Assembly: GCA_965222115.1 (NCBI GenBank)
Contig: CBDCTJ010000007.1
Span: 2,624,001 to 2,688,000, forward strand
DNA: 64,000 nucleotides
Source of the DNA: Planctomycetota bacterium
GTDB taxonomy: Bacteria > Planctomycetota > PLA2 > JAEUHO01
Direction: 5' to 3'
The position numbers and the translations under genes are program-made. Shown here in pieces: positions 1 through 64,000 of the stretch (positions are counted from its first letter, which is position 1; the number at the start of each line of letters is the position of its first letter). The notes under the pieces were generated by a model. That model made no database searches. It was given only the letters and a program-made list of their open reading frames with translations, and was not told the DNA's origin.

Positions 1-1
1 C

Positions 2-3000
2 GTGCGTTGGGAAAGCGTGGACATCTCCAACTTTGTGTTCATGAAGTTCAATGTGGACGTTGGTACCACACCCGTCGCACCGAGGGCTAGCGGACGCATC
101 TTCTGTGACGCCAATGACAATGGTGTTTATGACGACGGTACCGATATGCCTTGGAGCGGTGGCGCGGTCAACTTGAGCGTGCAACGCATCGACTGCCAGT
201 CCAAGGCGCCCGTCGGTGCACCCATTCCGGTCGTTACCAATGCCGCTGGCGAGTGGACCCTTCAGGGTTTGCTTGAGGGTTGCTACACGCTTGACGTAAC
301 CGACACCATTAGCTTCTCGCTGTCCACGGGCGTGACGCTCCCCATCGAATTCGAACTCGACGGTGATGACTGTGATAAGCAAGTCGATATCGGGTATCAG
401 TGCACGCAGTCCATCTGTGGTGAGCTGTTCTGTGACGACAACGGTGACTGCATCTTCAATGGCAACGACGGCGTCTTGCCAGCGGGTGCTAGCGCAACGA
501 TCGTCGTAACGCCTATCGATCCCGTGTCCAAGGACGCCATCGGCCCGGCGATCACCAAGGTTCTCGACGGAACGGACTCCCATGAGTGGTGTGTTGACGG
601 ACTCGCCTTCGGCACCTACCTCATTACCGTGGATTCCACGCTTAATATTGTGGATAGCCCATGTGCGGTGGAGAGCTACGAACGTACGCTATCGGCCGAT
701 ACAACAGGACAGATCGATGACGTGATCTTCCCGCTCGTTTGCCTTGAGCAGATTTGCGGTCGCATCTACTGTGATGATGACCTATCTGAGGATTACACGG
801 CAGGCGATGACCGCGAGCTTGAAGGTGTTCAGGTAGAAGCCCGCCCCAAGGGGGAACCCACCGCCGATCCCATCACCGCGACCACCGATGAAGACGGCAA
901 TTACTGCTTGCCCGTGCCTCCCGGTGAGTGGGTGGTCATGGTGCCCATGCCACAGGTGCCTGCGCTTGATGGCGTTTCGCCGGCCACCGGGCAGTTGCTA
1001 AGCATCGAGGTGGATGCCCGTAATGGCTCCATTGATGACATCGACTTCCGCTTTGACTGCAGCTCGACCATCTCCGGTCGTGTCTTCTGCGAAGGGCCCA
1101 ATGAGGACTGCGACGGCGAGTACGACCTAAACGTTGACGACGCGCTCGAGGGCATTGTGCTTGAGCTTGTACGCAATGGAAGTGTAGTCGCCGAAACCAC
1201 CACGATTGCCGACGGCACCTACATCTTCTCGGGTGTAGCGCCCTCAAAGGCATTTCCTTACACCGTTCGTGTCAAGGCGGGTCAGGCAGCGCTTGCTGGC
1301 AAGATCGGCCCCGCACCAGAGAACTACACCGACATCGAGGTGCCTAATGCTGGCGAGTTGACCAGCACCATTACCGGCCTCGACTTTGCCTATTGCCTAC
1401 TTGAGGTGTCGGGACGCGTCTTCTGTGAAGGTGGCCCCGGCGGCGATTGTGACGGCGACTATGACGCCGGCACCGACCAGCCGCTTGCTGGCATCGATGT
1501 CATCCTCAAGAAGGACGGCGTTCAAGTCGGTCAGCCTGCGCAGACCAACTCAGAAGGCATGTACACCTTCAATATTCTTGAGGTGGCCGACTACACGGTT
1601 GAAGTGGTGCCCGGTCAACCCGAACTTGAAGGGAAGCTTGGCCCCACGCCCACGTTCTGGGATGCGAAGTTCACCGAGCAAACCGGTGGCAATCGCTCCA
1701 TTCGCGACTTGGACTTTGCCTACTGCCGAACAACGGTGGCCATCTCCGGCAAGATCTGGTGCGAACGTCCCACGATTGGCAATGGCGCTGGCGCCGTGAG
1801 CCCGTGCAACAACACCTACGACCCAACCGCCACGGTGGGCGAGGCCGGTGGCGACACCGACTCGTTGCTCGCTGGCATCGAGGTCGAACTGATATCGAAC
1901 AACGTGGTTGTGGACACCGCCACCACAGCAGGCAACGGTCGTTACATCTTTGATGATCTGGCTACAGGTACCGACTACACCGTGCGTGTGAAGGCGGGCC
2001 AGGCAGCGCTGGCCTCCAAGGTCGGCCCCGCACCCGAAGACATCGATGTCAGCGTACCGCTTGACGTTTCCGACTTCAGTTCCGACGACAACGACTTCGT
2101 TGTGTGTCAGCTCTGGATTTGCCCGCTCGCCTGGTGCGACGTGGACGGAAGCGGCCTGCGTGAAGCCACGGCGACCTACACCGAGCCGGTCCTGAACCTC
2201 GCTTGGGAGATTCGTCCCCAGGGTCAGCCAAACGCTGATCCGGTGTTGAGGGGTACCTCCTGCGATTGGATTGACGCGCCGTTTACCGCGCCGAATCCGG
2301 CAGAGGGTGTGGACGTGCCTCCGGGCGCGTGGACGCTCACCATCATTTCGCCCACCGGCGAGAATGCACCCACGCCCGCCGCGGGCACCACGTTCGATTT
2401 CGTCGTCGACGAGAGTTCCACGTTCCCGTACCTGCCACACTTCCCGTATGACTGTGTCCTCACGGTCAAGGGTCGTTTCTGGTGCGATGGTGGTTCACCC
2501 GGTTGTGATGGCGTATTCCAGCCTGAGAACGACACACCGCTGGCCGGCATGCAAGTTCGTCTTGAGCAGATTGATGGCACGAATGTCGTCAATGGCCAGA
2601 CCAACGGCGCCGGTGAGTACACGCTCTCGACCAAGATTCCCGGTACGTATCGGGTGCGCTTGATTGATGCGGATCTCCCGGGCAAGACGGGGGCCTACCA
2701 CAACGGTGTGCTTGTGACCGGACCGATCGGCTCGTTTAGCGCCAACGGTGGTAGCCGCACCTACGAAGACATCGACTTCTATTACTGCCCCGAGCCGGGT
2801 CGTTTGACAGGTCTCGTCTTTGAAGAGAGCCACGAGCGTCCTTGCGACGGTGAGTTGCAGCAGGACGAAGAAGCCAATGGCCTTGCAGGCGTGACAGTGA
2901 CCATTACCGGTCCGCTTAACGCGTCAATCAACACGAACCAAAACGGCATCTACGTGTTCAACAATCTGCCTGCCGGTGACTACAACGTCACGGTGGACGG

Positions 3001-6000
3001 GCAGGACATGGGCACCTTTGGGGTGTCGCCGTCTTCCGCCACGTCGGTCCCAGCGCTCATCACGCCCGGTGGCACGACGACCGTCAACTTCGCGGGCTGC
3101 CGCCCAGCGAAGATTGAGGGTTACGTGTTCAAGGATCCCGTAGGCGATTGCGACGGTGAGTACGCCAACGGTGAAGGCCTTGAAAACTGGCAGGTCGACT
3201 TGATCCAAAACGGTGCGGTTGTCGCTTCAGAAACGACCGATGCGTTTGGCAAGTATGAGTTTGGCGACTTGGACGCTGGCGATTACACCGTCGAGCTCCA
3301 AATCACCGAACCTACCGCCGGTGACAACTGCTACCTCGTGAGCCCCGCCGACAAGCAAGTCGACGTATCGCTCCTGCCCGGTGAAACCGAGCGCGTGGAC
3401 TACGGTCTTTGCGCACAGGCACTTGCCGGTCGCGTGTGGAGCGAGGTCTTCGAGCAGCTCAATGGCGTTTGGGAGCCCACCGAAGACACGCCGCTCGCCG
3501 GTGTTTCGGTAAGCATCGAAGGTGTTTCGGGTGATGCCCTTGGCTACACCGACGAAACCACCACCGACGCGCAGGGTAAGTATCGTTTCGACAACTTGCC
3601 CACGGGTCAGTACGAGATTGTTGTTACGGATAATGCCGGTAACCAAACGATCCTATCGGGCCTCGAGGCACAGGACCCCACGCTTCGCGATCCGTCGCTG
3701 GCACCGGGTGACTTTGTTGACGATCAGGACTTCTACTACACGAGCACGATGCAAGCTGTATCGGGCCGCGTGTGGAAGGAGACCTTCGGCGGCACCAACG
3801 GTGTGTGGGAGCCCACAGAGGACACGCCCCTGGCCAACGTTGAAGTTGAAATCACCGGTGTAACGGGTGATGCCGTTGGATACAACGACACCACCACCAC
3901 CGACAATCAAGGCTTCTACTCGTTTGACGACATTCCGGCCGGTTCGTACTTGATCAAGATCACCGACAGCGCTGGCAATGTGACCATCGTGGAAGGCCTC
4001 ACCGGCCCGACGCCCGATGAGCGCACGCCGAGCGTGGGTGTGAATGAGACGGTGCCCAACCAGGACTTCTATTACGTCGATCCCACGCAGTCGCTAAGCG
4101 GCCGCGTGTGGCAAGAGGTCTTCGAGGATCTCAACGGCATTTGGGAGCCCACGGAAGACACGCCGCTGGCGGGTGTCAACGTGACCATCGAGGGCACATC
4201 GGGCGACGCGCTCGGCCAGACGTTTGATACCAACACGAATGCGGACGGGTTCTACCAATTCGACAACATTCCCACCGGTACCTATGACGTCTACGTCACC
4301 GACAACGCAGGCAATCAGGCGATTCTTGGCGAGCTCATCGCTCAGGATCCCACGTTGCGCCAGCCCACGGTGAATCCCGGCGACAACATCGTCGAGCAGG
4401 ACTTCTACTACACCGGCACGATGCAGACGCTCTGCGGTCGTGTGTGGCAAGAAGACTACGCCGAGCTCAACAGCATTTGGGATCCCGACAATGAGAACGA
4501 CACGCCGCTCGCCGGTGTGGAAGTGAGCATTACGGGTATTGCCGGCGACGCGGATGGTTACAGCGACACGATGCTTACGGGCGACGATGGCCGCTACTGC
4601 TTCCAGGGCATTCCGGCCGGAACCTATCGGGTTGTGGTCACGGACAGCGCTGGCAACGAGACCATTCTCGGTACGCTCGACGCGGTGCCGCCGACCGAGC
4701 GCACGCCCGACGTACCGCTCAATGGCAACGTGGATGACCAGGACTTCGTCTACACAACTACGGACCAAAAGCTCTGTGGCCGTGTGTGGCAGGAGGACTA
4801 CACCAACACCGATGGTGTGTGGAACCCTGCGGACGACACGGGGCTTGTGGGCGTGGAAGTGTCTATCGAGGGCGTCGATGGTCCGGCGACGGGCTACACG
4901 GACACCACGTTCACATATGGCGAGGGCACCCCCGACGTTGGCATGTACAACTTCGAAGGCATCCCGGCCGGCACCTACATCGTCAAGATCACCGACAGCG
5001 CAGGCAATGTGACGATCACGGAAGGCCTTGTTGGCCCCACGCCCGATCAGCGCACGCCCGACGTACCGGTGAACGGCGCTGCGCACGATCAGGACTTCTA
5101 CTATGTCAATCAGCCTGTTGGTTGCGACGATACCCAGGACATCTGTCTGAAGATCTTCGGCGAGCCCATGGACGCCTGTGATGGCGTCTTTGATGACGGC
5201 GTTGATATGCCACTTGGTGGCGTTGAAGTCTTCGTACGTGCTCAGGGTCAGACCGACGGCTACATCGCTTCGGGCTTCACCGACGCGAACGGCGAGTACT
5301 GCTTCATGGGCTTGGAGCCCGGTATGTACGAGGTCTACCCGGGTGGCAACCAGGAGATCCTGGCGGGCTACGAAGTGTTCAGCGACGGACGCGATTGCCG
5401 TCCTGTGGAGCTCAAGTGTGGCGAGGACGTCTATGAGGCGTTTGGCTTCTGCCCCACATGCAGCGAGCCTTCTTGCTGTGAGGGTTACCTCCAGCAGCTC
5501 TGCTTCGAGTCCGAGCACTGTGCATGGGACCTAGAGCCCGGTGATCTCATCACCGTTCGGGCCACGCTCTATGATGGCGATGCCGTGATTGACACGGTGG
5601 AACTTGCCTACGAAGATGCGTTCCCGGGTGCTGCGACGGGTCTCGATGGCGTGCTTCGCATCGACCACGTGACGGTACACCCCTGGGGTTCGGCCATCGT
5701 CAAGGTCTGTGCCATGGCCGACGCCGACAGCTTCCCAATGGGTCACTTCGGCGGTACGAACTATCGCGTTGAGGTGAGCTTCAACAAGGACACCGCCGCG
5801 GGTCACACACGCTTCATGTGCGAAGACGTGCGTCCCGGCAGCCTGTTCACCTACTCGGAAGCCTGTGGCGACATGCCGCCCTGCGACATCGTCGTTGAGG
5901 ATCCCTACCAGTGGCTTGCCCAGTGCCTGCCCGAGTGCGAAGCGCGCTTCTTGGTGTTGAAGACGCTCAGCTACGACGGTTGGAAGAAGTGCAACGGAGA

Positions 6001-6775
6001 AGATCCCGAGCAGTCGCTAAGCGGACGCGTCTGGTGGGAGCTTGAAGCCGACGAAAACGGTGTATGGGAGTCGGACGCCGACAATCCGTTCGAGGGTCTA
6101 GCGGTTGAGCTTGTGGGTACCAGCGGCGACGCTGCCGGTTACTCCGAGACCACCACCACGAGCACCGACGGCACCTACGCGTTCATGGACATCCCGACCG
6201 GCGCCTACACGGTGATGGTCAAGGATTCGGATGGCAACGACATCATTCTCTCGGGCTACGACGCGCGTGATCCCACGAGCTACGGCCCCACAGTGAATGA
6301 CGGCGACAACGTCACCGACCGCGACTTCTACTATGTAGAGCCCGCGTGCAAGATCGACTTTGGCCCTGAAGTGTTCACGTACACCTACCGTGTGCCCTGT
6401 GAATACAGCCAGGGCGATGTCCACCACGTTGAGTTGAAGTTGCTGTTGGGTGAAACCGACAACATCATCGACCGCGTCGCAACCGAGTGGGAAGGTGAGT
6501 GCTTCAAGGGCGAGCTCGACAGCCGCTTTGGAAACCTCACACTCCTTGAGGCGTGCAAAGTGGGTGTGGACGGTGACGACTGCCTCTACGAAGTGACCTT
6601 CCGCGTCAATCGCGACTGCGACTGCGATTCGGTAGACACCGATGGTGACGGTGAAATCGATCGCTGGACCGACGCCCGACTCTGCACGACGGTGGATTGG
6701 GTCTTCAGCGATGACGACGAGATGGTTCGTCTTTGCCCGGATATCAACATGGAGCACGTGCCGAACGACGTATAA
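2..6775 (+). CDS. Giant secreted/surface protein with many tandem SdrD-B/Cna-B-like beta-sandwich repeats (5'-truncated by the window)
   Basis: 2257-aa open frame from the window edge. Recurring units of about 110 aa: GRV(W/F)xE..DGxYD...LxGVxVxL...TTDxxGxYxF...GxYxV...DFxY. Acidic and Cys-rich, with DTDGDGEID near the C-terminus. Confidence 0.8.
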   Translation: MRWESVDISNFVFMKFNVDVGTTPVAPRASGRIFCDANDNGVYDDGTDMPWSGGAVNLSVQRIDCQSKAPVGAPIPVVTNAAGEWTLQGLLEGCYTLDVTDTISFSLSTGVTLPIEFELDGDDCDKQVDIGYQCTQSICGELFCDDNGDCIFNGNDGVLPAGASATIVVTPIDPVSKDAIGPAITKVLDGTDSHEWCVDGLAFGTYLITVDSTLNIVDSPCAVESYERTLSADTTGQIDDVIFPLVCLEQICGRIYCDDDLSEDYTAGDDRELEGVQVEARPKGEPTADPITATTDEDGNYCLPVPPGEWVVMVPMPQVPALDGVSPATGQLLSIEVDARNGSIDDIDFRFDCSSTISGRVFCEGPNEDCDGEYDLNVDDALEGIVLELVRNGSVVAETTTIADGTYIFSGVAPSKAFPYTVRVKAGQAALAGKIGPAPENYTDIEVPNAGELTSTITGLDFAYCLLEVSGRVFCEGGPGGDCDGDYDAGTDQPLAGIDVILKKDGVQVGQPAQTNSEGMYTFNILEVADYTVEVVPGQPELEGKLGPTPTFWDAKFTEQTGGNRSIRDLDFAYCRTTVAISGKIWCERPTIGNGAGAVSPCNNTYDPTATVGEAGGDTDSLLAGIEVELISNNVVVDTATTAGNGRYIFDDLATGTDYTVRVKAGQAALASKVGPAPEDIDVSVPLDVSDFSSDDNDFVVCQLWICPLAWCDVDGSGLREATATYTEPVLNLAWEIRPQGQPNADPVLRGTSCDWIDAPFTAPNPAEGVDVPPGAWTLTIISPTGENAPTPAAGTTFDFVVDESSTFPYLPHFPYDCVLTVKGRFWCDGGSPGCDGVFQPENDTPLAGMQVRLEQIDGTNVVNGQTNGAGEYTLSTKIPGTYRVRLIDADLPGKTGAYHNGVLVTGPIGSFSANGGSRTYEDIDFYYCPEPGRLTGLVFEESHERPCDGELQQDEEANGLAGVTVTITGPLNASINTNQNGIYVFNNLPAGDYNVTVDGQDMGTFGVSPSSATSVPALITPGGTTTVNFAGCRPAKIEGYVFKDPVGDCDGEYANGEGLENWQVDLIQNGAVVASETTDAFGKYEFGDLDAGDYTVELQITEPTAGDNCYLVSPADKQVDVSLLPGETERVDYGLCAQALAGRVWSEVFEQLNGVWEPTEDTPLAGVSVSIEGVSGDALGYTDETTTDAQGKYRFDNLPTGQYEIVVTDNAGNQTILSGLEAQDPTLRDPSLAPGDFVDDQDFYYTSTMQAVSGRVWKETFGGTNGVWEPTEDTPLANVEVEITGVTGDAVGYNDTTTTDNQGFYSFDDIPAGSYLIKITDSAGNVTIVEGLTGPTPDERTPSVGVNETVPNQDFYYVDPTQSLSGRVWQEVFEDLNGIWEPTEDTPLAGVNVTIEGTSGDALGQTFDTNTNADGFYQFDNIPTGTYDVYVTDNAGNQAILGELIAQDPTLRQPTVNPGDNIVEQDFYYTGTMQTLCGRVWQEDYAELNSIWDPDNENDTPLAGVEVSITGIAGDADGYSDTMLTGDDGRYCFQGIPAGTYRVVVTDSAGNETILGTLDAVPPTERTPDVPLNGNVDDQDFVYTTTDQKLCGRVWQEDYTNTDGVWNPADDTGLVGVEVSIEGVDGPATGYTDTTFTYGEGTPDVGMYNFEGIPAGTYIVKITDSAGNVTITEGLVGPTPDQRTPDVPVNGAAHDQDFYYVNQPVGCDDTQDICLKIFGEPMDACDGVFDDGVDMPLGGVEVFVRAQGQTDGYIASGFTDANGEYCFMGLEPGMYEVYPGGNQEILAGYEVFSDGRDCRPVELKCGEDVYEAFGFCPTCSEPSCCEGYLQQLCFESEHCAWDLEPGDLITVRATLYDGDAVIDTVELAYEDAFPGAATGLDGVLRIDHVTVHPWGSAIVKVCAMADADSFPMGHFGGTNYRVEVSFNKDTAAGHTRFMCEDVRPGSLFTYSEACGDMPPCDIVVEDPYQWLAQCLPECEARFLVLKTLSYDGWKKCNGEDPEQSLSGRVWWELEADENGVWESDADNPFEGLAVELVGTSGDAAGYSETTTTSTDGTYAFMDIPTGAYTVMVKDSDGNDIILSGYDARDPTSYGPTVNDGDNVTDRDFYYVEPACKIDFGPEVFTYTYRVPCEYSQGDVHHVELKLLLGETDNIIDRVATEWEGECFKGELDSRFGNLTLLEACKVGVDGDDCLYEVTFRVNRDCDCDSVDTDGDGEIDRWTDARLCTTVDWVFSDDDEMVRLCPDINMEHVPNDV

Positions 6776-6841
6776 CGTCAGACGCAAGTGAACCCGCCGC
6801 GCCTAGGGACTTGGGCGCGGTGACTTCAGTGATTCACATTC

Positions 6842-6883
6842 GTGGGACGCCTTCCGATAGGGAGGCGTCCCACAGTTCGTTTT
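6842..6883 (+). terminator. Probable intrinsic terminator after the giant protein gene
   Basis: GTGGGACGCCTTCC-GATA-GGGAGGCGTCCCAC hairpin followed by AGTTCGTTTT. Confidence 0.65.
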
Positions 6884-6967
6884 GGGGCGGGACGCCTTGG
6901 GAGTACGGGCGCTTGCTGGCCGCACGGCGCATCGGGGGAAAGAAGGCTCACACGAAGGGCGCAAAGA

Positions 6968-8986
6968 GTGCGACAGGCCAAGCCTGGACAAGGAGGAACT
7001 CATGACGTGACGAAACCTTGTGATGGAGCCCAACGGGTAACCAATCCCGTCCGGCCAAGCTGACCGAGCAGCCGGAAGCAAACCTAGCGCGCTCTGTGGG
7101 TAACTGCGGGGTGTGAAGCACTAGGCAAGCGTGTGTGCGGGCTGTGTGATTGAGCCTCGAAATTCTTATGACTGCGGTGGCCGACGATGTTCTTTGATCG
7201 GAAGGCACCATCGGAGACGAGCGTGTAGGTCTGCTCCCTCCGGCCCGCCGGGGTCTATGAGCAGGGCACGTACACAAAGGGGCTTCCCCAGGAACCTGTG
7301 AGATCCCATGCTGTCCTTCGAGAACTCGGCGCGGAAGGGCCGTAGACACTTCCAGCAATACGCAGCACGAGGCACACGCTTGTGTTGGGTGCGAAACAAG
7401 CGTGTGAAACGAAGGTACGGCGTCGCGAAGTCACCCGAGCGGCGCTGGACGCAGGTGGGAAGTCGGAGCGCTCCGTAGTACCGATGAACGGGGGGAACCT
7501 TTCACCAAGGGACCCTCGGGAGGGATGGGAGCGCCGCTATGTGTACTCCGTAGGAGGGAACCATGACAGAGATCCCAAGCTTTGATCCCGTGTTACCGAA
7601 ACTCCGACGGATCGCAATGCTTGCGAAGCAATCCCCGGAGATGGCGTTCACGTCGTTGAACTCCGCTCTGGACATGACGTTACTGCGTGAAGCGCATCGG
7701 CGAACGCGCAAAGGAGGCGCAACGGGCATAGATCGCCAGACGGCGCAGGATTACGCGAAGGACCTGGAGAGCAATCTCCAGAGCCTGCTAAACCGTGCCA
7801 AGTCCGGCGACCGTTACCGCGCACCTCCTGTGCGACGTGTGCATATTCCCAAGGACAAGCCCGGGGAGACTCGGCCCCTGGGGATACCGACGTTTGAGGA
7901 CAAGATCCTCCAACGCGCGGTGGCCATGATTCTGGAATCCATCTACGAACAGGACTTTGACTCCTGCTCGTACGGTTTCCGGCCTGGCCGCTCGGCACAC
8001 GATCTGTTGGCTGCACTTCGTAACTCGATGATGAACATGAACGGCGGGTGGGTGCTTGAAGCCGATATCCGCAAGTTCTTCGACAGCGTCGATCACGCGC
8101 AGCTAATGGACGTGCTTCGCAAGCGGGTGCGAGATGGTGTGATTTTGCGATTGATTGGCAAGTGGCTAAATGCAGGTGTCATGGAGGATGGCCGCGTGAG
8201 CTATCCCAAAGGAACTGGTACGCCGCAAGGCGGAGTGATCTCCCCCGTGTTGGCCAACATCTTCCTCCATGAAGTGTTGGACACCTGGTGGAAAGAAGAT
8301 GTCGCCCCTCGCATGAAGGGGGAGGCGCATCTCTTTCGTTACGCAGATGACTTCGTGATTGTATTCGCTCGTGAAGCGGATGCACGGCGTGTGATGGACG
8401 TCGTTCCAAAGCGCTTCGACAAGTACGGCCTTGCCATCCACCCAGATAAGACTCGCTTGGTGCGATTCAAACGCCCGCGGCACTACGACTCCGATCATGA
8501 TTCGGAAACGTTCGACCTGTTGGGCTTTACGCATCTATGGAGTCGATCCCGTAAGGGATACTGGGTGATTCGGCAGTTGACCGCACGAAGTCGGTATCGC
8601 CGCGGTCTGACGCGGATGTCCAAGTGGCTCCGCTCCGTCCGCCACCAACCTGTGCATTGGCAGCGTACAAAACTGGCACAAAAACTCCAGGGGCATTACG
8701 CCTACTACGGGGTGACTGGCAATACGCGTCGGCTGCACAACTTCCGGCGGGAAGCCATACGGCTTTGGAGGTACTGGCTGTGCCGCCGTTCACAGCGCGC
8801 CAAGATGCCATGGGATCGTTTCAACCGACTCCTACAGCATCACCCCATTCCACCATCACGTGTCACGCGCTCGATCTATCGCGCCACCTAATCGGCGACC
8901 CACATAGCGAGGAGCCGGATGCGGTAATCCCGCACGTCCGGATCTGTAGGGGGGCTGGGGAGGGAAACCTCCCCGGCCTACCCGAC
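6968..8986 (+). mobile_element. Complete group II intron (endonuclease-less bacterial type)
   Basis: 5' end GTGCGAC at 6968. Domain V GAGCCGGATGCGGTAATCCCGCACGTCCGGATC and domain VI ending CCTACCCGAC at 8986. EBS1 TCTTTG (7191-7196, in a CGAT/ATCG stem-loop) is complementary to the last 6 nt of the 5' exon, CAAAGA (6962-6967). Confidence 0.9.
7563..8891 (+). CDS. ltrA: Group II intron reverse transcriptase/maturase
   Basis: Motifs RPLGIPTFEDKILQ, SYGFRPGRSAH, ADIRKFFD, GTPQGGVISPVLANIFLH and RYADD, then a maturase X domain. No C-terminal HNH domain. Confidence 0.95.
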   Translation: MTEIPSFDPVLPKLRRIAMLAKQSPEMAFTSLNSALDMTLLREAHRRTRKGGATGIDRQTAQDYAKDLESNLQSLLNRAKSGDRYRAPPVRRVHIPKDKPGETRPLGIPTFEDKILQRAVAMILESIYEQDFDSCSYGFRPGRSAHDLLAALRNSMMNMNGGWVLEADIRKFFDSVDHAQLMDVLRKRVRDGVILRLIGKWLNAGVMEDGRVSYPKGTGTPQGGVISPVLANIFLHEVLDTWWKEDVAPRMKGEAHLFRYADDFVIVFAREADARRVMDVVPKRFDKYGLAIHPDKTRLVRFKRPRHYDSDHDSETFDLLGFTHLWSRSRKGYWVIRQLTARSRYRRGLTRMSKWLRSVRHQPVHWQRTKLAQKLQGHYAYYGVTGNTRRLHNFRREAIRLWRYWLCRRSQRAKMPWDRFNRLLQHHPIPPSRVTRSIYRAT

Positions 8987-9140
8987 AACGAAGCGCAATG
9001 CGTTGCGGGGAGATGTTTGAGAATGCGTGGAGATATTCGGAGGCGGAACTGGGCTTGGAGCGGGAGAAAGGTCTCACCAAGGACACCAAGCGCAGCCGTA
9101 GCTGAGAAATTCTCCTCCGAATGGAGATGAATGTTCCTGA

Positions 9141-9611
9141 TCACAAGGTGAGTTTCAGTCCTTCATGACTGGGCACGAATCCCAAGGATTGATAGAACGA
9201 GTGGGCTTCGGTGCGTTGCTTGTCGGTTGTGAGTTGGGCCAGCGCGCATCCTCGTTCGCGCGCCCTATGGAGCACGGTTGAAATCAACTGCCTCCCGTAA
9301 CCCGAACCGCGGTAGGCACGTGCCACACGAACGCCTTCGAACTGGAGTCGCTCCGAGGCGTATCGCGAGAGCCCAGGAATGTACGTGACTTGGGCCATTG
9401 CCACAATGTCGTCGCCGAGCACGCCCACAACGATTTCGTTTCGAGGATCTGCGCAAATCGCATGCATCGCTGCGATGTACTTGGGTCGATGCTCTGCCTC
9501 GACTCGCTCGCGGTGCGCCCCTAGCTCATCGTCTGCCAAAAGCCCTACGAGTGTGGGAACGTCTTCGACGGTACCTGACCGAAATCGAAGAATCGGGTCG
9601 CCGCTACTCAT
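9141..9611 (-). CDS. GNAT family N-acetyltransferase
   Basis: VRVARAYRGSGYG acetyl-CoA motif and AHSFYQSLGF. Start taken at MSSGDP. Confidence 0.88.
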   Translation of the reverse strand: MSSGDPILRFRSGTVEDVPTLVGLLADDELGAHRERVEAEHRPKYIAAMHAICADPRNEIVVGVLGDDIVAMAQVTYIPGLSRYASERLQFEGVRVARAYRGSGYGRQLISTVLHRARERGCALAQLTTDKQRTEAHSFYQSLGFVPSHEGLKLTL

Positions 9612-9754
9612 CGGATGCTCCTGGATACACATTTGACGATGCCTAGTCTATTTGTAGAAATTCCAGGCGAATATCGGGCGCCTATTCACGAAATTCGGCG
9701 TCGTGAAACTCGCATTTGGTGCCAGGCCTAGAGTCGCAGAATTCGTGTTCTATT

Positions 9755-9933
9755 CGTTACCCGTTACCCGAATCCCGTCACCCGGACTCAAGTGTGATCG
9801 CTCAATGATCGATTCGCGCCGGTTCGTGGACGTGGACGTGGACGTGGACGTGGACGTGGACGTGGACGTGGACGTGGACGTGGACGTGGACGTGGACGTG
9901 GACGTGGACGTGGACGTGGACGTGGACGTGGAC
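9755..9933 (+). repeat. Repeat module: heptamer run + block X + (GTGGAC)18
   Basis: CCCGTTA CCCGAAT CCCGTCA, then CCCGGACTCAAGTGTGATCGCTCAATGATCGATTCGCGCCGGTTC, then 18 GTGGAC units (9826-9933). Confidence 0.95.
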
Positions 9934-9935
9934 GA

Positions 9936-10310
9936 TCAAGGCTCGTCGAACCTTCGTTGAAGCACGAACAACATAGCGGCGGATCGCTCTAGTATGTTCA
10001 TGACACCTGAGATTGCGGCCTCGCTGGAGAGTCCGAGTAGTAGAGCCTGATGTAGAGCGGCAATGGCCTCGGTGCGTTCGGCGTGTGCGATGTCGTACGC
10101 TTTGCGTTTCTCGGCTGGCCGTCGTTTCGAGAGTCCTTCGGCGACGTTTAGGGCAACGCTGACACTTGCGCGCCTGAGCTGATCTGCGAGCTTTGCGTGG
10201 CCCCGAGGCCATGCCGCGCAGGTTGCTACGCACTCGACTGCCGCGGCCTGCGAAGCACGGTAGACATCGAAGCGTTTGAGGTACTCGAGCGTGGAAGTCG
10301 CGCTTGTCAT
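9936..10310 (-). CDS. Four-helix bundle protein, subfamily A copy 1 (TIGR02436 / 23S rRNA IVS protein / Avd-like)
   Basis: 124 aa. Family signature FDVY...LADQLRRASVSVALNVAEG...YDIAHAE..E, with GGAG upstream of the ATG. Three close paralogs in the window. Confidence 0.88.
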   Translation of the reverse strand: MTSATSTLEYLKRFDVYRASQAAAVECVATCAAWPRGHAKLADQLRRASVSVALNVAEGLSKRRPAEKRKAYDIAHAERTEAIAALHQALLLGLSSEAAISGVMNILERSAAMLFVLQRRFDEP

Positions 10311-10467
10311 GATGGAACTCCGGCGTGAAAGGAGCGCAAGCCGTTTGCTCGCGTGTGCCCTTCGCAAAAGAGCCGAAGGCGAAGGAGGGCGCACGCGAGC
10401 GGACCGTACGAACAAGGTCCCGCGTGGACTCGGCAACCCGTTCCATGCTGGAGTTCCATCACAAGCG
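10301..10467. ncRNA. Conserved structured leader A (fold-back covering RBS and start codon), copy 1
   Basis: Outer arms 10301-10323 and 10448-10467. Inner 15-bp stem 10347-10361 / 10386-10400. Conserved in four copies. Whether it acts as RNA or ssDNA is not established. Confidence 0.6.
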
Positions 10468-10510
10468 GCGCCCGCGCGTACCGGTCGCGCATGAGTTACC
10501 GATGGCCTGC

Positions 10511-10740
10511 CCCGAATCCGTCACCCGTTACCCGAATCCCGTCACCCGGACTCAAGAGTGAGCGTCCGATAATCGATTCACGCAGGCTCGTGGACGTGGA
10601 CGTGGACGTGGACGTGGACGTGGACGTGGACGTGGACGTGGACGTGGACGTCAAGAGCAAATGGCCTTGCCATTTGCGCAAAGACCCTGAGTAAGCACCA
10701 GCGGATCTTTGATCCGCGCGGTGCGCATCGAAGGGTGGTC
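10511..10740 (+). repeat. Repeat module: heptamers + X + (GTGGAC)10 + hairpin block Y
   Basis: GTGGAC x10 at 10590-10649. Y = GAGCAAATGGCCTTGCCATTTGC..GACCCTGAGTAAGCACCAGCGGATCTTTGATCCGCGCGGTGCGCATCGAAGGGTGG. Confidence 0.95.
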
Positions 10741-10795
10741 GTCGTAGGCCAAGGGCGCGAATCGGTGCCAGGAGCGAACGTGTGGAAGGGGTGAG

Positions 10796-11218
10796 CTACT
10801 CGCGCCGTACGTACTTCTGCAGCTCTTCCACATGCTCCTGCTCTTCGCGCACCATGCCGCGTGCGTACTCTTCAAGGGCGACTTCGTTCTCGGGAATGAG
10901 TTTGAGGAGCGCAAGGTAGCCATCAACGGCGGCCTTCTCTGCTTCGAGGTTGGACTCAAGCATTTCCTGGACATTGAGGCTCTTTGTTTCCCAGGCCTTT
11001 TGGGCCTCAATATTGGGCTGACTGCCAAGCGAAACGATCTTCTCGCCAAGTTGAATGGCGTGCTGCAGGCTCTCTTGCGCATTCGCCCGCAGGTAGTTGA
11101 CGATGGGTTCACGGCCCCAACCGAAGACCATGAAGCTGTGGTGGAGGTAGCGATTGACGCCTTCCATTTCCATGGCGAGCAGACGATTGAGCTGATCGAT
11201 GAGCGCTTGATTTTGCAC
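10796..11218 (-). CDS. Bacterioferritin / ferritin-like protein
   Basis: LNRLLAMEMEGVNRYLHH, ESLQHA, LEAEKAA and EEQEH di-iron type motifs. GTG start with GGAGG RBS. Confidence 0.85.
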   Translation of the reverse strand: MQNQALIDQLNRLLAMEMEGVNRYLHHSFMVFGWGREPIVNYLRANAQESLQHAIQLGEKIVSLGSQPNIEAQKAWETKSLNVQEMLESNLEAEKAAVDGYLALLKLIPENEVALEEYARGMVREEQEHVEELQKYVRRE

Positions 11219-11286
11219 GGGGCCTCCGAAGGTCAGGGTCAGCCGCAGAGGGTAGCCCGAGTCGTGGCTGAGGCTACGATCCTCCC

Positions 11287-11847
11287 GTGGGAACATTTCG
11301 CCGCTACACCACCGAGGAATTGATCGCGAGCCGACCCACGATGGGGGAACGGGAACGTACGCGTCTGCCCACCATTTTGCTGCTCGACGACATTCGATCG
11401 GCCAGCAACGTGGGCTTGATTTTCCGCCTCTGCGATTGCCTGAACATCGCCGAATTGTGGTTGGGGGGCATCTCGCCGTATCCCGGCGTATCGGACCGTG
11501 CCATGGCCCGCATGGAGAAAACGGGTGTGGGGGGGAGTCTCGAATCGGTTCCTTGGCGCCATGTGCCCGATGCATTCGAAGCCGTTCGCGCCAGAAGGGC
11601 AGATGGCTGGCGCGTGATTGCCGTCGAGCAGGGAGTGCCGTCAATCAGCTTGAAGGAATGCGACTTCGGCGAGCGCGCCATAATCGTCTTGGGCCACGAA
11701 CGTGCGGGCATTCGCGACAGCATTCTGGGTATCGCAGACCAGGTCGTGTCGCTACCGATCTATGGCGTCACCAACAGCCTAAACGTCGCTACCTGCGCCG
11801 CCGTCGTGCTCTACCACGCCGACACCAAGCTCACCCGCCCCTCCTGA
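11287..11847 (+). CDS. TrmH/SpoU family RNA methyltransferase
   Basis: LLDDIRSASNVGLIFR, LGHERAGI, SLNVATCAAVVLY. Confidence 0.9.
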   Translation: MGTFRRYTTEELIASRPTMGERERTRLPTILLLDDIRSASNVGLIFRLCDCLNIAELWLGGISPYPGVSDRAMARMEKTGVGGSLESVPWRHVPDAFEAVRARRADGWRVIAVEQGVPSISLKECDFGERAIIVLGHERAGIRDSILGIADQVVSLPIYGVTNSLNVATCAAVVLYHADTKLTRPS

Positions 11848-11898
11848 TGTCTGGCGCGCCACAAAAGCCTGGCTTTTGCGGCGCACACGATCTCGCCG

Positions 11899-13698
11899 TT
11901 AGCGTCTGGGCGGGCGGATGACTAGAGGTGTGTTCTTACCAGCCCGTACCGTCGCCGAGGCGGTCCCAAGGCTCGTTCCGCCCAGTTCGACATTGAATGT
12001 GTACTTGCCTGGCGGAAAGGGTCCCAACAGGGTGCCAGTAGCGACGTGAACCCTAGGGCTGACATCAGAGACGGAGATAGGTGCCATTGTGTCGCCGTCA
12101 TTCTCTTGTTCGGCCCAGGGGATGAGTCCTCGGTCGCTTGCGGTGAGCCACAGTGTGCCGATTGACTGCGGCACGACCGCTTCAGGTACGACGATCAAGA
12201 ATCCAGCCGGTGCGAGCGTGAGTCGCGTCGTTTCGTCTTTTGCTACGGTAGATGTTCGGACGGCTTGAAATTCATTCGTCGGGTATTTGCGACCGCCTTT
12301 TGTGAGATACGCATACAGGTGTCGAATCGTGTTGTCGCTTGTCTTGATGCGCCAGGCGCTAGCACTCATCGGTTTGACGTCGAACGAATCGACCCACGAG
12401 TTTCGCTCGCCATCCACGATCTGTGCGTACACGTCCAACGACGTTTCGCGTGCATCGACGTTTTTCGCAGCGAATTCAACCGTGGTGGTGGGGGGGCTGG
12501 GTTTGTTGTTGCGCTTGTGTCTAGTACCGCGCGCGGCCTTCTTCCATGGCGGGGTCCCCTCTATGCGCACGGCGACCTCGGTTGATTCACCGGGGCGCAC
12601 CTCAAGCTTCGATTCGCCGTGAATCGTCCAGTACTTGCCGCATCGCAACGTCCATGTACCCGGTCGCACGACTGCGCGACGTAGCGAATTGGAGCGAGTC
12701 AGATTCTTGCGACCCTTCAAGGCGGGGTTGGTAATCCAAAGTGTGGGCACATGCGGCGATTCGTTGGTGACGTTTACTACGATGCGTCCAAGTCGAACGA
12801 TGGGTACCGTGATCGTCTCGCCTGCGTGTACATGATGAGTGTGTCGCATCGGCTTGAATAGCGCTGGAAACGTGTCGGATGTTTCTGCGCGATGTAGTAG
12901 ATGGCTAGGCGATGTTACGGCGAGTCGATACGTACGATCGACGGCCAAATTTGAAATGGTGCCTATAGGTCCACGGATCTTCGTACCACTACTGGCATTG
13001 TGGAGAAGTTTGTTGCTCAACGAGTTAGCATTCTTCTTGCGCTGCTCGTATGCGTTGGCCTGCAGAATCGAATCCGAAAGGTCGATCGGTCCTCCTTGTG
13101 CGTTCTTCAACTCGATGCGGATCTCGCCGGTCTTCGGCAGATGAAGATCAACGGTGGGCGTCGATCCCGAAGTCACATGCACGCTCTCGGCGAGGTCGCC
13201 GCCCGACGATTGGCGGATCCCTATGTGCCACCACCCGGCTTTGGGCAGCGCCAAGACAGTGTCATGTTCACCTCGCCACGACTTTCGAACTCCACGAGGG
13301 TCATCATCGGCCAACGCGCGCTCGTCAGCGGGCACCGCGAAGAGGGATCCGACCGGCTTCCTCTTGGTTGCTCTCGGAACTCCGTGCACACGAACACGAA
13401 CGCGAGCAGCTATCCAGGGAGATGCTTCAGCGCCACGAAGTTCTTGATTCGCCGGATTTTCGCCCTGGACGTCGGCTCGATCTAGATCCGTAGATGAAGG
13501 TGCGTCGACTAACGGTGTGCGACCTGAAAGTGTCCCCGTCGACAATGTGTTTACAGGCGACAACGTGTTTACAGGCGACAACGACTGAGCGGCGTCCTCT
13601 TTAGAGTCACCAACATCCGGCTGTGGTGTGCCCACGAGAATCCACGTCACCAGCATGGCAGCGAGCGCCACAAGCATCGTAATCAGCCACGATCGCAT
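11899..13698 (-). CDS. Hypothetical membrane-anchored/secreted beta-rich protein
   Basis: Long ORF with an N-terminal hydrophobic helix, a low-complexity linker (TLSPVN x2) and beta-strand-rich segments. Confidence 0.65.
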   Translation of the reverse strand: MRSWLITMLVALAAMLVTWILVGTPQPDVGDSKEDAAQSLSPVNTLSPVNTLSTGTLSGRTPLVDAPSSTDLDRADVQGENPANQELRGAEASPWIAARVRVRVHGVPRATKRKPVGSLFAVPADERALADDDPRGVRKSWRGEHDTVLALPKAGWWHIGIRQSSGGDLAESVHVTSGSTPTVDLHLPKTGEIRIELKNAQGGPIDLSDSILQANAYEQRKKNANSLSNKLLHNASSGTKIRGPIGTISNLAVDRTYRLAVTSPSHLLHRAETSDTFPALFKPMRHTHHVHAGETITVPIVRLGRIVVNVTNESPHVPTLWITNPALKGRKNLTRSNSLRRAVVRPGTWTLRCGKYWTIHGESKLEVRPGESTEVAVRIEGTPPWKKAARGTRHKRNNKPSPPTTTVEFAAKNVDARETSLDVYAQIVDGERNSWVDSFDVKPMSASAWRIKTSDNTIRHLYAYLTKGGRKYPTNEFQAVRTSTVAKDETTRLTLAPAGFLIVVPEAVVPQSIGTLWLTASDRGLIPWAEQENDGDTMAPISVSDVSPRVHVATGTLLGPFPPGKYTFNVELGGTSLGTASATVRAGKNTPLVIRPPRR

Positions 13699-13737
13699 GC
13701 ACCCAGCATACGCCACCTGTAGAGATACGTTCCAGTG

Positions 13738-15030
13738 CTATCTGAGAAGCCACTCGGTGGCTTCCGCGGCGGTCCCCACCTTCGCCGTTTCACCGTCATG
13801 CATACGCTTGATGTGTGCGCCGTCGTCTTCGTTTAGCGTAATGACATAGGCGACACTCTTGCGATCGGCGTGACGCATCTGTTGGCCGTGCTTCTTGCGG
13901 GTGGGGAACACTTCCGTGGCGAATCCCGCGTCGCGGAGATTCTCCGCCCACGTAAAGGCCGCGCCAATCCCCTGGTGTTCGGGAAATGCGATCATGACAT
14001 CGACAACGCCTTGCGTGTCCTCGCCCTCTTCGATGGCTTCCAACGCGTCGAGCAAACGCGTTACACCGATGGAGCAACCCACGCCGGGGAAGTCGGTCTT
14101 CGTATAGAGCCGCGCGAGATTGTCGTAGCGACCGCCGGATCCCACACTGCCAATGTCGGGCAACGACTGGTGTTGCGCTTCCAGGACGATGCCTGTGTAG
14201 TAATCGAGCCCTCGTGCAATCATTGGATCGATGCGAATCGACGACTCAGGCTTGCCGGTTGAACGCACCAAGGCACGCACCTCGCGAAGTGCGTCTACGG
14301 CCTTCTTACCGTCGTCGTCTACCGCCGCCTCGAGTGCCGCCAATGTGGATTCATCGTTGTCTTCAGGCGTACTCGCTTCGAGCAGTTCGGATGCCTGTGC
14401 GGCGGAAAGTCCCGCTTCCTCGAGTTCGCCCAGCACGACATCGCGGCCGCGTTTTTCAAACTTATCAATGGCCCGTAGCACGCTCGGCCCACTGTCGGAC
14501 ACGCCGAATCGCGCCAGCATGGCGTTGAGAATGCGCCGATCGTTCACACGAATGGTGATGGGGCCTGCATCGATGCGTTCATACGCGGTGAGCATAAGGA
14601 TCAAGATTTCGGCGTCGGGCAATACACCGGTGGCACCCACAATGTCGGCATCGCACTGCAGAAACTCGCGCGCGCGCCCTCGTTGGGGACGTTCGCCACG
14701 CCAGCACAAGCCCACATGCGACCGGCGAAACGGCACGGGCAACTCACCCTGGTGTTGGGCGATGAATCGTGCGAGCGGAACCGTTAAATCAAAGCGCATG
14801 GCCACTTGGCGTCCGCCCTTGTTGGTGAACTCAAACAGTTCGCGATCGCTGTCTTCGCCCCCCTTGCCTTTGAGGATCTCGGCCAACTCCAGCACGGGTG
14901 TTTCGATGGGTGCGTAGCCGTATGCGATGAACACGTCTTGAAGTGTTCGCACCATTTTCAGTTGACGATGCGCACGGTTTGGCAATAAATCGCGAAAGCC
15001 TTTGAGTGTGCGCGGTTGAATGATGGACAT
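13738..15030 (-). CDS. hisS: Histidine--tRNA ligase
   Basis: PRTLKGFRD, MRFDLTVPLAR, RGERPQRGRAREFLQCDADIVG, ARGLDYYTG, GGRYDNL. Confidence 0.96.
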   Translation of the reverse strand: MSIIQPRTLKGFRDLLPNRAHRQLKMVRTLQDVFIAYGYAPIETPVLELAEILKGKGGEDSDRELFEFTNKGGRQVAMRFDLTVPLARFIAQHQGELPVPFRRSHVGLCWRGERPQRGRAREFLQCDADIVGATGVLPDAEILILMLTAYERIDAGPITIRVNDRRILNAMLARFGVSDSGPSVLRAIDKFEKRGRDVVLGELEEAGLSAAQASELLEASTPEDNDESTLAALEAAVDDDGKKAVDALREVRALVRSTGKPESSIRIDPMIARGLDYYTGIVLEAQHQSLPDIGSVGSGGRYDNLARLYTKTDFPGVGCSIGVTRLLDALEAIEEGEDTQGVVDVMIAFPEHQGIGAAFTWAENLRDAGFATEVFPTRKKHGQQMRHADRKSVAYVITLNEDDGAHIKRMHDGETAKVGTAAEATEWLLR

Positions 15031-15114
15031 GGCGAATTCCTAGACGCTTCATGCGTACTCCACAGAGATTACGAGACGCTAGGATTCGAGCGCAGGTTTC
15101 CTTGCGGCCTGAAT

Positions 15115-16674
15115 TTACGCCTTCGGAGCACTCAGTGGCTTTAGGCCAGCGGCGGCCAGAAACGTTCCATCCGCAATGGCGGCTTTCACCTTCGCGAGCG
15201 AATCCTTCCAGAGTCGGTCCTTTGCACGGAAGGGGATAAGCGTGCGAACGGCATCCACCACGGCTTGGACACGCTTGGAAGGAGACTGCGCACGCAGTTC
15301 GATCGCTTGCGCGGCTGCCATGATTTCGATGGCGAGGATCCCACGCACGAGTTCCGCCACATCGAGGCAGCGCCGCGCCGCGATGGGCGCCATGCTCACG
15401 TGATCCTCGATGTTGGCGCCGGTCGGGATCGAGTCGGCCGTCGCCGGCACACAGAGTCCTTTGCTTTCGGAGGCAAGTGCGGCGGCAACATACTGCGGAA
15501 TCATGTAGCCGGAGTGCAGACCCTTTTCCGGAGTGAGGTACGGAGGCAATCCCTCGTTCATATGCGCGTCAACCAGCGTAGCCGTACGTCGCTCGCTTAT
15601 GCTGCCCAACTCATGCGTGCACAAGCGTAGGTGATCGGCGGCGAGGCCAAGCGCTTCACCATGAAAGTTGCCACCCGAGAGTATGTCTTCGCCGAACACG
15701 AGTGGGTTGTCGGTTGTGGCATTGATTTCACGCGCGAATACGCCGGCTGCAAAGGTGAGCCCCTCGGCTGCGGCGCCATGCACCTGCGGCGCACATCGAA
15801 TGCCATAAGCATCTTGCGGCGAAATGCGTTTACCGGGAATGGCATCCGACGGAGCGTCGATGAGTTTGCTGCCGCGCAGCAGCTTACGGATGCGCGCCGC
15901 ACTTGCTTGTTGACCGACGTGGTGGCGTGCTGCGTGCAAGCGGTCGTCAAACGCTTCCGAACGGCCTGCGAGTGCTTCGGCTGTCATTGCGGCCGCAACA
16001 TCCGCCATTGTTGACAGCGTCGCGGCTTCACGCCAAGCGCGCAACGCAATCGAAAGCGTGATCTGCATGCCGTTGACGAGTGCCAGACCTTCTTTCGCCG
16101 CCAACCGAACGGGTGAAATTCCGGCCTTTCGTAGCGCGGCTGTGGCCGTCATGCGCCTTCTACGCACATGCACATGGCCCCTGCCAATCATGGGCAACGC
16201 GAGATAGGAAAGTGGCGCCAAGTCGCCACTCGCGCCAACGCTCCCACGCGAGGGGACCTCCGCAAGGATGTCGTTCTCGTAGATTGCGATCATCGTGTCG
16301 AGCGTTGAACGGCGAATACCGGAATGGCCCTGCGCGAGGGCGTGAATGCGTAGGAAAAGCGCGAGTCGCACCGTCTCATCGGAGAGCAACGGCCCATCGC
16401 CCATGGCGTGACTCTGAATAAGATTGTGCTGCAACGTCGTGACTTCGTCCGCCGAGATCGCCATGTCCGCGTTGCTGCCAAAGCCCGTGGTGACCCCGTA
16501 GACCCATTCCTTGTCTTTCACGGCCCGTGCAATGCGAGCCGCAGACGCGCGGATGCGAGCGGCGGCCCCCGATGCCAGTTTCAGAGTAACGCCGTGTTGC
16601 GCCGCATCCATCACTGCGTCGATGTCGAGCCTGCCGCCCACGGCTCGGATCGACGAAGTTTTCGAGTTGCTCAT
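15115..16674 (-). CDS. hutH: Histidine ammonia-lyase (MIO-dependent aromatic amino acid lyase)
   Basis: YGVTTGFG, GSVGASGDLAPLS (ASG MIO triad), KEGLALVNG, QDAYGIRCAPQVHG, SGGNFHG, EDHVSM. Confidence 0.9.
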   Translation of the reverse strand: MSNSKTSSIRAVGGRLDIDAVMDAAQHGVTLKLASGAAARIRASAARIARAVKDKEWVYGVTTGFGSNADMAISADEVTTLQHNLIQSHAMGDGPLLSDETVRLALFLRIHALAQGHSGIRRSTLDTMIAIYENDILAEVPSRGSVGASGDLAPLSYLALPMIGRGHVHVRRRRMTATAALRKAGISPVRLAAKEGLALVNGMQITLSIALRAWREAATLSTMADVAAAMTAEALAGRSEAFDDRLHAARHHVGQQASAARIRKLLRGSKLIDAPSDAIPGKRISPQDAYGIRCAPQVHGAAAEGLTFAAGVFAREINATTDNPLVFGEDILSGGNFHGEALGLAADHLRLCTHELGSISERRTATLVDAHMNEGLPPYLTPEKGLHSGYMIPQYVAAALASESKGLCVPATADSIPTGANIEDHVSMAPIAARRCLDVAELVRGILAIEIMAAAQAIELRAQSPSKRVQAVVDAVRTLIPFRAKDRLWKDSLAKVKAAIADGTFLAAAGLKPLSAPKA

Positions 16675-16714
16675 GGGGACCTGATCTCCGAGTCCAAGAT
16701 GGTCGCCCTACACG

Positions 16715-18805
16715 CTACTCGTCGGGACCTGGATCACCATCAATGAGCCGCACCAGTTCGTTCTCGAACCACTCACTGTTTACACGGCCTCGTACGCGTA
16801 CCGATTCAACAGTAATGTCGCCGCCGCTGGTAAAGAATCCAATGCGCGCGGGACCCATCGTGCTGTCGTTGTCGCCTTTCACGGTGCCCTTCACCGAGGC
16901 TTTGTCGGTCTTGCCCTGAAAACTCGCCGTGCATTGGTGCTTCTTGCGCGCAAAGCGAATGGTTACGCGGTCACCGTGCTTGATGGATACTTTGGATGCC
17001 GCGTCGAGTTTGATGAATCCGTGTGCGTCGGCGTCGGCATCGGCCCACACGCCTTGGCCGATGTACCAAAGAACATGGCCGGGCTCCTTGCGGGACGCCG
17101 CGCCCTTCTTCAGTTGAAAGTCCTTATTGTTAATATTGAACAACACGGCGCGATAGCTTGTGCTGTTCTCTAGCGCCATGGCGCCGAAGTCTGTCGCCGT
17201 TTCGGCCCGAATCGTTGCTTCCACAATGACGTCGGGATCAAACACGACGTTTAAGAAGAGTCCGGTCGCACCGCGCAATCGCATGCCGTTCTTTACGTGA
17301 CCGCCTTTGAGAGCGAGGTGGCTTGCAAACGGCTGCTCTAGACGCCAGTCCGATTCGGCCAACGCCTTGTCGGCCATGTTGTACGTGACGTCGATGGTGG
17401 GATCTTTTGCCTTGGACGGGGCCCGAAGCAACCCGGTTGAACCCATGAGTCCGGCACGTGCGGCCTTTTCCCCATTTCGAATTTGGAAGCCGTGCATTTT
17501 TACAGTTTCCGACTGAGCATATTTCTTGAGTAGTGATGTGTAACTTTCCAACGCGATGTCGTAGTGGCCTGCCAATAGTTGGAGGCGTGCTCTGCGCCAC
17601 GCGGCCCGAACTTGATCTTCGCGACTCGTACCGGGATTGGCCGCGTTGGGCGTCGGCTTATCGGGATCGGTCGTGCCGGGCGAAGGCTCCTTCGGCGGTC
17701 GTGGTCGATCTGGCGTGCGCGTCGGCGGTGTGTCTTTGGGCGGCACACGTGGGGACTCGGCCTCTTTGGTCACCACGCGCAACGAGGCGCGTTCCAGCAG
17801 GGGTAGAAGTGTTGCATGCAGATCCGGCGGCAACTGCAGCCCAGCGGCAAGCAGCAGTTGATAGGCCTGTCGCGGCGAGCGCACAATCATGGATGCTGCC
17901 CGTGAGCGCACGTCGTCGGCATAGCGTTTCGCTTCTTGCTCCACTTCGGAGAGCAGATCATCAACGCCGACAGCGGCTTCGCTTGCGCCATGGGCCTCTT
18001 GAAAACGGTGAATGGCCTCCAAGCTCTCTCGATATTGTCGAAGTGCGCGCAACGACTCGACTTGCTGATTCAATTCGCGACGGGTCGCCTTCGCGAGCGC
18101 CGAATTTGCGGTGCGCATACGGTCAATTACGGCATCTGCGTATCGACTTTCTGGGTGTAGCTCCAGATACGAGGTCGCGGCTCGAAGTATCTGCCCTGGA
18201 TCGTTCCGTTGGCGATCGGCAAGTTGCACGAAGCGTTTGTATTCCCGGTACGCTGATGTTTCCTTGGGTGCGGCACTCGCGTGCTCGTCGAGCGCAATGT
18301 CGTAGGACTTGGTCTTCTTGGCATCACCTAGTGTGAGTGCAAAGTTGAGTGCCTTGACCGTCGCAAACAAAATCAGTCCTGCGCCCACGAGTTTGAGTGC
18401 AGTAGCAATTCCTCGACTGGGTGCGGGCGCGTTGCGTTCTTCCGTCGGGCGCGTGAGCCGCTGCGCCGCTTCGCGAGGTGGTGGGGGCGGCGCAGATTTC
18501 TTCGTTGTTGCGTCGGACTGCGTGCGAAAAAGTGCCGTCTTTCCAGCTAGCCGAATGCGATCACCATCCTCGAGACGTTTGCCGTCTGTTGTCTCCCCAT
18601 TCACCTCGGGCTGCGGCGCATCGGGTAGAGGTCGAACCCAGAATCCGTCGGGCTTGCGCGTGAGTGCGACAAGCGCTTCGGGGAACGGCGTGTCCTGCGC
18701 GCGAAGTCCGTCCCGGGCGCCGGGGCCCACAAAAACGCTGTCCTCGAGCACGTCGTACTCAAGAAGCCCGAGGGGGGACGGCAACAGCAGTTGCGCGTGG
18801 CGCAA
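16715..18805 (-). CDS. Membrane protein with N-terminal FHA-like domain, helical (TPR-like) middle and C-terminal beta-sandwich
   Basis: VNGETTDGKRLEDGDRIRLAG FHA-like end, one TM helix, Pro-rich linkers. Confidence 0.6.
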   Translation of the reverse strand: MRHAQLLLPSPLGLLEYDVLEDSVFVGPGARDGLRAQDTPFPEALVALTRKPDGFWVRPLPDAPQPEVNGETTDGKRLEDGDRIRLAGKTALFRTQSDATTKKSAPPPPPREAAQRLTRPTEERNAPAPSRGIATALKLVGAGLILFATVKALNFALTLGDAKKTKSYDIALDEHASAAPKETSAYREYKRFVQLADRQRNDPGQILRAATSYLELHPESRYADAVIDRMRTANSALAKATRRELNQQVESLRALRQYRESLEAIHRFQEAHGASEAAVGVDDLLSEVEQEAKRYADDVRSRAASMIVRSPRQAYQLLLAAGLQLPPDLHATLLPLLERASLRVVTKEAESPRVPPKDTPPTRTPDRPRPPKEPSPGTTDPDKPTPNAANPGTSREDQVRAAWRRARLQLLAGHYDIALESYTSLLKKYAQSETVKMHGFQIRNGEKAARAGLMGSTGLLRAPSKAKDPTIDVTYNMADKALAESDWRLEQPFASHLALKGGHVKNGMRLRGATGLFLNVVFDPDVIVEATIRAETATDFGAMALENSTSYRAVLFNINNKDFQLKKGAASRKEPGHVLWYIGQGVWADADADAHGFIKLDAASKVSIKHGDRVTIRFARKKHQCTASFQGKTDKASVKGTVKGDNDSTMGPARIGFFTSGGDITVESVRVRGRVNSEWFENELVRLIDGDPGPDE

Positions 18806-18909
18806 AGTTGGTCTCCTTGGTTGGTGTTGGGGGCACGAGCGTCGCGGCTCGCGGTATCCTGCGACGGGTGCAGGCTGCGTAGTCTAGTGCGCGAACTCGG
18901 TAGTTTAGA

Positions 18910-19119
18910 ATGACGAACACGAACCAAAGCGAACCGGCCTCAGCGACCGACCTCGAAGGCGTCGAAAGGCCCCATTCTTCGCTTGCGACCTGGCTCCTGT
19001 GGGGCTGGGCGTTGCTCGTTCTCGCTTGCTTGGCCGCCGTACTCATCCCCTGGGACGACCTCGCTCTGGCGCTCAATCTACGTTCGCTCATGCGATTGGA
19101 CGTGGGTGGCGTCCGATAG
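18910..19119 (+). CDS. Small hypothetical membrane protein
   Basis: 69 aa with one hydrophobic helix, ending 10 nt before dut. Confidence 0.5.
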
Positions 19120-19129
19120 GCTTTTCAGC

Positions 19130-19600
19130 ATGACCCAGCAGCTCTCTCTCGACGTTGTTGTCCTGCCGCACGGCGAGGACTTGCCGCTACCGCAATACGA
19201 GACGGGCGGAGCGGCGGGTATGGACCTCATGGCGGCGATCGATGGACCCATCACGCTGTCGCCGGGCGAGCGCACGCTTGTGCCGACCGGTTTGTGCGTT
19301 GACATTCCACCGGGATTTGAGGGACAGGTTCGGTCGCGCAGTGGCCTGTCACTCAAGCACGGCATTGTCTGTCCAAATAGCCCGGGTACCGTGGATTCGG
19401 ACTATCGCGGAGAATTGCGAGCCATTGTGGCCAACCTGGGGAGCGAGCCGTTCGTCATTGAACGAGGTATGCGCATCGCACAGTTCGTGTTGAGCCCAGT
19501 GGTTCAGGCGGCCTGGCATCGCGTGGACGTGCTCGAGGAAACGGCGCGCGGTAGTGGCGGATTTGGCTCCACAGGCGTGGAAGCGAGCGCGCGCGTTTGA
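19130..19600 (+). CDS. dut: dUTP diphosphatase
   Basis: [39 protein letters not shown]. Confidence 0.97.
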
Positions 19601-19633
19601 CTTCTCCCTCGAGGGGCCTGAGAATCTGCCTCA

Positions 19634-21442
19634 ATGAGTGAACCCATTCTGCATATCAAGGGTCTTCGGACCTATTTTCACACCGAAGACAAGGTCGTCC
19701 GTGCCGTCGATCTCAAGCCCGAGAACGAGATTCTCATTCGTCCGGGCCAGACGCTCGGCGTGGTGGGGGAAAGTGGCTCGGGAAAGTCGGTGACCGCCCT
19801 CTCCGTGATGCAGTTGCTGCCGCCCGAGACGGCGGTCATTGAAGGCGGCGACATCTCCTTCCTTGGCAAGGACATCGTTCGCTTACCGCGCGACGAAATG
19901 CGCCGGCATCGCGGCAAAGACATCGGCATGATCTTCCAGGAGCCCATGACGTCATTGAACCCGGTCTTCCGGGTAGGGGATCAAGTCATGGAGCCCATCA
20001 TGCTCCATGAAAAGGTTGGGCGCGAAGAGGCCCGCGAGCGCGTGCTGCAGCTCTTCCGCGAGGTGGACATTCCCGATCCTGAACGGCGTATTGATAGCTA
20101 TCCCCACGAAATGTCGGGTGGCCAGAAGCAGCGCGTCATGATCGCCATGGCACTTTCCTGCAATCCCAAACTGTTGATCGCCGACGAGCCCACCACCGCG
20201 CTCGATGTGACCATTCAAAAGCAGATCTTGGATCTCTTACGCCAGCTTCGCGACGAGCGCGGCATGGCGATTCTCTTCATTACGCACGACTTGGGTGTGA
20301 TTGCGGAAATCGCTGACGACGTGGCCGTCATGTTCCAGGGACATTTGGTCGAGTTTGGCGACGTGCTTGAGATCTTTGAGAATCCCAAGCATCCCTACAC
20401 GCGCAGCCTGCTTGCCTGTCGCCCCACGCTCGACACGAAGTATCGTCGGCTGCCCACAACGTCCACGTTCATGGATTGGCACATCAACGACGAACATCAA
20501 CTGGTCATCAACGAGAAACCCGTATCGGCCGAAGCGCTCAAGCGCCTTGAGACCACAGGTCGCGATCGATTGACCGATCCGGAGGGAGATCCACTTCTGG
20601 AAGTGGACGACCTCAAAGTCCACTTCCCCATTCGCAAAGGTGTTCTTGGGCGCGTAGCCGATTACGTCAAAGCCGTGGATGGCATCTCGTTCAATGTATG
20701 GCCGGGGCAAACGTTGGGCCTCGTCGGCGAGTCCGGCTGCGGAAAGACCACAGCAGGACGTGCGATTCTTCGTTTGATTGAAAACAAGGGCGGTGTGAAG
20801 GTCGAGGGCACGGTCAAATATGAGGGACGCAATCTCGACGACATTCCTCGCAGCGAGTTTCGCGCCCTGCGTCGCAAGATGCAGATCATCTTCCAGGACC
20901 CCTATTCCTCGCTCAACCCGCGCATGACCGTGGCCGACATGATCGCCGAGCCCATGGAAGTACATAAGCTCTACGCCACCAAACGCGAGCGCACCGATCG
21001 TGTGGTTCAGCTACTGGAAGAAGTGAGCCTCAAGGCCGAGCACATGAACCGTTACCCGCACGAGTTCTCAGGCGGTCAGCGACAACGCATCTCGATTGCC
21101 CGCGCGCTCGCGCTCGAACCATCCTTTATTGTGTGCGACGAATCGGTGTCGGCACTCGACGTTTCGGTACAGGCACAGGTACTGAACATCTTGAAGGACT
21201 TGCAGGAGAAGCTGGGCCTTACCTACATCTTCATTAGCCACGACCTATCCGTGGTGAAGTTCATGTCCGACATCATGGCCGTCATGAAGGCGGGCAAGAT
21301 CGTGGAAATGGGTGACGCCGAAGACATCTACGCCAACCCGCGTGAAGACTATACACGACGTCTGATCGACGCGATTCCTCGCGATGACCTCGACTTCTTA
21401 CGCAAGCGTCGTGAAATGCGGCGAGCTGCAGGCGTTACTTAG
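19634..21442 (+). CDS. Peptide ABC transporter ATP-binding protein with two fused NBDs
   Basis: Two Walker A motifs ([16 protein letters not shown]), two YPHE(M/F)SGGQ signatures, ADEPTTALD and CDESVSALD. Confidence 0.93.
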
Positions 21443-21447
21443 GCCGG

Positions 21448-21708
21448 CTAGTCTTTTCCGCCCAAGAACTGAACGACGGCAAGCAAGACCACGGCACCGC
21501 CAGTTGCTGTAATGAGCGAGTTGAGCGTTTCATTGTCCGTGAGCGTGAGCCCGAGCTTGGGAACCAGAATGCCGCCAATCACGCCGCCAATCAATCCAAG
21601 GATCGCGTAGCGAATCAGGCCGCCCTTGCCACCCAAGAGCACGGAGGCCGCCCAGCCTGCGACGATTCCCATGAGAACCGGGACGACGTATGGGCCCAAA
21701 TCTTCCAT
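21448..21708 (-). CDS. GlsB/YeaQ/YmgE family membrane protein
   Basis: GIVAGWAAS...ILGLIGGVIGG...ATGGAVVLL pattern, 86 aa. Confidence 0.85.
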   Translation of the reverse strand: MEDLGPYVVPVLMGIVAGWAASVLLGGKGGLIRYAILGLIGGVIGGILVPKLGLTLTDNETLNSLITATGGAVVLLAVVQFLGGKD

Positions 21709-21850
21709 GGCACTATCTCCGATTGGCGCTGCGCGTCTCGCCCGCCGTGACAGCGGGCATCGTGATTCGAACTGCTGGCGGCGTCAATGGAATAGTCGTG
21801 CCTTTACCGCGAACTGGGCATTGTCTGCCATTGATCGGTACGCTGGTCCC

Positions 21851-22831
21851 ATGACCGAATCCAAGATGAGTGACATTTTAAGTGTCGATCTGCTCCGCTA
21901 CGAGACGGGCAACGCCGCCCAGCGACGGGATGTGGTCGACGCCGTTACGAAGAGCCTGGAGACCGGGTTTGTCTACTGCGCCCACGACATGCCCGCCGAG
22001 GTCATCGATCGTGCCTACGAGTTGCTTGCCACTTTCTTTCATCTCGATCGCGACGTGAAACTCGGCTTCATGGTGCCGGGCTCTATGGGGCAGACTGGCT
22101 ACACGGGCCTACTCGTTGAGACGGCCGCCATCTCGGACACGCCGGATTGGAAGGAAATGTTGAACTGGGGCATCGAGCTGCCTGATGGGCATCCACTGGT
22201 GCGCAAGTTTCCGCATCGTTACATGAAACGCGGCTTTCCCGACGATGTGGTTCCTGGCATTGGCGATGCCCTTTCGTCACTTTACGACACGCTGCTCGAT
22301 CTACAGCGTCGCGTATTGCGCATCGTCGCTGAAGGTCTGGGTGTTCATGCGCACTACTTTGACGGCTGCCTTAAGGATGGCCCCACGCTTTGCCGCGCAC
22401 TTCGTTATCCGCCCATGGACGAGGCACCGGAGGGCGATCATGTGTGGTCGGAAGAGCACGCCGACATCAATCTCATTACGGCATTGCCCCGTGCAACGAC
22501 GAAGGGATTGCAAGTAAAGATTGGGGAAACGTGGGTAGACGCCGTACCGCCCGACGGACACGCCATCATCAACACGGGCATGATGTTGGAGCGCGTGAGT
22601 AACGGTCGCATTCCGTCCGGCATCCACCGCGTCGTTGCCGATCCAAGCCTGCGCGGCGAGCGCTATTCCGTTGTGCAATTCTGTCATCCAACGCCGTGGA
22701 CCATTCTTTCGCCCGTTCCTAGTTGCATTGATGCCAATCACCTGCAACAGCACCCGCCCATCCAGGCCGGGGACTGGCTCGATCAAGTGCTCTATGACAT
22801 TAATCTGCTCGAAGGCGCGCGACGCGCATGA
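21851..22831 (+). CDS. 2-oxoglutarate/Fe(II)-dependent oxygenase (isopenicillin N synthase-like)
   Basis: LRYPP, HxD (EHADINLIT), distal His (GIHRV), RYS motif. Confidence 0.9.
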   Translation: MTESKMSDILSVDLLRYETGNAAQRRDVVDAVTKSLETGFVYCAHDMPAEVIDRAYELLATFFHLDRDVKLGFMVPGSMGQTGYTGLLVETAAISDTPDWKEMLNWGIELPDGHPLVRKFPHRYMKRGFPDDVVPGIGDALSSLYDTLLDLQRRVLRIVAEGLGVHAHYFDGCLKDGPTLCRALRYPPMDEAPEGDHVWSEEHADINLITALPRATTKGLQVKIGETWVDAVPPDGHAIINTGMMLERVSNGRIPSGIHRVVADPSLRGERYSVVQFCHPTPWTILSPVPSCIDANHLQQHPPIQAGDWLDQVLYDINLLEGARRA

Positions 22832-23826
22832 CGAAGGAGTATCGACAACTCACGTATCGCGGCCAAGTGCAACGCTTACGGGAACTAGGACAATCTGCAC
22901 TTTCGCGATTCGGCCTACCGCCGTCTGCACCGCTCAAACTCTGCAGTCACGGCGAGAACACCGTGTTTCAGACCCGTGACCGAAGGGGCAAACGATATGC
23001 CCTGCGCATTCACCGCGCCGACTATCAAACACCGAAAATGATCTCTTCAGAAATGCAATGGCTCGCCGCCCTAAGGCGCGACACGGATATCGTGGTGCCC
23101 AAACCGAGGAAGGGTCGTGACGGGCACTTCGTTCAGCGTGTAGATCACAATGGCGTTCCCGGAACTCGAAGTGTAGTACTTTTGGCGTGGGTACACGGTC
23201 GATTCCGAAGGCTCAGCAGGAATGCGAACTACTACCGCATGCTCGGCGAACTGGCCGGTCGCCTGCATTCGCATGCGCGCGTATGGAAGCGACCGCGCAC
23301 CTTCTCTCGCCGGTCGTGGACCACGGCTGTCTTGTTTGGCGAAGCGCCCGGCTTTGGCGACCCCATGCTCGCGCCACGCCTAAGCAATCGAGATCGAGAT
23401 CTCTTTCTCGTCGCCAAGAAACGAATGCGAGCAGATCTACGTCGATTGGGCAAGAACAGGGCTGTATGGGGCTTGATTCATGCCGACCTACACAGCGGCA
23501 ACGTCGTCATCGCGGACGATCGCGCACGACCTATTGACTTCGATGACTGCGGCGCAGGGTGGTATGGCTATGAGATCGCTGTAGCCCTCAGATCCGTTTT
23601 GGATGCCGGGTTCTGGGATCGCGTCGACTGGTTTCGTGAAGGGTATGAGCCACAAGCCGCGCTCGATGAGCGAACGATTGAAGCGTTGCCGTGCTTTTGT
23701 GCGCTGCGCATGCTGAGCATGGTGGGGTGGTTGACTGATCGCTCGGACAACCCGCGCTTGGCGACGCGACTGCCGAGTTGGATTGCGCTTACTCGTAAAC
23801 AGATTCGGATTTATCTGAATAGGTGA
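22828..23826 (+). CDS. Phosphotransferase (APH / type II homoserine kinase / SrkA-like)
   Basis: GENTVF, YALRIHR, LIHADLHSGNV, IDFDDCG. Overlaps the upstream stop (ATGA). Confidence 0.88.
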   Translation: MTKEYRQLTYRGQVQRLRELGQSALSRFGLPPSAPLKLCSHGENTVFQTRDRRGKRYALRIHRADYQTPKMISSEMQWLAALRRDTDIVVPKPRKGRDGHFVQRVDHNGVPGTRSVVLLAWVHGRFRRLSRNANYYRMLGELAGRLHSHARVWKRPRTFSRRSWTTAVLFGEAPGFGDPMLAPRLSNRDRDLFLVAKKRMRADLRRLGKNRAVWGLIHADLHSGNVVIADDRARPIDFDDCGAGWYGYEIAVALRSVLDAGFWDRVDWFREGYEPQAALDERTIEALPCFCALRMLSMVGWLTDRSDNPRLATRLPSWIALTRKQIRIYLNR

Positions 23827-23857
23827 GTTGGGCGTCTAGGCTCGTTGGACGTGGGTC

Positions 23858-24065
23858 TATCTCACGCAGAGCCTCAGAGGTGCGAAGGCGCAGTGGGAAG
23901 TCCGCCCGATTCATCAATTGCCTAATATTGAGGCGGACCATTCCGTGCGCGCAGTTTTAGAATTCCAAGTATGAGCTTTTTCTTCAAGAACCGTTTCGCT
24001 ACCAGCGTCCCTCACTCGCAAGGCCGCGCCCCATAACGCGCCGCTCTCTGCGCCTCTGCGCGAAA
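23858..24065. repeat. Inverted pair of REP-like CGCAGAG motifs
   Basis: TCTCACGCAGAGCCTCAGAG (23860-23879) is near-complementary to CTCTGCGCCTCTGCGCGAAA (24046-24065). Confidence 0.5.
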
Positions 24066-24126
24066 TGAGGCGCGTGCGCCGACTAAGCAGGTGATCACAC
24101 TCCACGAAGATCGTGAATTCGATGCC

Positions 24127-24228
24127 GTGGCCGTGGACGTCGAGAGCAAATGGCTTTGCCATTTGCACGAGACCCTGAGTAAGCGCCAGCGGATCTTTGA
24201 TCCGCGCAGTGCGCATCGAAGGGTGGAC
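24127..24228 (+). repeat. Solo block Y with GTGGAC ends
   Basis: GTGGCCGTGGACGTCGAGAGCAAATGGCTTTGCCATTTGC...GCGGATCTTTGATCCGC...CATCGAAGGGTGGAC. Confidence 0.9.
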
Positions 24229-24308
24229 GTTTAGGAACCGCTGACACCGTCGATTGAAAGAACCGTCGCGAAGGGAATGCGAGATTGGCGGATGGCGCTC
24301 GTCCGGAA

Positions 24309-24346
24309 CCCTCACCCCCAACCCCTCTCCCAGAGCGAGAGGAGAG
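24309..24346. repeat. REP-like palindrome (CCCTCACCCC..CCCTCTCCC..GAGAGG type)
   Basis: CCCTCACCCCCAACCCCTCTCCCAGAGCGAGAGGAGAG resembles a widespread intergenic palindrome type. Single copy in this window. Confidence 0.45.
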
Positions 24347-24444
24347 TTGGGACTTGCGGTGGGTGTGACCTGGATTTGCGCAGCAACCTGAGCAGTTACG
24401 GCCAAGGCTCTAACGAGACCTGTTTGGCGCGGTATGCTGGCCCC

Positions 24445-26499
24445 GTGAAGCGGGTACTCATACTTGTCGGAATCGCAGCTCTTGTTGCCGCGCTCTACGT
24501 TGGATGTCCGAGCGCAGGTAACGATGTCGAATCGAACGACGTTGTTTCCGCCAATGAGCCCCTGCAGCAACCGGAGAGCGACGCTCCGCTGTTGGTGGGG
24601 CATGGTGCCGAAGTCGATTCGGTAGACAAGAAGCCTCAAGACAAAGTCGGCCAGTCGACAATGCGGCACACGCTCCGTTTGCGTTTGGTGGGCGTTGAAG
24701 AAGGTGAGTCGGCACCGTTCTCAATTGCGCTCATCCACCCCCATGCGGGGAAGAACGAGGTCTTTCGCGTTATGGGCATGCAATTAAAGCCCTCGCTCGA
24801 GACGACGTCACGTCTTGTAGAGCCCGAGATTGACATTGCGGCAGTTGTGAGCGAGGGACCCGGGCGCATTCGCGTGGTCGTTAAGCATCCGAGGTACAGC
24901 ATCGGTGAGGCTGAGTTTGACCTAGCCGACCTGCGTTCATCAAAGCGCGTTGAGTCAATCGACCTTGATGTCCACCTTGCGAAGAGCTATTCAATCAACG
25001 TTCTGGTCCGCTCACCCGTGAATGACGAATCACAGCATGGTGGCGTCGTCGTCCATCGTGTCAATGAGCAAGGCGCAATCATTCAGAAGTTGGACGACTA
25101 CCGTAGCCCCGTAGGTGTCGATCGGAAGGTCGGCAGAATCTCAAAGGAAAAGACGTTTACGCTCCGCGTACCAAGCCCCGGTCGCTACGCGGTGTCCGCT
25201 GTCGTGGGTGCGTTTCCAATTCAAACGCGAGTGATCGACGTTGTTGATCGCGAAATTACGCTCGACCCCTTCGTTATTGCGCAAGGTCTGACGATACGAG
25301 GTCGTGTGATGGTCAAGGGGAAGCGCGCGGCATCCGCGGGTATATCTGCCACGTGCAAGGACTTCACGACGGCGGAATGGCCCCCGTCGTTCACTTTCGC
25401 GCATTCGCAATGGACGATTAGGGAGGGAAGGCCCGTACGCGCTTCTCACAGTACCGATACGAATGAGCATGGAGAATACGAGCTAATAGGACTTTCTGAC
25501 ACAGCGTATCTGGTGCGACTTTCGCTTGTTCAAGAGTGGGCCATCGACGAACGAATTCTCAATGAGCAGTGCATTGAAACCCCCCCGCGCGACGGCGTAG
25601 ATTTCTCGATTGAAGGCGCAACCGTCACTTTGAAGCTTCAACACGATGGAGAACCACCAAACAATGTACGCGTTGTATTTGTGCGGGCGCCGATTGACGA
25701 TTCCGAGTCCGGGCATCCGCAGTTCAGTAGGTATGCAGATGATGCGGGGACGGGAATCTTCCTTGTGTGCCCCGGCGTGGATTACACAGTAGTCGTTGTT
25801 GGCGATACGAGCGATGAGTTGATGCGGTTCAAGTTGGCACCTGTGGGAGTCGGCGAACATTTCGAGCGCGAAGTAGCGTTACCCAGCATTGAAGCCCGTG
25901 GCACCATTGTCGTTCGACCCACTACGGCGGATGGGGGCGCGCTCTCCTACGTCAGCGTTAGCGTCAATCCCGTGCGAAAAGACGGTCAACGATTCGGCGG
26001 AGTAGGGATTAGCACGAATCTTGAGAACGGCGCCGTAGCGATTGATGATCTAAAACCGACGGTATGGGACGTAAGCGTGTCAACCAAGCAGGGTGTCGAC
26101 TCGGGTGACGATAAGTTTTATCTAGCGGCTAGCAAACGCGTGAGACTCCCGCCTGGAAAGACTGTAGAGGTACCATTGACAATGGCGGTGGGCGGGCGGC
26201 TCGCGATGTCGGTAGTCAATGCCAAAGGAGCGCTCCTGCCGGCCAGCGTTGGTCTCATGCAGGAAGAGAGAAAGGGTCCGCCGCTCGTGTTTGTGAATCC
26301 TTCATCTGTGAATCGAATCTCTCGCGAGGAGCCACGTCACGGCCTTGCGCCCATCACGTCGGGCTTCCAATCCGAATCACTTCCGGTTGGCGAGTATTCG
26401 CTCGTCGTAGTTCACAAGGGATACAAGGAGAGGCGCGTTCCGATCGTCATCTCGCCGAAGAAGATCACACGAGTACGTGTTGTGCTCGAGGCGGAGTAA
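24445..26499 (+). CDS. Hypothetical secreted/membrane-anchored protein with carboxypeptidase-regulatory-like beta-sandwich domains
   Basis: GTG start at VKRVLILVGIAALVAAL signal/TM helix. TDTNEHGEYELIGL and GEYSLVVVHKGY motifs. Confidence 0.65.
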   Translation: MKRVLILVGIAALVAALYVGCPSAGNDVESNDVVSANEPLQQPESDAPLLVGHGAEVDSVDKKPQDKVGQSTMRHTLRLRLVGVEEGESAPFSIALIHPHAGKNEVFRVMGMQLKPSLETTSRLVEPEIDIAAVVSEGPGRIRVVVKHPRYSIGEAEFDLADLRSSKRVESIDLDVHLAKSYSINVLVRSPVNDESQHGGVVVHRVNEQGAIIQKLDDYRSPVGVDRKVGRISKEKTFTLRVPSPGRYAVSAVVGAFPIQTRVIDVVDREITLDPFVIAQGLTIRGRVMVKGKRAASAGISATCKDFTTAEWPPSFTFAHSQWTIREGRPVRASHSTDTNEHGEYELIGLSDTAYLVRLSLVQEWAIDERILNEQCIETPPRDGVDFSIEGATVTLKLQHDGEPPNNVRVVFVRAPIDDSESGHPQFSRYADDAGTGIFLVCPGVDYTVVVVGDTSDELMRFKLAPVGVGEHFEREVALPSIEARGTIVVRPTTADGGALSYVSVSVNPVRKDGQRFGGVGISTNLENGAVAIDDLKPTVWDVSVSTKQGVDSGDDKFYLAASKRVRLPPGKTVEVPLTMAVGGRLAMSVVNAKGALLPASVGLMQEERKGPPLVFVNPSSVNRISREEPRHGLAPITSGFQSESLPVGEYSLVVVHKGYKERRVPIVISPKKITRVRVVLEAE

Positions 26500-27654
26500 C
26501 TACGGCGCCATCGCTCGCAGTTTTTTAACGATGCCGGGCACATCTGCAAGCGCCTGATCAACATCGTCAACCGTTGAATAACGTCCCAACGCAAATCGGA
26601 TCGTGGACGTGATGGCCGCACGCAGCAGGCCCATGCTGCCGAGAACATAACTTGGGCGCATGTCGCTACTCGTACAAGCGGATCCGGTGGCCAAGGCGAT
26701 GTTGCGCGCGGCAACAAGGACGGCTTCGCCCTCCACGTCTCCGAAACTGATGTTTGAGACGCTGGGGATGCGTTCTGAGGTCGGGCCGATGGCGACGGCG
26801 CGCTCTACACGTTCGATCATTTTCTGTTCGAGTTTGTCTCGTAGTCCGGCGACTCGCTTGGCGTCATCGTCTCTATGCGCGTCACACAGTGTTGCCGCAA
26901 CGCCGAACCCAACGGCGCCCGGCACGTTGGGTGTGCCGCCGCGAAGTCCGCGCTCGTTGGACCCGCCGTGAATCAATGGCGCCAGGCGCACGCGGGGTCG
27001 CCTACGTCGAATGTAGAGCGCTCCAATACCCTTAGGGCCGTGCATGCGGTGGGCGCAGAGCGTAATCAGATGTGCAGGCAGCGTCTTCGTGTCGATCGCC
27101 GTCCACAAGGGACCGACCCGCGCATCGACGTGAAGCCATGCTCCCCTTTCGTCACAGGCCTTCGCGATCTCATGGATGGGCTGTAGCGTGCCCACCTCTT
27201 GATTGGCGAGTTGAATCGAAACGAGGATCGTGTCATCGCGAAGCCGGCCTGCGACGCCAACGGCATCCACGCGGCCATCTGCATCACAGGGAACGACATC
27301 TACCTCATAGCCCTGCGACTTTAGCCACAGGCAGCAGTCGAGCACCGGTCGGCTCTCGACTTCTGAGGTGATGATGTGTTTGCCATGCGAAACGCGAGCG
27401 AGGGCGGCGCCCTTGATGGCGAGGTTGTCCGATTCGGTGGCGCCGCTGGTGAAGATCACTTCGGCGGGGTGGGCGCCAATGAGTTCGGCGACTTGTTCGC
27501 GCGCGGTGTCCATGGCGCGTTCGGCGGCCCAGCCGTAGGCGTGTGCGCGGCTGCCAGGATGACCGAATCGCTCGCCGAGGAACGGCAGCATGGCCTCGAC
27601 GACTTCGGGCGCGGGTTGGGTCGTTGTGTGATTGTCCAGGTAGTGCACGTCCAC
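26500..27654 (-). CDS. IscS/NifS-like class V PLP-fold protein with degenerate PLP site
   Basis: YLD, EVIFTSGATESDNLAIKG, GPKGIGAL, RGGTPNVPG and GSACTS are present, but HK is replaced by HR (CAHRMHGPKG). Confidence 0.85.
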   Translation of the reverse strand: MDVHYLDNHTTTQPAPEVVEAMLPFLGERFGHPGSRAHAYGWAAERAMDTAREQVAELIGAHPAEVIFTSGATESDNLAIKGAALARVSHGKHIITSEVESRPVLDCCLWLKSQGYEVDVVPCDADGRVDAVGVAGRLRDDTILVSIQLANQEVGTLQPIHEIAKACDERGAWLHVDARVGPLWTAIDTKTLPAHLITLCAHRMHGPKGIGALYIRRRRPRVRLAPLIHGGSNERGLRGGTPNVPGAVGFGVAATLCDAHRDDDAKRVAGLRDKLEQKMIERVERAVAIGPTSERIPSVSNISFGDVEGEAVLVAARNIALATGSACTSSDMRPSYVLGSMGLLRAAITSTIRFALGRYSTVDDVDQALADVPGIVKKLRAMAP

Positions 27655-27774
27655 GAATATGCACGGGCGAATCCATTCTCGCGCGAGATTCGCGAGCCCC
27701 GACGGCCGTCTGTTGGCTACGATGGAGGTCGTGTGCCGCTCACGGATGCACGGTTCAGATCTAAGGAACGTCCC

Positions 27775-28104
27775 ATGTCGATCACTCTCACCGAAACGGC
27801 CGCCAACAAGGTTCGCGATTTGATGGCGCAACCCGACCAGTCCGAGGCCACGGGCCTGCGCGTAAAGGTTGTCGGGGGCGGATGCTCAGGACTCAGCTAC
27901 GAGATCGCGCTTGAACGTGAGCCCAGCGAGAACGACCAAGTCATTGAGTCCGAAGGCATCAAGATCTACCTCGACCCCAAGTCGGCGCTCTTCATCTCCG
28001 GCACGCAGATTGATTACCACCAATCGCTCATGGGTCAGGGCTTTGCGTTCAAGAACCCCAACGCTACCGGCACGTGTGGTTGCGGCACGTCGTTCACCGC
28101 GTAA
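27775..28104 (+). CDS. Iron-sulfur cluster assembly accessory protein (IscA/HesB/ErpA family)
   Basis: GLRVKVVGGGCSGLSY, NPNATGTCGCGTSF. Confidence 0.95.
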   Translation: MSITLTETAANKVRDLMAQPDQSEATGLRVKVVGGGCSGLSYEIALEREPSENDQVIESEGIKIYLDPKSALFISGTQIDYHQSLMGQGFAFKNPNATGTCGCGTSFTA

Positions 28105-28128
28105 CGAAGCGAATCCAAGGACACACTC

Positions 28129-28710
28129 ATGACTTCCGTTCCCCTGCGCCACTTTGTGGAAGAGGCGTTTGGGCGCTACGGTCCGCAATTCGGTGGACAC
28201 TTTCCCGCAGGATTTGATTGGTTGGCGCTATGCGCGTCGGCACCACACCTCGCAGAACGCATCGACGTGGACGCGGTGGATTCAAGCGACGAAACGCAGG
28301 CGGCACCTGTACGCAAACGCGCATTTCTCTATTTTCAATTTGGATACATTGTGGCGTTGTCGGCGCTTGCCCTGCGCGCGCCCTATCCGTGGGCGCCTGA
28401 AGACGCACTTGAGTTGTTGATGGGCCCACTGTCGGGCGAACAAGAGTCGGCCTTTGTGGCGCTATGCGAATCGGTACTCGGTCCCGTCGAACACGCCTTG
28501 GCGACCGACGACGACGGATCCGCCGAACTCGTTGAGGGTCTCGTTGATCTGGCCGAAGTCGCTTGGTCGGCCACGCTGGATCTCATGGCCGAGACCATCC
28601 CAGATGCCAGCGACGCGCCTGCCGTGCGTGCCGTGTGTGTGGGCCTCGCTCGCACATCGTCGGTCTTGGCCGCGTTTCGTTGGGTTGTGGGTGCGCCTAC
28701 AGCCAAGTAA
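28129..28710 (+). CDS. Hypothetical protein
   Basis: 193-aa ORF, co-directional between the IscA-family and TPR genes, with AAGGA RBS. Confidence 0.6.
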   Translation: MTSVPLRHFVEEAFGRYGPQFGGHFPAGFDWLALCASAPHLAERIDVDAVDSSDETQAAPVRKRAFLYFQFGYIVALSALALRAPYPWAPEDALELLMGPLSGEQESAFVALCESVLGPVEHALATDDDGSAELVEGLVDLAEVAWSATLDLMAETIPDASDAPAVRAVCVGLARTSSVLAAFRWVVGAPTAK

Positions 28711-28733
28711 GCATTGGTGTATTCTTTGACGCT

Positions 28734-29408
28734 ATGAGTACGCCATCCGAACTAGCTGAGGCACTCGACACGATTCGTGAGCTTCGACGTGCGAAGAAGG
28801 CCGACGAAGCGCGCAAACACATCGAGACGCTATGCGCGGCGATCCCAAAGGACGCAGATCCATTGGAGCGCGCAAAGGCCCTCTTGGTTCGTGCGGACAT
28901 GCGCTCACACGCCGATGAACACGATGCGGCGATTGAGGCCTACCTCGCCGTGATTGCCGAATTGGACAACGTGGGCGAAGGTACTCAGGCGGCGATATCC
29001 GTAAACAATCTCGCGTATCACTACGCCATGCTCGACCGCCGCGACGAGGCGATCGACGCGCTCCGCGAATCGGTGGAGCGCCGTCGCGTCCTTGCCAAGC
29101 AGCCCTACCTCTTGCGCGCCTACTTTAATCTCGGCTATTGGTATCTCGAGTGGGATCGGCTGGCCGAAGCCGAGAGTGCATTTCGCGTTGCGATTCAAAT
29201 GGGACGGGTGTGGCAGGAGCCAGGTGAGCTGGGGAAGTCACTGCTTTACCTCGCGCGATGCGTGGCACGTGCCGACCAAGCTGACCGTGCAATACTGGCC
29301 TACACGGAAGCGATTCCGAATCTTCGTGCTGCCGACCAAGACGCCCTTGTGACCGAGGCTACGAATGAACTGGCGTCGCTGTCGTCTGTGCCTGGTGGTG
29401 CGCGCTAA
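28734..29408 (+). CDS. Tetratricopeptide repeat protein
   Basis: NNLAYHY...EAIDALRES, YFNLGYWY...EAESAFR, LLYLARC...AILAYTEA. Confidence 0.75.
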   Translation: MSTPSELAEALDTIRELRRAKKADEARKHIETLCAAIPKDADPLERAKALLVRADMRSHADEHDAAIEAYLAVIAELDNVGEGTQAAISVNNLAYHYAMLDRRDEAIDALRESVERRRVLAKQPYLLRAYFNLGYWYLEWDRLAEAESAFRVAIQMGRVWQEPGELGKSLLYLARCVARADQADRAILAYTEAIPNLRAADQDALVTEATNELASLSSVPGGAR

Positions 29409-29515
29409 CCAACGATTTTGGGCGCGACTTCGCCCGTTGCATTTGCTCGTCGCGGAGTACTATCACGCGCGCGATCCCTACGCATCCCGAGTCCGCGAGA
29501 GGAGTACGAACCGCC

Positions 29516-30496
29516 ATGACGAAGGTCGAGAAGAAGGACATTGAACGCGTCGTCATTATCGGATCCGGCCCTGCGGGCTGGACCGCCGCAATCTACGCCG
29601 CGCGCGCCAATCTCGAACCGCTCGTCTACGAAGGTTCACCGTCGCAAGAGATGATTCCCGGCGGGCAGTTGATGTTCACGACCGACGTCGAGAACTACCC
29701 CGGCTATCCTGAAGGCGTGCAGGGCCAAGACATGATGGCCGACTTCAAAAAGCAAGCCGTGCGATTCGATACGCGCGTGATCACCGAAGACATCGTGAAG
29801 TGTGAGTTCGACAAGACGCCGTTCGTGTTGCACGACGAATCGGGAAATACCATCAAAGCCCATTCCGTAATCATCGCCACCGGCGCGAAGGCCAAATGGC
29901 TGTGGCTCGACAATGAGCAGCGCCTTGCGACGAGCGGTGGCGGTGTATCCGCTTGCGCGGTTTGCGACGGGGCGTTGCCGGTGTTTCGCGACGAGCACTT
30001 GATGGTTGTGGGTGGGGGTGATACGGCCATTGAAGAAGCGTCCTACCTCACCAAATACGCAGGCAAAGTGACCATCATTCACCGCCGCGACGAACTTCGC
30101 GCCAGCAAGATCATGCAGCAGCGCGCGTTTGATAATCCGAAGATTGAGTTTGCGTGGAACAAGCAAGTCGTTGATGTGCACGGCGACGAATTCATCACGG
30201 GTGTCAAAATGAAGGACACCAAGACGGGCGACGAAAGCGACGTGGATTGCAAGGGACTCTTCATTGCAATCGGTCATCAGCCCAATACGAAGTTTCTCGA
30301 AGGTCAGATCACGACTGACGAGTCCGACTACATCATTCATGCCGAACCCGGCACCACGCGAACCAATATTGAAGGCGTTTTCGCCGTTGGGGACGTTGCC
30401 GACAAGATGTATCGCCAAGCCGTAACCGCCGCAGGCTCGGGCTGTATGGGTGCTTTGGATGCCGAGCGTTGGTTGGCGGCGAAAGGGATTCACTAG
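29516..30496 (+). CDS. trxB: Thioredoxin-disulfide reductase
   Basis: IIGSGPAG, GGQL..TTDVENYPG, SACAVCDG, GGGDTAIEEA, YRQAVTAAGSGCMGALDAE. Confidence 0.96.
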   Translation: MTKVEKKDIERVVIIGSGPAGWTAAIYAARANLEPLVYEGSPSQEMIPGGQLMFTTDVENYPGYPEGVQGQDMMADFKKQAVRFDTRVITEDIVKCEFDKTPFVLHDESGNTIKAHSVIIATGAKAKWLWLDNEQRLATSGGGVSACAVCDGALPVFRDEHLMVVGGGDTAIEEASYLTKYAGKVTIIHRRDELRASKIMQQRAFDNPKIEFAWNKQVVDVHGDEFITGVKMKDTKTGDESDVDCKGLFIAIGHQPNTKFLEGQITTDESDYIIHAEPGTTRTNIEGVFAVGDVADKMYRQAVTAAGSGCMGALDAERWLAAKGIH

Positions 30497-30537
30497 CCAG
30501 AATCCTACGGAGTGGAGATGGGTGTCCGTTTCCGGTA

Positions 30538-30765
30538 CCCCGATACCCGATACCCGAATCCCGTCACCCGTTTCCCGTATCCCGTCACCCGGACTCATAA
30601 GTGGACATCCGATGATCGTTCGCGCCGTTCGTGGACGTGGACGTGGACGTGGACGTGGACGTGGACATGGACGTGGACGTGGACGTGGACGCGGACGTGG
30701 AGAGCAAATGGCCTTGCCATTTGCGCGAAGACCCTGAGTAAGCACCAGCGGATCGAAGGGTGGAC
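30538..30765 (+). repeat. Solo repeat module (no cargo gene): heptamers + X + (GTGGAC)11 + internally deleted Y
   Basis: Eight heptamer units. Eleven hexamers at 30631-30696, including ATGGAC and GCGGAC variants. Y lacks TCTGATCCGCGCAGTGCGCATC. Confidence 0.92.
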
Positions 30766-31116
30766 CTCAAGTAGCGCAAAACGATTTCGTACCGGTCGCG
30801 AACTGTTGGATTTGGGTCCGCTCGACCGCAATCCGGCGCCCACGCAGTCTCCGACGCCTGCTCCCCCCCCACTTCGGCGTCTCCGCGTGAAACAAATCGC
30901 ACAATTCGTACCGGGAGCAAATTGTGAAATTAACAATTCGTGCCGGGAGCGAAATGTGCGAATGCACCGCCAAGCCCACGCACAGGATTTCTCCTGACAA
31001 CTTTCGCAGTGTGGCTTCGTCACCTTGGTGAGCCCCGACCTCGCTGGTGTCGAGCCGAGCTGGCCCTGGGTATCGAGTTTGCTGGCGAGGTCGTGGGCTT
31101 TGTTGGCGGGAGCGAG

Positions 31117-32421
31117 CTACTTTTCGGTAGTCAACGTCATGATGGTGCCGATGTCATTGGCACAGAAGTAGAGTTCACCCTGGGCATCCTGGCAGATACT
31201 GGCGAGTTCCGGCACGTCGCCAATCTTCTGCCAGTTCGAGGCGCGCGTATTCGTACCGTTGCCGGTGACCGTGAGGGCGTAGACCTCGCCGCGCATGTAG
31301 TCGCCGATGATGAACTTGCCTTTCAGAGCCCGCACGCGCGAGCCGGTATACGTGGCACCGCCCACACCGGCAGAACCGGTTGCCTTGCCTCGGGTCCACG
31401 AGAACGTACTGCGTACGATGCCTCGCGGAGGTTGTTGCGTCGTTTTGACGCGGCGAGGACCCGCGAAGTACGGCCATCCGTGATTTCCGCCACGCACGAC
31501 CTGCGTGAGCCACTCGTTGCTCTGTGGACCGGTGGTGCCGGGTTCTACCGTCCACATGCGACCCTGCGTATCCCACCAAAAGCGCCATGGGTTGCGAAAG
31601 CCGTAGGCCCAGATTTCACCACGGACTCGGCCCGAGCGCGCATGCGTGGCCCATGGATTGCTCTCGGGCACTTTGTAATTTAGGCCCGGTGACCGTCCAT
31701 CAACATCGATACGTAAGATCTTGCCCATGAGACGTGCGGGACTTTGGGCATTGCCGTCGGCGTCATTCTTGGCACCGCCGTCACCAATGCTGATGTAGAG
31801 GTAGTTGACACCCTTTTCGGGTCGAAAGCCAAGACAGCCCGCTTGATGCATCGGAAAGCGCTTGGGAACACGAATCATGTCGCGGCGACTGGCCACTGAC
31901 ACGCGCCCGTTTGTCACTTGGAACTCGGCCAATACAAATGCGAGCTTCTTGGATGGCATGGCGGGGTTGTCGTGCGGCGTAACGAAGCTTACGTAGATTT
32001 TCTTGTTGGTCTTGTACTGGGGATGAAATGCAAGGCCTAGCAGCCCGCCTTGCGCCTTTTGACCGGCAATCACGCGTCGCAAATCCAAGAACACGCTGGC
32101 GCGGGGGACGGGACCCGAGCCACGATACTTTTGGATCATCTTGATGCGGCCTGACTGTTCGATCACGTACAGCATGTCGGTGCCATCGCCCGCGTGCGTG
32201 ACGAAGACGGGTGCCTCCCATTCGGAGTCGGGCCACGCTTCGATCAATTCCACGCCCTTCATGGGGGTTGGTTCGGCGGCTTCGGCGATCCCCGAGCGGC
32301 TGGTAAAGCACGCCAACGCAACCAGGCACCCAAGGCTGAGCAACCCCAGCGACCGGCTTCCATGCTGGCGCGGCCCCGCATCCGGTGTGACACATCGGGG
32401 TCGATTTCTAATCTGAATCAT
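31117..32421 (-). CDS. PQQ-dependent sugar dehydrogenase family beta-propeller (GSDH)
   Basis: Signal peptide, LYVIEQSGRI, GLLGLAFHP, LYISIGDGG, GKILRIDVD, EIWAYGFRNPWR. Confidence 0.88.
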   Translation of the reverse strand: MIQIRNRPRCVTPDAGPRQHGSRSLGLLSLGCLVALACFTSRSGIAEAAEPTPMKGVELIEAWPDSEWEAPVFVTHAGDGTDMLYVIEQSGRIKMIQKYRGSGPVPRASVFLDLRRVIAGQKAQGGLLGLAFHPQYKTNKKIYVSFVTPHDNPAMPSKKLAFVLAEFQVTNGRVSVASRRDMIRVPKRFPMHQAGCLGFRPEKGVNYLYISIGDGGAKNDADGNAQSPARLMGKILRIDVDGRSPGLNYKVPESNPWATHARSGRVRGEIWAYGFRNPWRFWWDTQGRMWTVEPGTTGPQSNEWLTQVVRGGNHGWPYFAGPRRVKTTQQPPRGIVRSTFSWTRGKATGSAGVGGATYTGSRVRALKGKFIIGDYMRGEVYALTVTGNGTNTRASNWQKIGDVPELASICQDAQGELYFCANDIGTIMTLTTEK

Positions 32422-32665
32422 GGGGCCTCCGCGCAGTTGGTTCCGCGGGGATGGTACCGAGAAACGCGTCCGACCGAAACGCTGCAATTCGGCGTTTCAG
32501 CGTGGCAGTCGAGACGGCTCAAGGGGAGACAGGGATGACGCTGGAGTCCGGTCGCGGGGCCGGGTTTAGCGTGAGGCGAAACGAGTCGGCTTGTTACCCT
32601 TCCCGGGCATTTGTCCACCCCCGCCGAGGCGGGAGGGCGACGCCGCCGTCGGACGGGAGTTTCGC

Positions 32666-33181
32666 TTGTACTTCGAGTTCGCCAACGTGCTCGTATTCAC
32701 CGTATTGGGCGTCGCGTTCGTGGCCCTCAATTTGGTGATTGCGCGTCTCCTGCGGCCCAAGGGCCGCAAAGAAGGCAGCAAACACGAGATCTATGAATGC
32801 GGCGAACCCACGGTGGGCCAGGCCTGGATTCGATTCGACATTCGCTTCTACACCGTGGCGCTCATGTTTGTCGTGTTCGACGTGGAAGTGGCGCTGCTGT
32901 TTCCGTGGGGGGTGATCTTCCGCGACCTTGCGGAGCGCGGCCTTGGCACCCTGGCGATGATCGAGGCAGGCACGTTCATTGCCATCTTGATGGTTGGCCT
33001 CGCCTATGTCTGGGCGCGGGGCGATATCGACTGGACGCCCAAGGAAGACGAGATGGAGCTTCGCGGTGAAGGTTCCGATTATGCGCAGCGCAGCAGCATG
33101 ACTCACGCCAGCAGTAGCGAGCCGCTGCCGGTCGAGGCGGAACCCGTCGGTGCGGGCGCCGCCGTGGATCGGGGGAGTTAG
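32666..33181 (+). CDS. nuoA: NADH-quinone oxidoreductase subunit A
   Basis: [29 protein letters not shown] start inferred from GGGAG RBS. Confidence 0.93.
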
Positions 33182-33183
33182 TA

Positions 33184-33732
33184 ATGGCCGAATACGAGGT
33201 CGATCCCGAACTGCAACAGTCGTTGATCCTCACCAAAGTGGAGTGGGTTAAGGACTGGGGACGTCGGCACGCCCTCTGGCCCATGGCCTTCGGACTGGCG
33301 TGTTGTGCCATGGAGATGATGGCTACGGCAGCCACAAAGTACGACTTGGATCGCTTCGGTGCCGGTGTGTTTCGCGCGTCGCCGCGGCAAAGCGACCTCA
33401 TGATTGTTGCAGGTACCGTCACGCACAAGATGGCGCCACGCGTGAAGCGACTCTACGAGCAGATGCCCAATCCGAAGTACGTCATTGCCATGGGCGCATG
33501 CACGGTGGGGGGCGGTCCGTATGTCAAATACGGGTATCACGTGGTACAGGGCGTTGACTTGGTGGTTCCGGTCGACATCTATCTGCCCGGTTGCCCTCCT
33601 CGCCCCGAGGCGTTGATCGACGCCATTCGAAAGCTTCAGTTCCGCATTCTGGAACACGGTGGCTCCACACTTACGGAACTGCCCAAGGGTTCTCGCCCGC
33701 CATCCACGGAGGACAATCCTAGCGCCGCGTAG
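33184..33732 (+). CDS. nuoB: NADH-quinone oxidoreductase subunit B
   Basis: [28 protein letters not shown]. Confidence 0.96.
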
Positions 33733-33759
33733 GTTTTCCTTGCGTGTATGCGATTCGTC

Positions 33760-34341
33760 ATGAGCAAAGACACCGAACCATTGATCGCAGACCCGGTAAC
33801 CGAAGAAGCCCTCGGTCTAATCAAGCGCTCGTTTGCGGATGCCGTTGTTGCATCCGAGATCGGTGGATTGCATCCGTGGATTCAAGTCACTGCCGACAGC
33901 TTGCGCGACGTCTGCACATTGCTCAAGGCCGACGCCAGTGTGCGCATGGACTGCTTGCATTTGATTTCGGCCGTTGATTGGCCTAAGGCGGGCGACGCAG
34001 GTGAAATCGAAGTGGTCTATCACCTCTGTTCCTACGCGCGCAAGCCCAGTGCCGACTATCGCAAACGCGATCCACTGAAGGCCAAGAACGATCCGTGGAT
34101 TGCGCTGAAAGTTCGTGTGCCGCGTGACGCGCCCCACGTGCCCAGCGTAATGGACATCTGGACCGGTGCCGACTGGCACGAGCGTGAGACCTACGATCTC
34201 GTCGGCGTTGAGTTTACGGGTCGCCAAGGTCTACAACGCATTCTCTTGCCAGAGGACTGGCCGGGTCATCCCCTCTTGAAGGACTGGGAATTCCCCGCCG
34301 ATTATCACGGCATTCCTATCATTTCGCCGGAGGACCTGTGA
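33760..34341 (+). CDS. nuoC: NADH-quinone oxidoreductase subunit C
   Basis: ADWHERETYDLVG, RILLPEDWPGHPLLKD. Confidence 0.93.
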   Translation: MSKDTEPLIADPVTEEALGLIKRSFADAVVASEIGGLHPWIQVTADSLRDVCTLLKADASVRMDCLHLISAVDWPKAGDAGEIEVVYHLCSYARKPSADYRKRDPLKAKNDPWIALKVRVPRDAPHVPSVMDIWTGADWHERETYDLVGVEFTGRQGLQRILLPEDWPGHPLLKDWEFPADYHGIPIISPEDL

Positions 34342-35591
34342 ACACAGACGCTTCCGACACGCACGAGGCTGCGAGCCAGACGCCTTACGCCGGCACCGCC
34401 GGTGCGCCGGATGTGTATAGTGGCGCGGGCGAGCCCGAGAGTCAGGTACACGAGCGTCAATTGCTCGTTGGTCGTGACCTGCGTACCGAAGACATGGTGC
34501 TCAACATTGGCCCGCAGCACCCCGCCACGCACGGTGTGTTGCGTGTGGTCATCAAGACCGACGGCGAGATCGTCAAGGCGCTCCAACCCCACGTCGGCAA
34601 TCTCCATCGCTGTGTTGAGAAGATCGGCGAGAGCATTCCCTACTACCAGTGGCTGCCCTATGTCGATCGTATGGACTACCTCGCGGCCATGTGCAATGAA
34701 CACGTGGCGTGCATGGCCATTGAGCGTTTGGCCGGGTTAGAGATTCCGCGTCGCGCCGAGTTTTGTCGCGTCATCGTCGCCGAAGTGCAACGCATCTTGA
34801 GCCACTTGATGGCCATTGGTGTGTATGGCCTCGACTTGGGCGCCTTCACACCCTTCCTGCATCAGTTCCGCGAGCGTGAACGCGGCCTCGACCTCTTGGA
34901 TCACATTTCCGGCGGTCGCCTGCTCTACCACTACATTCAAATTGGTGGAGTGAAGCGCGACTTTGATCGCGAATGGATCGATGAACTCGAGGCGTTCCTC
35001 GATGCCGTTGAGAAGCGCGTGCCGGAATACAACACGTTGTTGATGCACAATCACATCTTCCAAGAGCGCACGTGCAACATCGGCCTTATTGATCGCGACA
35101 TGGCCACGCGTTGGGGCGTTACGGGCCCCGCGTTGCGTGCCGCAGGCGTTGACTGGGACGTGCGTCGTGACGCACCCTACAGCATCTACGACGAGTTTGA
35201 ATTCGACGTCCCACATGGCCACAGCGGCATTGCCGGTGTGCAGGGTGACTGCTTCCAGCGCCACTGGATCCGATTCCGTGAAGTGGAAGAGTCCGTCAAG
35301 ATCATTCGCCAAGCGTTGGCGGCGATGCCTGAGGGGCCCACGCGCGCTACGTTGCCGAAGAGCTTTAAGCCGCCCACGGGTGAGGTCTATGTGCGCGGCG
35401 AGAACCCGCGCGGTGAACTCGCCTGCTACATGGTGAGTGAGGGCAAAGACACCGCCTATCGCATACGTTGCCGTGGACCGTCGTTTAGCAACATTGCCGT
35501 GATTTGTGAGGTAGCCGAAGGCGTCTTGATCGCCGACTTGGTCGCTCTGATTGGAAGTCTCGACATCGTCCTAGGTGAGGTTGACCGCTGA
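34338..35591 (+). CDS. nuoD: NADH-quinone oxidoreductase subunit D
   Basis: NIGPQHPATHGVLR, DRMDYL, ENPRGE, SLDIVLGEVDR. Confidence 0.96.
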   Translation: MNTDASDTHEAASQTPYAGTAGAPDVYSGAGEPESQVHERQLLVGRDLRTEDMVLNIGPQHPATHGVLRVVIKTDGEIVKALQPHVGNLHRCVEKIGESIPYYQWLPYVDRMDYLAAMCNEHVACMAIERLAGLEIPRRAEFCRVIVAEVQRILSHLMAIGVYGLDLGAFTPFLHQFRERERGLDLLDHISGGRLLYHYIQIGGVKRDFDREWIDELEAFLDAVEKRVPEYNTLLMHNHIFQERTCNIGLIDRDMATRWGVTGPALRAAGVDWDVRRDAPYSIYDEFEFDVPHGHSGIAGVQGDCFQRHWIRFREVEESVKIIRQALAAMPEGPTRATLPKSFKPPTGEVYVRGENPRGELACYMVSEGKDTAYRIRCRGPSFSNIAVICEVAEGVLIADLVALIGSLDIVLGEVDR

Positions 35592-35592
35592 G

Positions 35593-36714
35593 ATGCAGGA
35601 TTGGATTGACTCCCTCATCCGCGATACGTCTTGGATGCAGAGCCTGCCCAAGGGGTTGCTCTACACCGTAGGCATCATCATCGCCGCCAAACTGATCCTC
35701 GTCATGGTCAGTTTGCTGGCGGGTGAAACGGTATGGCTTGAACGGCGCGTGTCAGGACGCATGCAGGCGCGCATTGGACCCAACCGCGTGGGGCCGCAGG
35801 GACTGCTGCAGTTCTTGGCGGACGGTCTGAAGCTGCTCTCCAAGGAGGACGTGGTGCCGAGCACGGCCGACAAACCGGTGTTCCTGTTGGCGCCGCTCAT
35901 TGTTTTCATGGGTGCGTTTGCTGGCTTTGCGGTGTTGCCATTGGGCTACGGCCTTGTACCCGCCGACATGAATGTGGGCTTGTTCGTGATACTTGCCATT
36001 ACCAGCGTCGAGGTGGTCGGCGTGATCATGGCGGGGTGGGCGAGCAACTCGAAGTGGGCGGTGTTGGGTTCGATGCGCGAAGTGGCCCAGATGATTAGCT
36101 ACGAAATGCCGCTCAGCATCTCGGCGTTGGTGGTTGTGATCCTTGCCGGGACGATGAACCTCACCGACATCGTGCTGCAACAAGAAGGCATGCTTTGGAA
36201 CTGGTACGTCTTCCGTGGACCGTTTGCCTTTGCCGCGTTCTTCGTGTTCTTCACGTCAGCGCTGGCTAGCCTCAAGCGCGCGCCGTTTGACTTGCCCGAG
36301 GCGGAATCGGAACTCGTTGCGGGCTTCCACACGGAGTACACGGGATTTCGCTTCGCGGTGTTTTTCCTCGCCGAATACTCCGCCATGATTCTGTTCGCGG
36401 TGCTCACCACGTTGCTCTTCTTGGGGGGATGGTCGCCTGGCTTCCCCATCGACTTGTCGGGTCCGGGCGCGCGCTGGATTGGGTTTGGCATTGTGATGGC
36501 CAAGTCCATATTCCTGCTCTTCACCATGATTTGGATTCGCTGGAGCCTTCCGCGCTTCCGCATCGATAAGGTCATGTATCTCTGTTACAAGGTCTTGCTG
36601 CCCTTCAGTGTGATTTGCATTGTCGGTGCGGCGCTTCAGGTGTTGCTTGGTGCCCACCTTGGCGCAGCGGAAGGCAATGCATTTGCACGTTGGCTTGCGG
36701 GAGGTGCCCCATGA
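35593..36714 (+). CDS. nuoH: NADH-quinone oxidoreductase subunit H
   Basis: ERRVSGRMQARIGPNRVGPQG, RAPFDLPEAESELVAGFHTEY. Confidence 0.96.
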   Translation: MQDWIDSLIRDTSWMQSLPKGLLYTVGIIIAAKLILVMVSLLAGETVWLERRVSGRMQARIGPNRVGPQGLLQFLADGLKLLSKEDVVPSTADKPVFLLAPLIVFMGAFAGFAVLPLGYGLVPADMNVGLFVILAITSVEVVGVIMAGWASNSKWAVLGSMREVAQMISYEMPLSISALVVVILAGTMNLTDIVLQQEGMLWNWYVFRGPFAFAAFFVFFTSALASLKRAPFDLPEAESELVAGFHTEYTGFRFAVFFLAEYSAMILFAVLTTLLFLGGWSPGFPIDLSGPGARWIGFGIVMAKSIFLLFTMIWIRWSLPRFRIDKVMYLCYKVLLPFSVICIVGAALQVLLGAHLGAAEGNAFARWLAGGAP

Positions 36715-37254
36715 GCGCGGCCGGCAGCTACTTAAAGAATGTGCGCAATGGCATTACGTCCACAGCCAAGGGCATGTGGCTTACGTGGAAGCACTTCTTT
36801 ACCAAGCCCACAACGATTCAGTACCCCGATGTAGGCGAAGAGACCTACTTCAGCCCCTATGAGCGCGGGCTGCACGAGTTTGAGCCCGAGAAATGCATTG
36901 TGTGCTTCCTGTGCGCGAAGGCCTGTCCCGTGGATTGCATTCGCATTGAGGACGGTGGGAAGGGGCCCAAACGGCAAGATCTTGGCGGTCTACGAGATTG
37001 ACTACAGCAAGTGCCTGTTTTGCTCATTGTGCATCGATCCGTGTCCCGTGGACTGCATTCATATGGGCCAGCAGTACGACTTGTCCGCGTTCCAACGCGA
37101 TCAAGGCGGCGTGAAGATCGACTTCACAAACGGCGAGGGGTATTGGCGCACGGCCGAGACCAGTGCACACCCCGAGGCAGGCCTACGGATGCACTTAAAG
37201 GGTCCGCATCTCAAGGAAGCCAACGGCGAATCGGCGGAAGGGGGGGCGGAATGA
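36711..37254 (+). pseudogene. nuoI: NADH-quinone oxidoreductase subunit I, split by a one-base frameshift (possible assembly error)
   Basis: First CxxCxxCxxxCP is in ORF 36615-37001 and the second is in ORF 36859-37254. The span is 544 nt (3n+1), with the shift near 36957-36972. Confidence 0.85.
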
Positions 37255-37814
37255 TAATCCATGTGCCCTCCCAGCTTGCCGGACTCCCCATTCCCGACTT
37301 GACCCCCTACATCTTCCCCGGGGTGTTTTATGCGCTCGCGGCCATGTGTGTGATTGGTGGCATCGTTGCCGCGACGGCCCCAAAGATCGTGCACGCGGCA
37401 TTTGGACTCATGCTCGCGTTCTTTGGGGTTGCCGGGCTCTACGCCATGCTCGGTGCCGACTTCTTAACGTTTGCCCAAGTGATTGTCTACGTAGGTGGCA
37501 TCCTGGTGCTGTTGGTTTTCGGCATTTTGCTCACCGGTCGTACACGGCTGAGCCTCGGCTTAGAGAAACTGCCCAATGTTGCCCTGCCTATCATTACGGG
37601 CGGGGTGGTGTTCCTTGGACTCATCATCGCCATTTCGAGCAGCACGTTTAACGCCACCGCCACACCGGCTGAACCGAAAGCCACCACGGCAGCCATTGGA
37701 CGGGCGTTCCTCGATCCCGACCAGTATCTGATTCCGTTTGAGCTTGCATCGGTGTTGCTGCTCGCGGCACTTGTGGGCGCGGCCTACTTGGCACGAAGGA
37801 GGCGCGCAGGATGA
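37251..37814 (+). CDS. nuoJ: NADH-quinone oxidoreductase subunit J
   Basis: AQVIVYVGGILVLLVF, PFELASVLLL. Confidence 0.93.
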   Translation: MIIHVPSQLAGLPIPDLTPYIFPGVFYALAAMCVIGGIVAATAPKIVHAAFGLMLAFFGVAGLYAMLGADFLTFAQVIVYVGGILVLLVFGILLTGRTRLSLGLEKLPNVALPIITGGVVFLGLIIAISSSTFNATATPAEPKATTAAIGRAFLDPDQYLIPFELASVLLLAALVGAAYLARRRRAG

Positions 37815-38119
37815 CCATTGGTCTGTACCACTTCCTGGTCGTGGGTGCAGCGCTATTTTGCGCCGGGCTCATTACCGTCATGGCGCGTCGCAACGCCATC
37901 GCGATTTTGATCGGCATTGAGTTGATGCTCAATGCGGCCAATCTCAACCTCGTTGCGTTTGATCGCTACGGCCCCGGACTGATTCGCGGTCAGTTGTTCG
38001 CGCTGTTCGTATTGGTCATTGCCGCTGCCGAGGCAGCCGTGGCGCTGGCCATCATTCTCAACGTCTTTGACGGACGCGATCGCATTGATGTCGATCAAGT
38101 CCAGAAACTCAAGGGGTAG
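37811..38119 (+). CDS. nuoK: NADH-quinone oxidoreductase subunit K
   Basis: RRNAI..LIGIELMLNAANLN, AAAEAAVALA. Confidence 0.95.
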   Translation: MTIGLYHFLVVGAALFCAGLITVMARRNAIAILIGIELMLNAANLNLVAFDRYGPGLIRGQLFALFVLVIAAAEAAVALAIILNVFDGRDRIDVDQVQKLKG

Positions 38120-38129
38120 TGCCCGACCG

Positions 38130-40115
38130 ATGTTGACACTCGCCCTCCTCATTCTGATTGCCCCGCTCGTAGGGTTCTGCCTGCAGTACAGCTTTGGCAG
38201 AAAGCTCCCGCGCCAAGGGGACTGGCTCACCGTCATTACGATTGGCGTGTCGCTCGCCTGTTCCGTCATGATCTTCTTTAAGACGATGGGTGGCGAGACA
38301 TTCTCAAAGGCATGGGACTGGTTCAATCCTGGCGGTGCGGGCGATTCGGCGTGGTCGATTGGCATTCACATCGACGGCTTGACTGCGGTCATGTTGGTCG
38401 TCGTCACGTTGGTGGCGTTCCTCGTTCACGTGTTCAGTATGGGCTACATGAAGGGGGATAAGAAGTATTGGGCGTTCTTCGCCTGGCTTCAGATGTTCTC
38501 CGTGTCCATGTTGATCTTGGTGTTGGCCAACAACCTGCTTCACCTCTTCATGGGTTGGGAGCTTGTGGGGCTTTGCTCCTACAAACTGATTGGCTTCTGG
38601 AACGAAAAACCTGATCCCTGCAATGCGTCCCGCAAGGCGTTCATCACCACGCGTATTGGCGACGTGGGCATGTTGATTGCCATCATGGCCATCTACAAAC
38701 ATGTGGGCTCGTTTGAGTTCGATGTTGTGCGCGAGGCAGTGGCCACAGGCACGTTCGGCGGCACTTGGCTCACAATTTCGGGACTAGGTCTTTTCTTCGC
38801 CGCGATGGGGAAGAGCGCGCAGTTGCCACTGCATGTGTGGTTGCCCGATGCGATGGAAGGCCCCACACCCGTCAGTGCATTGATTCACGCTGCCACCATG
38901 GTCGCGGCCGGTGTGTATTTGATTGGGCGCTTCATGCCCATTCTCACACCCGAGGCCCTTGTGGTCATCGCCACAGTCGGTGCCGTTACGGCGCTCATGG
39001 CCGGGTTCATTGCCCTTGCGCAAGACGACATCAAGCGTGTGTTGGCCTATTCAACGATCAGCCAACTCGGCTACATGTTCCTGGGGCTGGGCGTGGGCGC
39101 GTGGCACGCAGCGTTGTTCCACTTGACCACGCACGCCTTCTTCAAGGCGCTCATGTTCTTGGGTTCCGGTAGCGTGATTCACGCCTGCCATCACGAGCAG
39201 GACATGCGAAAAATGGGCGGGCTCTGGAAGAAGATGCCCATTACCGGTACCACGTTTTTCTTCGGTGTGTTGGCCATTGCCGGCGTGCCGTTTATTTCGG
39301 GCTTCTATTCGAAGGACGCGATTCTTGCGGGTGCCTATCACCGCTATCCCGCGCTGTTCTACATCGGTCTCTGTGCCGCCGTGCTCACGGCGTTCTACAT
39401 GATGCGACTGTTCGTGATGACGTTCATGGGCAAGCCCAAGGACAAGCACGTCTACGACCACGCTCATGAGTCGCCCTTCTCCATGACGTTCCCGCTCATC
39501 GTGCTCGGCGTATTGGCGGTGGCCGCCGGATGGGGCGCGTGGCACGGCACATTGCTAAACCCAGAACTTGTCGCCGATGCAAGTGGAATCGCTGCGGTTG
39601 GGCAACCCGCCGCGTCGCACCCCGGCGTTGCCACGGTCGGCGATCTCGCGCACTTTGAGCACAGCACCACGGTGGCCACGATGGCAATCATCGCCGGGCT
39701 GGGTGGGCTGCTAATGGGCTTTTTGATCTTTGGCGTCATGACGGCGCGGGTACCCGCCATCAAGAAGCCCTTTGCCGCCCTTGAGCGCGCCTTCCATAAC
39801 AAGTTCTATTTCGACGAGCTGTACCGTGAGGTGATTTTGCGTCCGGCGTATGCCATTGCGAATCTCTTCAATGCGGCCGATGCCTATGGCGTCGATGGCT
39901 TGGTCAATGCGACCGGTCGCGGCGGCAAACGCGCGGCCACGTTGTCGGGTTCCGTTGACGACCATGTGGTGGACGGCGTCGTGCGCGGCACCGGCACCGT
40001 TTCGCAGGCCTTGGGCGCGGGCGTAAGTGCCACGCAAAGCGGCAAGGTGCGACTGTATCTCTCCCTCAGCGTGGGTGCGTTGGCGCTCGCCTTACTCCTG
40101 CGTTGGGTGTTTTAG
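38130..40115 (+). CDS. nuoL: NADH-quinone oxidoreductase subunit L
   Basis: GKSAQLPLHVWLPDAMEGPTPVSALIHAATMV, HLTTHAFFKAL. Confidence 0.96.
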   Translation: MLTLALLILIAPLVGFCLQYSFGRKLPRQGDWLTVITIGVSLACSVMIFFKTMGGETFSKAWDWFNPGGAGDSAWSIGIHIDGLTAVMLVVVTLVAFLVHVFSMGYMKGDKKYWAFFAWLQMFSVSMLILVLANNLLHLFMGWELVGLCSYKLIGFWNEKPDPCNASRKAFITTRIGDVGMLIAIMAIYKHVGSFEFDVVREAVATGTFGGTWLTISGLGLFFAAMGKSAQLPLHVWLPDAMEGPTPVSALIHAATMVAAGVYLIGRFMPILTPEALVVIATVGAVTALMAGFIALAQDDIKRVLAYSTISQLGYMFLGLGVGAWHAALFHLTTHAFFKALMFLGSGSVIHACHHEQDMRKMGGLWKKMPITGTTFFFGVLAIAGVPFISGFYSKDAILAGAYHRYPALFYIGLCAAVLTAFYMMRLFVMTFMGKPKDKHVYDHAHESPFSMTFPLIVLGVLAVAAGWGAWHGTLLNPELVADASGIAAVGQPAASHPGVATVGDLAHFEHSTTVATMAIIAGLGGLLMGFLIFGVMTARVPAIKKPFAALERAFHNKFYFDELYREVILRPAYAIANLFNAADAYGVDGLVNATGRGGKRAATLSGSVDDHVVDGVVRGTGTVSQALGAGVSATQSGKVRLYLSLSVGALALALLLRWVF

Positions 40116-40233
40116 CGTGAAAGCGAAGGCGTGAAGTCAATGACAACCGTGCTCGATGACCAGATCCGCAGTCACGTGCGCCGTCCCTCGGCGGACGGCG
40201 CTCCGCGTTCACGAAGGATCGTAGGGTTCTAAG

Positions 40234-41730
40234 ATGCTCACAATCACCGTATTCCTCCCCGTGCTAGGCGTACTGCTCTGCTGGATCTCTCCGGAGAAAG
40301 CAGCCAAGTCGATCAATGTGCTGTGTTGCGCGGTTGTGTTCGTGCTTACCGCCGTGATCGCCATGAACACGGGTGACACCGGCTACAGCCTCGTCGAACG
40401 AGTTGACTGGATTTCGAGCGTTGGCATTGAGTACTACCTGGGTGTTGATGGGCTCGGCGTTGCTCTGCTCTTGCTTACCAGTTTCGTTTCGCTGGTTTCG
40501 GCTATCGCCTCATGGAACATCAAGACCATGTCGCGCGGCTATCACATGATGTTCCTGTTGTTGTTGACCGGAATGCTCGGCGTGTTTGTGGCGCTCGACC
40601 TCTTCCTGTTCTATTGCTTCTGGGAGCTCATGCTCCTGCCGATGTTCTTCCTGATCGGTATCTGGGGCGGACCCAATCGGAAGTACGCGTCGATCAAGTT
40701 CTTCCTCTACACCTTGGCAGGCTCCGTGCTCCTGCTCGCCGGCATTATCTTGGTGCGCCTCAAGCTGGGAACGTGGTCAATCCCCCAAATCTCCGAGATC
40801 GCCAAGACGGCCGGGGCGGGTGGCGTTCTCGAGAATTCAACGCTCAGCCTGTTGGCATTCATCGGCATGTTTATTGGCTTCGCCGTCAAGATCCCTTCGT
40901 TCCCGTTCCACACGTGGCTTCCGGATGCCCACGTGCAGGCACCCACGCCCATCTCGATGATTCTTGCCGGCGTGCTGCTGAAAATGGGTGGCTATGGGCT
41001 GATGCGCATCGCCTATCCCTTCTTCCCCGATGCGGCGGTTGCGTGTGGCGCATTTATCTCGGCGATCTCAGTAATTGCGATTGTTTATGGCGCGTTTGTG
41101 GCGATGGCGCAGACCGACTTCAAGAAGATGATCGCCTACTCCTCGGTGAGCCATATGGGCTTTGTCACCTTGGGACTTGCAGCAGGCACCGCGGAAGGTA
41201 TCAACGGCGCGATGTACATGATGCTCGCGCACGGCACCATCAGCGCCATGCTCTTTATGATTGTGGGCGTCATATACGACCGCGCCCATCATCGCGACAT
41301 CGATCGTTTCGGCGGGCTCATGACGCCCATGCCCAAGTATTCGATGTGGGCCACGTTCGCCTTTTTCGCAAGTTTGGGGCTGCCCCTCTTGAGCGGGTTT
41401 ATCGCCGAACTCACCACTTTTGTAGGTGCGTTCAAGGGACCCCATGTGTGGGCGGCCGTCATCTCGTTGCTCGGTGTGGTGATCACGGCGGCCTACTACC
41501 TGATTACGCTCCAGAAGGTCTATCTCGGGAAGACGCCCGAGGTGTACATGGACAAGAAGTCCTATCCCGACCTGAGTGCGCGTGAGTTGGCCGTGTTGGT
41601 GCCGCTCGGCGTGGTTACGCTCGTCATGGGTGTGATGCCAAGCCTCGCCATGGACCTCTATAGTGGCTTCGTTGGTGGCCTGGAGGAGCTGCTCACTGCG
41701 GCCATTACCACCACGCGGGGAGGTGTGTAG
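40234..41730 (+). CDS. nuoM: NADH-quinone oxidoreductase subunit M
   Basis: PFHTWLPDAHVQAPT, IAYSSVSHMG. Confidence 0.96.
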   Translation: MLTITVFLPVLGVLLCWISPEKAAKSINVLCCAVVFVLTAVIAMNTGDTGYSLVERVDWISSVGIEYYLGVDGLGVALLLLTSFVSLVSAIASWNIKTMSRGYHMMFLLLLTGMLGVFVALDLFLFYCFWELMLLPMFFLIGIWGGPNRKYASIKFFLYTLAGSVLLLAGIILVRLKLGTWSIPQISEIAKTAGAGGVLENSTLSLLAFIGMFIGFAVKIPSFPFHTWLPDAHVQAPTPISMILAGVLLKMGGYGLMRIAYPFFPDAAVACGAFISAISVIAIVYGAFVAMAQTDFKKMIAYSSVSHMGFVTLGLAAGTAEGINGAMYMMLAHGTISAMLFMIVGVIYDRAHHRDIDRFGGLMTPMPKYSMWATFAFFASLGLPLLSGFIAELTTFVGAFKGPHVWAAVISLLGVVITAAYYLITLQKVYLGKTPEVYMDKKSYPDLSARELAVLVPLGVVTLVMGVMPSLAMDLYSGFVGGLEELLTAAITTTRGGV

Positions 41731-41736
41731 TTCCCG

Positions 41737-43224
41737 ATGGTTGATCTCTCACCCATCTCCCCGGCCATTGTGCTCACCATCGGCTTGCTGGCGGTGATCA
41801 TTGCCGATCTCGTTACGCGCGGCAAGCGCCCCACGATACCGATCGCGATAGCCATTATTTCGCTGGCCGTGAGCGTGGTGCTTGCTTGGACGCTCAAGGA
41901 CCAAGACAAGACCGTGCTCGGTGTCTTGCGCGCCGATCGATTCGGCAATGTGTTTACGCTTATCTGTTGCATTACCGGATTGATTACGGTCATTGCCACC
42001 ACCCGCGGTGAAGCGTTCCGTACACCGGGCGGTGAGTATCTCACCTTGATCCTGGCCGCAGTCATCGGTATGTCGCTGCTATCGATGTCGGTGGATCTGC
42101 TCACGCTTTATTTGGCGTTTGAAACCGTTTCGATTCCCAGCTACGTCCTGGTGGGCATGCGCCGGGCCGACGTGCGTGCCAACGAAGCGAGTCTCAAGTA
42201 TGTACTTTTTGGGGCCGTGTCATCGGGCGTGATGCTCTATGGCCTGTCCATGTTTGTGGGACTCGCCGGAACCACAACGCTCGACGGGCTGTCCGTAGCC
42301 ATCCAAAACGGCGCGGCTTCGCAACCCATCTTCTGGGTGGCGAGCTTGATGGTGTTGGCTGGATTCGCGTTCAAGATCTCAGCCGTACCGTTTCACTTTT
42401 GGGCACCGGATGTTTACGGGGGCGCCCCGGCAGCCGTTGGCGGCTTTTTGGCCGTTGCAAGTAAGGCGGCGGGCTTTGCGGCGCTCGTTCGCGTCGTGGC
42501 GGCAACCTTACCCAATGTGCTTCCAGCGGAAAACCCCATCACGGCGTTCTTGCCGGATGGCAATTTCCTCATGAAAGCCATCGCGGTTTGCGCAATTCTC
42601 ACAATGACGTTTGGCAACTTGGCAGCGCTCAAGCAGCGTGAAATCAAGCGACTCTTGGCGTGGTCGAGCATTGCCCACGCGGGCTACATCTTGCTGGCGA
42701 TATCCGTGTGGGGCAAAGACGCGATTGCGGGCCTTGTGCTCTATCTCGTCGCCTACTTGTTGATGAATCTCGCGGCGTTTTTCGTGGCGGGTATCGCCAT
42801 TCGGGAAACGGGGACCGGCAAAATTTCGGCGTTCCGTGGCCTCGCCAAGCGCAATGTGTGGCTCGCCGCCTCACTCACGCTCTGCCTGTTTAGCCTCACG
42901 GGACTGCCGCCCTTCTTTGGTTTCATCGGCAAGTTGCAGATCTTTACGGCCATCTTTGAAAAGGGCTACGCGTGGCTCGGCGTCATCGGCCTCGTCAATG
43001 GCGTCATTTCGCTTTACTACTATGCCAAAGTTGCCATGGCCATGTGGCCGTTCGATAGCGATGAGACGTCGCCCCAGCACGCGCCCATACGCCTGTCCTT
43101 GGTTGATGGCGTGTTGTGTGCCGTATTGGCGCTGCCGTTGCTTGGCTTCTTTGTGTGGTGGGGGCCCCTCTGGGAGTGGGCGCAGACCGTCGTGCCCACC
43201 CTCGCGGGAGGGATGCCGTCATGA
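41737..43224 (+). CDS. nuoN: NADH-quinone oxidoreductase subunit N
   Basis: EASLKY, FKISAVPFHFWAPDVY, KRLLAWSSIAHAGY. Confidence 0.96.
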   Translation: MVDLSPISPAIVLTIGLLAVIIADLVTRGKRPTIPIAIAIISLAVSVVLAWTLKDQDKTVLGVLRADRFGNVFTLICCITGLITVIATTRGEAFRTPGGEYLTLILAAVIGMSLLSMSVDLLTLYLAFETVSIPSYVLVGMRRADVRANEASLKYVLFGAVSSGVMLYGLSMFVGLAGTTTLDGLSVAIQNGAASQPIFWVASLMVLAGFAFKISAVPFHFWAPDVYGGAPAAVGGFLAVASKAAGFAALVRVVAATLPNVLPAENPITAFLPDGNFLMKAIAVCAILTMTFGNLAALKQREIKRLLAWSSIAHAGYILLAISVWGKDAIAGLVLYLVAYLLMNLAAFFVAGIAIRETGTGKISAFRGLAKRNVWLAASLTLCLFSLTGLPPFFGFIGKLQIFTAIFEKGYAWLGVIGLVNGVISLYYYAKVAMAMWPFDSDETSPQHAPIRLSLVDGVLCAVLALPLLGFFVWWGPLWEWAQTVVPTLAGGMPS

Positions 43225-44495
43225 CCGACACGCTACCTGGACTCTCGCCCGAATTGCGGCGTCGCCTCAACACCCTCTTCTCGCGTTCGTATTACAGCGC
43301 GGCGGGGTACGTATTCGAGTCGCAACCCTATCTCGTTGATACCGACCTCCCGGTCATGAACCGTCTTGCCGACGTGCGCGAGGATGATCGCCAACATGCA
43401 CTGTTGCTTGCCGGCCTCACCGAAATGTACGACCTCGTGCCTGAACCTGGCGCGTTTCCCTATTGGCACCGTGATCTCAATTACCTGACGGCTCCCTATA
43501 TGGCGGGCTTCGTAGTCGAGTCACTGGAAGACGATATTGCGCTCTACAAGGAAACGATTAGCGCGTTTCCGGAGGAAATGCGCGTTGCCCACACGGCTCT
43601 GCGTACGATTCTTCGAGAGAAGGAGACGACGCTCGGCGAGTTGCGAGCCGTCGCTGCCAATGCGAAAGCGCGCGAAGCAGAGACGTATGCGGAGAAGATC
43701 GTTGCCGTCAAGAAGGCGCGCGCCGATCGGTTGGCGGCGGAAAAAGCCGCCAAAGCTGCCGCGCGCAAGAAGAAGTCTGCCAAACCTGTCAAGGTCACCC
43801 TCGACTACGATCCCACGGAAGGCATGCCCGATCCTCACGAAGCGGGCATTTCCATGGAAGAGAATGCGCGACGAAAGATTGCGCGCCTGAAAGCTGTCAA
43901 AGAAGCCATGGCGAAGGCAGCCGCTGGTGTCGGCGCAGCATCCAGCGGACCGGTGTATGTGGATCTCAGCAAGTATCCCGATCCCGCCGAACCGGGCATC
44001 TCCATGGAGGAGAACGCCAAGCGCAAGATCGCGCGCTTGAAGGCACTCAAAGATGCGGGGCCCGGCGCCATTGCAGGGAAACCGCCTGCCGGTGTGACCG
44101 CGGCTGCAGGCGGCGACGACAACTTCGGTCTGCCCGATCCCAATGAAAAGGGCATCAGTCCTAAGGAACGAGCCAAGCGCACCATGATGATCAAACGTGC
44201 GCGCAAAAAGGCCGAAGCGGAAGGCGGAGCCGCCTCACCCACAAGCGATCCGGCCGCAGGCATGCCCGACCCCAACGAGCCTGGCATCTCGTCGAAAGAG
44301 AAAGCCAAGCGCACCATGATGATCAAACGTGCGCAAAAGAAGGCCGAAGCAGCAGGTGGTGCGGGCGCCGCCGCACCTGCGAGTGATCCCGCCGCCGGAA
44401 TGCCGGATCCCGATGAACCGGGTATCTCGCCGAAGGAGAAGGCGAAGCGCACGATGATGATTAAGCGGGCACGGAAGAAGGCGGAAGAGGGGTAG
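43221..44495 (+). CDS. Hypothetical protein: ferritin-like helical N-terminus plus five PDPxEPGISxxExAKR repeats
   Basis: Overlaps the nuoN stop (ATGA). EDDRQH within a helical domain. Five C-terminal repeats are visible. Confidence 0.7.
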   Translation: MTDTLPGLSPELRRRLNTLFSRSYYSAAGYVFESQPYLVDTDLPVMNRLADVREDDRQHALLLAGLTEMYDLVPEPGAFPYWHRDLNYLTAPYMAGFVVESLEDDIALYKETISAFPEEMRVAHTALRTILREKETTLGELRAVAANAKAREAETYAEKIVAVKKARADRLAAEKAAKAAARKKKSAKPVKVTLDYDPTEGMPDPHEAGISMEENARRKIARLKAVKEAMAKAAAGVGAASSGPVYVDLSKYPDPAEPGISMEENAKRKIARLKALKDAGPGAIAGKPPAGVTAAAGGDDNFGLPDPNEKGISPKERAKRTMMIKRARKKAEAEGGAASPTSDPAAGMPDPNEPGISSKEKAKRTMMIKRAQKKAEAAGGAGAAAPASDPAAGMPDPDEPGISPKEKAKRTMMIKRARKKAEEG

Positions 44496-44542
44496 GGGAT
44501 TCGATCATGGGCTCATGCGCGGCGACGCCATTCGCTCGTTTC

Positions 44543-44716
44543 CCCGTCACCCGAAACCCGAACTCAAGTGTGAGCGTCCGGTGATCGATTCGCGCCAGTT
44601 CGTGGACGTCAAGAGCAAATGGCTTTGCCATTTGCGCGAAGACCGTGAGTAAGCACCAGCAGATCTCTGATCCGCGCAGTGCGCATCGATCGGTGGACGT
44701 GGACGTACAAGTGGAC
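44543..44716 (+). repeat. Repeat module: heptamers + X + (GTGGAC)1 + Y + trailing GTGGAC units
   Basis: CCCGAACTCAAGTGTGAGCGTCCGGTGATCGATTCGCGCCAGTTC GTGGAC GTCAAGAGCAAATGGCTTTGCCATTTGC...GTGGACGTGGACGTACAAGTGGAC. Confidence 0.92.
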
Positions 44717-44736
44717 AAAAGCGTGTATCGGAGAAG

Positions 44737-44782
44737 GACCCCAACGGGGTCACGTGTAATAGCCTGGGGTTTTAACCCCAGG
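44737..44782. repeat. REP/REPIN-like double hairpin
   Basis: GACCCC-AAC-GGGGTC and CCTGGGGTT-TT-AACCCCAGG. Confidence 0.55.
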
Positions 44783-44881
44783 TATAGTCGTCTCTTCTCT
44801 TTAGCGTTCTGTAGGGACGCCGCCCGACTGCATGCAAGTCCGAGTGAGCTCCTGCGATTTCTAATCTGCGCAGAACGCACC

Positions 44882-45036
44882 GAACTGCTTGCTGTATGAC
44901 TTGAAAGTGCACGGGGCAACACCCTTTGGGAAGTGCTACGTGCATGCCCCACTCGCCACGAGGGCGAGGGCACGCACTCGCATTCCCGCGGGTGTTTCCT
45001 CGTGGAGCTTCTCGTATGTCATACAGCAAACAGTTC
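44882..45036. ncRNA. Conserved structured leader B, copy 1
   Basis: GAACTGCTTGCTGTATGAC (44882-44900) pairs 18/19 with GTCATACAGCAAACAGTTC (45018-45036). Nested stems AACACCC/GGGTGTT, GTGCATGCCC/GGGCACGCAC and CTCGCC/GGCGAG. Confidence 0.6.
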
Positions 45037-45402
45037 TCGGTTACTTCCACGGCGGGTCGGCTTGAACGATTCGATGTGTATCGAATCGCACGTCGTGTCG
45101 CGGCCAGTATTCACCAGCTCTGTGGATCGCTGCCTCGAGGCAACGCCGAGCTTGCAAGCCAAGCTCGACGAGCCTCTACAGCCGTCGTCCTCAACATCGC
45201 GGAGGGTATCGGCCGCGCTGGCGCGGGCGCCAAACACCGCTCGTTCTCAATTGCTCGCGGTGAGTGCGTCGAGGCCGCCGCGGCACTCGACCTCATGCAG
45301 GCGATGGGCATTATCACAGGAGCCAGCGCCGCACCGACGCTTCATGATCTAGATCGCGTCCGCGCGATGCTGAATGCGCTGATCCGCCGCTGGCGGGAGT
45401 GA
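45016..45402 (+). CDS. Four-helix bundle protein, subfamily B copy 1
   Basis: 128 aa. FDVY...LASQARRASTAVVLNIAEG...FSIARGECVE, with GGAG 8 nt upstream. Confidence 0.88.
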   Translation: MSYSKQFSVTSTAGRLERFDVYRIARRVAASIHQLCGSLPRGNAELASQARRASTAVVLNIAEGIGRAGAGAKHRSFSIARGECVEAAAALDLMQAMGIITGASAAPTLHDLDRVRAMLNALIRRWRE

Positions 45403-45475
45403 GGCACGCCCATTCGCAGCGAACCTCGCAAAAAGTGCCGGGTGTAATTTTGCACCGGTTAGCGCACTCCCGCCA

Positions 45476-45844
45476 CCCGTCACCCGTTCCCCGAAACCCG
45501 TCACCCGGACTCAAGTGTGAGCGTCCGATAATCGATTCGTGTCGCGTTCAAAACGTGGACGTGGACGTGGACGTGGACGTGGACGTGGACGTGGACGTGG
45601 ACGTGGACGTGGACGTGGACGTGGACGTGGACGTGGACGTGGACGTGGACGTGGACGTGGACGTGGACGTGGACGTGGACGTGGACGTGGACGTGGACGT
45701 GGACGTGGACGTGGACGTGGACGTGGACGTGGACGTGGACGTGGACGTGGACGTCGAGAGCAGATGGGCGAAGCCCGTTTGCACGAGACCCTGAGCAAGC
45801 ACCAGAGGATCTGTGATCCGCGCGGTGCGCATCGAAGGGTGGAC
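45476..45844 (+). repeat. Repeat module: heptamers + X + (GTGGAC)33 + Y
   Basis: 33 units at 45555-45752. Y hairpin variant GCAGATGGGC-GAA-GCCCGTTTGC. Confidence 0.95.
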
Positions 45845-45858
45845 GCCCTCGATGCCTA

Positions 45859-46551
45859 TCACGCACGGCGTGGCGGGCCGTCGAGGATGTCGGCGTGTGG
45901 CGCGTCTCTTATTGTCTTTCGTTCCGCTCCGCGTTCGCGGAGATGAAGAGTCAGGTCGACTACGATCTTCGCGATGACGAGAACAGCCAGGATGCCGATG
46001 GTGCTGTTGAAGAGCAAGACAACAAAGTTACCTAAAATAATGGCGAACTGCATGATAAAGATTCGCGTGTACGCCGCGGCCATGGGATCGAAGGATGCGT
46101 CCGCTGCCTGGACAACGTTCTTCTTAAAGTTCAAGGCATACGAAATGCCGTGGCTAACAAACATCGCGCCTATCACCAGAAGCCAGTGCGGTTCCAGTCT
46201 ACCAAGTGTATCGATCGTGTAGTTGAAGAACGAGTGGGACTTGGGTCGCGAAATCAGGATGCTGTTTGACCATGAAGGTCTCGTCAGTATCCACAGGAAC
46301 AATGCGTGTCCCACCATAAACCCACCGAAGTGCAGCGTGAAGAAGGACACGTCAAAGAACGCATTCCTTTTCCTCTTGAGTGAGAACAACTTCAGAATGG
46401 AGTAGAATCCGATGACGGCAGATTCGGCCCAGTATAGATAGAGCACCATGGCGAGGTCCCACCCCCCTGCCAGCACGCCGTAGAGTGGAATCAAGTTGAC
46501 GGCAATCAGTGTGAAGATTGCGAGTGGATGGGAGCGTGCAAATTGCGTCAT
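45859..46551 (-). CDS. Multi-pass membrane protein (DUF6498-like)
   Basis: LIAVNLIPLYGVLAGGWD..LYLYWAES..., FFTLHFGGFMVGH, YTRIFIMQ, KIVVDL..H. Confidence 0.7.
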   Translation of the reverse strand: MTQFARSHPLAIFTLIAVNLIPLYGVLAGGWDLAMVLYLYWAESAVIGFYSILKLFSLKRKRNAFFDVSFFTLHFGGFMVGHALFLWILTRPSWSNSILISRPKSHSFFNYTIDTLGRLEPHWLLVIGAMFVSHGISYALNFKKNVVQAADASFDPMAAAYTRIFIMQFAIILGNFVVLLFNSTIGILAVLVIAKIVVDLTLHLRERGAERKTIRDAPHADILDGPPRRA

Positions 46552-46713
46552 GATCGCGAGACTCCTGAATCGGGAATGCATGTCAAGCGCAGTTCGAGTA
46601 TCGGGGGCATCGCATGGCGCAAAATTTCAGTTTCAGCATCCGAGGCGAATTTCTAGCCCCCTGCGGTGCGCTTCGGAAGGGACTCCGGTACGTGATTCGG
46701 TAAGCTCTCGACC

Positions 46714-47709
46714 ATGGCCAGCAGTTTCGGAAGCGTGTTCTGTTCGACGTATGCCCTCGCTACATTCGAGAGCGGGGGCTGGAGTCCATGGACGCTTGCG
46801 CCTGTGGCACCCATCTCGATTCATCCGGGGGCGCACGGGCTGCACTACGGAAGCAGTTGTTTCGAAGGGCTCAAGGCGTATCGCCGCGACGACGGACGAG
46901 TACACATCTTTCGCCTTGACCGGCATGTTGAACGCATGCAGGCGAGCGCAGAGGCTTTGCGGCTGCCCGTTCCCGATGCCTCGCAATTTCACGACATGAT
47001 CTATGCGTTGGTTGATCGGTGCCGCGATGAGGTTCCGGTCTATCCAGGCGCCCTCTACATTCGACCGATTCTCTTTGGCACGTTGGAGTCGGTTGGCGCG
47101 GCCGGATCCGCGAGCGACGAAGCGCAACTCGTTGTTTTGGTGTGTCCCGTGGGAGACTACTTTGAGGGCGGTATGCGACCGCTTCGTATAGCCACTGTCA
47201 CCGATCGTGCACGCGCCGCACCTGGATTCGGTTGCGTAAAGACGGGTTCGAACTATGCCGCGGCGCTGCGCCCTGTCCTCACCGCGAAGCGAGACCATGA
47301 CGCCGATCAAGTGTTGTTTTGTCCAGATGGCAACGTTCAGGAGACAGGCGCCGCCAACTTCATCGTGATTCACAACAAGACGGTGATTACCAAACCACTG
47401 GACGACACGATCTTGCACGGCGTCACCCGCGACTCCCTGCTGACGATTGCACCTTCACTTGGCTTCAATGTAGAAGAACGCGAGTTCTCCGTGGATGAGC
47501 TACTTACGTGGGCGCCGAACGCAGAAGCAGGTTTGTCCGGTACCGCGGCCGTACTTGCGCCGGTTGGCGTGCTCATTCACGAGGGCAAAGAGCACGTGGT
47601 GGGTGATGGGAGCATTGGTCCGAACGTCAGAAAGCTGCGTGAAGCATTGACCGCGATTCAATCCGGCGATGCCGAAGATGAGTACGGGTGGTTGCTGTCC
47701 GTGACGTAA
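46714..47709 (+). CDS. ilvE: Branched-chain amino acid aminotransferase
   Basis: LHYGSSCFEGLKAY, LYIRP, KTGSNY, ETGAANF, ILHGVTRDS, GTAAV. Confidence 0.92.
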   Translation: MASSFGSVFCSTYALATFESGGWSPWTLAPVAPISIHPGAHGLHYGSSCFEGLKAYRRDDGRVHIFRLDRHVERMQASAEALRLPVPDASQFHDMIYALVDRCRDEVPVYPGALYIRPILFGTLESVGAAGSASDEAQLVVLVCPVGDYFEGGMRPLRIATVTDRARAAPGFGCVKTGSNYAAALRPVLTAKRDHDADQVLFCPDGNVQETGAANFIVIHNKTVITKPLDDTILHGVTRDSLLTIAPSLGFNVEEREFSVDELLTWAPNAEAGLSGTAAVLAPVGVLIHEGKEHVVGDGSIGPNVRKLREALTAIQSGDAEDEYGWLLSVT

Positions 47710-47752
47710 CGCATGCATGTGCTACTCGACATATGTCCCGCGCTCATCGTTT

Positions 47753-47833
47753 CCCTTTTCCCGTTTCCCGTCACCCGGAATCCAGATTTGTGCCGGGTGC
47801 ATTTTCGCGCGCGGTGTGCATCGAAGGGTAGAC
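47753..47833 (+). repeat. Degenerate repeat module (heptamers + tail of Y)
   Basis: CCCTTTT CCCGTTT CCCGTCA CCCGGAA ... CGCGCGGTGTGCATCGAAGGGTAGAC. Confidence 0.75.
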
Positions 47834-47835
47834 GC

Positions 47836-48210
47836 TCATGGAACGTTGAATCGCCGCTGGAGGACGAACAACATCGCGGCGGTTCGCTCCAGCGTGTTCA
47901 TGACTCGCGAAACTTTGAGTTCACTCGAGAGACGGAGTAGGAGCGCGTGATGTAGAGCCGCGATGGCTTCGGTGCATTCGGCGTGTGCAATGTCGTAGGC
48001 CCTGCGCTTCTCGGCTGCCCGCCGTTTCGATAGGCCTTCGGCGACGTTTAGGGCAACGCTGGTGCTTGCGCGCCTGAGTTGATCGGCAAGTTTTGCGTTG
48101 CCTCGTGGCCACTCGGCGCAGATGGCGACGCACTCGACTGCCGCGGCCTGCGAAGCACGGTAGACGTCGAAGCGTTTGAGGTACTCGAGCGTTGAAGACG
48201 CGCTTGTCAT
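47836..48210 (-). CDS. Four-helix bundle protein, subfamily A copy 2
   Basis: 124-aa close paralog of 9936-10310. Confidence 0.88.
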   Translation of the reverse strand: MTSASSTLEYLKRFDVYRASQAAAVECVAICAEWPRGNAKLADQLRRASTSVALNVAEGLSKRRAAEKRRAYDIAHAECTEAIAALHHALLLRLSSELKVSRVMNTLERTAAMLFVLQRRFNVP

Positions 48211-48366
48211 GATGGAACTCCAGTTGAAGGGAACGCAAGCCGTTTGCTCGCGTGTGCCCTTCGCAAAAGAGCCGAAGGCGAAGGAGGGCACACGCGAGCG
48301 GGTCGTACAAACAGAGCCCGCGTGACAGCGACAACTCGTTCCCAAACTGGAGTTCCATCACAAGCG
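48201..48366. ncRNA. Conserved structured leader A, copy 2
   Basis: CGCTTGTCATGATGGAACTCCAGTT / AACTGGAGTTCCATCACAAGCG. Perfect inner stem GCTCGCGTGTGCCCT/AGGGCACACGCGAGC. Confidence 0.6.
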
Positions 48367-48417
48367 GCGCCTGCGCGTACCGAACGCGCTATGGCAACCG
48401 GCGGTGCTGTCCAAGGC

Positions 48418-48651
48418 CCAGTCACCCTTCACCCGTTACCCGTTACCCGTAAACCGAATCCCAGACTCAAGGGTGAGCGTCGGATGGACGATTCGCGCCG
48501 TCTTTACGTGGACGTGGACGTGGACGTGGACGTGGACGTGGACGTGGACGTGGACGTGGACGTGGACGTGGACGTGGACGTGGACGTGGACGTGGACGTG
48601 GACGTGGACGTGGACGTGGACGTGGACGTGGACGTGGACGTGGACGTGGAC
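48418..48651 (+). repeat. Repeat module: heptamers + X + (GTGGAC)24
   Basis: 24 units at 48508-48651, no Y block. Confidence 0.93.
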
Positions 48652-48673
48652 GTGGAATCAGATTGGGTGCATC

Positions 48674-49474
48674 TTAGTCGTCGTCTTTCTTGGGTACGTC
48701 TTTCTCAATCCACGACGTAATCATGTACCGCACTTCGACCCATGAAAGCGTGATTGTGTACTCGCGCGTTAGATGCTCATAGGTTACGAGGTACTTTGCT
48801 TGTAGGGAGTCGTTTTCACCGGGCCCAAACGATGTGCGCATGAGATTCTTGAACGCGCCTTGTTTTCCATCGACGAGATCGATCTTGGTTGGCAGTGACT
48901 CACGCTCAATCATATCGCCCGATACGAACTTCGAGATGGTTTGAGGATTGCCTTGCGCGACCTGCTCAACGGCGCCGCGCATGGCGTCCTGTTCGAGCAG
49001 TTTCCGCTGTTCATCGCGGGCAGTGATTACGTGCTCAGCCTGTGCGGCGCGAGGGGTTAACGTGTAACGTGCGATTAGCCAGCGGCCGCCTGTGGCTGGA
49101 TTTCGCCTAAGATGAAACGTGGAATCAAGGATGACGTGTTCGCAACTCAGCGTAGCAAGTACCGTCTTTCGCGCCTTGCCTCCTGTTTCCGACACCTCCT
49201 CGATTCGAATGTCGTTTACCGCTCTCACGTTTCCGAATTGGGCTTGATACTGTTTCCGCTGTTCGCCGAATGCATGGGGGTGCCAATACACAAGAAGGGG
49301 CTTAGCGACATGTGGAAGTGTTTCGATGGAGTCATGCACCGCGTTGGACAACAGCGCCTTTGCGAATTCGGTAACGATGACCTCATGGGCGTCCTTCGTG
49401 GTTAGCGAGCTGATGGCGGCGAATAGCACACACGCCAACAACGTAAGCCCAAGCGCCTTGAATACGGGACCCAC
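48674..49474 (-). CDS. Hypothetical exported protein
   Basis: 266-aa ORF with N-terminal signal/TM segment, starting 11 nt downstream of the dehydrogenase gene. Confidence 0.6.
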   Translation of the reverse strand: MGPVFKALGLTLLACVLFAAISSLTTKDAHEVIVTEFAKALLSNAVHDSIETLPHVAKPLLVYWHPHAFGEQRKQYQAQFGNVRAVNDIRIEEVSETGGKARKTVLATLSCEHVILDSTFHLRRNPATGGRWLIARYTLTPRAAQAEHVITARDEQRKLLEQDAMRGAVEQVAQGNPQTISKFVSGDMIERESLPTKIDLVDGKQGAFKNLMRTSFGPGENDSLQAKYLVTYEHLTREYTITLSWVEVRYMITSWIEKDVPKKDDD

Positions 49475-49485
49475 GGCGCGGCCTC

Positions 49486-50517
49486 CTACGAAGATGCCTT
49501 CGGCTGCTTCTTCACTTCTTCAACGATCGCGCGCGTGATGTCATCGGTGGTGCCATTCCCGCCTAGGTCAGGCGTCAATGCTTCCTTGCGATGGCTCGTT
49601 ACGGCGGCGACACCACGGCGAATGCGATGGTACGCATCTACATCACCCAAGTGATGACACATCATGGCAGCACTGAGAATCATTGCGATTGGATTGGCGA
49701 CACCTTTGCCCGCAATGTCTGGGGCGGTGCCGTGGATCGCCTCAAACACGGCGCACTCTGCCCCGTAGTTTCCGCCCGGAGCCAAACCGAGGCCGCCAAT
49801 CAGGCCGGCCGCCAGGTCGCTCACAATGTCCCCGTATAGATTTTCAAGAAGAAGAACGTCGTAACGGCCGGGATTGGTCACTAGGTGCATGCACAACGCG
49901 TCAACGAGGACATCGGTAAACTCGACGGTGCCCCTAAACGGTTCCGATGATTCTTCTGCACAGCGCAAGAACAGGCCATCCGCCTTCTTCATGATGTTTG
50001 CCTTGTGAACGGCAGTGACCTTCTTACGCTCCCAGCGCTTGGCGTAGGAAAACGCGAACTCGGCGATGCGACGACTGGCGCGATCTGTAATAACCTTTAG
50101 TGAGGTGACGACGCCCGGTGCAACCTCGTTCTCCATGCCGGCATAAAGGTCTTCCGTGTTCTCACGAACGATGACCAAATCGACGGGACCGTGCGACGTC
50201 TCGAGACCGGGAACCGTTTTCACCGGACGAACATTGGCGAACAGTTCGAGCGCTTTCCGCAGTCGAACGTTGGCAGATACGTGGCCACCGCCACTTGGCG
50301 TGGTCGTGGGTCCCTTGAGCGCTACCCCAATGTCCCGAACGAGATCCACCGTCTTTGTAGGCATGGCGTCGCCGTGCTTCTCAAGGGCGCACAGGCCGAG
50401 ATCAGCCTCGATCCAGTCAAAGTTCATCTCAGCAGCATCAAGCACGCGACGCGCTGATGCAGCCACCTCCGGGCCGATACCGTCGCCGGGTAGATAGACA
50501 ACACGTGTACCGCTCAT
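49486..50517 (-). CDS. Isocitrate/isopropylmalate dehydrogenase family protein (NAD-dependent IDH-like)
   Basis: PGDGIGPEV, ALKGPTTTP, RENTEDLY, HKANIMK, NLYGDIVSDL, FEAIHGTAPDIAG. Confidence 0.92.
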   Translation of the reverse strand: MSGTRVVYLPGDGIGPEVAASARRVLDAAEMNFDWIEADLGLCALEKHGDAMPTKTVDLVRDIGVALKGPTTTPSGGGHVSANVRLRKALELFANVRPVKTVPGLETSHGPVDLVIVRENTEDLYAGMENEVAPGVVTSLKVITDRASRRIAEFAFSYAKRWERKKVTAVHKANIMKKADGLFLRCAEESSEPFRGTVEFTDVLVDALCMHLVTNPGRYDVLLLENLYGDIVSDLAAGLIGGLGLAPGGNYGAECAVFEAIHGTAPDIAGKGVANPIAMILSAAMMCHHLGDVDAYHRIRRGVAAVTSHRKEALTPDLGGNGTTDDITRAIVEEVKKQPKASS

Positions 50518-50655
50518 GCGGGGTATCCTCCGAACACACCGCGTGGGGCGCGCGAAAAAAGGCTTTGTGAACGACGCAAAGTATCGAGCATTTCGCGGCG
50601 CGTAGCGAATTGTCCAGGCGCCCAATGCGCCCATTTCTGATGGAGACCGCCGATC

Positions 50656-52524
50656 ATGGAGCGCCGGCCCGGAGCTTTCCGACGCGTGCTGTCGGCGTTG
50701 CTGGGACAGGTCGTTCCCGCGTCACTCGGTCTCGTCGCTGGCTCGTTGGCACTAACCTTCGTCCCACTCAACAACCACGGCATTGGCGCCTGCATTGCGA
50801 CGTTTCTGCTGGTTTGGTTCTCCGCTGCCTGGGGCCTTGCACGCGTCCGCGAAAACAAACAATGGCGGCGTCTCTACCGTCTCGCCGTTTTCGGCCACGT
50901 ACTGTTTTGGTCCTACGTAGGCATCGCTGGATCTTCACTTCGTGCGCCCGGCGTGCCCCAAGTGCGACCCGGGACGCACGATGGCGCTGACATGGGTCAG
51001 ATTCGCGCGGGCGTCGGTGAAGCGGCGTTTGTCATTCCCAGGGATGTGACGCTTGGTGGTTGGGGTATGCGACCCCGTCGCTATCGTGTTCCCGCCTTTG
51101 GAGGTATAGGGATTCTGGGGCGCCTAAGTCAAGACTTCATGGCCGGGACGGGTGGCGACGGCATGCCGCGCAAGCCGCTCTTCTTTTCGGCCGCGAAAGA
51201 GGATGCGCCCCAGACGTTGGAACGCGTTGGCGCGCGCGCCATTTCGATTTCGTGTGGAGACGGCGTGCCAATGACGTGGGTGCGTCTAGATTTGGTCACG
51301 GTGTCGCCGGGACTCGTTGCAGACATTCTCACACGCGTCAAGAAGTCTCACCCGCGTGTGACGCCTGATCGTCTTGTGGTGGCCGCATCACATACGCACA
51401 GTTGTATGGCCGGGTATAGCGAGCAACGCCTCTCCGCGCTTGCGGGTACGGACCATCTTCGTTCAGACGTTCGAAAGGCAGTCGCCGACGCGGCTCTTCA
51501 GGCCATTTCTATCGCCTGGTCAACCCGCTCGGCTGCTCAGCTAGCACCGTTTATGACGCATGATCGTTTGGCAGATGGACGTAGCGCGCTTGCCCGCAAT
51601 CGGCGTAAGAAGAATGACACCGACATTGACGATCGCGTCTTTGGGATACGTGTCGACTCGCAGGCTAGGGAGACGATTGCGATTCTGCTGAACTACGCCG
51701 TTCATCCAACGGTCCTAAAACGACATACATGTTCCCTTCACCGAGACTTGGTGGGGTCCGTAGAGGAGGCGGTTAGTAAGACGATTCCCAGTCGACCGAT
51801 GACACTCTTCTTGAATGGCGCGCAGGGCGATATTGGACCTGCACGCATCGAGGGGTATTCGGATGAGTTTCGTGCCGACGCGCTTGCCGAACGATTTGCC
51901 CGCGTCCTAAAGGACACGGTCACTTCCGCGGCGCCATACACCCATGGACGTATGCACACCGCGTTTGCAACGTGCGATCCAGGGTCCCCCTTTGCGATTG
52001 TTGCTGGTGAAGACCGCGCGGGTTGGGCGGAGCGATTTCGGTCGGGATACGTCGAGGGATCCACGAGTCAGTCGATCTGTGACGTGCTTTCGTATCCTGG
52101 CAACGCGCTTCTTTGGAGTATTGGGCTATCTGAAGCGCGCGTTGCATTCGATTTTGGTGGAGGCGGTGCAACGATGGTCTCACTGGATCCATCGATGGAA
52201 CAAACCGAGCTGCAGGTCGGCGCGTGGATACTTGAGCTGGGTGATTCGACCAATGTGAGGTTTCGTACAGTAGGTGTGTGGCAGCCCGGCGAAGCAACAC
52301 AGGCGCTGGGCAAGTCATGGCGCGCCATGGCCGCGTCACGTGGCTACGACCATTGCATGATTGCCGGACTGGCTGGGGGTGCGTGTGCCTACTTGACCAC
52401 GCCAGAAGAGTATGACGCCGGGGGCTACGAGGCACTTGCCACCCTCTATGGCCCCCGCGGCGGCGAGTTGATCGGTGCGGCGTTTGAGGGTGCGTTGGAT
52501 GCGTGTGATCCGAAGGGTGAATAG
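50656..52524 (+). CDS. Membrane-anchored neutral/alkaline ceramidase-like protein
   Basis: Three N-terminal TM helices, ASHTHS, NYAVHPT, FLNGAQGDI, YLTTPEEY..GGYEA. Confidence 0.75.
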   Translation: MERRPGAFRRVLSALLGQVVPASLGLVAGSLALTFVPLNNHGIGACIATFLLVWFSAAWGLARVRENKQWRRLYRLAVFGHVLFWSYVGIAGSSLRAPGVPQVRPGTHDGADMGQIRAGVGEAAFVIPRDVTLGGWGMRPRRYRVPAFGGIGILGRLSQDFMAGTGGDGMPRKPLFFSAAKEDAPQTLERVGARAISISCGDGVPMTWVRLDLVTVSPGLVADILTRVKKSHPRVTPDRLVVAASHTHSCMAGYSEQRLSALAGTDHLRSDVRKAVADAALQAISIAWSTRSAAQLAPFMTHDRLADGRSALARNRRKKNDTDIDDRVFGIRVDSQARETIAILLNYAVHPTVLKRHTCSLHRDLVGSVEEAVSKTIPSRPMTLFLNGAQGDIGPARIEGYSDEFRADALAERFARVLKDTVTSAAPYTHGRMHTAFATCDPGSPFAIVAGEDRAGWAERFRSGYVEGSTSQSICDVLSYPGNALLWSIGLSEARVAFDFGGGGATMVSLDPSMEQTELQVGAWILELGDSTNVRFRTVGVWQPGEATQALGKSWRAMAASRGYDHCMIAGLAGGACAYLTTPEEYDAGGYEALATLYGPRGGELIGAAFEGALDACDPKGE

Positions 52525-52594
52525 GTGGCGGGAAGGAAGTAGATCCTGCGAAACAGGCCGGATGGAGTCTGAAGGATTCGTGCGTATTTCCTTA

Positions 52595-52764
52595 CCGTTA
52601 CCCGAAACCCGAAACCCGGGCTCAAGTGTGAGCGCTCAATGATCGATTCACGCCGGGTCGTCGAGAGTGAATGGCTTTGCCATTTGCACGAAGACCCTGA
52701 GTAAGCACCAGCGGATCTCTGATCCGCGCAGTGCGCATCAAAGGGTGCGCATCGAAGGGTGGAC
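52595..52764 (+). repeat. Repeat module: heptamers + X + Y with zero internal GTGGAC units
   Basis: ...GATCGATTCACGCCGGGTC is joined directly to GTCGAGAGTGAATGGCTTTGCCATTTGC. 14-nt duplication GTGCGCATC(A/G)AAGG. Ends in GTGGAC. Confidence 0.9.
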
Positions 52765-52810
52765 CTCAAGTAGCGTAATAGTCGTATGCGTTCGGTACCG
52801 ATGGACCACC

Positions 52811-52965
52811 GAACTGTTTGCTGTGTGACGTGAACGCGCACTGGGCAACACCCTTTGAGAAGTGCTACGTGCATGCCCCATTCGCCATGAGGGCGAGGGC
52901 ACGCACTCGCATTCCCGCGGGTGTTTCCTCGTGGAGTTTCTCGTATGTCACACAGCAAACAGTTC
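52811..52965. ncRNA. Conserved structured leader B, copy 2
   Basis: GAACTGTTTGCTGTGTGAC (52811-52829) is the exact reverse complement of GTCACACAGCAAACAGTTC (52947-52965). Confidence 0.62.
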
Positions 52966-53331
52966 TCGATTACTTCCACGGCAGGTCGGCTTGAACGTTT
53001 CGACGTGTATCGAATCGCACGCCGTGCCGCGGCCAGCATTCACCAGCTTTGTGGATCCCTGCCGCGAGGCAACGCCGAGCTTGCAAGCCAAGCTCGACGA
53101 GCCTCTACAGCCGTCGTCCTCAACATCGCCGAGGGCATCGGGCGCGCTGGCGCAGGCGCCAAGCACCGTTCGTTCTCCATCGCTCGCGGCGAGTGCGTCG
53201 AGGCCACCGCGGCACTCGACCTCATGCACGCGATGGGAATCCTTACAGGCGCCCACGCCGCGCCAACGCTTCGCGACCTTGACCGCGTTCGCGCAATGTT
53301 GAACGCGCTCATCCGGCGCTGGAGGGAATGA
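52945..53331 (+). CDS. Four-helix bundle protein, subfamily B copy 2
   Basis: 128-aa close paralog of 45016-45402. Confidence 0.88.
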   Translation: MSHSKQFSITSTAGRLERFDVYRIARRAAASIHQLCGSLPRGNAELASQARRASTAVVLNIAEGIGRAGAGAKHRSFSIARGECVEATAALDLMHAMGILTGAHAAPTLRDLDRVRAMLNALIRRWRE

Positions 53332-53339
53332 GGGGGTGT

Positions 53340-53572
53340 CCCGTTACCCGAGACCCGTTACCCGGACTCAAGTGTGAGCCTCTGATGATCGATTCGCGCC
53401 GTTCGTGGACGTGGACGTGGACGTGGACGTGGACGTGGACGTGGACGTGGACGTGGACGTGGACGTGGACGTGGACGTGGACGTGGACGTGGACGTGGAC
53501 GTGGACGTGGACGAAACCCTGAGTAAGCACCAACGGATCTCTGATCCGCGCGGTGCGCACCGAACGGTGGAC
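53340..53572 (+). repeat. Repeat module: heptamers + X + (GTGGAC)18 + Y lacking first hairpin
   Basis: 18 units at 53405-53512, then GAAACCCTGAGTAAGCACC...GGTGGAC. Confidence 0.93.
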
Positions 53573-53578
53573 ATGATG

Positions 53579-54283
53579 CTAGTTCAGTTCCGGTCGTGTC
53601 CCTGGAGGCACAGGAGGGTCACTTGCGTAGGCTTGTTTTTCTAGATACGAAACGAGCTGGGTGAAGCGTTTCAAGATGTCGGGCTCGGCCAATAACGCAT
53701 AGCGTTCATTAGGTTCAAGATCGCTAGCCGTGGCGACGGCATCCGCGTAGCGGCCCGGGCTCGCGTCCACGCCGCGGGTTTGATTGGCCATGCGGCGCAT
53801 TTCCCAAATGATGTTTTGACGGCCCGGGAGCATGTCGAGTGCGCGCTTCATAGCCTTTGCGATGTCGCCCGATTGATCGGGGCGCATGGTGTCACCAATG
53901 ACTTCGACGCGCGCGCGACGATACGGGTCGTGTGGAATCTCATCGACAATGCGGGCGCGGAAAAGTCCGTAGAGCAAAATGTCGCACTTACCGGTGGGCT
54001 GTTCGTGGTGGCGAAATATTTGCCCCACCGTAATGACGTCGTGAATCGGTGGGTTGCCGAGGTAGGAATCGTCAGCGTCGTCCCAGCCGGGCTTGAGCAG
54101 CGCGGTGGCGATGAGGCCGTCGTCTTCGAGGGCGTCGGTCACCATCTTCACGTAACGCCGTTCATAGACTTTGAGGGGCGCAAGGCCATCAGGAAAGAGC
54201 ACCAGATTAGGTAGGGGAAACAGGCGTACGTCCCCGGAGAAGTTCTCCAGCACCATCTTCAAATTCAGGGGCGGCTTCTGCAT
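53579..54283 (-). CDS. LON peptidase substrate-binding domain protein
   Basis: LFPLPNLVLFP...PLKVYERRY, with no ATPase or protease domain. Confidence 0.85.
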   Translation of the reverse strand: MQKPPLNLKMVLENFSGDVRLFPLPNLVLFPDGLAPLKVYERRYVKMVTDALEDDGLIATALLKPGWDDADDSYLGNPPIHDVITVGQIFRHHEQPTGKCDILLYGLFRARIVDEIPHDPYRRARVEVIGDTMRPDQSGDIAKAMKRALDMLPGRQNIIWEMRRMANQTRGVDASPGRYADAVATASDLEPNERYALLAEPDILKRFTQLVSYLEKQAYASDPPVPPGTRPELN

Positions 54284-54322
54284 CGCCGTACTATACCCGC
54301 TGGTTCACCCCGGAGTCGGTCC

Positions 54323-55147
54323 ATGCAACATGACGCGCTCGAGTCGCTGCTGCGCGATGTTCGCGAGGGCTCGGTCGATGTGGCCACCGCCATGGGGCGC
54401 ATTTCGGGCGTTACAAACGCTGCACCAGCCTTTCAAGCAGAAGCAGTGATTGCGCGCTTGGACGCGAATCGTGCCGATCGCTGTGGATTCCCGGAAGTGA
54501 TCTATGGTGAATCCAAAGAGCCGAGCGACTTGGCTCGACTTGTACGGGCGGCCCTGGACGCGTCCGGTTCGTTGCTGGTTACGCGTGCGGATAGGCGACG
54601 ATTTGAGGCGGTCTTGAACGCCGTACCGGTCGCGATGTATCACGAACGCGCTCGCTGCATCACCGTCATGCCTGAGGCTCCGACGGAATCTCGAACGGGC
54701 GTATTGATCGCCTGTGCCGGTACAAGTGATGTGCCGGTGGCTGAAGAGGCGCGGGTCACGGCCTCAATGATGGGGGAGGCACCCGAAACGCGCTACGACG
54801 TGGGCGTGGCAGGACTTCAACGAATCCTGGCAGAGCTCGACACGCTACGAATGTCGCGCGTCATTGTGGTCGTAGCGGGTATGGACGGGGCGCTTCCGAG
54901 TGTGGTCGCGGGACTGACCGCGGCGCCCGTTATCGCAGTACCCACGAGTGTTGGGTACGGCGCGGCATGGCAGGGCGTGGCGCCCCTGCTCACCATGCTA
55001 AATGCCTGCGCTCCCGGCGTGTCCGTGGTCAATATCGACAATGGCTTCGGTGCAGGCTACCTGGCCGCAACCATCAACGCCATGGCTTCCGCGCATCCAG
55101 AACATGCGAGCCACCAATCTCTGAAGCGTGCGGTGCCCTCCGAGTAG
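54323..55147 (+). CDS. larB: Nickel-pincer cofactor biosynthesis protein LarB
   Basis: GFPEVIYGESK, AGTSDVPVAEEA, DVGVAG, AGMDGALPSVV, PTSVGYG, VVNIDNGFGA. Confidence 0.93.
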   Translation: MQHDALESLLRDVREGSVDVATAMGRISGVTNAAPAFQAEAVIARLDANRADRCGFPEVIYGESKEPSDLARLVRAALDASGSLLVTRADRRRFEAVLNAVPVAMYHERARCITVMPEAPTESRTGVLIACAGTSDVPVAEEARVTASMMGEAPETRYDVGVAGLQRILAELDTLRMSRVIVVVAGMDGALPSVVAGLTAAPVIAVPTSVGYGAAWQGVAPLLTMLNACAPGVSVVNIDNGFGAGYLAATINAMASAHPEHASHQSLKRAVPSE

Positions 55148-55157
55148 CCTCTCGGGC

Positions 55158-56339
55158 ATGAATGCACCCTCACCGGCCACCCTCGTTCTTGCCGACGGGT
55201 CGGTCTTTCACGGACGACACTTCGGCGCCGACAAAGCGCGCGCGGGCGAAGTCGTGTTCAACACGGCCATGACCGGATACCAAGAGATCGCGACCGATCC
55301 GTCGTACGCGGGGCAAATTGTCTGCATGACGTACCCCCACATCGGCAATACCGGCGTGAATGACGAAGACCTCGAAGCGGCCCACCCGTGGATCGAGGCC
55401 TTCGTCGTGCGCGAACATTCGCCGATTGCCAGCAACTTTCGTTCGAACAACACCTTGGATGGATGGCTCAAGGCACACGACATCATTGGCATAGAAGGTG
55501 TTGATACGCGGCGCCTCACGCGTCATGTACGAACTATGGGAGCCATTGGCGGTGTCGTCGGCGGACCGGGAAGCAAGACCGACGCACTTTTGGAACAAGC
55601 GAAAGCGTTGCCTTCAATGGCCGGCATGGATCTTGTGACCACGGTGACATGCAAAGAGCCGTATTCCTTTGGTGAAGCGTGGCCCGAGCCATGGTTCCCT
55701 TCGCCAGAACACATCGGACAAGGACGCGACGGTGTTGGGCCTTCGAAGGCCGATTCGCTCTCGCCCAAGTCGGTCGTTGTCATGGACTTTGGTGTGAAAC
55801 GCAACATTCTTCGTTCACTTCGTACCTTTGGCTTAGAGCCTTACGTGGTTCCTGCCTCGACCTCAGCCGCCGACATTTTGGCGCGTAATCCCGACGGCGT
55901 GTTTTTTAGCAATGGTCCGGGAGATCCCGCCGCCGTTACCTATGCCATTGACACCATCAAGGAACTGCTGGGCAAGGTTCCCACATTCGGGATTTGCCTC
56001 GGGCACCAACTGATGGCGTTGGCGGCGGGGGCAAAGACCCGCAAGCTCAAGTTCGGTCACCGCGGCGCCAACCATCCCATTCGCGAACACGCCACGGGTC
56101 GCATAGAAATCACGAGCCAAAATCACGGCTTTGTGGTGGAAGAAGAGAGCCTGGGCGGCACCCCATTCAAGCCTACGCACACCAACCTCAACGACAACAC
56201 CAATGCCGGCATGGCCAGCGAGGCCCTACGCGCATTCGCCGTCCAGTACCACCCCGAGGCCGCCCCCGGTCCACGCGACGCCGGGCATCTGTTTTATCGC
56301 TTTCGCCAGCTGATTGAAGGTAGTGCAACGTTGGTGTGA
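55158..56339 (+). CDS. carA: Carbamoyl-phosphate synthase small subunit
   Basis: GEVVFNTAMTGYQE, SNGPGDP, GICLGHQ, ITSQNHGF, VQYHPEAAPGP. Confidence 0.97.
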   Translation: MNAPSPATLVLADGSVFHGRHFGADKARAGEVVFNTAMTGYQEIATDPSYAGQIVCMTYPHIGNTGVNDEDLEAAHPWIEAFVVREHSPIASNFRSNNTLDGWLKAHDIIGIEGVDTRRLTRHVRTMGAIGGVVGGPGSKTDALLEQAKALPSMAGMDLVTTVTCKEPYSFGEAWPEPWFPSPEHIGQGRDGVGPSKADSLSPKSVVVMDFGVKRNILRSLRTFGLEPYVVPASTSAADILARNPDGVFFSNGPGDPAAVTYAIDTIKELLGKVPTFGICLGHQLMALAAGAKTRKLKFGHRGANHPIREHATGRIEITSQNHGFVVEEESLGGTPFKPTHTNLNDNTNAGMASEALRAFAVQYHPEAAPGPRDAGHLFYRFRQLIEGSATLV

Positions 56340-56363
56340 CCCCAGTGAGCTTCCTCGCGGTTG

Positions 56364-56465
56364 CCCGTTACCCGTGATGCGCGGCCCGACACCCGTTACC
56401 CGATACCCGGACTCAAACGTGAGCGTACGATGGTCGATCTGTGCAGCGCGCATCGAACGGTGGAC
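56364..56465 (+). repeat. Degenerate repeat module (heptamers + X fused to tail of Y)
   Basis: CCCGTTACCCGATACCCGGACTCAAACGTGAGCGTACGATGGTCGAT...GCGCATCGAACGGTGGAC. Confidence 0.85.
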
Positions 56466-56467
56466 GG

Positions 56468-56842
56468 TCAGGGACCGCCGAATTTGTGTTGAAGCACGAA
56501 CAACATGGCGGCGGCGCGTTCTAGGGTGTTCATCGCCTGCGACGTTGCGCGCTCGCTTGCGATTCCAAGCAGCTGGGCGTGATGCAGCGCAGCGATCGCT
56601 TCGGTGCACTCGGCGTGGGCGATGTCGTATGCCTTGCGCTTCTCGGCGGGGCGGCGCTTCGCCAGCCCCTCTGCGACGTTGAGTGCAACGCTGGTACTAG
56701 CGCGCCGGAGTTGATCGGCGAGTTTTGCGTGGCCTCGAGGCCATGTTGCGCAGAGCGCGACGCACTCGACTGCTGCTGCCTGCGAAGCACGGTAGACATC
56801 GAAGCGTTTGAGGTAATGGAGCGTGGAAGACGCGCTTGTCAT
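56468..56842 (-). CDS. Four-helix bundle protein, subfamily A copy 3
   Basis: 124-aa close paralog of 9936-10310. Confidence 0.88.
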   Translation of the reverse strand: MTSASSTLHYLKRFDVYRASQAAAVECVALCATWPRGHAKLADQLRRASTSVALNVAEGLAKRRPAEKRKAYDIAHAECTEAIAALHHAQLLGIASERATSQAMNTLERAAAMLFVLQHKFGGP

Positions 56843-57000
56843 GATGGAACTCCAGCGTGAAGGGAACGCAAGCCGTTTGCTCGCGTGTGCCCTTCACAAA
56901 AGAGCCGAAGGCGAAGGAGGGCACACGCGAGCGGGTCGTACAAAAAGTCCCCTCGTGACAGCGACAACTCGTTCTCAAGCTGGAGTTCCATCACAAGCGC
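56832..57000. ncRNA. Conserved structured leader A, copy 3
   Basis: GCGCTTGTCATGATGGAACTCCAGC / GCTGGAGTTCCATCACAAGCGC. Confidence 0.6.
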
Positions 57001-57041
57001 AGCCCGCGCGTAACGGTCGCGCATGCCTTGCCCGCGGCCCG

Positions 57042-57345
57042 CCCGGAATCCGTCACCCGTATCCCGTCATCCGGACTCAAATGTGGACATCCGATGATCG
57101 ATTCACGCCGGTTCGTGGACGTGGACGTGGAGAGCAGATGGGCGAAGCCCATTTGCGCGAAGACCCTGAGTAAGCACCAGCGGATCTCTGATCCGCGCAG
57201 TGCGCATCGAAGGGTGGACGCAAATTGGTGCCGGGCGCGAACGTGCGTGCCCCGCGACCCGTTCCCCCGTACCCCGAGCCCCGATTCCCGTCACCCATCA
57301 CTCGTTACCCGACACCCGGTCGCCAGTGTGAGCGTTCAATGAACG
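57042..57345 (+). repeat. Repeat module: heptamers + X + (GTGGAC)2 + Y, followed by a second degenerate heptamer + X block
   Basis: GTGGAC x2 at 57115-57126. Y ends at 57219. Second heptamer run from 57251. Confidence 0.9.
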
Positions 57346-57454
57346 ACTTGCAGTGCAAATTGCCACCGGGAGCGAACTCCGCGAATTGCGCTCATTTTGA
57401 GTCGTTCCCCGTCATCTGCCCGGGTAGAATCCGCTTTTACACGGAGAATGCGCC

Positions 57455-58777
57455 ATGAGCGTAACCTGTGTCTTTGGTATGCACTGGGGCGACGAGGGTA
57501 AGGGGCGCATTGTAGACCTGCTCGCCGCGCAGTCCGATGTGGTTGTCCGTTTTCAGGGTGGCGCAAACGCGGGCCACACCGTCATTGTGGACGACCAAAA
57601 ATATGTGCTTCACCTCCTGCCCTCGGGCGTGATTCAACCCAGCACGATCAATGTGATCGGAAACGGCGTCGTGGTGGATCCCGAAGTCGTGCTGGCCGAA
57701 ATCGACGAGCTTGTGGGCCGTGGGATCAAGCTCGATGGGCGTCTATTCATCTCGGACCGCGCCCACGTTGTGCTGCCGCATCACAAGTTGCTTGACCGTG
57801 CGTTTGAGGCGTTGCGTGGCGATGGCGCGCTGGGCACGACCTTTCGCGGCATCGGACCTGCATATTCGGACAAAGCGAGCCGAGACGGCGTGCGGATCGT
57901 TGACTTGCTTGAGACCAAACGTTTTGCTCCGGCGCTCACCATGGCGAAGCGCTACGGCGATCCGATTCTTGAGAAGGTGGGCATGGACCCCATCGACGTG
58001 GACGCGTCGGCAAAACAACTGTCCGCGTGGGGGAAACGATTGCGCCCCTTTGTTCGCGACACGGTTTCGTTTCTTCTTGATCAGCAAGAGAAGGGCGTGC
58101 GCATCTTGCTCGAAGGTGCGCAAGGGTACGCACTCGACATCGATCACGGCACTTATCCGTTTGTTACGTCAAGTAGTACGTGCCCGGCGGGTGCGGCTGC
58201 AGGCACGGGGTTGCCGCCGCGCGCGATCGACGAAATGGTTGGTGTTGTTAAGGCCTATAGCACGCGCGTGGGCGCTGGACCATTTCCCACGGCAGCGGAA
58301 CCGTCGGTCGCGGAACATCTTGGCAAGCACGGCGCCGAATTTGGCGCTACGACCGGGCGACCACGGGGCTGCGGCTGGTTCGATGGCGTGATCGCGAAGC
58401 GTGCCATTGAAACGCAGGGCGTCGATTCTGTTTGCCTCATGAAGATGGACGTGCTCTCGGGACTCACCGAAATCAAGGTGTGCACGGCCTACACATACCA
58501 AGGAGAAACGCTTACTGCGCCGCCGGCTTGGATTGGTGACTGGGACGACCTGAAACCGGTCTATACCACCTATGACGGTTGGAACGAGGACATTTCTGGC
58601 GTTCGGCACTTCATCGACTTGCCGGTCGCGGCGCAACATTACGTACATGCGATTGAATCGTTCCTCAACACGCCCATATCCATTGTGAGCGTGGGGCCGG
58701 AACGCGATCAGTTTATTGACATGACGCGTCCGCATCAATCTGTAAAAAACGTGGGTTCCAAAGTACAGGCCGGATAG
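57455..58777 (+). CDS. purA: Adenylosuccinate synthase
   Basis: WGDEGKG, GGANAGHT, EGAQG..LDIDHGTYPFVTSS, EFGATTGRPRGCGWFD. Confidence 0.97.
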   Translation: MSVTCVFGMHWGDEGKGRIVDLLAAQSDVVVRFQGGANAGHTVIVDDQKYVLHLLPSGVIQPSTINVIGNGVVVDPEVVLAEIDELVGRGIKLDGRLFISDRAHVVLPHHKLLDRAFEALRGDGALGTTFRGIGPAYSDKASRDGVRIVDLLETKRFAPALTMAKRYGDPILEKVGMDPIDVDASAKQLSAWGKRLRPFVRDTVSFLLDQQEKGVRILLEGAQGYALDIDHGTYPFVTSSSTCPAGAAAGTGLPPRAIDEMVGVVKAYSTRVGAGPFPTAAEPSVAEHLGKHGAEFGATTGRPRGCGWFDGVIAKRAIETQGVDSVCLMKMDVLSGLTEIKVCTAYTYQGETLTAPPAWIGDWDDLKPVYTTYDGWNEDISGVRHFIDLPVAAQHYVHAIESFLNTPISIVSVGPERDQFIDMTRPHQSVKNVGSKVQAG

Positions 58778-58806
58778 CGGCCTGGCACGAAAGAGGCACG
58801 TCGCGC

Positions 58807-59715
58807 ATGACCAGCGATTCCACGTCTACGTCAAAGAGCAGTCGCGATGTGCGCGTGCGACTCGTCGTAGCACCCATCGTCTTGGCCGTCGTATTGGGCA
58901 CGATCTGGCTCGCTGAACACTTCGAGTCGCGCCTTCCACTTCATCTCTTGATCATGTTTTTTGCCATTGGTTCAGGCATTGAGTTTGTGCGCATGCTTGC
59001 GCCGTCAGGGACAAGCGAGCGCCTCAAGGGCGGAGCGTTGGCGTGGATCACGTGCGGACTGCTTGCGGGGGTGGGTTTGATCGAGCTTCTGCGGCCCACG
59101 TCAAGTTACGTCGCCGATGCGGGTCTGCGCATGGAACTGCGCGTACTCATCGTCATCGCATTCACCTGGTGCATCTTGGTGGGCAAGTACTTCTTGGATA
59201 CACGTCACAAATCCACGTCCGAAATTGGCCGCGTCTTTCTGCCCGTGCTCTACATCGGCCTACCGCTCTCGCTAGCATGTGAAATTTGTGCTGGCCCTCT
59301 TGCGGCGCGTCGGGTCATGTGGGTGGTCTTGGTCGCCAAAGCGTGTGACATCGGTGGCTGGGTATTTGGCAAGCTGTTTGGCAAGCACAAAATGGTGCCC
59401 ACCGTGTCGCCAGGAAAGTCGTGGGAAGGCACCACGGGGGGCATTGTCCTGAGCATCGCCGCGGCGGTATTCCTTCCCGACCTATTCGGATTGCCTGAGT
59501 CCGAGTGGTCCGTAGCGATGCGCGTGGGATTCGGATTCATGGTGGGGGCGGCCACCATCTTGGTGGGCGTCACGCAAAGCGGATGGAAACGCCGTGCAGG
59601 CGTCAAGGACTCAAGCGCCCTGATTCCGGAGATGGGCGGCATCCTCGACATGACCGATTCGCTGCTCTTTGCGGTTCCGGTGGCGTATCTGTGGTATCGA
59701 TTTGTGGTGGCGTAG
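58807..59715 (+). CDS. cdsA: Phosphatidate cytidylyltransferase
   Basis: VSPGKSWEG, KRRAGVKDSSALIPEMGGILDMTDS. Confidence 0.92.
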   Translation: MTSDSTSTSKSSRDVRVRLVVAPIVLAVVLGTIWLAEHFESRLPLHLLIMFFAIGSGIEFVRMLAPSGTSERLKGGALAWITCGLLAGVGLIELLRPTSSYVADAGLRMELRVLIVIAFTWCILVGKYFLDTRHKSTSEIGRVFLPVLYIGLPLSLACEICAGPLAARRVMWVVLVAKACDIGGWVFGKLFGKHKMVPTVSPGKSWEGTTGGIVLSIAAAVFLPDLFGLPESEWSVAMRVGFGFMVGAATILVGVTQSGWKRRAGVKDSSALIPEMGGILDMTDSLLFAVPVAYLWYRFVVA

Positions 59716-59778
59716 TTGAACGCGTTAGAGTGGCCGGCCCTTTCGAAGACATATCATCAAAAGCACCACGAGTTCCAC

Positions 59779-60846
59779 ATGCCCCAAGTCCGCATCGCCA
59801 ACACCGGAGAAGCCGCGCAGCGCGTGTTGTTTGGTCCTATGGACAAACATCTGCGCCGGATTCGTGAGCATTTCGGCGTGCGCATAAGCGCTCGCAACGA
59901 AGTACTCACGCTTGAGGGCGACGATGTGGACGCGGTTGAAGATGTCGCGCGACGATTGAAGCGCGTGTTGGGTCGCATGAATGGGCGCACCGAGCCACCT
60001 GAGAACGAAGTCGAAGAGATTTTGCTTGGATCCGGAAAGCCATCGTCGAGTCGCAAGATTCGAACCTCAAACGGACCACGCACGGGCACAGGCCAAGCGC
60101 CTCACCGCATGTCGAAGACCACGGCGCGTGATCACGGCGGTTCGATTGCACCCAAACCAAAGACGCCGGGCCAAGAACGCTACATCGATGCCATCCGAGA
60201 GCACGACGTCGTGTTTGCCTTGGGGCCGGCGGGCACGGGCAAAACGTTTTTGGCAGTCGTAGAAGCCGTGCGTTGCCTACGAGACGGCACGGCCCGCAAG
60301 ATTATCCTCACGCGTCCCGCGGTGGAGGCAGGTGAGAAGCTAGGATTTTTGCCGGGTGATTTTCAAGCGAAGATCAATCCCTATTTACGACCGCTCTATG
60401 ATGCGCTGGGCGAGTTGCTAACGCACGCCGAAGTACAACGCTACTTCGAGGCCGACGTGATTGAAATTGTGCCGTTGGCCTATATGCGCGGTCGCACCTT
60501 GAAAGAGGCATTCATCATTCTTGACGAGGCGCAGAATACGACTCCCGCGCAGATGAAGATGTTTCTCACACGTATGGGCGAACGATCCAAAGTCGTCGTA
60601 AATGGCGACGCATCCCAGGTGGACTTGCCCGGTGGAACTACATCATCGGGGCTGAGTCAAAGCGTTCGCATTCTTGAGGATGTTCCCGGAATCGCCGTGG
60701 TTCGCTTCGCACCAACCGACATATTGCGTCATCCGTTGGTTCAACGCATTGTGGATGCCTATGACCGCGAAGACGATCGACGAGCAGCGAATGAGTCATC
60801 AAGCGACGCAGACGATGTGAGCGACGACGAATCGCAAGGCGCATGA
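59779..60846 (+). CDS. phoH: PhoH family ATPase
   Basis: [39 protein letters not shown]. Confidence 0.95.
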
Positions 60847-61310
60847 GTGGCGGTTCCCCAACGGCTTCCGTATCGATTGTCGATTGCGTAGAGATTCCCG
60901 GAGGTAAGTCGGTTTTCGAGCGACGCATGCAAGCTGTGGCACACATGGCGGCTGCCTATGCCGGGTGTTCGTTGGAGCTCGTCTATGTGGTGCTTGGGGA
61001 CGACGAGATGCGCGCGCAGAACAAAGCTGCGCTCAACCATGACTATCCAACCGATGTGCTCTCCTTTGACATGGGTCACACACACGACATACGTCACGGC
61101 GAGATCCTTGTGTCGGCCGACACCGCCGTTCGTGAAGCAGCATCTCGCGCACACAGTGGGGCAGATGAGTTGTGCCTGTATGCAGTTCACGGCACACTCC
61201 ACTTCGTGGGGTACGACGATCACGATCCCGCCGATCGAAGACGAATGCGTGCTGCCGAGAGGCGATGGCTACGCCGATTGGGTTGCAATGCAATCTACGG
61301 ACGTCGGTAA
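60843..61310 (+). CDS. ybeY: rRNA maturation RNase YbeY
   Basis: [19 protein letters not shown]. Confidence 0.93.
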
Positions 61311-61395
61311 TCGCCCCCGCCCTACTCACGCCCCCCGCGAATGATTGCCCTTTACGCCTCTCTCTCCGAGGATAGGGCGTCCTTCGGAGATCGTC

Positions 61396-62589
61396 ATGTC
61401 GAGTCAGCAGCACCTTGTCGAACGCGTCTTAGAAATGGGCGTGGCCACCCGTGAGCAGGTGGATGAGGCCCTTGAAATTTGCAGTCGGCTCAGTGAAATG
61501 GGCATGAAGTCGCGCTCCGTGATCGACGTTCTTTTCGAAAAGGAATACATCGACAAGGAAGTTTTCGATCGGCTCCAGCGCGAAGCCAAGCGTGTGGAGG
61601 GCAAAGAGCAAATTGCCGGCTATCGCCTCCTCGATCGTCTCGGTGAGGGCGCGATGGGTGCCGTCTATCGTGCAAAGCAGCTTTCGCTGGATAGAGAAGT
61701 GGCTGTCAAGGTTCTCGACCCCGAACTGGCGAGCAATGACGAGTACGTCAAGCGTTTCATGAGCGAGGCGCGCGCCGTGGCCCGACTCAATCACACAAAC
61801 ATTATCAGCGGCATCGATGTGGGCGACGCAGACGGCATCAAATATCTCGTTATGGAGTATGCCGACGGAATGACGGTGAGTTCCCTGCTTGAACGCGGCG
61901 GTGCGCTCGATGAAGAGCGCGCGTTGTGGGTTGTGCTCCAAATGGCTCGTGCCTTAGATCACGCGCATCGCAACAACTTGGTTCACCGCGACGTCAAACC
62001 CGACAACATCATCATCACGAAAGATGGCGTCGCGAAGCTGTGTGACTTGGGTCTTGCCCGATTGGAAAGCGCGGAGGGTGAGGCGCCCCAACGTATGGGC
62101 ACCCCCGCCTACATTTCGCCCGAGCAGGCTCGCGGCGATGTAACCGTGGACGAACGTACCGATCTCTATAGCTTGGGCGCCACGTGGTTTCACATGGTAA
62201 CCGGTCGCCCGCCCTACACCGGCAACGACGCAGGTGCTGTACTCGCCAAACACCTCACGGAACCCGTGCCCCACGTGCGAACAATCGATCCCACGATTAG
62301 CGAGATGAGCGATGAACTGGTCTTTGGTCTGCTCCAAAAGCGCCGCGGCGACCGAACCGAGTCCGCCAGCGTTTTGATTCCGCAGTTGGAATCCGCCATT
62401 CGCGAATTGCAGTTGGCTCGTGGTGCCAGCCCCTCCAGTGCGATGGGCGTAGCAGCGAAAGCAAAACCAGCCGCCGGTTCCATCAAGGTTCCTGTGCGTC
62501 CCGCAGCCCCGGAACCGCGCTCCGCGGATGTTCCCAGTCGTCCAAGTGCTCCGATCGCTCCAAGACCAAGGCGTCGGCGAAGGCGTTAG
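61396..62589 (+). CDS. Serine/threonine protein kinase
   Basis: LGEGAMGAVY, VAVK, HRDVKPDN, CDLG, GTPAYISPEQ. Confidence 0.95.
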   Translation: MSSQQHLVERVLEMGVATREQVDEALEICSRLSEMGMKSRSVIDVLFEKEYIDKEVFDRLQREAKRVEGKEQIAGYRLLDRLGEGAMGAVYRAKQLSLDREVAVKVLDPELASNDEYVKRFMSEARAVARLNHTNIISGIDVGDADGIKYLVMEYADGMTVSSLLERGGALDEERALWVVLQMARALDHAHRNNLVHRDVKPDNIIITKDGVAKLCDLGLARLESAEGEAPQRMGTPAYISPEQARGDVTVDERTDLYSLGATWFHMVTGRPPYTGNDAGAVLAKHLTEPVPHVRTIDPTISEMSDELVFGLLQKRRGDRTESASVLIPQLESAIRELQLARGASPSSAMGVAAKAKPAAGSIKVPVRPAAPEPRSADVPSRPSAPIAPRPRRRRRR

Positions 62590-62653
62590 GGTTCGCCTCC
62601 TAGCGGACAGTTTTCTGCACGTGGTTCCCGACTCTGTTTTCAGCGCCCGTATG

Positions 62654-62758
62654 CCGTTACCCGTTACCCGAGACCCGATACCCGATACCCGATACCCGAT
62701 ACCCGGTCTCAAGTGTGAGCATCCGATGATCGATTCGAGGCACGTTTAAGACGTGGAC
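62654..62758 (+). repeat. Repeat module: heptamers + X + (GTGGAC)1
   Basis: CCCGTTA CCCGAGA (CCCGATA)4 CCCGGTCTCAAGTGTGAGCATCCGATGATCGATTCG...GTGGAC. Confidence 0.9.
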
Positions 62759-62760
62759 GA

Positions 62761-63135
62761 TCACGGTTCGTCGAATCGGCGCTGAAGTACGAACAACATG
62801 GCGGCGGATCGCTCCAAGCTGTTCATGACGAGTGAGATTGCGGCTTCGCTGGCGAGACCAAGCAATAGCGCGTGGTGTAGAGCGGCAATGGCCTCGGTGC
62901 ATTCGGCGTGTGCGATGTCGTAGGCCCTGCGCTTTTCGGCTGGCCGCCGTTTCGATAGGCCTTCAGCGACGTTTAGCGCAACGCTGGTACTTGCGCGCCT
63001 GAGTTGATCGGCGAGCTTTGCGTGGCCGCGAGGCCATGCGGCGCAGATTGCGACGCACTCGATCGCCGCGGCTTGCGAAGTACGGTAGACATCGAAGCGT
63101 TTGAGGTACTCGAGCGTAGAAGAGGCGCTTGTCAT
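62761..63135 (-). CDS. Four-helix bundle protein, subfamily A copy 4
   Basis: 124-aa close paralog of 9936-10310. Confidence 0.88.
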   Translation of the reverse strand: MTSASSTLEYLKRFDVYRTSQAAAIECVAICAAWPRGHAKLADQLRRASTSVALNVAEGLSKRRPAEKRRAYDIAHAECTEAIAALHHALLLGLASEAAISLVMNSLERSAAMLFVLQRRFDEP

Positions 63136-63291
63136 GATGGAACTCCAGATGAAGGGAACGCAAGCAGTTTGCTCGCGTGTGCCCTTCGCAAAAAAGCCGA
63201 AGGCGAAGGAGGGCACACGCGAGCGGGTCGTACAAAAAGAACCCGCGTGAAAACGACAACTCGTTCCCAAGCTGGAGTTCCATCACAAGCG
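63126..63291. ncRNA. Conserved structured leader A, copy 4
   Basis: CGCTTGTCATGATGGAACTCCAG / CTGGAGTTCCATCACAAGCG plus the inner 15-bp stem. Confidence 0.6.
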
Positions 63292-63342
63292 GCGCCCGCG
63301 CGTACCGTTTGCGCTGGAGCTACCGGCGGTGCTGTCCAAAGT

Positions 63343-63671
63343 CCCGTCACCCGTTACCCGTCACCCGTTACCCGTCACCCGTTCCCCGTGACCCGTACTC
63401 AAGGGCGGGCATCCGATGAACGATTTGCGCCGTCTTAACGTGGACGTGGACGTGGACGTGGACGTGGACGTGGACGTGGACGTGGACGTGGACGTGGACG
63501 TGGACGTGGACGTGGACGTGGACGTGGACGTGGACGTGGACGTGGACGTGGACGTGGACGTGGACGTGGACGTGGACGTGGACGTGGACGTGGACGTGCG
63601 ATCTGCAATACCCGTTACCCGAACCCCGTCACCCGCTACCCGGGCTCAAGTGTGAGGCTCCGATGATCGAT
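63343..63671 (+). repeat. Repeat module: heptamers + X + (GTGGAC)26, then a second heptamer + X block
   Basis: 26 units at 63440-63595. Second block 63611-63671. Confidence 0.93.
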
Positions 63672-63675
63672 GCGC

Positions 63676-64000
63676 CTACTTATCCTCTTCTTGCGCAGGT
63701 ATCACGTACGCCCCCTGATGAACATCTGACGTGGTCATGGCGACGGTCTTTACAATCAGCCCTTCCCAGCCTTCGGCAGTGGAAAGCGTGATTTTGGCGC
63801 CGACTTTGCCGTCCTTTATGACGCCGCTTACGCGTGCAATGGCCCAGTCGTTCATGCGCTTGTGGTTCTCGCGAATGGTGGGGAAGGCCTCGGGGTCAAG
63901 CACGTTGGCGACACGCTTGGGTTTGTAGGCATTGGCGGTGCGAGGAAATTCGACGGAGATCTGCACGGGGGTGTCGTCAGGAAGGTCTGCCTTCGCGAGA
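63676..64000 (-). CDS. Hypothetical protein, C-terminal part (truncated by window end)
   Basis: Reading frame stays open to the window edge and ends at TAG 63676. Confidence 0.5.
   Translation of the reverse strand, partial: LAKADLPDDTPVQISVEFPRTANAYKPKRVANVLDPEAFPTIRENHKRMNDWAIARVSGVIKDGKVGAKITLSTAEGWEGLIVKTVAMTTSDVHQGAYVIPAQEEDK

Follow-up and report, generated by a model that had tools for sequence, protein, structure and literature searches.

A hairpin leader conserved over the ribosome-binding site of multicopy four-helix-bundle gene cassettes in a planctomycete, and its possible role in translational control

The stretch of DNA considered here (hereafter, the window) spans 64 kb, positions 2624001-2688000 of contig C7, in a planctomycete assembly of 4.55 Mb and 7 contigs. 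It carries four copies of a gene for a 124-aa four-helix-bundle (4HB) protein, which we designate type A, and each copy adjoins a structured element that we call leader A. All four units lie on the minus strand. The genes occupy 9936..10310 (copy 1), 47836..48210 (copy 2), 56468..56842 (copy 3) and 62761..63135 (copy 4), and their leaders occupy 10301..10467, 48201..48366, 56833..56999 and 63126..63291, respectively. An earlier sequence-only reading of the window had reported a fold-back in four copies at these places, and inverted 13-mer pairs are indeed found there, with the minus strand as the coding strand. The window also holds representatives of a second, type B, version of the unit on the plus strand: a 128-aa 4HB gene at 45016..45402, ~43% identical to type A at the protein level, is headed by a leader B at 44879..45041, and a further leader B lies at 52808..52970 (limits by analogy, with its 5'-arm motif at 52808) before a gene that starts at 52945.

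All four type A proteins of the window match both PF05635, described as "23S rRNA intervening sequence protein" (55.7-64.7 bits; cut-off 33.8), and TIGR02436, "four helix bundle protein" (52.1-63.5 bits; cut-off 24), with E-values of 6.3e-15 and 6.5e-14 for copy 1. By sequence profile, the nearest relative of solved structure is XCC0516 of Xanthomonas campestris (PDB 2GSC; E 4.8e-4). Avd is the DGR accessory protein, and we take the 4HB protein to be its relative; like XCC0516 and Avd, it belongs to a family of small, basic helical-bundle proteins, but in contrast to the DGR accessory Avd no DGR is found next to the cassettes. PF05635 genes are widespread in the phylum, occurring in 103 of 201 sampled genomes and often in many copies. 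A literature search, judged from titles and abstract openings, returned no leader or antisense RNA of PF05635, TIGR02436 or IVS-protein genes.

Genome-wide, leader A is present in ten full copies, every one directly 5' of a type A gene. Both BLAST and a covariance model (R1) recovered no full leader without a gene in this genome, only the ten gene-linked copies and one additional, truncated type A unit whose break falls exactly at the apex of the inner stem P3 (described below). The lack of gene-less copies rules out a MITE- or REP-like dispersed palindrome. Protein identity within type A is 83-100%, there are eight type B paralogs, and every reading frame is intact (type A 10 of 10, type B 8 of 8). 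When a collection of genome contigs was scanned with a peptide pattern for further type A genes, 45 stretches were flagged and none was confirmed. The type A protein profile detects relatives in 7 of 29 genomes within the family, this one counted, and a protein search yielded just two close metagenomic relatives (~80%). The leader itself is more restricted: its DNA has a match in 0 of 60 relatives, and model R1 detects it in 0 of 28 relatives within the family. An exact 16-mer scan of metagenome contigs gave at least 118 loci; those listed lack the protein, and their match to the leader extends no further than ~20-43 nt. Contigs from four DNA runs, compared with copy 2, comprise short pieces and paralog cross-mapping without joints, and do not constitute independent evidence.

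The units have the appearance of inserted cassettes. At either end of every unit stands a module, the two in direct orientation, composed of (GTCCAC)n (2 to ~30 units), a ~47-nt core and (NACGGGT)n. For copy 1 the upstream module lies at 10511..10652 and the downstream module, in the same minus-strand orientation after the gene, at 9745..9932 (both with approximate limits). No inverted repeat encloses the ORF; strong inverted repeats are confined to the leader, and the pairs that do span the ORF are 70-86% complementary, which is the level expected by chance. Copy 3 sits between two conserved host genes of the opposite strand that are adjacent, co-directional and 100-172 nt apart in eight of the nine relatives showing both, and that are separated by 1115 nt here; the copy 3 cassette is therefore an insertion. 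Orientation relative to host neighbours is not fixed, copy 1 being co-directional with them and copy 3 opposite. By a rough count that relied on a crude and noisy GC3 filter for ORFs, a convergent gene follows the stop codon at a distance of 130-190 nt in six of the ten type A units. Neither a recombinase nor a transposase is found in or beside the cassette, and a group II intron accounts for the reverse-transcriptase gene near copy 1, with six other RT_1 matches elsewhere in the genome.

Leader A is closed by a long helix, P1, made of 7 bp, a 3-nt bulge and a further 13-14 bp; in copy 1 its 5' arm lies at 10448-10467 and its 3' arm at 10301-10323. Allowing two mismatches, the P1 13-mer occurs eight times in the form of four inverted pairs, against 1.35 occurrences expected, and eight was reached in 0 of 100 shuffles. 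The 3' arm contains the SD (GGAG, at -11 to -8) and the start codon, which in copy 1 is the ATG at 10308-10310, in the bulge. The sequence-only reading had proposed that the fold-back buries the ribosome-binding site, and in silico this is so: the unpaired probability of the SD is at most 0.003 in 10 of 10 copies. It had further noted that the bulge can be placed as ATG or as TGA, and the two registers are equivalent and both present in the ensemble. By partition function, the A of the start codon is unpaired with a probability of ~0.5 and its U and G with ~0.9 in most copies, and the AUG is mostly unpaired in seven of the ten leaders. P1 encloses P3, a 15-bp stem slightly extended at its apex, together with two small hairpins that vary and the weaker helix P2. 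The 15-bp inner stem was likewise described correctly from the letters, being perfect in copies 2-4 and interrupted by one C.A on the mRNA strand in copy 1 (10347-10361 with 10386-10400, minus strand); P1 of copy 1 also holds one A.C on the mRNA strand. The fold energy is -89.2 kcal/mol (z -4.4) for copy 1 and -100.7 kcal/mol (z -9.3) for copy 2, the best-paired copy, with 0 of 200 shuffles as good.

When the ten copies are aligned, the structure drawn in the sequence-only reading pairs 93.7% of 587 cells (96-99% in P1), compared with 32-46% when partners are slid by 1-3 columns. One of its parts fared poorly: on the mRNA strand, the proposed GGGAACG/CGTTCCC helix is unbroken in just two of ten copies at pair 34-148 and in five of ten at pair 37-145. 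The compensatory changes that it reported in the stems hold for one pair (columns 30-155, U-A in copy 2 and C-G in eight others), but double pair-preserving changes amount to 3 of 59 pairs in one sequence each, a score matched by 1 of 500 shuffles, and within-family covariation of leader A is thin. A conserved ORF running through the leader is ruled out, since one-base indels occur at three places between copies. An Rfam search, which had been named as a check because a match would remove the novelty, gave no match on the window at gathering thresholds; relaxing the threshold to E<=10 over 1.1 kb around copy 2 returned chance microRNA and snoRNA rows only, and among 12 relatives' loci one tRNA was found and nothing else. 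No terminator was detected at the leader A hairpin. A scan for sigma-70-like promoters on both strands around copies 1 and 2 found 0 sites, in a phylum whose promoters may differ, and consequently neither an mRNA start nor an antisense start could be located.

Variation within the leader was also compared with that of the adjoining genes. At the 38 fourfold-degenerate sites of the type A genes pi is 0.354, from which the copies are judged to be old, and it falls to 0.09 and 0.07 at codon positions 1 and 2, indicating that the protein is also constrained. Across leader A, pi is 0.041 in the 5' arm and 0.032 in the 3' arm of P1, 0.042 in the P3 stem, 0.10 in the P3 apical loop, 0.114 in P2 and 0.248 in the small hairpins between the stems (the P4-P5 multiloop region). 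P1 and P3 are thus ~8-fold less variable than the synonymous sites of the same genes, whereas the multiloop is near neutral. Because constraint alternates in this manner over 20-30 nt, the pattern speaks for purifying selection on the long helices, and a strong one, rather than for gene-conversion tracts. The claim of an unannotated structured element is therefore sustained, given an element that is absent from Rfam, tied to one gene family and under strong purifying selection.

These figures bear directly on two alternatives. The first holds that the hairpin is a functionless relic, a MITE-like palindromic insertion duplicated along with its gene, and it would accommodate both the descent of all copies from one unit and the weak covariation within the family. 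It is difficult to see, on such an account, why drift should affect the region between the stems when the stems themselves vary ~8-fold less than synonymous sites; a like pattern in type B, the lack of independent copies and the presence of analogous hairpins with compensatory changes in other genera also stand against it, and we consider it very improbable. The second would make leader A a metabolite riboswitch or an RNA thermometer, as might be suggested by a branched 5' structure that hides the SD. Here the distribution of constraint is the reverse of what a sensor would predict: the junction and small branches are the least conserved parts (pi 0.248) and the long helices the most, which is evidence against a ligand pocket in the junction. 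Moreover, no Rfam family matches, type B is an unbranched rod, and a G+C-rich 21-bp closing helix, belonging to a fold with an energy of -80 to -100 kcal/mol, would probably not melt at growth temperatures, an argument that draws on established examples of RNA thermometers. We regard this explanation as extremely improbable.

The type B leaders and the hairpins of related genera place leader A in a wider context. Leader B folds as an unbranched rod of ~165 nt (-103 kcal/mol, z -6.5) whose outer stem joins sequence from upstream to codons 2-9 and to the G of the ATG. In one folded copy the A and U of its start codon occupy a small internal loop, and six of the eight copies have a mostly paired AUG in the ensemble. 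At one stem position three copies have A-U and three have U-A, the 3'-side change being an Asn/Lys codon difference. As in type A, the leader is far less variable (pi 0.013-0.058) than the fourfold sites of its genes (pi 0.350, 60 sites). Just 3' of leader B, third-position diversity is near neutral (0.28-0.31 over codons 11-40), so no extended conserved antisense-promoter region is visible there. In two related genera, genes that we designate type C carry a ~85-nt hairpin with the SD in its 3' arm and an end 5-6 nt before the ATG, and compensatory changes are seen at 7 of its 28 pairs among nine sequences. By eye, P3 and P1 of leader A seem to be echoed in the core of this hairpin and in its CUCCAG/CUGGAG base. 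The strong hairpin seen in a third genus (G013) stops ~12 nt short of the SD and leaves it uncovered. Judged by sequence and predicted fold, types B and C appear to share the design of leader A while differing from it in sequence.

We also considered which strand the pairing is maintained on, a matter of some consequence because a tolerated A.C mismatch on the mRNA strand is a G.U pair on its complement. Among derived wobble-type sites in the well-supported stems of leader A (P1 and P3) and leader B, scored on the mRNA strand, 14 are of A.C type and 3 of G.U type, whereas for the corresponding transitions the fourfold sites of these genes give counts of 18 and 23 (Fisher p 0.009), with the proviso that the event counts are small and the copies related by descent. 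Taken separately on its own mRNA strand, each type shows the same tendency (6 versus 2 in A, 8 versus 1 in B). With A and B placed on opposite strands, the bias thus goes with the gene rather than with the strand of the chromosome. Folding energies concur: the antisense MFE is the lower in 26 of 27 copies (A 10/10, by a mean of 5.0 kcal/mol; B 7/8, 3.1; C 9/9, 9.5), and with DNA parameters the complement folds better in 17 of 18 (A 10/10, B 7/8). Base composition would have favoured the mRNA strand, on which G+T is 0.525 in A and 0.516 in B. A symmetric count, restricted to wobble positions that stack on helices shared by the two strands, gives G.U versus A.C on the mRNA strand as 9/34 in A, 4/23 in C, 0/7 in the G013 type and 22/17 in B, where three consensus G.U pairs lie on the mRNA strand, and type B is ambiguous as to strand. 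The antisense bias is not general, as a phylum-wide sample of 30 PF05635 loci indicates: the sense strand folds better upstream in 21 of 30, and the antisense strand downstream in 21 of 29. For the leaders at issue, the strand opposite the gene preserves the pairing slightly better.

This has implications for the suggestion, made in the sequence-only reading, that leader A is a cis-regulatory RNA; the same reading also offered it as a candidate RNA or ssDNA partner of the protein. The burial of the SD in silico and the selection on the stems speak for it, but given the tolerance of A.C and the folding energies that favour the complement, a purely cis-acting mRNA leader is not the best fit. In its strict form this explanation would treat the leader as a site for protein binding or processing in the mRNA, either for autoregulation by a 4HB pentamer or for cleavage by RNase III as in the rRNA IVS, with no antisense RNA involved. 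Several observations recommend it: in A and B alike, the SD is fully sequestered and the AUG falls where the helix is interrupted; the helices that are conserved are long and near-perfect and keep their sequence as well, as one would expect of a site recognised by protein; and each type of protein has its own type of hairpin. An RNase III gene is present in the genome (C7:1354397-1354771), and the family's namesake elements are excised by that enzyme at a 28-bp stem (PMC4990558). Nonetheless, the changes best tolerated in an mRNA helix, those of G.U type, are the rare ones (3 versus 14 sites, against a neutral 23 versus 18), and the complement folds better in 26 of 27 copies. We accordingly think it unlikely that the leader acts purely in cis.

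A different way to accommodate the strand pattern is to place the function at the level of DNA, as a hairpin in the ssDNA or cDNA of the mRNA-complementary strand that serves the copying, insertion or maintenance of the cassette and overlaps the ribosome-binding site only incidentally. The better pairing of the non-coding strand with RNA and DNA parameters alike would be in keeping with this, as would the status of the cassettes as insertions and the break of the truncated copy exactly at the P3 apex. So, too, would their placement on the chromosome. All 18 4HB genes lie at 2.27-2.85 Mb of C7, around the cumulative GC-skew maximum at ~2.77-2.785 Mb, which by the usual skew rule we infer to be the terminus. 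Relative to the inferred direction of replication, 17 of the 18 genes and 24 of 26 module cores have one orientation, A head-on and B co-directional, even as their orientation to neighbouring genes varies. Against these points, the strand bias tracks the gene and not the replication strand, gene-less hairpins are lacking, and the cassette brings no recombinase or transposase. Two PF01797 (Y1) matches exist elsewhere on C7, of which only one is clear, and a link to a Y1 transposase was rejected because the flanks of that gene are unrelated to the cassette; an IS200/IS605 or REP-RAYT hairpin was set aside because neither match is a cognate Y1 (HUH) transposase flanked by hairpins akin to the leader. 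The replication polarity is also unconfirmed in relatives, where local GC skew, a noisy measure with only two values at |z|>=2, places 9 cassettes co-directional and 7 head-on (n=16), and the polarity seen here could stem from direct duplications and an inversion across the terminus. On balance we view a DNA-level element as a serious rival, though an unlikely one. Its boldest version, in which the hairpin would work as an ssDNA or cDNA fold-back recognised or primed at copying and the 4HB cassettes would be new hairpin-dependent mobile elements, tied in orientation to replication, accumulating at the terminus and served by their own protein (the Avd relative) as a nucleic-acid chaperone, we rate as decidedly unlikely.

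Further parallels come from known systems. Integron attC sites carry GTTRRRY-type R''/R' core boxes and lie 3' of cassette ORFs. Leader A resembles them as an imperfect hairpin with an extrahelical bulge, better folded on the non-coding strand and belonging to cassette-like units; unlike them, it lies 5' of one gene type, to which it is specific. Identity with attC was rejected on motif and position, as the 3' arm has no GTTRRRY-type box and the element precedes its gene. The rRNA IVS offer a second comparison. In Coxiella burnetii, the 23S IVS comes with S23p, and RNase III removes it at a 28-bp stem that contains a single mismatch and a single bulge (PMC4990558). Leader A is like an ORF-bearing IVS in its PF05635 protein, in a long, near-perfect stem with one bulge beside the gene and in its selfish-looking, inserted character, and is unlike one in that it is not in rRNA, both its arms lie 5' of an ORF that is outside the stem, and the flanking repeats are direct, not inverted. 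An rRNA IVS as such was rejected: the window contains no rRNA family, relatives have the two protein genes that surround copy 3 side by side, and the loop does not hold the ORF.

Insertion sequences offer the nearest parallel. In IS10, RNA-IN/RNA-OUT pairing and fold-back inhibition limit the transposase. In IS200, the tnpA 5'UTR forms an SD-occluding stem-loop and is met by the antisense RNA art200 (PMC4513863). Leader A is similarly part of a multicopy inserted element, in which an inverted repeat over the ribosome-binding site is predicted to give both an SD-occluding mRNA stem and an opposite-strand hairpin, and its paired region is near-identical among copies of one type. It differs in that the cargo is a 4HB protein and not a transposase, that the hairpin is larger (167 nt, branched) and that the antisense hairpin is in this case predicted from sequence. 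By analogy, leader A may work most like the translational control regions of insertion sequences.

We therefore favour, tentatively and with somewhat less than even confidence, the reading that leader A is the control module of a lineage-specific, multicopy, inserted PF05635 cassette, and that it most likely limits translation at the RNA level. The 167-nt inverted repeat straddles the ribosome-binding site and the start codon. In an mRNA that includes both arms, the SD would be locked in a 21-bp helix, as it is in silico, and the fold-back would silence the transcript; to be translated, such an mRNA would have to be processed, for instance by RNase III, or to begin within the leader. Transcription of the complementary strand would yield a stable hairpin antisense RNA (-85 to -97 kcal/mol) over the same ribosome-binding site, which could act on all copies of its type. 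It is the better preservation of this complementary hairpin that suggests an antisense RNA, and a trans-acting pairing partner of this kind would hold sequence constant and so might explain why P1 and P3 remain near-identical despite the divergence of synonymous sites. By analogy with its excision of the rRNA IVS, RNase III would be the obvious candidate processor of either RNA. Control could thus be exerted by the fold-back, by the antisense hairpin or by both, in the style of IS10 and IS200.

To our knowledge, PF05635 4HB genes outside DGRs have no known function. What the present analysis contributes is the recognition that such a gene can have, at its ribosome-binding site, a dedicated hairpin under tighter constraint than the protein, that paralog types and genera appear to keep this design while changing its sequence, and that the whole unit is an inserted cassette. 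There is also a note of caution for the study of similar elements, in that a leader which buries the ribosome-binding site, when read from the coding strand, may be selected on the opposite strand. Should the ssDNA or cDNA reading prove true, it would provide a function for the large orphan PF05635 family. An antisense RNA, cleavage by RNase III and binding of the hairpin by the protein are the handles that leader A offers on the control, and perhaps the spread, of these selfish-looking genes.

At copy 3, a 1115-nt gap between two genes (window 56340-57454) is filled by the cassette and its modules. The two flanking genes are co-directional and lie 100-172 nt apart in 8 of 9 relatives, and the cassette gene is antisense to both. 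A truncated type A unit at C7:2,443,700-2,444,000 of the same genome retains the module, the spacer and, of the leader, only its 5' half; the unit breaks off precisely at the 15-bp stem's apex, beyond which the sequence is unrelated.

Each four-helix-bundle (4HB) cassette is preceded upstream by arrays whose unit number varies. Flanking modules with such arrays occupy window 10511-10652, 9745-9932, 48417-48660 and 45469-45600, among others, and the (GTCCAC)n arrays within them are highly variable in length, ranging from 2 to about 30 units. The second kind of array is built of (NACGGGT)n heptamers, which match the G-quadruplex consensus when the minus strand is read; of 13 regular-expression hits in the window, 11 are at places associated with modules. 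In several units the hexamer arrays are abutted by a further repeat of about 85 nt with two small hairpins (window 10653-10740 and 44600-44690, with other copies); the intergenic regions there are therefore patchworks in which four or more types of repeat are combined. We also note a group II intron about 950 nt from copy 1 (window 7041-8986; Rfam RF02005, 113 bits, and RF00029, 42.5 bits), with a reverse-transcriptase ORF of 442 aa at window 7563-8891. The genome as a whole contains seven RT_1 matches.

Type B 4HB genes carry a leader of their own, distinct and rod-like, and two such units lie in the window (44879-45402 and 52808-53331). At four places in the genome, a type A and a type B gene are divergently paired at a distance of about 500-600 bp, with one module common to both. 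Codons 41-50 of the type B genes (e.g., window 45136-45165) form a block of low third-position diversity, 0.075 vs. about 0.3-0.5 in the rest.

All 18 4HB genes (10 type A and 8 type B) and 26 module cores are confined to a stretch of approximately 620 kb of contig C7 that surrounds the maximum of its cumulative GC skew. The region recorded is C7:2,274,560-2,848,043, and the window (C7:2,624,001-2,688,000) lies inside it. The maximum itself falls at about 2.77-2.785 Mb, where we infer the replication terminus to lie. Relative to the inferred direction of replication, 17 of the 18 genes and 24 of the 26 cores share one orientation, the exception among the genes being the type A unit at C7 2,744,323. 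With respect to the assembly, contig C6 (48,116 bp) has a G+C content of 39.7%, compared with 55-59% in the other six contigs, and may represent foreign or mis-binned DNA.

Of 201 genomes sampled across the phylum, 103 carry the 4HB family. Relatives G026 (12 matches), G003 (5), G013 (5), G030 (17) and G047 (22), among others, each have an expanded subfamily of their own.

Follow-up and report, generated by a model that had tools for sequence, protein, structure and literature searches.

Why does the translation start of a small gene lie inside a long imperfect palindrome, and is it the fold or the sequence of that palindrome that selection maintains? The question is raised by a 64,000-nt stretch of a planctomycete chromosome (positions 2,624,001-2,688,000 of contig 7; hereafter the window), in which several genes of the PF05635 family are preceded by such structures. 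PF05635 was first found within the intervening sequences (IVSs) of 23S rRNA genes; its members are widespread, often present in many copies, and are also known as relatives of Avd, and we know of no function assigned to them. The host genome (4.55 Mb in 7 contigs) contains 18 PF05635 genes of two types, B (8 genes) and A (10 genes). They are all found on contig 7 between 2.27 and 2.85 Mb (~570 kb), amid housekeeping genes. The window itself is ordinary chromosome, with the nuo operon and homologues of hisS, purA, carA, ybeY and phoH, and the small PF05635 genes occupy its intergenic spacers. Four A genes, all on the minus strand, and two B genes, denoted B1 and B4, are located in the window (Table 1). 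The neighborhood of B1 comprises an unnamed ORF (43116-44495) beside the nuo operon, a DUF6498 gene, a ceramidase-like gene and a Lon-domain gene. The B1 and B4 proteins score 70.2 and 69.0 bits with PF05635 (cut-off 33.8; residues 18-121) and 72.6 and 70.3 bits with TIGR02436, four helix bundle protein (cut-off 24). Because the PF05635 domain begins at residue 18, the codons embedded in the palindrome encode a tail outside the domain. A search with the PADLOC anti-phage defence profiles assigned the B and A proteins to no family.

Table 1. Leaders, genes and repeats in the window (window coordinates)
Feature	Position	Strand	Remarks
Leader B rod, copy 1 (B1)	44882..45036	+	63 consensus pairs, 6 helices; dG -93.1 kcal/mol, z -8.31
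Outer 5' arm of rod B1	44882..44900	+	pairs with 45018-45036
Apex hairpin of rod B1	44953..44967	+	5-bp stem, 5-nt loop; stem pairs invariant in 8/8 copies
GGAG Shine-Dalgarno-like motif	45004..45007	+	in the 3' arm, 8 nt before the ATG
B1 gene	45016..45402	+	128 aa, PF05635 / TIGR02436 four-helix-bundle protein
Repeat unit U after B1	45455..45845	+	~34 (GTGGAC) copies, then the 72-nt core
Repeat unit U before B4	52586..52760	+	without hexamer array; same orientation as the unit after B4
Leader B rod, copy 2 (B4)	52811..52965	+	dG -85.4 kcal/mol, z -6.86
B4 gene	52945..53331	+	128 aa, PF05635
Repeat unit U after B4	53331..53573	+	
Leader A rod (A9)	~48189..48376	-	-121 kcal/mol, z -7.3; gene ATG 48210-48208
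A9 gene	47836..48210	-	124 aa, PF05635
A10 gene with leader A rod	9936..10485	-	ATG 10310
A6 gene with leader A rod	56468..57017	-	ATG 56842
A2 gene with leader A rod	62761..63310	-	ATG 63135
(GTGGAC)n arrays, 10-34 copies	9825-9934, 10589-10651, 30630-30701, 45553-45754, 48506-48656, 53404-53513, 63438-63598	+	six score 100% matches; 30630-30701 93%
72-nt motif of short perfect hairpins, 7 copies	10670-10741, 24158-24229, 44628-44699, 45774-45845, 52680-52751, 53502-53573, 57149-57220		75-94% identity

Both leader B copies of the window fold as a single unbranched, imperfect rod of ~155 nt, the stability of which was reached by none of 200 dinucleotide shuffles in either case. The initial annotation had described a 19-nt upstream arm paired with the first seven codons of the gene, and nested stems that extend it to a long rod, and the coordinates and folding confirm both descriptions. 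The partner of the B1 arm (45018-45036) consists of the G of the ATG (45016-45018) and codons 2-7, with one C.A mismatch (44888/45030); the arms of B4 (52811-52829 and 52947-52965) match perfectly (19/19). Weaker pairs lengthen the B1 structure to 44879-45041. The basal helix of the consensus derived from all eight B copies has 24 pairs and includes the ATG (pairs 53/169, 52/170 and 51/171), so that the AUG is paired and loosened solely in the two copies with U.U at 52/170. A bulged AUG as a common property of all rod types was accordingly rejected: it is true for A and for the foreign type I described below, but not for the B consensus. The arrangement of a Shine-Dalgarno (SD) motif followed by the ATG within the 3' arm is common to all eight B copies. 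No terminator-like site was found in 44500-45900, and rod B1 runs into coding sequence, so it is not an intrinsic terminator; promoter prediction at leader B yielded none, the scan being uninformative for this phylum. In E-value scans with Rfam 15 (44400-48800 and five foreign loci), the rods matched only sub-threshold microRNA-hairpin entries.

The rod is strictly linked to the gene. Every B gene is accompanied by a B rod (8 of each) and every A gene by an A rod (10 of each); the only further piece is one partial A fragment, and this distribution led us to reject a free-standing palindrome of the REP or MITE kind. The solitary leader A fragment (contig 7, 2,443,845-2,443,954; 88% identity over the first 109 nt) is the only piece of a rod found away from a PF05635 gene.

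The eight paralogues provide a neutral yardstick, their synonymous sites, against which a non-coding hairpin can be measured. All eight B genes are intact, and a dN of 0.044 compared with a dS of 0.576 (dN/dS 0.077) indicates that the copies are old and that the protein is under selection. The mean pairwise identity rises from 53% in the upstream flank to 91.9% over the 5' arm, 96.6% over the 3' arm as far as the ATG and 96.3% in codons 1-7, and falls to 85.8% in the remaining coding sequence (CDS) and 63% downstream of the stop codon. Within the rod, 17 of the 126 paired columns vary versus 13 of the 40 unpaired ones (Fisher p 0.0096), and third codon positions are nearly frozen in the arm, with variation at 1 of 6 in codons 2-7 versus 87 of 121 in codons 8-128 (p 0.010). 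The pairs of the apical helices 5 and 6 never vary (14/14, including 5/5 in helix 6), and every one of the eight copies shows an identical set of internal loops and bulges. The leader B rod is clearly under strong purifying selection, and this selection acts on the sequence as well as on the pairing. The divergence of the rod (0.03-0.08) is comparable with dN, and a hairpin as constrained as the replacement sites of the protein is to be regarded as a functional part of the unit and not as a by-product. Thus, the initial annotation was right that the leader is selected, as its arms are 92-97% identical although dS is 0.58, and the accumulation of arm mismatches at the background rate in additional B copies, which it had named as the counter-evidence, is not seen across the eight. 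Its formula that structure, not sequence, is under selection does not hold within the subfamily, where the sequence itself is strongly conserved. Furthermore, the rate of change in the 5' arm exceeds that in the 3' arm by a factor of about 2.4, and the sequence of the 3' arm, rather than pairing, may hence account for some of the constraint.

The argument for selected structure had been built on a double change in codon 3, an A-T pair in copy 1 and a G-C pair in copy 2, with TAC (Tyr) replaced by CAC (His) and the pairing kept. The exchange is real (pair 47/175); since the G-C/His state occurs in seven of the eight copies, the A-U/Tyr state, found in B1 alone, is the derived one. Over the eight leaders, 97.4% of the 503 cells in the 63 consensus pairs are paired and 13 are unpaired, and two-sided changes affect only two pairs, 47/175 and 38/183. 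The latter is A-U in three copies, U-A in two and mismatched in three (A.A in B2 and B6, C.A in one copy), and it swaps codon 5 between Lys and Asn, so that both compensatory pairs alter tail residues outside the Pfam domain. Three further pairs show one-sided, wobble-compatible changes, and single changes yield A.C more often than G.U (8 vs 3 cells). Two double-change pairs were reached by 61 of 500 shuffles (mean 1.0), and the covariation score of 0.027 (shuffle mean 0.019) by 15 of 500. Covariation within B is weak and not significant, and the exchange between copies 1 and 2 carries little weight alone. Better evidence for selection on pairing is comparative, drawn from A, B and their relatives in other genera.

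The scarcity and lack of significance of the double changes are what would be expected if the palindrome had no function and were kept by templated correction or gene conversion between copies, with the double change as a by-product; template switching can produce two-sided changes in one step. We consider this extremely improbable. Gene conversion would homogenize the adjoining CDS too, yet dS is 0.58; templated correction would remove bulges, and identical imperfections last in all eight copies; the covarying pair 38/183 is also seen in mismatched intermediate states (A.A, C.A); and the design is retained with unrelated arms in A, B and other genera.

Leader A had been said to close over the start in the same manner, and a rod was indeed found there, on the minus strand. 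The A9 ATG is placed in a 3-nt bulge between two helices. Identity among A leaders is 89% versus 84% in the A CDS, and the alignment of 8 of the 10 copies contains 3 double changes among 63 pairs. The accompanying statement that leaders A and B share no obvious sequence survives in the covariance models, where the model of the B rods (R2) scores 12-13 bits with A leaders (E 1.7-3.2, not significant); by eye, a short common apex motif can be seen, and to that extent the statement fails.

To extend the comparison, relatives of the proteins were collected from 40 genomes of the order at E <= 1e-5. They are present in 14 of the 40, often in multiple copies (19, 12, 6 and 5), and the best foreign proteins in the order are ~44% identical. 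At the DNA level, no relatives of leader B were detected in 28 other genomes of the family, and a metagenome scan for B relatives returned one locus, without upstream DNA. Altogether, 66 PF05635 ORFs were located on the host contig and in foreign loci of the order, 59 of them with a usable start after removal of 3 near contig ends and 4 without a start candidate. A criterion that required 25 or more pairs in an unbranched rod around the ATG gave poor separation (25/59 PF05635 genes vs 33/300 controls) and missed the branched A rods, and was therefore replaced by the folding z-score of the region from -170 to +45 around the start relative to shuffles. By this measure, z <= -4 is reached by 18/18 PF05635 genes of the host, 12/41 foreign ones of the order and 0/60 control genes of the host genome, and z <= -3 by 18/18, 16/41 and 2/60, respectively.

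The foreign rods are of several types. In type I (genome G031), the partner of the upstream arm is the ATG-proximal stretch of codons 2-5, and the AUG is located in a bulge. In types II and III, a CCUCC-type anti-SD sequence pairs with a GGAGG motif, and in some of them the helix continues over the ATG; the type II rod stops before the ATG, and type IV (genome G008) ends just before the SD motif. The GGAG motif is found 6-9 nt before the ATG and, in most rod types, is paired with a CUCC-type anti-SD sequence. The foreign rods have a common conserved apex of 15 pairs, 5 of which covary; the sequence of this apex is conserved across genera while the outer arms change. The covariance model of the foreign rods (R1) matches the B apex with 8 bits (E ~3, not significant) and has no genome-wide match in the host genome at E <= 0.001. 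Genome G031 has ~21 rod sites, most directly upstream of a gene among its 19 protein matches and about four without a listed gene beside them. Such irregular leaders are located at L021 (plus-strand gene), at L057 and on contigs C29, C39 and C68 of this genome: in two type I leaders the apex has been lost while the outer arms still cover the start codon, and three genes have two rods in tandem upstream. Divergent pairs of two subfamilies, types I and II, are also found there, at loci L021 and L053.

As the initial annotation had supposed, the arms of a subfamily are matched to the start region of that subfamily. The duplex of a start region with its own leader has an energy of -44.6 kcal/mol for A, -43.8 for B and -36.8 for type I, compared with -17 to -33 kcal/mol for leaders of other types, and for 25 of 39 genes no leader of a different type forms as stable a duplex as the gene's own. 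In the protein tree, rod types A, B, III and IV are each monophyletic, and A and B are sister clades (support 100/98), which implies that their unlike arms diverged while the pairing was kept. On the simplest reading, the common ancestor of A and B would already have had a rod, the arms of which have since diverged past recognition, still fitting their own first codons.

Avd binds nucleic acid. The rod could be the RNA or single-stranded nucleic acid partner of the encoded protein, itself an Avd-like toroid, either in autoregulation or in a stable ribonucleoprotein, with a rod of its own for each subfamily, an idea that goes back to the initial annotation. Such a role would be in line with a rod conserved as strongly as the amino acid replacement sites, with the apex as the most invariant part of leader B and its foreign counterpart persisting across genera while the outer arms change, and with the monophyly of rod types on the protein tree, although co-inheritance in cis accounts for the match between rod type and protein clade. 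PMC10053308 likens PF05635 to Avd, which serves diversity-generating retroelements as an accessory protein, and describes a homologous four-helix-bundle fold. Unlike Avd loci, however, these genes have no reverse transcriptase and no template or variable repeats beside them, the sole reverse transcriptase among the 44 window ORFs being that of a group II intron 35 kb away. Taken together, a binding partnership appears distinctly unlikely as the explanation of the rod. Even less probable, in our estimate, is its bolder form, in which rod and protein constitute a self-encoded ribonucleoprotein module: the Avd-like toroid of each paralogue would recognize the double-stranded leader of its own message, the divergent A/B pairs would be two-component systems, and rods released by RNase III would be the working parts. 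If true, this would account for a rod conservation that equals that of the protein's replacement sites, and the rods might be, for example, sensors or guides in a selfish or defence-like element.

The reading that we favor, to which we assign about an even chance, is that leader B is a 5'-UTR RNA lock over the ribosome-binding site and the start codon, opened by processing, and a variant of the PF05635 hairpin cassettes. It builds on what is directly observed: the stable structure, the purifying selection, the frozen synonymous sites of the arm, the subfamily-specific arms, the strict association of rod and gene and the fixation of SD and ATG in the 3' arm. Leader B would be transcribed with the gene as a 5' untranslated leader, with the 5' arm included in the mRNA. 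The RNA is predicted to form a rod of ~155 nt, in which the upstream arm is joined to the AUG and codons 2-7 in the basal 24-bp helix and GGAG is held in the 3' arm. This rod would shut the translation start region, so that the gene would be off by default, and would be opened either by processing of the double-stranded RNA or by unwinding. RNase III, the gene for which is present in the host genome (106 bits), would be the obvious candidate for the opening, by analogy with IVS stems. The rod may represent a lineage-specific rearrangement of the hairpin of other PF05635 cassettes, the stem of 23S rRNA IVSs among them, placed wholly 5' of the ORF instead of around it.

Several observations count against an RNA lock. 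The antisense strand folds as well as the sense strand or slightly better (strand difference: B +3.0, A +4.9, type III +10.1 kcal/mol; controls -0.9 +/- 9.8), so there is no G.U signature of the sense strand. To this should be added the excess of A.C over G.U, the faster change of the 5' arm, the weak covariation and the modest occlusion of the start: the predicted pairing probability from SD to AUG is 0.73 in the host PF05635 genes, 0.62 in controls and 0.56 in foreign genes, a modest separation. Furthermore, the foreign rods of types II and IV stop before the ATG or the SD motif.

The strand comparison is also compatible with a functional antisense strand, the transcript of which would either adopt the rod fold or anneal to the start region of the mRNA, in the manner of antisense control of toxin mRNAs, and might arise, for instance, by read-through from a divergent partner gene. 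The antisense is as stable as the sense or more stable in 5 of 7 rod groups, the foreign-rod model also matches the reverse strand at about half the score, and 4 of the 8 B genes are arranged head-to-head with an A gene across one shared repeat unit. The strand differences lie, however, within the spread of the controls (sd 9.8 kcal/mol), the rod model scores the sense strand far higher (~80 vs 40 bits), and neither B1 nor B4 has a divergent partner gene nearby, all of which makes an antisense function very improbable.

Leader B has its closest counterparts among other PF05635 loci. 23S rRNA IVSs with an ORF, such as those of Coxiella burnetii (helix 45), Leptospira, Xanthomonas and Brucella, encode a PF05635 protein as well. 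According to PMC4990558, the Coxiella IVS has a 28-bp terminal stem that is cut by RNase III, an S23p ORF in the loop and heptamer repeats, variable in number, before the ATG. As far as this account goes, leader B resembles the IVS in its long complementary stem tied to the gene and in the short tandem repeats near the start codon, and the RNase III processing of IVS stems makes it an RNase III candidate by analogy; unlike the Coxiella ORF, reported as decaying, the B genes are intact and constrained. The differences are that leader B is located outside rRNA genes, among housekeeping genes, and that its rod is wholly 5' of the ORF, overlapping just the first 7 codons, with a stem that does not enclose the ORF. 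Complementarity between the region upstream of the rod and that after the stop codon (duplex z <= -4) was found in 0 of the 18 host genes. With no rRNA in the window at the Rfam gathering threshold, where parts of a group II intron were the only matches, and no ORF-enclosing inverted repeats, membership of the 23S rRNA IVSs was rejected.

In a sample of 151 genomes of the phylum, 84 of which contain PF05635, 8 of 24 genes from the loci retrieved show complementarity between the upstream 75 nt and the region after the stop codon (duplex z <= -4), and none of 25 has a 5' region that reaches z <= -4 by itself. The host and its order show the reverse: enclosing arms in 0/18 and 0/39 genes, and a 5' rod in 18/18 and 12/41, respectively. 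It follows from this opposite pattern that the 5' rod is a lineage-specific variant of a wider design. The hairpin-armed cassettes of the phylum sample share with leader B the short-period repeat arrays beside the gene, a start codon at or in a helix, an intergenic or operon-riding site and a patchy multi-copy spread; they differ in that their arms surround the whole ORF and their arrays are inverted, whereas the arrays that flank the B genes are direct. We regard the rod as a new variation on the combination of hairpin and PF05635 gene that is familiar from rRNA intervening sequences, and the openly accessible literature that was searched contained no account of such leaders.

A repeat unit, denoted U, borders each PF05635 gene of the host. 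It combines an array of (CCCGNNN)n heptamers, a conserved core, perfect (GTGGAC) repeats (0 to ~34 copies) and, often, a 72-nt multi-hairpin core. The U units that flank the B genes are direct, not inverted. Each (GTGGAC)n array of the window is preceded by a heptamer array and a conserved core of ~30 nt. Genome-wide, (GTGGAC) arrays of at least 3 units are found at 24 sites on contig 7 (2.275-2.94 Mb) and at 2 sites on contig 3, and their length varies between loci from 0 to ~34 units, as if by slippage. The 72-nt motif usually closes the repeat unit; the copy at 24158 has no PF05635 gene nearby. When DNA contigs from four runs of one study were mapped to the cassettes, few joints were found (depth 2-4, single contigs), indistinguishable from those at other repeat-unit loci, the mapped contigs being short and the paralogues mapping onto each other.

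These surroundings bear on whether the palindrome acts as DNA, as a hairpin or cruciform at the 5' edge of the cassette that would serve in copying, recombination or insertion into the U repeats, the ribosome-binding site being within it merely through the compactness of the cassette. The similarity between copies begins exactly at the base of the rod and stops at the stop codon, although selection on rod and CDS alone would, in copies as old as these (dS 0.58), leave sharp borders too. The two strands are equal in folding stability, G.U pairs being few, the 18 genes and nearly all U repeats are confined to 0.57-0.7 Mb of one contig, PF05635 is patchy and multi-copy in the phylum (up to 29 matches per genome), and tandem duplicated and apex-deleted rods are found in G031. 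On the other hand, a DNA site would not require SD and ATG to keep a constant place in the 3' arm when the arm sequences themselves are unrelated; the same internal loops and bulges are retained in all eight copies; the flanking repeats are direct and not inverted; and the 44 window ORFs scanned include no recombinase, transposase or integrase family. A role as a DNA site is, in our judgment, unlikely. Integron attC sites, imperfect hairpins that close promoterless cassettes on the 3' side, were considered and rejected: the leader B hairpin precedes the ORF and covers its start, and no integrase family is present among those 44 ORFs.

If the rod is an RNA lock, it also has parallels among regulatory leaders. 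The phage lambda N gene and Escherichia coli adhE have structured leaders in which the ribosome-binding site is occluded until RNase III or another processing step opens them, and hok-type toxins are encoded by fold-back mRNAs. In these as in leader B, an upstream segment forms a long-range helix with the region of the translation start, and processing of leader B would likewise precede translation. The leader B rod differs from them in being far longer and more stable (~63 pairs, -85 to -93 kcal/mol), in being predicted from sequence and in being repeated together with a whole gene family. With its naturally occurring compensatory and mismatched variants, a 155-nt leader followed by 8 codons provides a small and clean test system that could probe what PF05635 cassettes do and how they relate to the rRNA IVS design.

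Several additional features of the window were noted. The 459-aa frame directly upstream of the B1 unit (43116-44495) has no Pfam match and ends in a 138-nt tandem repeat of 2.4 copies (44171-44496); a GC-rich hairpin within it (43162-43223), ending at an ATG, gives a weak match to the foreign-rod model (13 bits, E 0.097). On the minus strand between the repeat core and rod B1, a hairpin at 44737-44782 matches Rfam Acido-Lenti-1 with 25 bits (E 0.011), below the gathering score of 37 and probably by chance. The group II intron occupies 7041-8986 (RF02005, 113 bits, 7041-7263; RF00029, 42.5 bits, 8910-8986) and contains the reverse transcriptase ORF at 7563-8891. Positions 2-6775 hold an open-ended frame of >2257 aa with many SdrD_B, CarboxypepD_reg and SpaA-type Ig-like repeats, by its appearance a giant surface protein.
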